Source of the DNA: Chiloscyllium plagiosum | Taxonomy: Eukaryota | Direction of reading: 5' to 3' | Length of the DNA stretch: 39,193 nucleotides | Assembly: GCF_004010195.1 (NCBI RefSeq) | Contig: NC_057756.1 | Coordinates: 4,083,232 to 4,122,424 of the forward strand | Part shown: piece after piece, positions 1 to 39,193 of the stretch | How the letters are laid out: every line of letters begins with the position of its first letter | Position numbering within the stretch: the first letter of the stretch is position 1 | The notes under the pieces: generated by a model | The model's database searches: none | The model's input: only the letters and a program-made list of their open reading frames with translations | Told to the model about the DNA's origin: nothing | Position numbers and translations under genes: made by a program

Positions 1-80
1 GTAGGTGCAACTGTCTGTCTGATCGTTTTGTGGTTCTGCTCGTTTCTTCCGTGAGTTTGATGTCCTTCAATGTGGTTTCT
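1..80 (-). mobile_element. Inverted fragment of the N-terminal region of a Penelope-like element, abutting the + strand copy
   Basis: Reverse strand reads ETTLKDIKLTEET..., with the A/C-rich bias of the adjacent + strand element; strand bias flips at ~80. Runs off the window edge. Confidence 0.55.
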
Positions 81-1557
81 ACCCGGAGCACCAACTTACA
101 GACTGGCCGGAGAACTACACGCAAGACTGAAATACCTAGTAGAAGAGTCACAGCACTCCATCCATTCCACCCAGTATTTCCTAAAAATCATCAAAAACAC
201 CAAAATAGCAGAAGACGAAATAATGATCTCATTCGACGTAACAGCACCTCTCAACTCCATCAACATCGACCTGGCAAAGGAAACACCTACCACACTTTGA
301 GAAGAGACCATCACACACTCCAAACACCATTGATCACATTACCAACGAAAACATCACGAAGCTACTGGACCTGTGCCTCAGCAGCCGCTTCACCTTCAAT
401 AACATAATCTACAAACAAACCAACGGCACACCCATGGGATCTACGCTATCAGGATTCATGGCAGAAGCGATAAAGCAAAGACTAGAACAAACAGCCCTAC
501 CAATCATCAAACCAAAACTCTGGGTCCGCTACGTAGATGACACCTTTGTCATCACAAAACGAAACAAAACAGGAGAGAAATTTAAAATGGTCAACAACAC
601 TCTCACAGGCATAACGTTTACCAAGGAGGAAGAAACCGAGAACAAACTCGCATTCTGGGACGTCACAGTCGAAAGAACGGACAATAGAGAACTACAAACC
701 TGCACATAAAGAAAACCAACAAACACTGAACAAATACTTAACTACACCACAAAAACGAAGCTATATCAGAACACTATTCCAATGAGCCACATCACACTGC
801 AGCATAGAGGAACTACGAAAAACAGCGGAGAACCACCTATACAATGTATTCAAGAAGAACGGATACTCAAAAAATACAGTCCGCAGATTCCTCAAGAACA
901 AACCAGGACAAGCAGACCAAACACAGCCAGAAACCCTAACCACCTTAGCATACATCAAAGAAGTTTCACAAATGACAGCCAGACTACTAAGACCCCTCAG
1001 AATCCTAGTAGCATACAAACCCACCAACACTCTCAAACAAAAACTAACAAACTTAAATGACCCAGTACATCCCATGGACAAAACCAACATCATCTACAAA
1101 ATTCCATGCAAGGACTGCCAGAAAAACTACAAGGACAAACAAGAAGAAAGTTAGCCACCAGGATACGCGAACACCAGCTCGCCACAAAAAGACACGACCC
1201 TCTCTCCCTCGTAGCCCGACACACGGGGGAAGAAAACACGATTTCGACTGGGACAACACATCTATCCTGGGACAGGCTAAGCAAAGACATGCCAGAGAAT
1301 TCCTAGAGCCCTGGCATTCCAACCACAACGCCACAAACAACACATAATGTAGATACCATCTATCAACCCCTCAGAAAACGAACAGGAAATGACATCACCA
1401 CAAACCCCAGGAAACCCATCCAGGAGAAACATATAAATAGAAAGCAGGAGACAACAGCGTTGCTTCACTTGGAGGTCGCCATTGATGATGTTCTCTGGCC
1501 AGGGAATGAAACGTCTGGATATCAAACCTACAGCCCAGCGAGGACACCTACACCCTA
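81..1557 (+). mobile_element. Penelope-like retroelement (RT + GIY-YIG endonuclease), decayed, with 3' end
   Basis: Frameshifted ORF pieces: PGAPTYRLAGEL, MISFDVT, NGTPMGSTLSG, WVRYVDDTFVI (YVDD at 530-541), FTKEEE..KLAFWDV, NIIYKIPCKDCQKNY, GQTRRKLATRIREH, FDWDNTSILGQAKQRHAREFLE. Confidence 0.93.
1474..1522 (+). ncRNA. Minimal hammerhead-ribozyme-like motif in the Penelope 3' end (core position C3 mutated)
   Basis: cca-TTGATGA-t-[gttctctgg|ccagggaat hairpin]-GAAA-c-GTC-tgg; the flanking cca/tgg can pair as stem I. Confidence 0.55.
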
Positions 1558-1559
1558 AA

Positions 1560-2665
1560 GTTGTATACGTATGATTGGTTAACTAGGATATATTAGATGG
1601 ATTCCAGGAAGAGGAACCATTAATATATAAAATTTGTTTGAATTTGGGAGACAGAGGGTGGAGGTAGACTGTTTTTTTAATTGATTGGAGACCCTTGGCA
1701 ACGCTGTGGTACAAGGATTGGTGATGGGTTCACAACTTTTTAGCATTCATACCAATGATCTGGACGTAAATATATGATGATTGTTTAGTAGGCTTTCAGA
1801 CAATACCAAAGTTTTCTGTGTCGAAGGCAGTGTAAAATGTCATCACAGAGTCCAATTTGACCGAGATCAAATGGGACGATGGGCTAAGAAGTGACAGATG
1901 GTGTTTAATTTAGGTAGATGCGAGGTATCGCATGTTGGCATTGCAAATCAGGGCAGGAATGAATGGTAGTGTCCTGGTGTCTATTGGCAAACAATGGCAC
2001 CAAGTAGTACAGTTCCATTGTTCCTTGAAGGTGCAGTCAAAGATAGGTAGTTCAGTGATAAAGGCGTTTAGCTCACACCTTCATTACTGAGTGCATTGAT
2101 TATCGGAGTTGGGACGTCATGGTGCAGCTTTACAGCTAATTAGTTCGACCACTTTCGGTATATTGTGTTCAGTTCCCTTGCTAATGGAGAGATGTTGCTG
2201 AATTTGAAAGGGAGATTTCTGCAACACGGTTGACGCTGGGGTTGGACTCTCGAAGGAATAAGGAGGGACTGAATAATTTAAGGCAATCATGCCTGGCGTG
2301 TCAGAAGCTGATGGCTGACCTGTTAGTTATTTATCAAGTCATAAGGGCCCTGGATAGGATAATAGCGAAAGTATTTTAGACCCAATCTAGCTGTCATAGG
2401 CTTAATGTGAAGGGAAATATTTAAGGTCGTGACATGCAACTTTACACGCAGAGGGTAATGCATGTATGGAATAAACTGCCAAACTAAGTGGCAGACGCTG
2501 ATATAGTTAAAATATTAAATGTCATCTGGCTGCATTCCAGAATGCCATGGGTTTCCAGGGAGATGGGCCACATTCTGGCAAATAGGACTAGATTATTTTA
2601 GGTTATATGATTATTATGAACAAATTGCTCCAAAGTTCTGATTTCACGCTATGCACCTCTCTGGT
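1560..2665 (+). mobile_element. Old CR1/HER1-type LINE, 3' part of ORF2 and 3' UTR, heavily decayed
   Basis: Remnants of VPQGSVLG, INDLD, SKFADDTK (gtaggctttcagacaataccaaa), 'MVQLYS.LVRPL..YCVQF' and FTQRV; typical 3' tail near 2640-2665. Confidence 0.8.
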
Positions 2666-4629
2666 TCTTAACATCTGTTATTATTTTAATTCACAAACAT
2701 TATAGAAGACAAACAAATGAATGCTTTTATTTCCAATATGAATTATCAATACAAAAATGCAGGGTAACATACAGTGCTATCATCAAAATGTCCAACAAAA
2801 CATGAAGACGTCTTTGAATCTTTCAAAATCGGATGGAATTGTAATCAGGCAACATGGCTAGCTATCGAACTGAATTCCTAACAGATCATGTTTGCAAAGA
2901 TTCCTACTCAAAAAACAAACAGCATTCTATGCTGGTATCATCTGTTCATTTAATTCAGAACAGCAGGGTAGTTTCCTTCCACAGTTTAGCAGTACTAAAT
3001 TAGCTTTCCTAAAGTATCAGCCGAGGCCAAATGATGACACAATTTCGTCTAATATGTTTTAATTTGAACGATTCATTAATTAACTAATTGTTTCAAAACT
3101 GTGTACACCAACCAAAACAGAAATAGCAAACAACATTTTTTTCTTATATTTTTCTCAGAGTTAGAGAAAATGAAGAAAAATCGACTTGACACTGGTAAGA
3201 AAGCAGCTTCAGTCAGAGGTGTGTATTTCACATTTGTTCATTACTTATATTACCAAAACTGATGCAAATACTTTCCAGAAATTTCACACTTTGACAAATT
3301 CTTTGCACAAGAAGTGTATCAACTTTGTTCATGCAGAACACTTCGGAGCTCAAGTGACCAACTATCTTACCCCGGTTTTCAATTTGATCCTCCTCAGTTT
3401 CGTTGGAAAACGATCTCGTACAATAGATTTCCTTGGATATCGATTTATTGTGTAATATTTATTTTCTAATTACCATTATTCCAGCGAACGAATACAACAA
3501 ATGTCTCCAGAATTCAGCAAATGAGATTTGAGGGGATTTTTTATCCTTACCATCGTTGCTTATGAAATTATTCATCTTATGTTAGATTTTGATGAGCCAA
3601 CTATCTCAGTCAATAAATATTAAATGAAATCTTCCAACGAATCACCAAGCAAGGATGCATTGTGTTAATTATTCAACATAATTGTTCCACATATTCCCGT
3701 TAAGTAGTTATTTTAGGTTTCAAAGGCAAGTTGTTGGTAATAAGTCCATGCTTCACTCATCTGTTGATTGGAGTGTGTCATGGAGATAAGGGTGAGCAGA
3801 TGTCAACACACAGTGAGCATTATTGGATTTCTTACATTAGTAATTAGTAGATTGATTAATATTTCGTCCATCATCCAGCAACTAAAGGATAAATACAAAA
3901 TGTGTCAACATCAAACTTCGACAGAAACTATAACATTTATTAGTGGCAATCAATTACGAAGTAAAGAGGGCACTTTCCACTCAATCAGTCAAACATTCTA
4001 TTTAACGTTGTGAATAAATTTTCGAAGTTTCTAAATGATAATAAAAAAATGACTCTACTTGCATCATATTGGATACAAAGAATGTTTCAGGACGTTGCAA
4101 AAGTGGGGAAAAACAGACACATGTGCTGGAAAGGTGCAAGCCTTTGTAATCAGTAGGTTTTTTTCGATAATTCATGGATGCAACTGTCACATTTAAACAA
4201 TTTTGTGTTCCTCTCATAATTCCAGTTCGAGTGCCATTGAGACCAAAAGGTGAGCAAATGTGCATCAGATTCCAGAAAGATTTTCCCAGGCATCGTTCAC
4301 AATTGCATGCATCTGTTTATAAAAGATATGTTCATTACCTTTTTTTCAGGACAGGACTTTTTTTTTTCTTTAACATATTCGGAATTCTCCTTCTACTGAA
4401 AAGACGTAGAGAATCTTCTATTGTTTTGGAAACAAAAGGAAACTGCGAAGATTACATGTTTTGTTACATAGCATGGAGAACGATGAGATGATAGTATCCC
4501 ATGATATGGACACATGCTTAGAATATGTTGTCTTGTTGTGTTCAGAATTCCGCAACGACCTGCCAAACGTTTGAGCTGTGACTCTTAAATGTGTGGAAAC
4601 AAAATCACGTTACACATGAGCGATCTGGA

Positions 4630-5530
4630 CAAAGCATTTTTGCTAGCTTTATACATGAAACAAAGATAGTAGAATGGAAAAGCAATATTGAGGACGTGGA
4701 GAGACTGCAGAAGAATGGAAGATGTTCTGTGAGTCGGTTAAGAAGTGGAAAATGTGACATAATATTAAAAAGTGGATAGTTCTGCATCTTGATCGGAAGA
4801 CTAGAGGTGAAAACATTTGTCTAAAGGAATTGGAAAATTGAAGCAAAATGAAGCTGGAAACCCGTTTGAGGATTCTCTTCAGGTTAGTATGTATATTCAG
4901 TTGGCAAATCGGAAAGAAATGCAATGCCAGCATTTATTTCTGAACGGCTGATTTGCAAGAAAAGAGATGCACTGTTGAGACCTTATAAGACTCGATTCAG
5001 ACTGTGTTTGGAGTAAGGAGACCTGTTTTGAGCCCCATACATAAGAAAACATGTTCTTGCATTGTAATGGGTTTGACGAGGATTACAAGAAAATTCTAGA
5101 ATGAACAGGTTGTCATGTAAGGGGTGACTGAGCACTCTAAGAATGTTAGAATAAACAACATGAATTTGATGGAAACTTGCAGAACACTGAAAGGTCTGTG
5201 AAGCATGGAGTTTGAAATGATGATACTGCGAGTAGGAGAGGAGAGAGCTTGATGGCACTATCTCAGGGACAAGATACAGCACTAAAGAATTGTGATGAGA
5301 ATAAATTCCTTCAGACAGATAGTAGTTAATCTGCGTAAATCACTGCTGCAGCAGACTGCGAAGACTAAGTCATTAAATGCATTAAAGCAGAGATAGTTTG
5401 CTTATTGATTGGTGATGTGATCAAGGGTTACCTGGAGAAGGCATCAGAGTGGATTTGAGAATCTATCAGCCATGATCAGGTGCTGCAGCAGGCTTGATAG
5501 GCTGAGTATCCTATATCTGTGGATTTAGGG
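4630..5530 (+). mobile_element. Old CR1-type LINE 3' fragment
   Basis: FASFIHETKI..EDVERLQK (decayed FADDTK region), LYKTRFRLCLE, and a 3' UTR ending ~5530. Confidence 0.75.
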
Positions 5531-5947
5531 CACTATGCTGTCAACACTGCTATGTCAATCTTAATTTACTTTCCAATACACAAAATTACCCACGGTACAT
5601 AACCATAAATAGGGTTCTATTGATTTGCGACGAGTAGCATTTAGTCAGTTATGACCACAGAAAGATTATTCAACTAAATCACTTCGTCAATCCCATCAAT
5701 TTGCGTTACCAGAATGTGAAAAGCGCTGCAATTTAGACATCATTAGTTGCACATTGCGCAGAGTTCAGAAGGAGAGGCATTTTATTTGAACATTTTCCAG
5801 TGCAGTGTGATTTCTTAACAAAAAGCAGAATATTTTAAGAAGTTTGAAAATCAAAACAAATTTGAAGAAAGAAACTAAGAGTTCCCTATAGTTAATCTGC
5901 AACATAGAGCGGAGACATTTACTAACAGAAATGTTTACTTTGCAAAA

Positions 5948-6620
5948 GTGAGCTCTGCAGATGCTAGAAACCAGAGTTTAGATCAGAGTGGTGCTGCAAA
6001 AGCACAAAAGGTCAGGAAACATCCGAGGATCAGGAAAATTGACGTTTCGGGCAAAACTCCGTCATCAGGAATAGAGACATGAAACATCCAGGGTGGAGAG
6101 ATAAATGGTGAGTGTGGGAGGTGGTGCTGGAGAGAAGTTAGCAAAGAGTACAATTGGTGAATGTGGGTTGGAACGGAGGTAATAGGTCAGTGAGGATGGT
6201 GGGGGAAGATAGCAAAGCATACAATAGGTGAATGGGGTTGGAGATGGAAGTGATACGTCAAAGGGGAGTGTGGCGCTGATAGTTGGGAAGGGGGATTGGC
6301 AGGTAGGACAGGTCATGAGGACAGTGCTGAGCTGGAAGATTGGAACTGAGTTAAGGTAGGAAAAGGGGAAATTAGGTAACTGGTGAAGTCGACATTCATG
6401 CTCTGGTTTTGAAGTGTTCCATGGCGGAATATGCGTTCTTTCTCCAGGTGTCGGGTGTTCAGGGAGCAGAGGTGGAGCAGGCAGAGGACCTGCATATCCT
6501 TGGCAGAGTGGGAGAGGGAGTTGGAATGTTGGGCCAAAGAGCGGTGGGCTGATTGGTGTGGGTGTCCTGAAGATGTTCCTGAATATCTCTGCGAGGAGGC
6601 GTCCAGTCTGCCCAATGTTT
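5948..6620 (-). mobile_element. Penelope-like element, second family: GIY-YIG C-terminus plus 3' terminal region
   Basis: Minus-strand pieces NIGQTGRLLAE, EHLQDTHTNQP, AQHSNSLSHSAKDMQVLCLLH...HLEKERIFRHGTLQ..MNVDF, followed by a pyrimidine-rich UTR ending ...agcatctgcagagctcac. Confidence 0.88.
6036..6072 (-). ncRNA. Minimal hammerhead ribozyme motif in the Penelope terminus
   Basis: Minus strand attc-CTGATGA-cggagttttgccc-GAAA-c-GTC-aatt: intact CUGAUGA and GAAA core, short imperfect stem II, GUC cleavage triplet. Confidence 0.7.
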
Positions 6621-6654
6621 ACTTCCATGCCCTGTCGCCAATTCCCCATATCTC

Positions 6655-7021
6655 TCGGGTCCAAACGGGAGAGGGTGACCAGCCTCAAGTCGTTGTCCAT
6701 GTAGGTACCAACGACAAGGGTAGAAAGAGAGATAGGGATGTAAGGCAGTATTTCAGGGAGCTGGGGTGGAAGCTGAGAGGTAGAACAAACAGTGTTGTTA
6801 TCTCTGGATTGTTACCTGTGCCACGTGATAGCGAGGCAAGTGATAGGGAGCGATATCAGTTGAACACGTGGCTGAAAGGATGGTGCAGGAGGGAGGGTTT
6901 CAGGCTTTTGAACGCTTGGGGCCCATTCTGGAGAAGGTGGGACTTGTATAAACAACACGGTCTTCACTTGAACCAGAGGGGTACTACTATCTTGGGAAAT
7001 TTGGTGGTGCTATTCGGGTGA
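6655..7021 (+). pseudogene. CR1 ORF1 C-terminus, SGNH/GDSL esterase-like domain
   Basis: QPQVVVHVGTND, VVISGLLPVP, LNTWLKGWCRREGFRLL, WDLYKQHGLHLNQRG (blocks III and V of the SGNH fold). Confidence 0.85.
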
Positions 7022-7109
7022 GATTACACTAGATCAGCAGGGGGATGGGAACCGGAGGTGTAGCTGCAGTACACAGGAGGATGAGAGTAGGAAGGACAGG
7101 GACAGGATG

Positions 7110-9887
7110 TCAGGGTCACAGGTATATGATGGCAGACAGCAAACTGGTTTGAAGTGTATCTACTTCAATGCCAGAAGTATCCGAAATAAGGTTGGTGAGT
7201 TTGCAGCATGGATAGGTACCTGGGACATCGATGATGTGGCCATTTCCGAGATATGGAAAGAGTAGCATGAGGATTGGATTTTGCAGGTTCCAGGGTTTAG
7301 ATATTTCCTTAAAAACAGGCAAGGTGGTAAAAGAGGCGGAGGCGTGGCCTTGTTAGTCAAAGATAGTATAACGGTGGCTGACAGAACTTTTTATGAGGAC
7401 ACGTCTACTGAGGAAGAATGGGCTGAGGTTAGAAACAGGAGAAGAGAGGTCACACTTCTTGGAGTTTATTTATAGGCTTCTGCAGAGTTCCAGTGAGATG
7501 GAAGAGAGGATTAGCAACATCATCTGAGGTAGGAGTGAAGGGAACAGAGTGGTCATTATGGGCGACTTTAACTTCCCCAACATTGACTGGGAATGTTATA
7601 GCTCTGGATCTGTTTTTGTTTCCAATGTGTACAGGAGGGTTTCCTGACACAGTATGTCGAAGGGACGACAAGAGGGGAGGCCACACTGGATCTCCTTCTT
7701 CGTAATGAGCCAGGACAGCTGTTTGATTTAGTTGCAGGTGAGCTCTTTGGAGAGAGTGACTATAATCCAGTTACGTTTAGTTTTGCAATGGAAAGGGATA
7801 GGTACATGCCAAAGGTTAAGAGTTATCGATGGGGCAAGGGCAATTATAATGCAATTAGGCAAGAATTGGGATGCATAGAATGGGGTAGCAAAATGCAGTG
7901 GATGCAGACAATCTAAATGTGGATTTGGTTTAAGGAACATATATTATGTGTCCTGGATAGGTATATCCCTGTCAGGCAGGGAGGAAGTGATAAGGTAAGG
8001 AAACCATGGTTTACTGCAGAAATTGCATCTCTTGTTAAGAAGAAGAAAGAGGCTTATGTGTTGATGAGGCAAGATGGTGCAGATGAGGCGATGGAGAGTT
8101 ACAGATCAGCTAGGAAGGATTTAAAGAAGAGTTAAGAATAGCAAAGAGAGGATACGAGCAGTCTTTAGCAAATAGAATAAAGGCGAATCCTAAAGCTTTC
8201 TATAGGTATGTGAGGAGTAAAAGGATGATTAGGGTAGGAATAGGGCCAGTCAAAGACAGAAGTGGGAAGTTGCGTGGGGACACCGTGGAGATTGGAGAGG
8301 TGCAAAATGAACATTTCTCATCAGTGTTTACTCAGAAAAAGGAGAATATTGTAGGGGAGAAAAGTGAGATACGAGATATTAGACTAGAAAGAATTGAGGT
8401 TAGTTACGCACAGGTGTTATCAATTCTAGAAGGAGTGAAAGTAGACAAGTCCCTGGGCCGAATGGGATTTATCCGAGGATTCTCTGGGAAGCTAGAGAGG
8501 AGATAGCAGAGCCCTTGGCTTTGATATTTGTGTTGACATTGTCTACGGGTTTAGTACCTGAAGACGAGGGGATTGCAAATGTTGTCCCCTTGTTCAAGAG
8601 GGGCAGCAGAGATTACCCAGGTAATTATAGACCACTGAACATTACTTCTTGTTGTAGGAAAGGTTATGGAAATAGTTATAAGAGATAAGATTTATTATCA
8701 TCTAGCAAGCAACAATTTGACTTCAGATAGTCAACATGGTTTCATCAAGAGCCAGTCGTGTCTCACAAATCTCACTGAGATTCTTGAGAAGGTGACCAAG
8801 AATGTAAATGAGGATAGGGCAGTTGACGTGGTATACCTGGACTTCAGTAAAGCCTTTGATAAGTTTCCACTTGGTATGCTGATGGAGAAAATACAGAGGC
8901 ATGGAATTGAGTGTGATTTAGCAGTTTGGATTAGAAACTGGCTTTCTGGAAGAAAGCAGCGAGTGGTGGTTGATGGAAAATATTGAGTCTGGAGTCTAGT
9001 TACTAGTGGTGTTCCACAATGATCTGTTTTGGGACCTCTGCTGTTTGTCATTATGTCTTAGACGTAGGCAGAGGTGGATTGATTAGTAAATTTGCAGACG
9101 ACACTACAGTCAGTGGAGTAAAAGGCAGTTTGGAAGAATGTTACAGGTTGCAGGGGATTTGTATAAACCGCAGAATTGAGCTAAGATGTGGAAAATGGAG
9201 TTCAATGCAGCTAAATGTAAGTAGATGCACTTTGGGAAGCATGACAGGTTGGCAGAATACTTGATAAATGAAAAGATTCTTGATAGTGTGAATGCGTAGA
9301 GGGATCCTGGAGTCCATGTGCATCGATCCCTGAAAGTTGTCAACCAGGTGGATAGTGCTGTTAAAAAGGCATATGGTGTGTTAGGTTTCATTGGTCGAGG
9401 GATTGAGTTCCAGAACCGCAATATCATGCTGCAACTATACAAAACGCTGGTGCAGCCACACTTGGAATATTGTGTACAGTTCTGGCCGCCCCATTTCAAA
9501 AACTATGTGGAAGCATTGGAAAAGGTGCAGAGGAGTTTTACCAGAATGTTGCCTGGTCTAGAGGGGAGGTCCTATGAGGAAAGGCTTAGAGACTTGGGTC
9601 TTTTCTCATTTGAAAGAAGGCTAAGGAGGAATTTGCACGAAGAGCAGAGGTCTAGTTAGGTTAACAGAGAAAGACTTTTTCCTATGATGTTGACATCAGC
9701 TTGTACGAGAGGGCATAACTACAAATTGAGGGGTTATAGATCTAAGACTGATGTCAGAGGCAAGTTCTTTACACAGAGAGTGGTAAGGGAGTGGAATACT
9801 CTACCTGCTAAGGTAGTCAACTCATCCACATTAGGGAGAATTAAACAATTCTTAGATAAGCTCATGGATGATTTTGGAATAGTGTAG
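7110..9887 (+). pseudogene. CR1 ORF2 (APE endonuclease + reverse transcriptase), multiple stops and frameshifts
   Basis: CIYFNARSIRNK, GKRGGGVALLVK, VVIMGDFNFPNIDW, PWFT, QHGFIKSQSCLTNL, VDVVYLDFSKAFDK, ISKFADDT (FADDT at 9091-9105), LYKTLVQPHLEYCVQFW, FFTQRVVREWN. Confidence 0.93.
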
Positions 9888-10574
9888 ATGGACAAGCTGA
9901 GAAAAGTCCACAGGTCGGCGCAACATCGAGTGCCGAAGGGCCTGTACTGCGCTGTATTGTTCTATGTTCGAAAATACTCCTCTGCAAGCAAGAAAATAAC
10001 GTCCTTATCTGTGCAACCAATCCAATGCGGCGAAAAAGAAAAAATGCTGCCAAGCTGAACTTTAATCAAACACGTACTGGCACGATTCTCCCTGGGACAG
10101 TATTAGCATCGACTGCATTCAAAGCTCTGATAAGATTCTCCAGCTGCAAGACGTTTACATCCCCGATTTCGCAATGCAGAACAAAACTGTTTCACTCTCG
10201 TCTGATCATCATATGCACCGCTGTAAATCCTCATGGAAATAGTCTCAGAATCTCAGCATCGCAGAGCTGCAAATTCTCTGCATTAATGTAACATAACTCG
10301 AAACAGCCTGGAATGAGTTTCTTGAAGAGTCACTACACTAGAGCAATATTGGAAAGCGTCAAAAAATAACACACGTCCAAGTAAACAGATTGATTTAATG
10401 AGTAAGAGCTGTTTAACATTTATATGCTTCGAGTTTTCTTGAAATATATATTTGTTAATCGCAAACGTGCTCATTTCCAGTGAGAAAGGGCTGAAAAATC
10501 ATTCATATTAAATCAGTTTTTTGTGAACATTCTCTGTTTAACTTAAAGGAGAAAGATTTGAAGCGGTAATTTAT

Positions 10575-11932
10575 AATCAGCTCAGTTTCTCCTGGTCTCA
10601 GCTGAAAGTTGAGAACAGGCCTCTTCCCTGGCTGTAATTTAATATGTATAAAATTGTGACTCCTGGGAACCCAAGTTTCAGAGAGACAGGCGGGACTGCG
10701 GACACTGTGGTAGATCCGTGAGCCTGAGATTATTGTGGAAAACCTGTGCACAGAACTGGCTCCCCCAAGGGCAAAGAATTCGATACACGGAGCGATGTGG
10801 TGAATAACAAGTCCAGAAAGTGGACATGAAAGCATGATTAGGAATCAGCATTGGCCATTGTGCTGAGAAACACCGAAATTCGTTAATACAGCGGCAAGCA
10901 GGGTAAGGGGGCAGAATGTTCTTTCAACGACAAATGGGGACAGCCGTATTCTAGTACAATGGGTGCTTTTACTGCACAGGAGAGGAGGAAAAACTCTGGT
11001 AATCCTGCAGTGACTGGGGGTTCAATGATAAGTGGAAAAGCTAACTGCTTCTGTGATCAATATCATGGGCGCCACAAGAGATTCAGAAGTGGAAGAGTAA
11101 TTATCGAGGAGTTGTTTTTTCCTTGGTTTCAAGGAGAGCAGAGTAAATATAACCTTTGGTTCTGAAATGGAAGATGGAGTGTTGAGGAGGAAGTATAAAA
11201 GTTGGAATTCAGAGATAATGGTATCAGGATTGTAAACATAGTCAGGTGCTGCTCAGTGTCTAAATAGTGTGTATTTTGGGTGAAAATGTAAATGTTGAGA
11301 TGTTGCTATGATGTGTCCTTCTGTGTCCAACATTATTGGGAACAGATCTGGCAGAAGTGGGAACCAAGAAAAAAAAGTCTAAACAGTTCACTTCTTGGCA
11401 TTATATGGACTGATTTTCCAGAGAGTATTTGATTTTTCCATTGTGGAGGGTTTGAAATGGGAAGAAAGAAAGAGGGGACTGCAGAAGAAAAAGAGAATCA
11501 AAGTTTAGAAAATTAGAAATCTGCTATGTACACAATTAATGTACACGAATCAAAGAGATCTGACTTAAATTGCGGAACATTTCTACCAAAGCAATCCTTA
11601 TCCATATAAACAGGCATAATAATTTAAAATATGGTTTGGACTACAGCACAGAGCTGCAGTACCAGAGGTGAGAAAGGAGTATACAGTCGCACTTTCTTTT
11701 TTGGGAAACAATGAAAAAAAAAATGGTTGGGTACTATTGTTAGATAAAGTAACATTAGCACAACAGTCAGGAAAATACTAACTCCAGTAAATCGAAATCC
11801 TTACAGGTCGATCACAGAAACAGAAGGAACAGGAAACAAGAATCACGTTTTATGCAATCGTGCAAAAGAATGATAATTTCAGTGAAATTGCAAAATAGCA
11901 AGTTAGAGACAAAGCTATGATTATTGGAGTTT
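10575..11932 (+). mobile_element. Old CR1 LINE, 5' half (ORF1 and start of ORF2 endonuclease); interrupted at ~11932
   Basis: LRTLW*IREPEIIVE (ORF1 coiled-coil region), AQERRKNSGNPAVTGGSMISG (decayed 'AIVIGDSIVRG'), IMVSGL, GGWVLL-type segment, ending in MIIGVF (decayed 'VIMGDF'). Confidence 0.7.
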
Positions 11933-12053
11933 TTAGCGCAAACATGCTGGTTTCCCATCACCAAGTACACATTTACTTTCCTGTGCATAGCATATTGACT
12001 GCAGCCTAGAAGCGAAAATTGTTCCCAGAATTGAGGAGATTGCAATCTGCTGG
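11930..12053 (-). mobile_element. 3' part of a short LTR-like host element (split by the nested array)
   Basis: Minus strand ccagcagattgcaatctcctcaattctgggaac...ggctgcagtcaatatgctatgcacaggaaagtaaatgtgtacttggtgatgggaaaccagc. Non-CR1 sequence directly after the CR1 break. LTR identity is inferred from layout and recalled similarity to shark solo LTRs. Confidence 0.55.
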
Positions 12054-13450
12054 ATATGAAATATACAAATATACATAATTGTCAATAGTTAACAGTAAGC
12101 AGTGATACACAGTGAAAGGAGGACGAGAACTAAACCCCAAGCCCCACCATAGAACTAATTTACAAGGAAATGCAGACAAACCTTAATTTTTCAAAGAGGA
12201 AACAGGAGACACAAATGCATACAAACAAACCAATCAAGCAAATAATAAATTGATTCATACGACACACAGACCCCTGGCAAAACAAATGACTTACTCCATT
12301 CAAAATTAGGAAGCTCCAAGGCAGCCCACCACTCTACCTGTTGCAGTTCGAACCTCACCATTACCCACTTCTGGCTCTCCTTCATCGCCACACACCTTAT
12401 AGCTTTCGGGCCGCTCCTTCTCACCTTCCAGCTTTCATTCCATTCTAAAGCACATAACAGCTCTCGGACGCCCCAAACAATTTTCTGGTCACCTCGAAGT
12501 AAGCCCGTCCCCTTACCTCCAAGGGACCTCCACAATGTAAGCCAACCATATTCAATCACTACCTATCGTCCGTCACTCAGAACTGTCTAGTCATCTTCTG
12601 GCTCTAGGAACGGCCAGCTCTCGTCATTATCTCCCCACCGTCCATCTCTCGTGACCGTGTACTCATCTTCAGGCTGACGGGTGCTTTATCCACCTTCCAT
12701 CTCTTGCGATGCCGACTAACCTTTCAGCTCTTGGGGCAGCCTTCCTACCTTGCAGCTTTCAGGATGACTGCTTTCGGACAACCGATATACCTTTTGGTTT
12801 TCAGAGCAATCTAATCACCGTCCAGGTCCCAGTAAGACTGCCAGACCCAGTGACACACAAGGCACATTGCAGGGAAAACAAATGAAAATCAAAAAGGCTG
12901 TGTCTATTAGTATAACAAAGTCCATACCTGAAGGCGGAGACTACGTCCGAAAACAGAGTCCACTTCAATACACAGAGTCCACTACAGAAGGCAGTGCATG
13001 TGAATTGGACAGGACACATATATTATGCAGTCTCCACAGTGGCCCATGCCCATACACAGAGACACAGTCAATTTGTAAAGGTGAAGCTGACTGACAGGGT
13101 TTAATCCAAGCAGGAAACAAAAAAAATTAAAACACATGAAAAATCAAGTGCAAACACTAAAAAACATATTAAAAGGGCCCAGCTCTGCCACAACATCATC
13201 ATTGTCTGTCCTTAAACAATAAAGGTTTAACAAACAGTCTGCAACCAACTAGTGCAATAAAGAAAAGCTCCATAATGAGAAATATAAAAAAAAGTACATA
13301 CTAGCTCTGTGGCCTGCCTGCTCAGAATCAGTTCTGAAAATGTAGTCTATAACACATAGTGGATGTGTGGACCTCCAGCACAGGAATCCGTTACCAGTTT
13401 CAAGGGTAGGCACTGGTGGTGGCCAGCCACATCAGAGTCTTTCCACAGAA
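12054..13450 (-). mobile_element. Insert A: ~1.4 kb non-coding putative non-autonomous retroelement
   Basis: Colinear similarity to inserts D and E (gaaatgcagacaaacc, gacacaaatgcatacaaac, agagtccact repeats, ataatgagaaatataaa); three ~55-bp units at 13292-13450; bounded by the junction motif. Confidence 0.7.
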
Positions 13451-13515
13451 CTGCAGTTATTCTCATCTCCTGTTATTTTTGTAAATTAACCTTCCTTAAA
13501 ATACAATGCATAAAT

Positions 13516-13520
<5 letters not shown>

Positions 13521-13565
<45 letters not shown>
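13521..13565. repeat. (TA)n microsatellite
   Basis: Uninterrupted TA run. Confidence 0.98.
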
Positions 13566-13568
<3 letters not shown>

Positions 13569-13811
13569 TGCAATACTACAGGAAAGCAGGGACGCAAACA
13601 CAAGAATTTCGAATTATCATCAAAATCAACAACAATACAGAAAACTATACAGAAGTCTTTCACAATTCACTGTCCACTGGAAAAAGTACCATAATTATAT
13701 TCGTACAGAAAATGAACCTTTACAGCCATCAGGCCTAAGTTGCCCAATGGGAAAATGCCGATATCATGTAGCTATAAAGCTTTACGCAGCACCTGAAATC
13801 ATGCATCACTT

Positions 13812-13915
13812 TTATGAATGGCTTGGATGAGGAAGTAGAAGGGTGAGTTGGTACGTTTTCCGATGACACAACAGTTGGTGCAGTTTTCGAAAAGTAGAGG
13901 GTTTATGTAGGTTGT
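13812..13915 (+). mobile_element. Short CR1 RT fragment inside insert B
   Basis: MNGLDEEVEG*VGTFSDDTTVGAV, matching INDLDEEVEGWVSKFADDTKVGGV. Confidence 0.75.
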
Positions 13916-14052
13916 AACTTGTCCAACATTCCAACTGCTGCTCTTCAGCCTTTCAGTTTCCAGTCTCCCTGCATACGACAGATGACTAACCCATCATAGG
14001 CTTGTTTTGCTCCTGGCCAGTCATTAGCAACCTGGCTACGGTTCGCACTGTG

Positions 14053-14101
14053 TAGATTAGATTAGATTACAGTCTGGAAACAGGCCCTTCGGCCCAACAA
14101 G
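14053..14101 (-). mobile_element. Extreme 3' tail of an HE1 SINE / HER1 LINE with (TCTAA)n tail
   Basis: + strand tagattagattagattacagtctggaaacaggcccttcggcccaacaag, the reverse complement of the shared LINE/SINE tail. Confidence 0.75.
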
Positions 14102-14914
14102 CCGCCCACAAATCATGTACTGACTGGCCATCCACTGGCTGGTTTCCAAAGGGCTGCCATTGATTGCCTGTTTCCCGGCCGCCCTGCATAACGATAGAAC
14201 ACCTCAGCCCACTTTCCTCAAGACCTGTCATCAGCCCTCGGGGTCTCGTCCGCCCTGCATTTTCATTGGAAGCACAGTCCCTCCATCCTCCAGGCCAGTT
14301 ATCAGTCCGCTGGCTCCAGGCTTCCCTGTGTACTGACTAGACCTCTGAGGCCAGCATTACTCTCATTTGGCCATCTGCTCTCCAGCTTATGGCCACCCAT
14401 GCAACATTGGATCGTACCATGCCTTCTGTCACGCAGACTGGATGTCGGCCATCAGGCAGCCTGCATCTGATGTTCTGATCCTAGAGAATGTGTTTTTGTT
14501 TCGAGAACAGAGTCCACATCCAAGAGCAGATCCTCCAAACCAATTGAAGTTCACACACAGATGCAGATCGATGCATATGTTTATGGTTTACTCACTCGAA
14601 CCGATTCCAACTGCGTAAGCATGTTCCATCAGGAAAGGCATGGTCATCACGCAGGGCAACCTGTGAGGGCACAAACCATAACACAACAGGTTATGGCATG
14701 TGACGTTACTGAGACACGATGGAACTCATATGTCTTTCTCACAGTGCCACAGGTTGTTGTCAGACAGTCCTCAAAACAAAAGAAAACCTAGAACAAGTAC
14801 TGGATACTTGGCTGGTCAGCTCAGGAATCAGTTACCAAATAGAACAATACACATTGCTTGTAGCTAGCTAACTCGAAGCCAGTTCACTGAAATGTGGAGA
14901 TTCTATTCTGTGCA

Positions 14915-15600
14915 TATACATATCATGTTTTTCTTAATTATTTTCTCTATCCCTTCATTAGACAAACCACCCTTTTGCCAAAGTACCTTGTGACAAAGCA
15001 GGTTCAGAGCCAGCAACGCTGATGTGTAAGCGAAGGTGGGGTGGAGGGTGGGGTGGCGGTGTAGGAATAAAATCAAAACACAATTAAGCAGGGAAATAAA
15101 TCACTCCATTCCCCATGTTGTCCACCTCTCCCTAAAGGCATCGAGTGCATTGGCGGACCCCACATACTACTTTTCCATGGACACCAGGGCCAAAACATAC
15201 CTGTGGAATAGGGACACGCAGTCGGCCATAACGAACCCCTCCACAGTTTGTTGCCTAGACTTATTAAACGCCTGCTTGTCAAGGCCAAGAGTCATATACA
15301 TGAAGAGATCCTCTGACCTGCCCGCTCTGGTCTGCACCAGATGTGCAAAGATCAGGAAAATGGGATGAAGTGCAATCAAAAGCAGAGGATAAGACCCATC
15401 AGGTAACTGAAAAAGAATGCAAATGCCCATACTGAAGACATACCACGGCACCGCAAAACAAACAGTTGGGCTGGGAGTCTGAAACCATCAAAGTCTGTAA
15501 TTGTGCAGGAATGCTCCCTGCAATGTATCCAAATCACCAAGTGAAAGAGGAAGGATCCCCGCGTAGAGAGCACCCCTGACACCAAGCTTTTCCGGTGGCA
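14915..15600 (-). mobile_element. Insert C: 5'-truncated L1-clade Tx1-type LINE (ORF2 C-terminal zinc-binding region, short 3' UTR, A-rich tail)
   Basis: Minus strand ALYAGILPLSLGDL, DSQPNCLFCG, LHPIFLIFAHLVQTRAGRSEDL..MTLGLDKQAFNKSRQ..EG..MADCVSLFHRYVLALVSMEK*..ALDAFRERW; tail gagaaaataattaagaaaaac at ~14927-14947. Confidence 0.85.
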
Positions 15601-15671
15601 CAATCACACACTGGCTGTGATCAGCAAGCTAGAGGTCTGTCCCCAAAACTGAGGAGAGTCTGATATCCTGG

Positions 15672-17071
15672 ATATTTATTTTTAGTTAAACTGTACAAAA
15701 CTGCAAACAGTCCACAGTGAACAGTAAACTGGAATTTGCAGAGGAAACGATCATCAAGGCAAAGTCCCAAACCACACCACAGAATAAATTCACAGGGAAG
15801 TGCGGATGAACCTAGACCCCACCTTCACTTGGCAAAGGAGAAACAGTAGACACAAATACATCCAAACCAGTCAGTTCAAACAAACAATAAAACTGTGGAT
15901 ATTACACAGGCACCCCTCTTAACCAGCAAACCACTCACTCCTCCAACCTTCTGGCTACTCAAATGCAGCTGGCTACTATGCTCCCCTCTGGTCTCAGTTC
16001 GCGCCACGCTCGTTCTGGTTCTCAGTCCGCCCTGACGTGACTTCCGAACACTTCTTGGACTGCTTGTCCCATTATTAGCCCAGGTCAGCGGCGATCACGA
16101 CAGCCTAGTCGCGTCCGGTTCTCTGTCACTTCAACCCACCATCCGACTTTTCATTGTACCAACGCGCCATACATATCTCGACCACAGCGCCGTACCTTCA
16201 GCGACTGCTGGGTTAGGCTATCACTAGACATCCCAGGGATGACAGTGCCTTGCACAAGTGCCTTCCAGTCCTCTACATACATTCAGGCCATGGGTCAGCC
16301 CTGACCCACCTTCAAGCTATCTCGAGGATAGCGCGTTCTGTTCCTTCATCAGGACGACAGCGCTAATGCTGAACTTCTCATGTTTCACCTATAGGAACGA
16401 CCGGCATCAGCATAGCCAACCATTTTTCTGGTTCTCTGGATGGCCGAAGTACCGTCCAGTTCTCGAGGTGACAACTTTCACAACGACATATGAACTTTCT
16501 GGCACACAGTAAGGCCTGTCACGTACAGGAACACAAACGACACAGTGCAGATAATGAAACCAACAATCAAAAATGCTGAGTCCATTTCCGAAGGAAGAGT
16601 CCACTCCAAAAGTCCGAGTCCTCTCCACAAGGCAGCGAATGCTCTCATCACAGGTGTTAAGTCTCTACAGTTGTCTCGTTAATCCAGAGTCCCAGGCGCA
16701 CTCACAGATATGTGGTTCACTTGTAAAGGTGCAGCGGACGCCAACCCAACACAAAAATGTAATGTACACACTAAAAACCACAGTGCAATAGGCATGCCCT
16801 GTCACAAAATCAGCATGAACCTTGCTCAAAAGAAAATGAACACAATTACAATCGAGCTGCAATCAGCCAGGGAAACATTAGTTCCCTGGTGAGAACTAAA
16901 ATATAACAGTATACAATGACTGTGCGGAGAACCAGCACAGAAGTCAATTCTAAAAAATAAGAAGCTGTAACACACAGGCTGTGTAGAAGCCAGATCCGAG
17001 ATCTGTCCTCAAAAAGAGTAACAGGAACACACTGGATGTGGCGGCCAACAGAGGAATCAGTCAAGTGATTT
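15672..17071 (-). mobile_element. Insert D: ~1.4 kb non-coding putative non-autonomous retroelement
   Basis: Minus-strand 3' end ttttgtacagtttaactaaaaataaatat directly before the junction motif; colinear with A and E; three ~55-bp units at 16907-17071. Confidence 0.75.
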
Positions 17072-17092
17072 GAGGAAATTCTAATCTCCTGG

Positions 17093-18679
17093 TTAATTTC
17101 TATTTATCGTTTATTAAACTGCACAAAAAAGTCAACATTGAATAAGAAACAACAGATTGCCATCAACTGCAATTTACAAGGGAAAGGGGTGAAACAAACC
17201 CAAACCCCAACGTATAATCAGGGACATGCAGACAAACCCCCAAACCCACCTTCTCTCACCGAACAAGAAACAATCGTCAGAAATACATACAAAACAGTCC
17301 GATTAACTGAATAATAAATCAGTGCATGTAACATGGGCACCCTTGGTAAACCACCAAACGCCACTCCCCAACTTGTGACCACTCAAAGGCAGCCAGCTCA
17401 ACGTTCTTTTGGCTCTTGAAAACCCCATGTACCTTCCAGCTGCTGATGCATCCTCGCTCAGTTTCTGGTCAGCTATATAGCAGCTTATCCAGTTATCATC
17501 CCGGGACTACGGCGATCAGGACTGGCTACATACTTTCCGACTTTCTGATGCGCGCCTTTGCACCATCGGATTCTTAGTCTGCCCAACAAGCCTTCCGGCT
17601 TGTTGGGTTAGTTAGTCCTGGTACATTCACAGGACAACAGTGCATAGTCTGGCCTACCAAATATCAGCTCTTGGGCAGCCAAAACACATTCCCATTCTCC
17701 ATCCCTCTTCTGCACCTTGCAAGTCTCTCTCACTATGACACACAATTCTGCCCATGGACCGCCATGATACACCTTCCAGCCACGTCGAGAAAAGCCCATC
17801 ACACTCGGGATGATGGTGCTCATGATGACTTAACCACCTTCCAGATCACAGCGCGAATGGCATTGGGAGTGCCTACTCATTTGAACGTTTTCAGGATGGG
17901 ATATTCACTATTCAGTTCACTGGACGACATGCCACCGTCCGGCATTCAAGGTGACAGCTTTTAGGACACCTATAAATCTTTCAGCCCACAGTAAACCTGC
18001 CACACACAGGGGCATATAAGACACAGTGCAAATGATAACATTGATAATCAAAAAGTCTATTAACAAGGTGGAGACCACTTCCAACGTAAAGTCCACTCTG
18101 GGAGGCAGAGCGTACTCCCGAACGCAGACTCTATTCCCGACGGCAGACTCCACTATATTTTGCCACGTATACTTCAGTATGCAGCAAATGCACACCTCCC
18201 AGCGCACACACAGGTGTTCAGTCTCTTCAGAAGCGTGGTCAATCCACAAAGCGCCAGGACCACTCCCAGAGATAGAGTTCATCCATAATGTTGCAGTTGG
18301 CACACAGGGGATCAGTCCAAACACAAAAAAGGTGAAAACAAATGAAAAAGAGAAGGACAGACACCAAAAGCCATCGGACAAGGGCCAAGCCCTGCCACAA
18401 AATCATTGTAATTCTTGCTCAGAAATAAAACAAAGACAGTAACACACCGGCTGAAAACAGCCAGTGAAATACCAAAACAACAGTTCCCTAATGAGAACTA
18501 AAATACAACAGTATACAGTGGCTCTGCAGCTAGTCGGCCCTCTCAGAAATCAATCCTCAAAAACGTACAACACGAACAAACTGTCAATGTGGAGAGCAAG
18601 CTTAGAGATCAGTTCTGAAAAAATAATAACAGTAACACATGGCTGTGGCCACACAGCTCAGGATTCAGTCAATTGATTT
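17093..18679 (-). mobile_element. Insert E: ~1.6 kb non-coding putative non-autonomous retroelement
   Basis: Minus-strand 3' end ttttgtgcagtttAATAAAcgataaatagaaattaa (AATAAA at 17110-17115); colinear with D; three ~55-bp units at 18509-18679. Confidence 0.75.
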
Positions 18680-18800
18680 GAGGAGATTCTAATTTCCGAG
18701 TAATGTTTTTGGGATTGAGCTTTCCTGATTATCCCAGGTTAACAACTTCAATCCAGGACCCAATTGTCAACGAAGTCCACCTGATTCCAATCAATATATA
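18680..18800 (-). mobile_element. 5' (promoter-side) part of the LTR-like host element
   Basis: Minus strand tatatattgattggaatcaggtggac...ctggattgaagttgttaacctgggataatcaggaaagc...aaaaacattactcggaaattagaatctcctc. Lies between the last insert and the resumed CR1; decayed CCAAT-like (taatcagg) and A-rich TATA-position segments. Confidence 0.5.
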
Positions 18801-19060
18801 AATCTCTGTGTAAATTAGGCGAAATAAATTTCTAACAACACTGCAGAGAAGGAAATTGTGGAGTTTAGGTCAGATGATAATCTGGATCAAATCATTGAGG
18901 AACAGATTTTACAACAAACACTGGATAATGTGTAATTCCAAACGAGGAAACCCTGACATCGATCCGTGAATCCATGTGGAGAAGTGTGACTCTCGTGTAA
19001 TTTATCTTCTATTAAAAATGGAAAATGGCATCGCTGATTCTGAGACTGTGCTCGAGAATA
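18801..19060 (+). mobile_element. Continuation of the CR1 endonuclease interrupted at ~11932
   Basis: NLCVN*AK*ISNNTAEKEIVEFRSDDNLDQIIEEQ... matches 'NLHIDWANQISNNTVEEEFLECIRDGFLDQYVEEP', which follows VIMGDF in CR1 ORF2; ends ..DSETVL. Confidence 0.7.
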
Positions 19061-19067
19061 TAGTTAT

Positions 19068-19093
19068 ATGGATGGATGGATAGATAGATAGAC

Positions 19094-19144
<51 letters not shown>

Positions 19145-19150
19145 TAGATA
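19068..19150. repeat. Compound (GGAT)n(GATA)n(GACA)n microsatellite
   Basis: Directly visible tetranucleotide run. Confidence 0.98.
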
Positions 19151-19654
19151 AACATATAAATAGCTACTTGGATGGAGGTCTACTCAAAGACAGGCGTTTT
19201 ACTTGCTAGAGAATGAAAGAAGTACGAGTCGTCGTATAAATATCAGCGGCAGGATAAACATCTGAACAGAATGCCTGGACCGTCTGATGTCATTCTGAGT
19301 AACATCTGAAGAAACTAAAGGAGGAACGGCAGCGATCCTGTGCAGCGCCAGCAGATCACCTAACAGCGTAGCGGGTTTAGTTAGATCAAATATGCATCTG
19401 AATGCAGGAGCCATGCTTTGGAGGTGACATCATAACTCCACTAGTAACTGAGGCTTGCTTGCTCAGAATCGTGAATGACTGAGTAGTGTCTGGAGAGAAA
19501 TAAACTCGTTATATTTTGTCCCTGTCGTCTGCTAAGAGTCTTGTGGTCGATTTTGAGACTTGGTTTTGTTGACGAGTGGATTCGCTGATGCACGTTCTTC
19601 ATGGATTATTGTTTTCAGTAGACGAAATTAATTTTGTTAAGGTTCATAACCCAG

Positions 19655-22600
19655 AAAACTGGGTCTCTGGGAATGCTCCTAAGGCAATATTGTGGAAATA
19701 AGGGGCACCTACATTGCTTATGGTGAGTATACATTCAGCAAGTGTGTTCAATTGCTGCATGGAAACCCCAGGAGCTGTGAAGGGGCTCTCTATTGATCAT
19801 CAATGAAACGACATGGATGGCACAGTTGGCGAGCTGGTCAGATCACCAGCAAGAGCTACACAGTCAGCGCAAAGTACAAATACCACCAGGAGAAAGAGTA
19901 ACCATGGCCAAGCAGTGCAGACCATTGCAATCACACGCAGCGATACTGTTGGGGGGACTCTCAGGGGAAAGCAGCAGTGTGAGCCAGGTCAGTGACACAA
20001 AGTCTAGCAAAGTTTTAAAATATGGTAGGTCGGATTGCAGGCGAGATATAGTGATAGGGAATTCTATCGTCTCCACACACATATTCGGTACTGTGAGTGT
20101 AAGATTGTTTTGCCTATCTAATGCCAGATTAAATATATGCCTCAAACACCTAATAATATTCTGAAGGTGAAGCGTGAGCATTCAGTCTTTGTCGTGTATA
20201 TTAATTTGAACAAAGGAGGTAGAAAGAGAGATGAGGTCCAGCAAAGGGTGTTCGGGACATTTGGTAAGAAGATGAAAAGCAGGCCGTTTAGGCTTATGGT
20301 ATGGGGATTAGTTTCTGCGTCACATGCAATTCCACCTGGAAGAGAATTATCTTAAGTGCCTTACACAATGGTGTGGTAACGACAGCTTCAGATATGCGCA
20401 TTATTGGGAATTCTTCTGGGGAAGATGGGACCTGTACATGATGCTGGGAAGCATCTAACCTGGCGAGGCACAGATCTGCTGGCAGGGAAGTTTATTAGTG
20501 CGATCCGGGACGTTATAAATTACAGTAAATTCGTTTGAATTAGATTAACACGGAGGCAGGAACAAGAGGTCAGCAACTGAGATAAAGGCCAGTCACGCTA
20601 AGAGGAAGAATAGACGGCGACAGCATTTGTTGAACGCAAGAGACAAACAGCCTGAATTGTGTTTGCTTTAACACGACTAATAAGACAGAAAGCTTAGATT
20701 AATTCGTGTAATTCTGAATTTGTAGATATTAGAATCTTGGTGGACAGAGTGTCAAGATATGTACTTTAACGCCTCCTGCTGACATGATTCCGGCATGACA
20801 GAAAAGGGTGCGAATGAGGTATGGAAATTGTGTTACTTATAATTAAAAACGGCGCGGCTGTACTGAGGACTGCGCATTAGAAGAGTCACCCTATGATGGT
20901 TAATGGATACAGTTTGCTATGGATCAGTCTAGGCCCGCTCAAAATAATGCAAAAAGTAGACTATACCCTCATTTTTACTCATTTTGAATGCAGATGTGAA
21001 GCGGATATTCTCCATGTGATGTAGCTGAGCAAAGCACTCAGCTTTAAATAAAAAGGTTTTTTTTTAAACACTACAGGTGAAACATGAATAAAAGAAAACA
21101 GAATTTAGAGAGGCAAATCGTCCGACAGATTCGTTATAGTAACTTAACAAAGAAGATATTCCAACTCCTGCAGCAACTCATAAACACACCCCTGAACAAA
21201 AGGCAAATTCAATAACAGATTGTTACAAGCAGGAGGGTTTTCTGAGAGAAAAGCAGTCAAGAATCGTCTGCTGAAACATGGAAACTACTTTCCATGTAAC
21301 AGTTTCCCTGCAATCAGGAGCACATAAGTGCCTGCCAAAACTGAACCAAACTAGAAAAACACCTAAATTGTGTGAATTAGCCACACCTCTCCCATTGTTA
21401 AAGTCAACATATCGGAACATCTGTCTTTACGACCTCTCTTGAACAAAGCAAAGGAAAAGATAACCTTGTTAAAGTGATAGCATCGTTGCAAGCTCAGGAA
21501 GTCAGGAAGTTCAATCACCTTCGCGAAATCGTTCTGTAGTCCTTTCAATAGCCAGCGAGTGACAGAAGAATAATAATATGGACACATTAGTGAATCAAAA
21601 TAATGCCCAAAAAACACACAGGTTTCTTGTGGTGGTTATGTACAACTTCTCCTGCATTGATTGGGACTGGGACAGATGGGATTAACTCGCATTTGGTAAA
21701 CATATGGACTTGTTACAGATAGGCAGCACAGCATTCTGCGGGATGGTAGTGCAGTTAAAACTTCATTGACGCTTTAATATAATTGATAAAGAAAATTGTT
21801 GAGCGCAATACCATACATATAAATGTTTTCAAAGAGATAGTGGATGACCAGATTAGTGCATTTCCAGATGTTGCAAAGGCTGGAGGTGTGGTGGATCGTG
21901 AGGAGGATTACCAAAGCATACAGCACTATATAGATAGACTGCCGAACTGGTCAAATACATGAAAGATATTATTTAGTCCAGATAAATGCGAGGTGCAGAG
22001 TTTTTTTTTTAAATCTCATGCAGGTGAGATGTAAACAGTAAATGCAGAACTCTTTGGATCCTTAGTGTATATGGAGATACAGGGGCATTAGTTCGCAGTT
22101 CCTTGGAAGTGGAGACACAGGAGGATATGGTAGCATTGATGGCAGAAAAGCATATGTGTGTTAATCTATCAGGGCGTCTATGTGTAATTTTGTGGAAATT
22201 TAATAAGGTCACATGTGGATTAGTGTGTGCAGTTCAGATTGCCACACAACAAGATGGATGTCGAGGCATTGCAAAATGTGCAGGTACATTTTTGCAGAAT
22301 ATTGCCTGGTTTGCAGGTATTGAAGGGAGATTTGACAAACTTAGTTTGATTTCACTTGAAAATTGCAAGAAGAATGCAGACTTGATTGATGTTTACACAA
22401 TTAGGAGAGGCATTAATGTAAAGAATAATCAGAGTCTTCTGTTTTCTTTGTGAAAGAAATATTATTAACTAAGCAAGTCAGTTTAAGATAAAATGGGTAA
22501 AGAATAAACGAGATGTGAGAAGCAGGTTGTGGTGACACGGCGTTTAAGTGGCTGGAAAAGGCTTCCAGAGGAATTGGTGAATGCTGGAACAATGGCAATG

Positions 22601-22745
22601 TTTAAGAGGCACCTTGTTAGATGTATCAATAGGTAGAGAATAGGGAATATTCACTCCCCAAAAAAAGGATTTTAATTCAGAAAAGCATCATGTTTTGGCG
22701 CAGTTTTGGTGGTCGAAAGGGCTGGTTCCTGTACTGTCATTCTTA
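19655..22745 (+). mobile_element. Old, once near-full-length CR1 LINE with a large internal ORF2 deletion and a solo-LTR insertion
   Basis: ORF1 zinc-finger remnant (LWK..EYTFSKCVQL), DIVIGNSIV, FFWGRWDLY, LNCVCFN; endonuclease resumes at 21491; jump to the RT C-terminus at ~21830 (ISAFPDVAKAGGVVDREE); 3' tail gggctggttcctgtactgt. Confidence 0.8.
20915..21490 (-). mobile_element. Solo LTR (576 bp), probably Gypsy-type; orientation tentative
   Basis: TG...CA termini (TGCTATG...CGTTGCA, imperfect inverted ends), flanking 4-bp agtt/agct, and removal restores the CR1 codons tgg ata cag ctc agg (W-I-Q-L-R). Confidence 0.75.
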
Positions 22746-23269
22746 TTCCTCATTGTTATCCAGTCTAAATAAAGAATTGAGGCATCAGCTGGCTACAATT
22801 ACTTCATATTTTTTTTCCAGGAGGGATGATGACAGCGACAAATTGACAAGCATAATGGAACACATGGAGAAATTGAATCAATTGTTATGTTTGTCTGGTG
22901 TAGAAATGAAACAGGAAAGATCACTCCAAAGTTTCATTGACCTGCAGAATAAACAAGCATTTTACACAAATGTGAGGAATGATATGAATAACTGAATGTA
23001 ATGATAATCTAAGATCTAGGGACTTACAATTCAATTTGGGAGCAGATCGTTTTCAACAACACAGGGTAATGAGACTACTTCAGAAGTGGAGACGGATTAC
23101 AAGTAAACCCTTCCAGGCAACTTACCAACTGATTTTAACGCATGTGAACTGGAAATGAAGATATAAGATTTATACAGATAAGCATGTGCCTATTGTGGGC
23201 AGGAAACCGGGTCAATTTAACACTGAGCTCAGTACCATACGTACCTGAGGTAAGTGGATCAGACCCTGG

Positions 23270-23935
23270 GTTAGCTAGCAGAGATGGTGGGGGGTTTGTT
23301 GTCAGACATTTCATCACAATTCCAGGTAACATCATCTGGTGAAGGGTTAGTGTTCTGTACCTCTTGCTATTTATATGTCTTGATTTCTTTAGTGTGTGAT
23401 ATAATTTCCGGTTTTGTTTCTCAAAGTTTGGTCAATGGGGTACGAAGTGTAATACTAGATTTGTGGACGATAATGATGCTTCGTGGCTGGAGTGGTCTGC
23501 TGGTCATCTAAGAAATGACTTTCATGTATGTTAGCATGGCTAGCGGGTATGTTGTGTTTTCCTGTTTGGGTCCGTTCTGCAGGAACCAGCAGACTGCGTT
23601 TATCAGGTGATCATTGCTCATGAATGCATTATATAGATGTATTTCCCCGGCTTGTCATAGGTCCGGGATGTGGCAATGCGTCATGGCTTGTTTAAATACT
23701 GTCCTGTTGCAGCTCCATTTGTGGGTGTTGAATGGTTACTTCTGTAGCTGAGTATCTGATATATGTTTGTTGTTTCACTGTTAACGCCGGTCTGCAATTC
23801 TCCATTGGCTTTTTGTTCAAGCATAATGTCGAAAAAGGGGAGTCGGATATTGTTCTCTTCCTCTTTTGTGAATATTGCACCGGTGAGGATATTGTTTATG
23901 TTTGTGATGATTTTAAAGAACCTGACACTTACGTC
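23270..23935 (-). mobile_element. Penelope-like element (first family): RT C-terminus, linker and 3' end, lacking the GIY-YIG core
   Basis: INNILTGAIFTKEEENNIRLPFFDIMLEQKANGELQT..QILSYRSNH; its end matches the reverse complement of 1380-1530. Confidence 0.85.
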
Positions 23936-24372
23936 CAGCAGAACGAATGTAATATTGAAAATACCATACAAAGCCTGCAACAAACATTACTTTGGCCAAA
24001 TCAGCACGAAGCCAACCAACAGAATCCAAGCGCATTATTTAGTCATCAACAGGCGTGGCCAACTATCACTCGTATCCATACACACAGATGAAGAGGGACA
24101 CCAGTTTTTTTGGGACAATTCATCCATGCATAGAGGCCTCAGGCCTTCAACCTGTAATTCCATCTACAAACATATAGACGTAGAACCCATTTAACAACCT
24201 CTTAGAAATGAAACCGGAAATGTTATTACTCAGTACGACAAACGTAGACACATAAATAGCAAGCCCGACAGGACACCACTCTTCACGGGCAGCTCACACA
24301 TGATGTTACTAAGCATGACGACCAAACTTCTTAGAACAAACCCACTAGTTCAGCAAGCAAAGCAATAACATG
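23936..24372 (+). mobile_element. Penelope-like element (first family): GIY-YIG domain and 3' end, inverted relative to its neighbour
   Basis: SRTNVILKIPYKACNKHYFGQIS...LSLVSIHTDEEGHQFFWDN, SIYKHIDVEPI; 3' end resembles 1350-1550. Confidence 0.85.
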
Positions 24373-27300
24373 ATGATACGTTTCATGATATATTTTCTCA
24401 CTACATTCAAAACTGAGGGGATGAGTAAGACACAAAATGTTGGGAAGGCCTGCGTCTAGCTTGATACATGTATTGAAGGTAAGTAGCATTTGCAGTGCAA
24501 TTGTATTGGGCAATTAATGCGGTTAACTCTGATAAGTACTGAAGATTTGCTATAAAACCAATATTCCCAGAGTAGTGAAAAAGTCCTGAATGCAGCAGTG
24601 ATCAATTTTTAGAGTTATATGGATTCTTTGTGTATTTGCATAGTTTGGAAGTAGCTAAAATAAATGCATGAATTCTTTTTTTAAAAGAAGTAGGACAAAA
24701 TAGACAATTGCTCACTCTTTAGCAAGTTGTGGGTAGTCCATAAAATATTGGAAAGAATGTCAAAAGGTTTAGTTAAACATCACTTGGAAAACAAATGACA
24801 GGATTGTTAGGACTATGCATCATTTGACAAAAGAAACACAGTGGCTTGAAAAAAATACTGATTTTCTTTTAGAATATGCTTGGAAGGGAGGAATAATGGC
24901 TATTGCTTTCTTGGCCTTCAGAAAGTCACGCAAGAAATTTGCATGGACAGTTGAAGTATAAATGAATAAATGTAGCGTGTGGACAAGCCTAAACAAGGGT
25001 TTTTGGCAGACACAGACAAAGTCTATGATGAAACAGGTCATTTTTATTCTCAACTGGCGATTATAATAGTGGAGAATTACAGAAGTAAATGCTGGAGTCC
25101 AAATATTCGCGATAGGTTCTGATGGTTTTCGTGCCGGAATAAAATGTTACTCTGAAGTGCAAAACGTTCTAAAGTTCGTGTAAGATGGACAACTATCAAC
25201 AGAATTCAAAGATATTTTAATGTGATTTGGACAGGTTGAATGAAGAGGCAAATACATTGTAGAAAGACTATGATATTTTTAGTTGTGGCATTTTTCCCTT
25301 TGGTAGCAAAATTAAAAGAATACAGATCACCATCTGAATGACAAAACTTTGGAAGTTTGGAAGCACAACAGGACCTGAATTTATTTTTCACTTCTCATGG
25401 AAAATAATATGCAAACAGGTGCAGTCGATTCCGAAGCAGACATCAGCCATGTGGGCCTTTGTAATTCGCTAATAAAAATACAGATACAACAAAGATGTAA
25501 TGTTAAAATGTTACAGGCTTTTGGTAATTTTGCACCTGTAGTATTGTGTGCAAAACTTGTAACCTTTTCTGAAAGGAATGTTATCATTCAACACAGAATG
25601 CAAAGGAGTTTCACCAGACTAATTCCAGGACAAACATTTAAACCAAGAGTGATTGGATTACGATTTTATATTTGTCAATCGAATTTATCTCATTGAAACA
25701 TGCAATGTGCTTACAGAACTGAACAAGGTAAATGCAGGAAGTTTGCTCCAGATAACGATGGAGACCAAAATTTCGGGTGACAGACTAATGCAATGTTGTA
25801 ACCATTAAGGGTTCGTATGAGGAGAGACTCATTCAACCCAGGGATTGGTGAGAGAATGAAATACTCTGCTTCAAAATGCAAACTGCTGCCGGCAATCTGA
25901 ATGCTTTTAAAAATGCAGACTTGTATCATAACAAATCCCACAGTGCTGCACGATGTGTTTTAATCAAGCAGACATGTTTGACAAATGAAGGTGGAAACCC
26001 TTCAATCAAATCTTTGTGGGTTTTTTGCTCAGAACGTGGGATTGATTAGAATACAAAAGGTCTGGAATATGAAAATAAAGAAAAAAGTGATGGAATTCAT
26101 CAATTGATGTATTCCAGGATGCATGAGCCACAGTTTGCAAATGTTACAACAAATCAAATTAGTGGCAGGTCGACAATGTGATGGATAATATCTATTGGAA
26201 CATTTTTCTTTCTGTCATTCAATCTTAATAAAACTCGAGATCAAACAGCGTTATAGTTTGCGTCTTCTTGAACCCAGTACTAATCTTATTGTTGTGATCG
26301 TGATTCCGTTTTTTCACAGATACTTCGCAGATCGACATTACTCTCGGTACTTTTTTTTAATCATTCACATGCAGTTTCTTTCACATGTTTTGCAATATAT
26401 TTACGTTAAACGTTGTTTTTTTTTACTTGAATAGATAAGCCAGAGTCAGAAGACGTGGAATAAAATGAGTTGATCATGCCACAATCCTTGTGAATTTTCA
26501 GGATAATGAATACAGCTAATCTCATCACAAAATATTAAGGTTGAGAAGTATACGGCAATGTTTTTTTTTGCTGCTTGTCTCACATTCGAAACTATGACTG
26601 AAATTCAAAGCAAATCATTAACATTATTAGGTTAGTTGTGATTTTTATAACGGTGGCCACAATGGTGGTATATTGCATTAAAATGCTTATTCCCAAGAAT
26701 ATAAATTTACTAAAGATAGTTCAATGTTGCAACTGGCTCGCAAAAAAAGCCGTTAAATTCAGAAACATGTCTCATTGACCTCTGCGTGAACAATCCACAT
26801 GCAATGCATTTTTATCGCGCAATACACATTGATTCAGGAACGGAAATAAGTACAATCTAGGCAAAGTCATGAGTGATTGCATACACCCACTTTGTTTTAT
26901 GCAAATGTCAATGTCAACGTGAATACTAAATGAACCGTTTGTAGATTGCTGTTTGAACAGACTGTCGTTATCCCAGTCTAGACAGGAATAATGCATAGGA
27001 ACCTGCAGAAAACCTATTATGGAGGAGTCCAAACGAATTATCCTGGAAATCTAGCTTCATTTTGACATTTGCGTGCTAAATCCCCGATGGCATAGATTCT
27101 CTTCAGGGATGTGTAGATCAGATGCATTCGCCACGGGAAATTTGGTGTTATAAGGATACAGTGGGGTCGCAATGGGAATGTGCCTTTGTTAGATACTGTC
27201 GGAGTGTCATTGTGCAATCCCTGGGCCATATAGCCTGCGTACACTCTGGAATATTTCTCTGATATTTTAATGAATCTAATACCCTCCAAAATATTCTCAC

Positions 27301-28011
27301 CAATCACGAATTATCATCATTGTTGGTTGTAGGCATTTCCAGCAATATGTAAGGAGCTGGACAATACAAGGATCAGATCATTGCGTTTAATTAGTTCAAT
27401 ATACCCTACAGTTCCCTCCACTAATCTCTCCATTCAATAATAGCAATGTACACAATCTGGTAGATGTAGTGCCGATATTTGCAAAGTGTCGCTAGATCTT
27501 TCAAAGTGATAAGAAGCATAATCTAATACAAAAAATACAACAATTACATGGCTGGAACAGCACATTAAATTTGACAGTGAACCGTTTGCTTGAAGTATGT
27601 GGTACTGCCACCAGCATCACTGGATTTAATCCTGGAAATAACAAATTTATTGTAGTCTGTCTCCGCCAAGTGGTTTCATGAAGTTCAAGAAGCTCGCTCC
27701 CCAATGCATTCACAAGGACTCGTGAGGTGGAAGTCAAATGACTGTCAACGGAAGCCACAGCAAATGAAATAATTCTAAATCAGAGATTTATGCGATATTA
27801 AGTACTGGGAAATAGTGACTGGAAGCGAAGCATTACCTCTGAATACTCTCCACAGATACTTGCTGTGGTTTCATTTTTTACACCTAAGTTGTTTCTTTTT
27901 TTTGTTTGTTTGAATCTGATTTCCAGCATCTGAATTTTGTTCGGCTTTATTTCAGACAGAAAATGAGGGCACTTAACATTAAGTGTCCATAGAATTTGAA
28001 GAAGGCTGCAC

Positions 28012-28056
28012 ATATCTATCTATCTATATCTATATATATATATATATATATATATA
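28012..28056. repeat. (TATC)n(TA)n microsatellite
   Basis: Directly visible. Confidence 0.95.
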
Positions 28057-29944
28057 TTTCAAAACGCAATAATAATTTCAGAAAACGTGTCTCCGAGGAA
28101 GGCAAGCATATTTAAGGAAAGAGATCTAGGATGGAACATTGTGTAACATCGTCAAAACGCTACAGCTCGATTTCTGACGGTATTGTCAAGAAGAGCATTT
28201 AATTTTCCATTGAACAGTCATTTTCGAACTTCCATCAGAAACATGTTACGTTATTGCAATTTAGCCATTGTATTGTCAACAGCATTTTCGTGCCTGTAGA
28301 ATTGAAATTGTCAATAGCTATTACGCAGGGTCTTAATATTTTCCTTGTACAATGTGAGACGTGGGATAAATTAAACTGTTTTCCTGGATCCAGTGATTAG
28401 GCGGAGCACAGTGCAGATGCACAGTTCATAAATAATGTGATCATCAATAGAGTTTTGAACTAGCGTGATGCAATAGTTGTTGAAAAGTCAGTATTAATGC
28501 ACAGTTCACGGAAAATTGCAGAAGTCATAATATTATTAAGGGGACATAATTTCCATCTCTTTGAGTTATTTTAGTGTCTAACAGGACAAATAATAAGTCA
28601 AAAACATGATCTATATTCGTAACAACTTTTTATGGCAGGCAAAGGGTGAATGGCAGAAATTGCCAAGACTTGGTAGCTGAAACAAAGAACAAAGGTTTAT
28701 AGTCGAAATCAGCAGATTAGTTCTTTGGATTTTTGTTTTGAACGTGTAAAGGACAGCGTATATAAATACATTATTCTATTCTGAGTAGCTCAAATTTTTG
28801 CTATATTACAGAACGTGAAAACTTATTGAAAAAACTCAAAGATGTTGGTGAGCTTCATTATTTCAGTCTTTGAGCGAAATATACTTGCAAAAAAGACATT
28901 GCCTTGCAAAACGTTTTCTTCCCCTTTACAAGCAATTGTGAAGAAAAGGGAAAACATGTTACTTTGCAAAGAAAATGTTTGCTTCTCATCACCCATTTTT
29001 CAAACTGCAAAAGTGAAAAAAAACTTTTATGTCATCAATGTCTACTCACTTCTTCTAACAAAAAAATCAAAAGAGTTGACTTTTTTCTGTATTAATTTAA
29101 TTAAATGAAACAGAAGTTTTTTTAAAGTGGTAATTTCACAGCGACATATATGCAGTATTTAAAGTAAACTAGATAGATAACGTTTAGTTTCATTTTCTAC
29201 TGTCACACTGCCAACAAATAAAGAATTGACAAATATTCAAAGTCCCAATGGCTACATTGGAAGCACTACGGACAGTTAAAGTTTGAGTAGATTGCATAGT
29301 TGTCTGAATGACAGCGCCAACCTTTTCGTAATGTGCCGTTTCATTCTTAATTCTTTCATTTAAAGTTTTTGTAGGGATAAACTAACTAATTTCCCCTACA
29401 ACACGATAACTCAATAGCATTTGATATGCTGGCTCCAATGGATTTAATTTTAGAAAATGAACTTTAACCTATTATTTGTTTTGCATGTTATTCACTTCGT
29501 CATTGTGAGCCATTTTGTCTACATGCATGCTTTAACTTTTGTTTCCACTCTCAGATTCAATCTTTCATGCATTAAAATAATTTAGAATCGCAACATTATT
29601 TACTATATCTATGCCACAATTAATATTGACTGACACTTGCAGAAGCAAAATTGGAAGCCTGCCAGAAAGGTAATATACTCGCCTACCTCTGCGACTACAT
29701 TCACAATTTTCTTTCCAGTTACCTTAACTAGGAATACAAGTAAATCTGTTGTATAGACTGAGAAGAACTTAATGTAGTTCTTGGAAAGATTTTAGAACGT
29801 TTAAAACTCCCCGATTAGTCTTTTTCTTTCTGCCACGTTCCATTTCCAAAATAAAAATCATGTAATTAAAAAAATGAATCTAGTTGTGTAAAATTACTCG
29901 GGGAGATACCAACTTCAGAGTGAAAGGAAATACGCATTCGGTAA

Positions 29945-30240
29945 TGTGGCACCTCAGCTCAGCGTTAAATATTGATGCCTCAAAGTGCCAAGGCCGTTTG
30001 TTTGATTCGAGGCTTACGTGACTCGTTTGGCAGACATTGTATGTTCTTCACAACACTGCTTGAGTTACTGAAGGTTACGTCTCAGTGTTCAAGGATGTTG
30101 CAGGTTAAATGGATTGACCATGATAAATAAAGGATTACAGTGGAGTATGTAAAGGCTGTGGGTGGGTGGGATCCTCTTTGAGCGTTTTTTGCTGGCACGA
30201 TGACAGAATGACCAACTTCTGCAATGTCGGGATTCTATCA
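29945..30240 (+). mobile_element. Decayed HE1-like tRNA-derived SINE
   Basis: tRNA-like head (ggcacctcagctcagcgttaaatattgatgcctca...gtttgattcga, A/B-box remnants), central gatgttgcaggttaaatggattgaccatgataaat, and LINE-type tail cttctgcaatgtcgggattctat. Confidence 0.75.
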
Positions 30241-32589
30241 TACAGTATTAACTTGTTAATATTCAATAAATTATCAAAGCTTCGTTTTACAATAAGTGTA
30301 GTTCTGTTACCTGTGCATATTCACTTGAACTGCATAATCTGCACTTTTTTTTATACCTCGAGCAGAATTGCCAAAAGTGGTGAAACGTCTGATCGATAAA
30401 GGTGAGAACTAAGATTGCCTGCAACCCATCATTGGCACAGCAGTTTATATATATATATAATATATTTCCTTCCATGGAAAGCAAGGAATGCTTGTGCGAA
30501 TGCAATGAAAATGAAGTTGAAACATTTTGTTGTTGTTTATTTGTTGTTTAACAGCAGGGATCAGTGAATATGAGTGGAGTCAGGCAAATATTACATCAAT
30601 CCACTTTAGTGGCTTGACTTTGAAATATAAACTCTGTCTCTGGATTATTTTCAAGGCATTCATTTTAGCTTCAGTTTGTGCATACGTAATGAAAATTTTA
30701 TCAGTCACTGGAATGAACTTTATGATAAATGGAAATAGATATTTTTATATTCGAGACATCAAGTAGAACAGTATTGGCACCGTTCTTTTAATGAATATAA
30801 TGGGGATTTTTAACTTCTCGTGATGTTATATTTACCAACACCAAGTGCTGTGGACATGGAGTGTAGAATTGAGGATATGGCTGTAATTGGGAATGTATTT
30901 CCCAAGAAAAGCGAAACGTTTAAACTTATGGGTTCATTTTGAAGAGATGATGTGAGTTTGAGCATAATTGAAAAAAAAACCGCAGTCATCAGTATTAACA
31001 ATGACAAAGTTCCGTCGAATGAAGAAGAATAAATGCTAAAGATTCACGTCAGCCTGCTGAAAATATAATCTGAAAAGTCAATCCTGCAGAATAAACAAGT
31101 GGTACTGTCGTTCATGATTTATTTTCACTCTAACACAAAAATCTACAATATGCGTAGTTTCATAAAAGGATTAAAACATCTAATTTCATTATTTTGAGTT
31201 AACCCAGGATATGTCAAGGTTATCCAATCTTGGAGAAGTGACATCTATCTATCCAGCCAGAATTACTCACCTAATGTCCACTCATGAATCTCCACCACGA
31301 CATTATGTAGATTATAGAAATGTACCCACCTTTCTGGCATTCAGATAGTTTTAGATTGTTTCAATGTAAGTTTAAAATTCTGCAAATTATTCACGGCTGA
31401 TGTAATTTCTTTTGCAGTATTACATTCTCTCAATCTCCATTTATGTTGAATCGAATTATTACAGAAGCTGACATCGTAAAAGCACTTATGGGTAAGGCAT
31501 TACTTTTGCGTCCCCATCTTGTTAACTTATGACATTATCAGAGGCTCGATCAAGTGATCTGATAGAATTATAATTGAGCTCAAGCGATTGCCTCTGTAAA
31601 ACAATTTTACTTGAGCTTGAGGACGAAATACTGTCATGTTCGCACTCTGTTTCTGATTTCTAGCATCCACATATCTTTGGAATGTTTGCCATGATGCAGA
31701 AGATGATTTTGCTGTTCATTGATGTGTTCTGCCAACCCAGCCGAAAGGCAGAGTGTGGCTGATTGACTGTTAGTTAATAAATGTTATTAAATCACTGCAT
31801 ATAACAAAATAGTTGTATGAAAATGTCGTTTGTAAACGGTGGATTCGCAAATCCTTAGTAATCCAGAGCGAGGGTAAACGAGGACAAGCATAACAGCATT
31901 TCACTTTGTAGGCGTTTGATAAAATTACTGGCTGTGAAAATGATCGTGTTAGCGTATCTGATTGTGCACATATGTGTGAATGCCTGCCCTTTTGTACCTC
32001 TGTCTTTCTCTAAAAAGGAAACTGAGAGGCAGCTTTGCTGACAATCTGAGCAGGAATATACGAGACAATGTGGGATGAAATCTCTAATGATTTGTGGTGC
32101 TTACATTATCGAAGAGAAGGTGGAGTTGAAGGACATTTAATGTTTGAGGATGTGTGATTGAGTTGATTTATGTAGATCTGTCTGACCGACAAAAATGAAT
32201 GAAAAAAATTGGTCTGAACTAATAAAAGTTCCTTAAAAAGAAAACAACATTAATCAAGATTTAATCAGTGTTTATTTAATATATGTGAAACATGTCAAGT
32301 GAGGGAAATTGTTCGGCATAGCAACAACAAAGCTGTTCAAAATACAAACACCAAACTGGCTCTGCTTGCGAAATGGAAACTACGAAGTCTTATGTTTGAA
32401 GTCAGAAAATCAAAATTAAACTCAATGCCTATTACATGTGTGACGCAGAATTTACAATGTTAAAAAAAATGAATTAAGGAATAAAATCTAACAAACATTA
32501 TCCTATACTGTCCTGTGTAATCTATGGCCGGTCCTATAATGTTGAGGTGTTTTTGTCAACACGTAAAACTGACTTTGGAGTTGACAAGT

Positions 32590-33100
32590 CATATTCTTTT
32601 TGTATAGGATATTGGTCAGGCCTCTTCTGCAATAATGTGTCTATTTCTACTAGCCTAGTTATAAGAGAAATACTTTAATTTCAAGGGGGATCAGAAGAGA
32701 TGTTGTTGGTCTAGGAAGTTTTGAGATATAATGAGAGACTGGACATTAGGGGGTGAGAGACGAGTCTATCGAAAGTTATAAAATACTGAGGTATACTGAT
32801 AGAGTTAATGGTAATTTTGTTTTCTTTGAAATAGGGGATTTCAAACACTTGGACACATTTTTACTGTGCAAGATATGATGGGCATCGAAGGAGGTTCGTG
32901 TGTGGAATGAACCTCCTGAGGAAGTGTTGGACCTGTATACAACTACAAGGGTTAAAAGACATTTGGATAAGTACATGACTATTAAGGTTTTGGAAGGATG
33001 TGGGCCAGGAACAAGCATGCGGTCCAATTTTATTTTGGGAAAATGTTCAGCATGGACAGGTTGGAACGAATGGTCTGTTTCCATCCTACATGCGTATATG
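32590..33100 (+). mobile_element. CR1 LINE 3' fragment
   Basis: LYRILVRPLLQ*CVYF, VWNEPPEEV, KRHLDKYM, tail tggtctgtttccatcctacatgcgtatatgac. Confidence 0.8.
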
Positions 33101-34049
33101 ACATACAAAATCACAGGAATAAATCTCATAACCACAACATGGAACACATTTTACAGTTTGCTTTTGTGGTCAGTGTTAGATTAAAGGAGCTGTAATTCAG
33201 CCTTTCGAATGAGTATCTCTGATGAAAATTTTGCTTTAATTTCATCAGGCACAAGCACCAACATTGAGATTTACAGACTATTAACGCAGAAGGATCCACA
33301 TCTATATTGGACAGAGAACCATGCTCCAAAGAACTATGTAACTATTGTGAACAGGTTTATGCACTCCTCGTGCATGAGTTTCATCTGTCTAGTCTTTATC
33401 TGTATCATCCCATTGGTAATATCATAGTTAGCCATGTGATCGCCCATTCCACCATTCTTCTAAACTCTGCTTTACTTCGTCCCACCAAATGCAAAGGTCA
33501 GTGGAGCCATTCCAGATTCAAACTAGTAAAATTTCATTGCAATCGCTTCATAGCCAGAACATCTTCCCCGAGACCAGGAAATCAAAACTGCAGGGAGTAC
33601 TCCAGTTGTGGTCCTCTGAGTCAATGAACCATTCGATGAAACTTAAAGCGATGTCAAAGTAATGCTTGTTGCTGGGATAAGCATTTTTTTTCTCTCTGTT
33701 AAAAGTTAACACCAAGGGCAGACCTCTATCAGGTTTATTCAGCATTGTGTCGTTTTACTTTGCAAAATTTGGCATGCCTTTGCATTTTGTTAATACAACA
33801 CTATCTTGGAGCATCATCAGTTGCTGTGCATGACTTTTGTTTGAGTGTTTTATGATACTGCTGAGAGTTGAGGCAAATGCAATTTTTATTTTAAAGTACG
33901 GAGTGTGCTTTGCTTGACAATCTTTTAAATTTACCAGCAAAATTGATAACCAAAGGAAGCTCGAATCACAGTGCGTCTTGGCTGAACAGAAGTTTGGTCG
34001 TTACGAAAACTTAATAACGTGGTCATCGAGCAAGTCAATGGGCTACAAG

Positions 34050-34500
34050 GAAGAATGACAGACCAGATGGCCCCACTGTTCAAAAGTGGCGATTTACTCA
34101 AGCCAATCTGCTATCGAGAATTGATACTGTGACTAAACAGAGAGCATTTTAAAAGTGTGGATGCCCTGAACGTTTTTGACGCTTACTGTTAAAAAAGGAA
34201 ACAAGAACAAGGGGAAAATATGACAATGACTTGAAATTTGGGGTAGTCGATTTGTGGTTTGCACATTTCCGAGAGTAATCCAGGGTGAGTTAATCTTAAG
34301 GGGAGGGCGAGAAGCGTTGAGAATGATTTTAAGACACATCCATGGGAAGAATATATACGTACATTTATATTAGAAAATTAAAATGGCCTTCAGTTGGAAG
34401 GAATAAAAGAAGATGATCAGTACGGGGAAGAATGGATAGAATGTGAGTGCATCACGAGTTAAGTGAACTCGACAGAAATGGCGATGACTGAGCGACAAGA
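34050..34500 (+). mobile_element. Highly decayed CR1 RT fragment
   Basis: PLFKSGDLLKPICYR (cf. PLFKKG.R.KPGNYRP) and weak downstream 'HG...KIK..W I' remnants. Confidence 0.4.
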
Positions 34501-37500
34501 AGGAGGACCATGATCACTCACAATCTATCTCATTTGAAAAGAAAGAGAGAATAACCTGATGAGATAAGAAGAATTAGAAAGAATAAGAAGAATCTGACAA
34601 CATTGATGGAAATAAAGGAGAAGCAAAGAAAAAGAAAGGAAGGAAAGAAGAAAATTGCATAATGCTCTCCACGCCTAAAAATGTGTCCCTACGAGATTTG
34701 AACTGATCATAACACTTAAACAAAACAACTTTTGCACTGTTGGGGAAAACATTCGTTAAGATGTTATGTATACACGGTGATTTAACAGTTTTTTAAAATG
34801 ATGTCCAGTATCCATCTTTCTTTGTTTCTTTGTTATTATGCATAACCTTCTCAGTCTTAGCTGATTTGCATTTCATTAAACATAAATTCAGAAATGTCTT
34901 GGGTAGTTTTGTTGAAAATGGGCGTGCTGTGTGTATTCCAGTACTTGAACCATTTGTTTAAGATAAAACGTTAGCAAAATACAATAATGTGGCATTGAAA
35001 TATGGCTGATGTGAACATTAAATCAACCTGATCTTTTCTGAAACCACAAGTTTTCCTAAAAATACAAATGTGTTTAATGTGGAAGTGGAAAGAATTCTGC
35101 AGCGGAGTGGCAACATTTTGTGTGGACTTAAATAGCAGGTGTTGTTGATTAGTTGCATTCTGTTGCTAAAGTAAATTTCAGATTATCAGCTTGTTTTTTA
35201 CCATTTTGCTATGATGCACAAATATCTTACTTTTTAAGTGTTACTCTGAGTATGAAATTACTGCTTTGCCTGTAATTATACCAGCCATAAAACATAAAGT
35301 TGGCAATGCTTGCTGAAAGAAATTTGTGTTTCTTGGCGCTCTCTACATCAAGAGATGAATATACCATCAATGGAAAAGATTTAAAACCAGTACACGCGAA
35401 TATATCTACATTGACAAGAACATTTGATGGTATCTAACAAAGATATTTTTACTTTGTTGCGTACGTGAACGTGTCAACGAACTAGTCAAGTAGCTTTTTA
35501 TATGTCATCCAATTTAAAGTCTTGAAATTGCACATAATGTGGTGCAATAAAAAATAGATTCTATGCGACAAGAATAAAGATGATTTCGTTGTTTCGGACT
35601 GTGCAGATAAATGATCAATGAGTAAAATCCATTGAATTTTCATAGCAAAATGACAGAAATGGTAATGACAATCGGAAGAATTTAGTACACGGATTTACTT
35701 TCTGCTTCAGTTGCAATAATTGACAGTATCCATACAAAATTCAGAACTAAGATCATATACGCAATCAGTTAGGGTTGTCCCTCCCTTCTGAGTTTCCATG
35801 ATAAAGGAAACAATTTCCAGTATAAACGTGGAAATAGCTAACTTATCACACTTTCTGAATGATACTGTAAAATATTGTAAAAATATATTCCCTCCCAAAT
35901 CATCTTAAACTGCTATTAAAAACACATTGCTTCAGTTACTCTAGTTAATTGCCGAGGTTTTAATAATTTTGTTTGCATATGTTTGCTATTTCCTTCTAGA
36001 AAACAAAAAGCTGAAGGAACAACTGCAACAGTCAGGTGGAAAAAAATTCATAACCAAGTTAAATGTCAAAACATGAATGTAAATTCACTTGTTCTCTTTC
36101 TGGTGATATTGATGCATGTGATGCATGCCCGCTTTTAAAAAATAGACGTGGAGCAGAAAGTTCAAAGTAATGCATTGAACACAAATTATTCTGACACAGA
36201 CATTTGTCTGAAATCACTTTTACTTTAACAAATCACTGAACACAATGCCTTACGCATCCTTAGGCAATAACCCAATTTATTAACTCTGAAATTAATTTTT
36301 TTCAGTGTTATCCAAGTGTGAAACGTTCTGCACCAGCCGATAAATTAAATTCAGTGAAACGTTTCTGCCCTTACCATCACTCAATTCGCCTTTGAATAAA
36401 TCATCAATCCACCGCCAAATTTTTCCCCATCTTTTCCAATACCTGCAATTCTCATCACTGTTCCCCAAAATATCCAAGCTGGCCCAGTAATAAAATTATT
36501 CAGTGTATAACTACACTACAATTCTGACATTGTTATTTGGTAAATTTGATTCTTATTTCAATTGACGATCATGTGAATGTGGCAACGCCGTTCTGAAGAT
36601 GTTAACAATGATCTCAAATCTTTGCATATGATCTTCATTCATTCATTTATTCAACCCAAATCATAGTCTTTGCCCATGATTTTCGAATGCACATTATTAT
36701 CTTGAGTGATTTGTTAAAAATACCTGTTTAGTTAAGATGCCACAGAGAAACAATTTGCCACAACGCTGGTTTTTAATGGTAGTGTGGTTAATGTGTTTAT
36801 AGTCTCAAACCCATCTTTTAATCATTCATCCTTCTTGCCACCCATAATTCCAGGCCAATTACAGTTGACTGCATGGCTTATTAACTATCGATAGAAAGCT
36901 ACATTCACTGAAATTGAAAAAAAAAACAGCATGCACAATTTTTCAGGATGAAAATACCACAAGGAAATAAATCCATTCGAAAAAATGACAGGCGTTATCA
37001 TCTCCATTTTAAAGGGAAAGTTGTTTTCATAAGTTGTGCCTTCGCTATACTCTCCATTGCCAGAAAGAAAAAAAAAGAAAAGTATGACTTGAATTAACAA
37101 ATCTCCTCAAAGTATTCTATATTTCCACATTATTACGTTCGGTACTTATATTCAAAACTCAGTGAAAAATCCCTCAAGCTGTCAAACATTTCCTCAGAAG
37201 GCAGGCCCATTACTGACTACAAGTTTGAAATGTCGAGTTTCCTTTTAATTGAACTTTGAAGTAACACCACCCAATTTGATCCAGAATACAAAAATATCAA
37301 TTGTGTGGACATGGGGGTTATCCAGTAACCAAAATAAAAAATGAAATCTCTTGATTTTAACAATAGTTTCAATTGCAATCATTGACAACATTCCGTTTGT
37401 TGCTCAGATTTGTTTTTCCACATACAAAATGACATTTTTAAAGCAGCATTACACACCGATCTCGAGGTACAATTGATGCTGCCGCTCTATCCATTCTACG

Positions 37501-38954
37501 TTCTTATTTTTCTCAGAATAAGAGTGTGCCACTAGCCGGAACAACATTTATTGAACATGTCTAACTGTGCAGAGAGCAGTTAATAGTTAACGTCATCGCT
37601 GTAGATCAGGAGTTACATGAAGGCCAGATCCGTACGTGAGTTGGATATATTCATTCTCCAAAGTCAGAAATAAAACAATTGCAAGTTTAGTACAATCGGC
37701 AGTAGATACACAGATTAAATGAAAAAGAACTTTTTTTTTCCTGACGTTTCCCTCAATCTGAAAAATATTGTACAATTCCCTTCATTCAGTGTCAGCATTT
37801 TAATGTCGTAATATACTCCAACTCTTTGCATTGGGTTATTTAGGCACTATACTATAATTCTATCGTTCAAGCCAATTGTGTATATTGAAAATGGTTAAGG
37901 TGCATTAAAACTTCGATTTGCTATTATGATTCTTAAAGTACTGGCTTTAAATATTTTGTATGCTCCAATAAAACGGTTTTATGATTTTCATATGTTCATA
38001 AATTTAGGGGTGAAGTTTACAGATCAGCCTCAAGGTAACCGATCACAAACATGTTACTTTTCATTCTTTTCAAAGATCATCAAGTTTGAAGGCAAAAAAA
38101 GATCATTTGTATTCAATAAGGCCGCAGCACAAATGTTAGCCAATCTGCCTCTCCCAAATGAAATTTAAGAAGCACGATGTCAGCGTAATTCGATTTTTAT
38201 TTTTTGCATTTCCAGATGCATCAATTTGTCTTTTCAACCGTTCTTCCAGAATGCTTGGAAAATTAGACTGCTGTGCTGCTAGTTCATATTCAATCAAGGC
38301 ATCTTACAAGGGACTGTATACAGGAATTTAACTTCTTTCACACACTGCAACAGTTCATGTACGGTTAATATGTTGGATTTATTCATGATTGTAAAAGTCC
38401 TATTTCCATGATCAATGAGCACAATTTGTAATGAACTGGTTTTATAACACATTAGACATCTTTATTGACAGATCCACACCAATCAGATATGTGTGGACCT
38501 TACCTATTCTAAGCCCTCCTGAAACTGTCACGAAAACCAGTTAATCTTTTACTCATAAAATTGTTGGGGCTACTTTGCTGAATGACACCTCCGTTTCCAC
38601 TCCTCTTAATTGAAAACCTCCAGAATCAAATGTGTGATCAAATGATGTTGAATATTTGTTTTGCGAAAGATTGTTTTCGAAACGCCACCTAGTTGCATTT
38701 ATGTGAAAACAAAATGTTAATTTATCCTCAGATCAGAGCATAGGAAGTATAGCTTCAGGTATGTTCATATTTTATAATTCTTGAAACATTTTTGTTTATA
38801 CAACATTTTGGTTCGGAATTGATAGATCAAATAATAGGATTACAGTATCTGACAGAGTACTGTGGAAGTGAAGCATAATCGCTGGTTGCCAGTTTCATAT
38901 TTTGAATCCTTTTGTTTGTTTCCTTTAAATGACGTTTGCCTAACTGAAGGCGTA

Positions 38955-39161
38955 ATAGAGTCATAGGGTAGTACAGCACCGAAGTAGACACTTCAATTCA
39001 ATTCGTCCCATGCCAATCACATATACTAAAGTAATCGAGTATCATTTGCCAGCATTTGGCCCATACCCCCGAAACCTTCCTGTTCATGTATCCGTCCAGA
39101 TGGATTTTACATTTTGTTGCTGTGCAAAACTCCACGACTTCCTCTGGCAGGTTGTTCCATA
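38955..39161 (-). mobile_element. CR1/HER1 LINE 3' end
   Basis: Reverse complement reads WNNLPEEVVE...HLDGYMNRK..GYGPNAGK, then the 3' UTR and tail. Confidence 0.8.
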
Positions 39162-39193
39162 TTCTGGATTAGTGGTGCTGGAAGAGCACAGCA
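39162..39193 (-). mobile_element. Terminus of a Penelope element of the family at 5948-6620, running off the window
   Basis: tctggattagtggtgctggaagagcacagca resembles 5978-6008 (tagatcagagtggtgctgcaaaagcacaaaa). Confidence 0.6.

Follow-up and report, generated by a model that had tools for sequence, protein, structure and literature searches.

Background

Insertion of the Xenopus LINE Tx1L duplicates 23 bp. The hominid element SVA is a composite, non-coding, Pol II-type retroposon of about 2 kb that is not site-specific and whose LTR-derived part lies at its 3' end, unlike the non-coding elements described here, in which LTR-derived sequence forms the 5' head. Apart from being composite and non-coding, SVA resembles these elements, as they are read here, in its movement in trans by an L1-clade LINE and, in one of its subfamilies, in the use of an upstream promoter (PMC4494074).

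The targeting of LTRs by Tx1 elements is not new in kind: crocodilian Tx1 families target other transposons and two of them, Tx1-8_Crp and Tx1-4_AMi, target LTR retrotransposons (Kojima 2015, PMC4494074). The text consulted gives no site within the LTR for either family, whereas the site described here adjoins a TATA-like box. The same text describes, for Tx1-Mar and SINEU, non-autonomous passengers that, like those found here, share the LINE's target and often lie in tandem; in both systems such heads also occur on some Tx1 families, with recurrent 5' additions, and for SINEU-1, as for the family termed here N, no common 3' tail is reported and transcription from the flanking target is a possibility. 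SINEUs differ, however, in that they have U1 or U2 snRNA heads and are mostly shorter than 500 bp, whereas the passengers found here have heads derived from the target LTR, lengths of 1-2 kb and VNTR-like middles (PMC4494074).

Tx1L likewise has two ORFs, a sequence-specific APE endonuclease and a transposon as its target, but that target, Tx1D, is a DNA transposon rather than an LTR promoter (PMC1950540, PMC4494074). For R2, which inserts into 28S rDNA, joining of the 5' end by homology has been modelled, as is proposed here; R2 differs in its restriction-like endonuclease, its Pol I co-transcript and its ribozyme, and in that the homology usually lies upstream of the nick, whereas here it would lie downstream (Eickbush 2013, PMC3774820). 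Unlike R2, the locus gave no ribozyme match in an Rfam scan of the window, a term used here for the whole 39,193-bp stretch of Chiloscyllium plagiosum DNA that was analysed.

The reading favored here, to which a probability of roughly 70% is given, is that one solo LTR within this window was struck five times at a site by its TATA-like box, by a Tx1 fragment and by four copies of two passenger families, for which movement by Tx1 proteins and transcription from the promoters of host LTRs are both likely. Such a reading would turn the known Tx1 habit of aiming at transposons into a testable promoter-capture cycle, and it bears on a question that SINEU had prompted, namely how passengers of this kind come to be transcribed. 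For the 5'-joining step of APE-type LINE integration, which is poorly understood, hundreds of natural junctions become available for study. A further addition is that of site-specific, non-coding retroposons of 1-2 kb with LTR-derived heads, none of which were found in the literature searched; nor did that search, which lay outside subscription journals, Repbase and Dfam, yield a description of LTR-headed Tx1 passengers or of this target site in cartilaginous fish.

Results and discussion

One solo LTR split by five inserts

The array consists of five minus-strand inserts that split a single Ty3/Gypsy solo LTR of about 230 bp just past its TATA-like box, which the target site adjoins. As the original prediction had it, the stacked inserts, of 1608 (E), 1421 (D), 758 (C), 1440 (B) and 1420 bp (A), are flanked by six minus-strand copies of one motif, starting at 18700, 17092, 15671, ~14913, ~13473 and 12053. 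An LTR profile run on the window places the left half of the host at 18795-18640 and the right half at 12057-11938, with four pieces of ~60-80 bp between them. The six motif copies are 49-74% identical in pairwise comparisons over ~60 columns; genome-wide, the motif has 659 matches with at most one mismatch, versus 0 for a reversed control. The features of the locus are as follows:

18701..18795, minus strand: left (U3) half of the Ty3/Gypsy solo LTR that acts as host; it has CCAAT-like boxes and a decayed TATA-like box (LTR profile 4-98; alignment with intact LTRs)
17093..18700, minus strand: insert E, a member of family N, with a site copy and an LTR-derived head (18700-18640), more head monomers, a GC-rich middle and an A-rich tail
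15672..17092, minus strand: insert D, also of family N, with its site copy and head at 17092-17028
14914..15671, minus strand: insert C, in which the site copy and the head (15671 to ~15606) are fused directly to a broken C-terminal fragment of Tx1 ORF2 (~15600-15040), with a shortened 3' UTR and an A-rich end
13474..14913, minus strand: insert B, which belongs to the other non-coding family (M) and has its head at 14913-14850; later repeats break it up, as does an (AT)22 run (locus L175 matches at B 11-407, 490-709 and 1110-1359)
14045..14109, plus strand: fragment that arrived later inside B, presumably of SINE type by its resemblance to such elements (very high contig depth)
13806..13918, plus strand: LINE reverse-transcriptase fragment, likewise a later arrival inside B, which by resemblance we take to be CR1/L2-like (translation; repeat coverage)
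12054..13473, minus strand: insert A, the most decayed copy of family N; site copy and head (13473-13408)
11938..12053, minus strand: right (R/U5) half of the host LTR, starting at the target site (LTR profile 95-213)

Contigs from two DNA runs (of one study, perhaps the assembly's own samples) span the B/C, C/D and E/LTR junctions; in the same runs no contig spans D/E with 31 letters on each side, and the A/B and A/LTR junctions lie outside the stretch compared. The host LTR's own 5-bp duplication is unrecognisable in the window, where a tandem repeat finder reported no array comparable in scale to the inserts. The Rfam scan of the window left all six repeats without a match, which rules out a cluster of snoRNAs, miRNAs or ribozymes there. 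The copies in the window are old and broken, and a host function is not implied.

Uninterrupted host elements, which the original prediction had proposed to seek genome-wide, do exist; these LTRs are intact, with TG...CA termini and what look like host duplications of 5 bp. Upstream of three of these lie a polypurine tract (PPT) and a pol tail, the integrase tail running into the PPT and LTR, and upstream of two lie protease, RT, RNase H and integrase pieces in the Gypsy order, with no env. RT_RNaseH scored above its Pfam cut-off and the other domains were assigned by motif, Pfam having matched 0 of 2 integrase, protease and RT pieces in one run and 1 of 5 in another. Judged by its ends, short duplication, PPT and PR-RT-RH-IN order, the host that had been called LTR-like is a Ty3/Gypsy LTR.

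A Tx1-type LINE that targets the site

A Tx1-type LINE targets this one LTR site genome-wide, as had been supposed: its 3' end is followed within 35 nt by the exact site at 1,124 places, versus 5 when the site is scrambled. In a set of 29 loci chosen instead for their similarity to ORF2, an LTR piece follows within 450 bp downstream at 12, a short copy of the site alone follows at 4, and 2 end in gaps; the remaining 11 of the 27 assessable ends have neither an LTR piece nor a clear site, so that targeting is not absolute. The proportions for the family of insert C (12/27 with an LTR piece and 16/27 with at least the site) exceed the >20% of flanks of one sequence type by which Kojima recognises target preference (PMC4494074).

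Insert C is, as first described, a 3' fragment of Tx1 ORF2 unrelated to the other inserts. Within its family, an APE domain at the ORF2 N-terminus (PF03372, 31.7 bits against a cut-off of 24.5) matches the L1 ORF2p endonuclease, RVT_1 (12.8 bits) and the ORF1 zf-CCHC (17.1 bits) both fall under cut-off in broken frames, and homologues bear PF00078 and PF03372. The probable placement of this LINE in the Tx1 clade draws partly on C-terminal motifs that we take to be characteristic of it and partly on the endonuclease loop, which in one copy (L136) aligns best with that of a PDB chimera having the Tx1L loop (2v0r; 32.1 versus 29.0 bits for L1). Four near-full-length Tx1 copies (L134, L136, L176 and L207) bear LTR-derived heads like those of the passengers, the head of L207 being 88-94% identical over 81 bp.

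Two passenger families

Inserts A, D and E are members of a dispersed non-coding family (N) of 1.0-2.0 kb elements that consist of head monomers, a VNTR-like middle and an A-tail. The earlier grouping of A, B, D and E as one related set stands for A, D and E, which align across their length at 58-65% identity, but not for B, which is no member of that family: it shares the head and a GC-rich middle, but its body and 3' end are those of a second family, M (L175, L057, L060). In 27 copies the longest sense stop-free stretch is 70-179 codons. Of 22 loci chosen by the 3' end of A, the profile places an LTR piece next at 11 and inspection by eye does so at another 4; flanks are unrelated at 3 and unassigned at 4; A-tails were found at the target site.

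Inserts A, B, D and E combine the traits of trans-mobilised retroposons of the SINEU or SVA type: non-coding sequence, an A-tail, 5' truncation and the site and duplication length of a partner LINE, whose proteins likely moved them. Because N has no 3' tail in common with the Tx1 copies compared, the mobiliser is inferred from the site and duplication length only. Two other identities were considered and rejected. As SINEs, these inserts would be expected to have tRNA, 7SL or 5S heads; their heads have no Rfam match and instead match the LTR profile, and T-runs lie inside them. As an internally deleted Tx1 (of SIDE or HAL1 type), family N would share more than the head with the four Tx1 copies compared; no body or 3' tail match was found. 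Two single-cell poly(A) runs, of which only 2% and 6% were read, yielded reads of the SINE fragment and a few strays, or nothing, which is too little to test LTR-driven transcription.

It is hardly credible that the array arose locally from a single unit, whether through tandem duplication or through unequal crossing-over. An AU test does not reject an A/D/E clade (p 0.17 and 0.13), but these three never form one clade in 200 bootstrap trees from either end, and their mutual identity is lower than the 68-76% that they show to copies elsewhere; moreover, the array includes three unrelated bodies (N, M and Tx1), and every insert has its own A-rich end. A locus-specific clade, the outcome that had been named in advance as counting against repeated targeting, was not found: the nearest copies lie elsewhere.

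Origin of the longer repeat

The original prediction further held that each insertion had left a target duplication of ~70 bp. Of 68 left halves of LTRs, 30 break off 0-13 nt past TATAA, where a truncated Tx1 copy or, in five cases, a truncated N copy follows, and 23 end at +58 to +69 or +75 to +80, before a headed element; the 5'-truncated Tx1 and N copies have target duplications of ~13-16 bp. For one LTR type (LTR1; 45 pairs at 35 loci), minor alleles of the local LTR recur in the upstream copy at 8/28 for +1-9, 7/57 for +10-22 and 33/153 for +23-42, all above permutation, and at 8/135, the permutation level, for +43-62; for a related type (LTR2; 15 pairs), the values are 5/13, 9/30 and 5/23 up to +39 and 0/15 and 6/43 beyond, one pair (L211) having a variant in common near +55. 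In both sets the pairs with shared variants are few, old and non-independent, and apparent sharing can arise from the subtype structure of the LTRs.

One subfamily bears a composite head, in which LTR2 +1-79 is followed by LTR1 +24-65 with a fixed junction at 22 places; of 19 such loci compared, 17 are in LTR2 hosts. The second head of this subfamily was gained from a related LTR, which is also where copies of the subfamily lie. Because the LTR1 portion lies inside LTR2 hosts, it cannot be a target duplication; conversely, at L216 an LTR2-derived piece lies within an LTR1 host.

A long true target-site duplication, in which full-length RNAs would be accompanied by a second-strand cut lying 65-80 bp downstream and the repeat would be wholly target-derived, accommodates the agreement between head and host type at those 17 of 19 loci and the sharing of local variants past +13, to about +40. 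It is nevertheless very unlikely: truncated copies of the same families have the short duplication, neither data set has excess sharing past +40, the composite-head junction is fixed, and the LTR2 piece in an LTR1 host and the LTR1 sequence in LTR2 hosts both speak against it, the latter already contradicting it for the LTR1 part of composite heads. The longer repeat is instead largely an LTR-derived head carried by the elements, autonomous Tx1 copies included. In headed copies the target probably supplied the proximal part, up to roughly +40, so that for this part of the repeat the idea of a long duplication holds.

A proposed insertion cycle

The use of an LTR piece as front end, beside a TATA-like box, suggests that the inserts borrow the promoter of their host. 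In the proposed cycle, the Tx1 APE endonuclease would nick the TATA box on its T-rich bottom strand, and reverse transcription would be primed by the A-tail of the RNA. The duplicated site would be regenerated on both sides and struck again, resulting in head-to-tail stacking. A full-length copy, lying behind an intact U3 and TATA, would be transcribed from ~22-26 nt past TATAA, so that the first ~40 nt of its RNA would be LTR R. The cDNA end may then anneal to the matching R of a new target, giving a junction that is target-derived to a variable point (about +40) and donor-derived beyond it, which would resemble a 65-80 bp duplication. Occasional non-homologous joining or template jumps could add head monomers or the head of a related LTR.

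A more tentative extension, held at somewhat below even odds, is a three-tier parasitism, in which a promoterless Tx1 and at least two SVA-like families take over the Gypsy TATA promoter, the head acts as a homology key permitting full-length insertion only in a matching LTR subtype, and a new head let one lineage change LTR.

The same targeting could operate with no dependence on the host U3 and TATA, the head either acting as an internal promoter or being left behind by template jumps or by read-through from the stack. Head monomers do recur inside N, and L1 has repeated 5' monomers. In LTR1 hosts, inserts that consist only of an LTR2-type head (L006, L158) contain sequence from about +8, upstream of the start proposed above, so that some RNAs began earlier or arose by read-through from a stack; SINEU heads, moreover, are ascribed to template switching in Kojima's text (PMC4494074). 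Such independence from the host promoter is, however, unlikely, since full-length heads match the type of their host LTR, and since the point near +24-26 at which a TATA-driven start would be expected is also where internal monomers and the LTR1 portion of the composite head begin (17 of 25 pieces, from a script that listed only starts at +19 to +30). Of the junction type that combines a short duplication with a head from +24, only one example was seen, at L158.

Five inserts at one LTR site

The original prediction described five minus-strand inserts (A-E) stacked in an LTR-like element and bounded by six copies of one motif, and this array is borne out by motif positions, by a profile from intact LTR copies, and by contigs (two DNA runs of one study) that span three of its junctions. 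The window search places all six motif copies on the minus strand, bounding inserts of 1608, 1421, 758, 1440 and 1420 bp (E, D, C, B and A in minus-strand order); the profile finds four internal LTR pieces between two halves of the host LTR:

18795-18640, minus strand: left LTR half
12057-11938, minus strand: right LTR half

Inserts A, D and E are alignable end to end (identity 58-65%). Insert C was correctly read as a Tx1 ORF2 fragment: it translates into a broken Tx1-type ORF2 C-terminus and, as at loci L166 and L188, consists of a 'head' (an LTR-derived 5' part) fused directly to a Tx1 3' fragment. Within the 3.56-Gb assembly the motif, allowing at most one mismatch, has 659 matches versus 0 for a control.

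Ordinary decayed repeats occupy other parts of the window (86-2678, 5926-9975, 23460-24194, 32776-33184 and 38951-39193); frames 242-709 and 23760-24194 resemble what we take to be Penelope-type RT/GIY-YIG, and frame 6413-7021 what is presumably a CR1/L2-type esterase ORF1.

The host LTR and its target site

Immediately upstream of the motif lies LTR sequence in 10 of 29 inspected motif loci and, in the remainder, A-rich 3' ends from several different elements. The uninterrupted host element, sought as a check, exists: intact LTR units measure ~225-235 bp with TG...CA ends, and of two related subtypes, LTR1 and LTR2, the latter (3,060 motif matches) is uninterrupted at the site in 28 of 30 inspected copies. 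Apparent 5-bp host duplications surround four intact copies, a polypurine tract and pol tail accompany three, and two are preceded by pieces of protease, RT, RNase H and integrase arranged as in Ty3/Gypsy elements, among which RNase H alone passed Pfam. A TATAA-like word precedes the site in both subtypes and lies 27-30 nt from an initiator-like word; judged by sequence, the two words may form the LTR promoter. Further subtypes with variant site sequences are also targeted (L004, L030, L023, L155, L216), and there the upstream and downstream LTR copies agree in subtype.

A site-directed Tx1-type LINE

Near-full-length LINE copies encode an ORF1 with a CCHC-like knuckle and an ORF2 whose APE domain exceeds the Pfam cut-off; the endonuclease loop aligns best with an L1 chimera carrying the Tx1L loop (PMC1950540). 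Its closest endonuclease homologues are from horn shark and skate and, like the repeats of the window, indicate a cartilaginous fish. One protein from skate, annotated as 'zinc finger protein 830' (P0010), bears this Tx1-type endonuclease at 54% identity and probably results from a gene model that was merged with a repeat.

Exact genome matches to the Tx1 3' end pattern number at least 4,921, and the exact site follows within 35 nt in 1,124 cases versus 5 for a scrambled site. Among 29 loci chosen by ORF2 similarity, an LTR piece lies downstream in 12 and a short site copy alone in 4, 2 run into gaps of the assembly, and in 11 neither is clear. These counts uphold the proposal of a Tx1-type LINE aimed at one LTR site, and the array as a product of target-specific retrotransposition is real and well supported. 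Stacks made up of truncated copies are frequent, and autonomous copies bear the same heads as the non-coding passengers.

Such targeting is a new example of a kind already known: Kojima 2015 (PMC4494074) describes crocodilian Tx1 families with a preference for LTR retrotransposons, and SINEU passengers that have target and heads in common with Tx1-Mar and form tandem stacks. What sets the present case apart is its SVA-like passengers with LTR-derived heads and the change of head from one LTR subtype to another; neither this target site nor LTR-headed passengers were found in the papers searched.

Non-coding passengers

Inserts A, D and E are members of a dispersed family (N), of which 23 distinct full copies (1.0-2.0 kb) were taken from 38. 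These copies combine head monomers, spaced by T-rich linkers, with a GC-rich repetitive middle, a 3' end of ~300 bp and an A-tail. Family N has no long ORF and nothing in common with the four Tx1 copies compared except the head. Among 22 loci chosen by the 3' end of A, the profile places an LTR piece next in 11 and inspection by eye in a further 4; the flanks of 3 are unrelated and those of 4 ambiguous.

Local tandem duplication would make A, D and E a locus-specific clade. Their identity to copies elsewhere (68-76%) exceeds that among themselves, and such a clade appears in 0 of 200 bootstrap trees (B excluded), which argues against it, although AU tests (p 0.17 and 0.13) do not reject the clade. 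Insert B matches a second family, present as a single insert in L175. Other A-tailed 3' ends, one SINE-like, lie upstream of the motif, at the same LTR site, in L036, L037, L044, L045 and L051, which suggests that there are additional passengers and that RNA recognition is relaxed.

Junctions: short duplications and heads derived from the LTR

The predicted ~70-bp target duplication at each insertion is not what the junctions indicate. Counting nucleotides past TATAA as +n, 30 of 68 left LTR halves stop at 0-13 nt, mostly +8 to +11, next to Tx1 pieces that lack their 5' end and five truncated copies of family N; together with the duplicated ATATAA, this end point implies a duplication of ~13-16 bp. 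Another 23 stop at +58..69 (LTR1) or +75..80 (LTR2) with a headed element next; in the remaining 15, either other events have broken the LTR half or the profile runs past its end.

In headed copies (45 pairs, 35 loci), minor alleles of the local LTR recur in the upstream copy above permutation at +1-9 (8/28), +10-22 (7/57) and +23-42 (33/153), and at permutation level at +43-62 (8/135); these are a small number of old pairs, not all independent, and some of the proximal sharing could come from subtype structure. The 15 LTR2 pairs follow the same gradient: 5/13, 9/30 and 5/23 up to +39, then 0/15 and 6/43. In place of the long duplication stands a short one, together with a head that comes from the LTR.

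Established TPRT would account for the T-rich-strand nick, A-tails, 5' truncation and re-use of the regenerated site. Full-length copies would be transcribed from the host U3 and TATA, starting ~22-26 nt past TATAA, and the head may then anneal to the target for 5' joining, by analogy with what is postulated for R2 (PMC3774820). Starts near +24-26 are seen in 17 of 25 pieces (LTR1 parts of composite heads and internal monomers), where only starts at +19..30 were listed. Against such a start, LTR2-type head-only inserts in LTR1 hosts contain sequence from about +8; hence read-through or earlier starts occur too.

Composite heads and head-only inserts

At 22 places in the genome the head is composite, with LTR1 +24-65 coming after LTR2 +1-79; the 19 loci fetched comprise 17 LTR2 hosts, 1 LTR1 host and 1 unassigned. 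Because it sits in LTR2 hosts, the LTR1 part cannot have arisen by duplication of the target.

A-tailed short inserts that are head only are numerous; some at the site are made of an LTR piece, 0-300 nt of N and an A-tail, in that order (L165, L169, L171, L184, L185). A family-N head monomer has expanded into a 49-bp tandem minisatellite in several small contigs and in L177 (G000:C15, ~1526800-1530750). Many ultra-short inserts combine a short site copy, 10-30 nt of internal Tx1 and an A-tail (e.g., L006:860-930). They are shortened at both ends and may have arisen when polyadenylated fragments of RNA were retroposed into this site.

What the first reader, a model, noticed from the sequence alone, without database searches (positions are those of the whole stretch)
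16907..17092. Stacked ~55-bp target-derived tags at insert 5' ends (HeT-A-like tag accumulation)
Seen: inserts A (13292-13450), B (~14740-14893), D (16907-17071) and E (18509-18679) each end on the + strand in three diverged tandem units of roughly cagtaacacactggctgtggccagccagctcagagatcagttctcaaaa. The 5'-truncated Tx1 (15601-15650) and the outer host flank (~11985-12032) have only one. Inference: the outermost unit is the fresh target duplication and the inner two were inherited. An element inserted just downstream of the host promoter would be transcribed from within the duplicated target, so each retrotransposition cycle would add one tag. A truncated copy would show only one, as observed. 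Known analogy: Drosophila HeT-A accumulates 5' tags from its upstream neighbour's promoter.
Basis: partly seen in the sequence, partly recalled or inferred. Interest (0 to 1): 0.8.

Follow-up and report, generated by a model that had tools for sequence, protein, structure and literature searches.

The report
Retroposons carry stacked LTR leader copies
Old jumping-gene copies piled up at the TATA box of a terminal repeat begin with two to four copies of that repeat's predicted first transcribed ~55 bases, likely captured on rare occasions by read-through from the borrowed promoter and then inherited, not added in every round as first proposed.

Summary
The units are real. B has two clear units and a marginal third. 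The truncated LINE piece and the outer flank have one each.

The host is a multi-copy LTR-like repeat. Inserts sit at its TATA box, 27 bp past a CCAAT box. The outer P+unit (~75 bp) behaves like a local copy: E1/D1 are 78-81% alike, above all 23 body windows, and likeness falls along the stack.

'One tag per cycle' is not supported. Three inserts only ~59% alike have the same count, and their inner units are about as alike as their bodies. Best reading: the leader pairs with the target and regenerates the outer unit with no net gain; rare unpaired or out-of-register joins add a tag that is then inherited. This closely parallels R2's published 5'-extension model, here at an LTR promoter. Unit trees are unresolved and transcription is untested. 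New variant of a known kind.

The parts
18701..18798 (-). 5' part of the LTR-like host: CCAAT box position at 18728-18732 (decayed in this copy) and TATA-like box just before P
   Evidence: summed depth about 2050-2550 at 18716-18763 against 11-16 for single copy; majority variants at 18731/18732; loose ends in 15 (X3) and 11 (X9) contigs join this part to a TATA-like motif and P; likeness ends near 18793-18811
18626..18700 (-). P + outer unit T1 of insert E
   Evidence: 81% alike to D's P+T1
18436..18625 (-). inner units T2 (18564-18625), T3 (18504-18563) and fourth block (18436-18503) of E
   Evidence: T3/T4 junction is multi-copy with unit-like loose ends
17095..18435 (-). body of insert E, A-rich 3' end, no recognised ORF
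17018..17092 (-). P + outer unit T1 of insert D
16843..17017 (-). inner units T2 (16959-17017), T3 (16903-16958) and fourth block (16843-16902) of D
15680..16842 (-). body of insert D, A-rich 3' end
   Evidence: about 59% alike to E and A
15600..15671 (-). P + single unit before the truncated LINE piece X
   Evidence: held-out E 9e-6
14915..15599 (-). X: 3' fragment of a non-LTR retrotransposon ORF2 with 3' UTR and A-rich end (L1/Tx1 group)
   Evidence: (27 relatives, best E 2e-12)
14735..14914 (-). head of insert B: P, T1 (14842-14896), T2 (14786-14841), marginal third unit (14735-14779)
   Evidence: B2 pairs with A2 in trees (87-94 support in 3 of 4 trees)
13480..14734 (-). body of B, not homologous to E/D/A, interrupted by a very high-copy repeat (14053-14103) and a CR1-like piece (about 13805-13920, label recalled)
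13401..13473 (-). P + outer unit T1 of insert A
13228..13400 (-). inner units T2 (13343-13400), T3 (13290-13342) and fourth block (13228-13289) of A
12056..13227 (-). body of insert A
11980..12053 (-). host's own P + unit (F), decayed
   Evidence: P score 34.7; unit part: 3 of 1197 background as high; P+unit Z 3.0-6.6 to the other five
11930..11979 (-). 3' part of the LTR-like host with a poly(A)-signal-like hexamer AGTAAA at 11972-11977; exact end not fixed
   Evidence: sequence; joint 11966->17071 in one contig each of X1 and X5 links this part to P at another locus

Best explanation
Five retroposon inserts are stacked at the TATA box of a multi-copy LTR-like repeat, and the ~55-bp units at their 5' ends are copies of that repeat's predicted leader, likely captured on rare occasions by read-through from its promoter and then inherited as a fixed head. 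Steps: (1) shown: same site, same orientation, promoter anatomy, P only before outer units. (2) Inferred: a Tx1-type LINE protein nicks at the TATA box and copies the RNA. (3) Inferred: the insert nearest the promoter is transcribed from the initiator, so its RNA begins with the unit but not P. (4) Inferred: the cDNA end pairs with the matching unit of the target, and P plus one unit (~75 bp) is rebuilt from local DNA, so the count normally stays the same. (5) Inferred: a join without pairing, or one unit out of register on a resident head, adds a unit that descendants keep.
For: Host anatomy and copy number. Initiator match YYANWYY 17-19 bases into P in 5 of 6 heads, about 26 bases after the TATA-like motif (the heads are homologous, so this is one observation). 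P absent before all inner units. Units end about 11 bases before the host's poly(A)-signal-like hexamer. E1/D1 78% against a body median of 60%, above 23 of 23 body windows, and close to E's 13-19% distance from its nearest family contigs (X3 records 2-6). Likeness of P+T1 falls along the stack: rho -0.81, rank 8 of 720 orders. Same count in 3 of 3 homologous inserts; T3 pairs 64-70%, fourth-block pairs 56-69%, bodies 58-59%. Position labels rank 5 of 216 permutations. Unit-like sequence next to the T3/T4 junction in 11+10 (X3) and 12+9+3 (X9) contigs. B shares P+T1+T2 with its neighbour A but not the body, as out-of-register or neighbour copying predicts. Precedent in R2 (PMC3774820, passages).
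Against: Unit trees are unresolved. The ladder test was framed after seeing the matrix and leans on the E-D pair and on F; the plain neighbour test was not significant (144 of 720). A and F, which should be a duplicated pair, are the least alike (49%). T2 of E and A is less alike than any of 22 body windows (48.5%), and a clade of E2, D2, A2 was rejected at p 0.02 in one alignment, so T2 may have been gained separately. The truncated piece X has a full P+unit though a simple truncation would carry no leader to pair, so long duplication without homology must also occur, or X lost its middle. No transcript start was observed.
Confidence: 0.55

Rival explanations
1. Conveyor: every insertion makes a ~75-bp duplication and every source generation adds one tag, so the head records successive host LTRs.
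For: X has P+unit without a leader. T2 is the least position-conserved inner unit. Inner units lack P. All 3' boundaries are alike.
Against: Same count in 3 of 3 inserts that are ~41% diverged, about twice E's distance from its nearest relatives. T2 is within the body range in 2 of 3 pairs. It needs the same number of source generations in three lineages.
Confidence: 0.17
2. Fixed element-borne head: P and all units were captured once, multiplied by ordinary tandem duplication like L1 monomers, and travel with the RNA; the true target duplication is short.
For: Constant count. Trees do not show an outer clade. Unchecked earlier notes report 13-15-bp duplications at this kind of site in this genome.
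Against: Units of one insert do not form clades (p 0.006, 0.023, 0.020, one alignment). E1/D1 are more alike than their bodies. Unrelated inserts X and B have the same P+unit. P lies upstream of the predicted start and would not be in the RNA.
Confidence: 0.15
3. Template jumps: the reverse transcriptase jumped from the insert RNA onto short LTR-initiated RNAs, adding leader copies as in SINEU heads.
For: Also predicts units starting at the start site. Repeated 5' additions by template switch are described for SINEU (PMC4494074). It would explain X.
Against: SINEU additions end at positions up to 22 nt apart, whereas these units end alike. It does not explain the contiguous P+unit or the gradient along the stack.
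Confidence: 0.1

Closest known systems
R2 5' extension by duplicated 28S target (Eickbush et al. 2013, PMC3774820; passages)
   Same: RNA starts in co-transcribed target sequence; pairing of cDNA and target is proposed to give uniform junctions; occasional unpaired joins give tandem target copies that can be propagated; earwig R2 carries 22 bp from downstream of its site in all copies.
   Different: Here the target is an LTR promoter, not 28S; the 5' end is set by a predicted Pol II start, not a ribozyme; units are ~55 bp and 3-4 deep against 13-28 nt; the likely enzyme is APE-type.
Tx1-8_Crp, Tx1-4_AMi, Tx1-Mar and SINEU of crocodilians (Kojima 2015, PMC4494074; parts 2-4 of 5 read)
   Same: Tx1 families that prefer LTR retrotransposons or a transposon as target, tandem insertions, non-coding passengers, sequential 5' additions, a 5' extension from the target transposon, and proposed transcription from flanking target.
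   Different: No stacked copies of the target's own leader, no ~75-bp repeated junction and no TATA-box placement were described in the parts read.
Drosophila HeT-A 5' tags (10.1101/782904; passages; the primary papers were not read)
   Same: 5' tags from an upstream, borrowed promoter in a head-to-tail array.
   Different: HeT-A tags come from the 3' end of the upstream element at telomeres. These units match the host repeat, the array is interstitial, and the count looks fixed.
R9 of Adineta vaga (126-bp stagger; PMC6895275 passage) and tandem R1 arrays (PMC2718515 passages)
   Same: Long duplication at insertion (R9); repeated insertion into the duplicated target (R1).
   Different: R9 and R1 target rDNA; R1 spacers are 14 bp; APE LINEs usually give 10-20 bp.

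Membership tests
HeT-A/TART/TAHRE | arrays at chromosome ends | tested here: not met
   array lies inside a dispersed repeat with other DNA on both sides and is orthologous in organism B
HeT-A/TART/TAHRE | tags derived from the 3' end of the upstream element | tested here: not met
   unit profiles hit no insert 3' end; units follow P, which belongs to the host
HeT-A/TART/TAHRE | transcription from a promoter outside the element | not testable with these tools
   inferred from motifs only
Target-specific Tx1-clade LINE system | ORF2 with APE endonuclease and reverse transcriptase | tested here: inconclusive
   X holds only the C-terminal part. 1 of 9 relatives scanned hit RVT_1, below the cut-off; P0024 matches human L1 ORF2p at E 2e-4; its APE-like N-terminus is recognised from recall. 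E, D, A, B gave no useful Pfam hit in the frames scanned
Target-specific Tx1-clade LINE system | placement in the Tx1 clade by RT phylogeny | not tested
   no RT domain in the array; the Tx1 label rests on recall and unchecked earlier notes
Target-specific Tx1-clade LINE system | repeated insertion at one site of a multicopy target, one orientation | tested here: met
   5 of 5 inserts end directly before P on the minus strand; host is multi-copy
Target-specific Tx1-clade LINE system | target duplication of 10-20 bp (APE LINE norm) | tested here: not met
   about 72-75 bp are repeated at all six junctions
R2-type elements | HDV-like ribozyme at the 5' end | tested here: not met
   no Rfam match; no shared fold of the units, 0 of 12 with z below -2
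R2-type elements | 28S rDNA target | tested here: not met
   no rRNA in the window
Solo LTR (host) | multicopy; CCAAT, TATA, start site, poly(A) signal in order | tested here: met
   this copy's CCAAT and TATA are decayed
Solo LTR (host) | TG...CA ends with 4-6-bp target duplication | tested here: inconclusive
   5' end near 18798 is TG-like in other copies; 3' end and duplication not recognisable
Solo LTR (host) | link to a Gypsy internal region | not testable with these tools
   no genome held; Gypsy label from recall and earlier notes only

The most novel reading that the evidence does not exclude
A vertebrate retroposon family that borrows an LTR promoter adds one leader copy per source generation, so each element's head is an ordered, readable record of the LTR copies its ancestors were transcribed from, and a ~75-bp duplication by an APE-type LINE drives it.
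Probability: 0.2. Interest if true: 0.7.

Novelty: new variant of a known kind. Interest (0 to 1): 0.42.

Why it matters
It suggests how a promoter-less passenger keeps landing in frame with a borrowed Pol II promoter: its own leader would rebuild start site and spacer at each insertion. That extends the R2 junction model to an APE-type system at a protein-gene-style promoter. It also offers thousands of natural junctions, in principle, for asking whether RNA-target pairing sets the second-strand cut, an open point of LINE integration (PMC6895275 passage). The copies here are old, shared by two organisms, and decayed, which limits direct use.

Tried and rejected
No whole genome is held, so copies could not be counted genome-wide. 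Two motif scans of metagenome contigs and two of viral contigs found 0 loci. No RNA holder was listed. One poly(A) single-cell run, about 2 in 100 read, gave depth of 0.33 or less over the heads and no start pile-up; this says nothing about expression. Two joints in X3 that look like heads one unit shorter (18513->18595, 18521->18599) were set aside: E2's 5' half resembles third units, so they may be third units mapped to E2. Only 12 of 168 loose-end rows and 24 of 1353 were shown. Ribozyme or structured RNA: rejected. tRNA: none. Terminal inverted repeats of a DNA-transposon host: none over 15 bp. Coding by E/D/A/B: 22 frames scanned, one weak hit at E 0.16; Atlas hits for E's longest frame at 0.80 or less. 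Word-index search and Atlas for X found nothing; the full HMMER search did. The outer/inner tree split was dropped. B3 was left out and the fourth blocks out of both trees. Literature: searches (Tx1, TATA box, LTR, site-specific insertion, cartilaginous; 4 of 5 terms) gave 0 papers. The Tx1L paper PMC85248 is not held. Supplements of PMC4494074 (junction figures S3-S6) were not looked at and may show similar heads. Repbase could not be searched.

Full report
Setting. The window is animal DNA rich in old retroelements. The named relatives of the LINE piece in the array are whale-shark gene models (8 of 8 looked up), so it is shark-like. No genome is held. On the minus strand, 18700 to 12050 is a head-to-tail stack: E, D, X, B, A. 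E, D and A are homologous over their whole 1.4-1.6 kb at about 59% and show no recognised protein. X is the C-terminal part of a LINE ORF2 with its 3' UTR; one relative matches human L1 ORF2p. The Tx1 label is from recall and earlier notes, not from a tree. B matches the E/D/A profile only over its first ~145 bases. Contigs from two studies of organism A cover the stack, and organism B has it with about 5-8% differences (table 8; record 9: 42 differences and 10 gaps in 701 bases). The insertions are therefore real and old.

The observation. The units exist at the stated places. 10 of 12 core units were recovered as top hit when held out; A1 and B1 were not, but exceed all 1197 background segments by pairwise score. 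The flank unit and B's third unit are weak (3 of 1197; 2 of 600). E, D and A have a fourth conserved block, with a unit-like 3' half in E and D only. A ~22-bp motif P precedes each of the six outermost units and nothing else in the window. The units have no shared fold and match no RNA family.

The host. The 80 bases upstream of E are high-copy: summed depth about 2050-2550 against 11-16, with 37-45 contigs at the variant positions. In 15 and 11 contigs of the two runs this segment runs on into a TATA-like motif and then P. The majority variants restore a CCAAT box 27 bases before P. A contig in each of X1 and X5 joins P to the sequence that follows the stack (joint 11966->17071), so that flank is the host's other half. 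It holds AGTAAA about 11 bases past the unit. An initiator match lies 17-19 bases into P in 5 of 6 heads. The order CCAAT, TATA, initiator, unit, poly(A)-like signal in about 230 bases reads as a solo LTR, with the unit as the start of its transcribed region. The Gypsy label is untested. Every insert ends in an A-rich run directly before P, that is, at the TATA box. Earlier unchecked notes on this genome describe the same landing site; my spacing of 27 bases agrees with two of them.

Is the outer unit a local copy? E1 and D1 are 78% alike, more than any of 23 body windows of E and D. That gap of about 20% is close to E's 13-19% distance from its nearest family contigs. Likeness of P+T1 falls from E towards the flank (rho -0.81, 8 of 720 orders), as expected if new inserts land at the promoter end and copy the resident junction. 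Against this: the test was framed, the neighbour test was not significant (144 of 720), A and F are only 49% alike, and the outer clade did not survive. I rate local origin likely, not shown.

Does the count grow each cycle? Three inserts that differ by about 41% have the same count. T3 pairs (64-70%) and fourth-block pairs (56-69%) are at or above the body level; T2 pairs are 59, 59 and 48.5%. Position labels rank 5 of 216 with B and 4 of 36 without. Other family contigs also have a unit next to the T3/T4 junction. So most of the head was fixed before these lineages parted. T2 is the open point: it is low in one pair, A2 pairs with B2 in 3 of 4 trees, and no other contig matches E2 at 80%. 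The contig tables gave no clear case of another count, but showed few rows.

Mechanism. Shown: site, orientation, host anatomy, P only before outer units, constant count. Inferred: a Tx1-type protein nicks at the TATA box; the insert nearest the promoter is read from the initiator, so its RNA starts with a unit; the cDNA end pairs with the unit in the target and P plus one unit is rebuilt from local DNA, with no net gain; a rare unpaired or out-of-register join adds a unit that is inherited. B, which shares two units but no body with its neighbour A, fits out-of-register or neighbour copying. X needs a long duplication without a leader, or loss of its middle; this is the weakest point and keeps the conveyor alive. 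Confidence 0.55; conveyor 0.17; fixed head 0.15; template jumps 0.10.

Comparison. R2 offers the closest published model: co-transcribed target sequence pairs to give uniform junctions, unpaired joins give tandem target copies, and these can be propagated to extend the 5' end (PMC3774820, passages). Crocodilian Tx1 families target LTR elements, and SINEU shows sequential 5' additions and an extension from its target (PMC4494074, parts 2-4). HeT-A tags come from the upstream element at telomeres (10.1101/782904, passages). R9 has a 126-bp stagger, APE LINEs 10-20 bp (PMC6895275, passages). Tandem R1 arrays are spaced by 14-bp duplications (PMC2718515, passages). Passages of PMC4640811 added nothing on tags. 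The system works like R2's 5' extension but is not an R2 or HeT-A member. I found no paper on stacked LTR-leader copies at retroposon heads in seven searches; Repbase and subscription papers were out of reach.

Verdict. Real, partly as described. New variant of a known kind. Interest 0.42.

Noticed in passing
window 13729-13799 (-): A decayed stretch resembles B's T1-T2 (self-match E 0.011; score above 400 of 400 background segments). It may be a seventh head whose P was lost beside a CR1-like piece.
   Followed up: partly
window 18396-18405, 18160-18230: Parts of E's body are far more abundant in contigs than the rest (depth about 290 at 18380-18403; about 8400 near 18197): conserved family motifs or a match to another repeat.
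   Followed up: no
window 17996-18054, 16515-16573, 12837-12895 (-): A conserved pyrimidine-rich stretch ending in CAG in E, D and A looks like a splice acceptor (family D3; alignment).
   Followed up: no
run X9/X13 contig at 18697->18599: A contig of organism B has a part-unit, 24 other letters, then P and a unit: another locus with a short insert or a different head layout.
   Followed up: no
window 593-1575 (+) and 23271-24386: Two decayed copies of a Penelope-like element (label recalled); the second has inverted and direct parts.
   Followed up: no
window 6700-9960 (+): Long decayed CR1-like LINE (label recalled), with further fragments at 1711-2627, 22210-22317, 32903-33081, 38981-39161.
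   Followed up: no
window 14053-14103: 50-bp piece of a very high-copy repeat inside B; it is the only part of the stack with many RNA reads, many poly(A)-joined.
   Followed up: no
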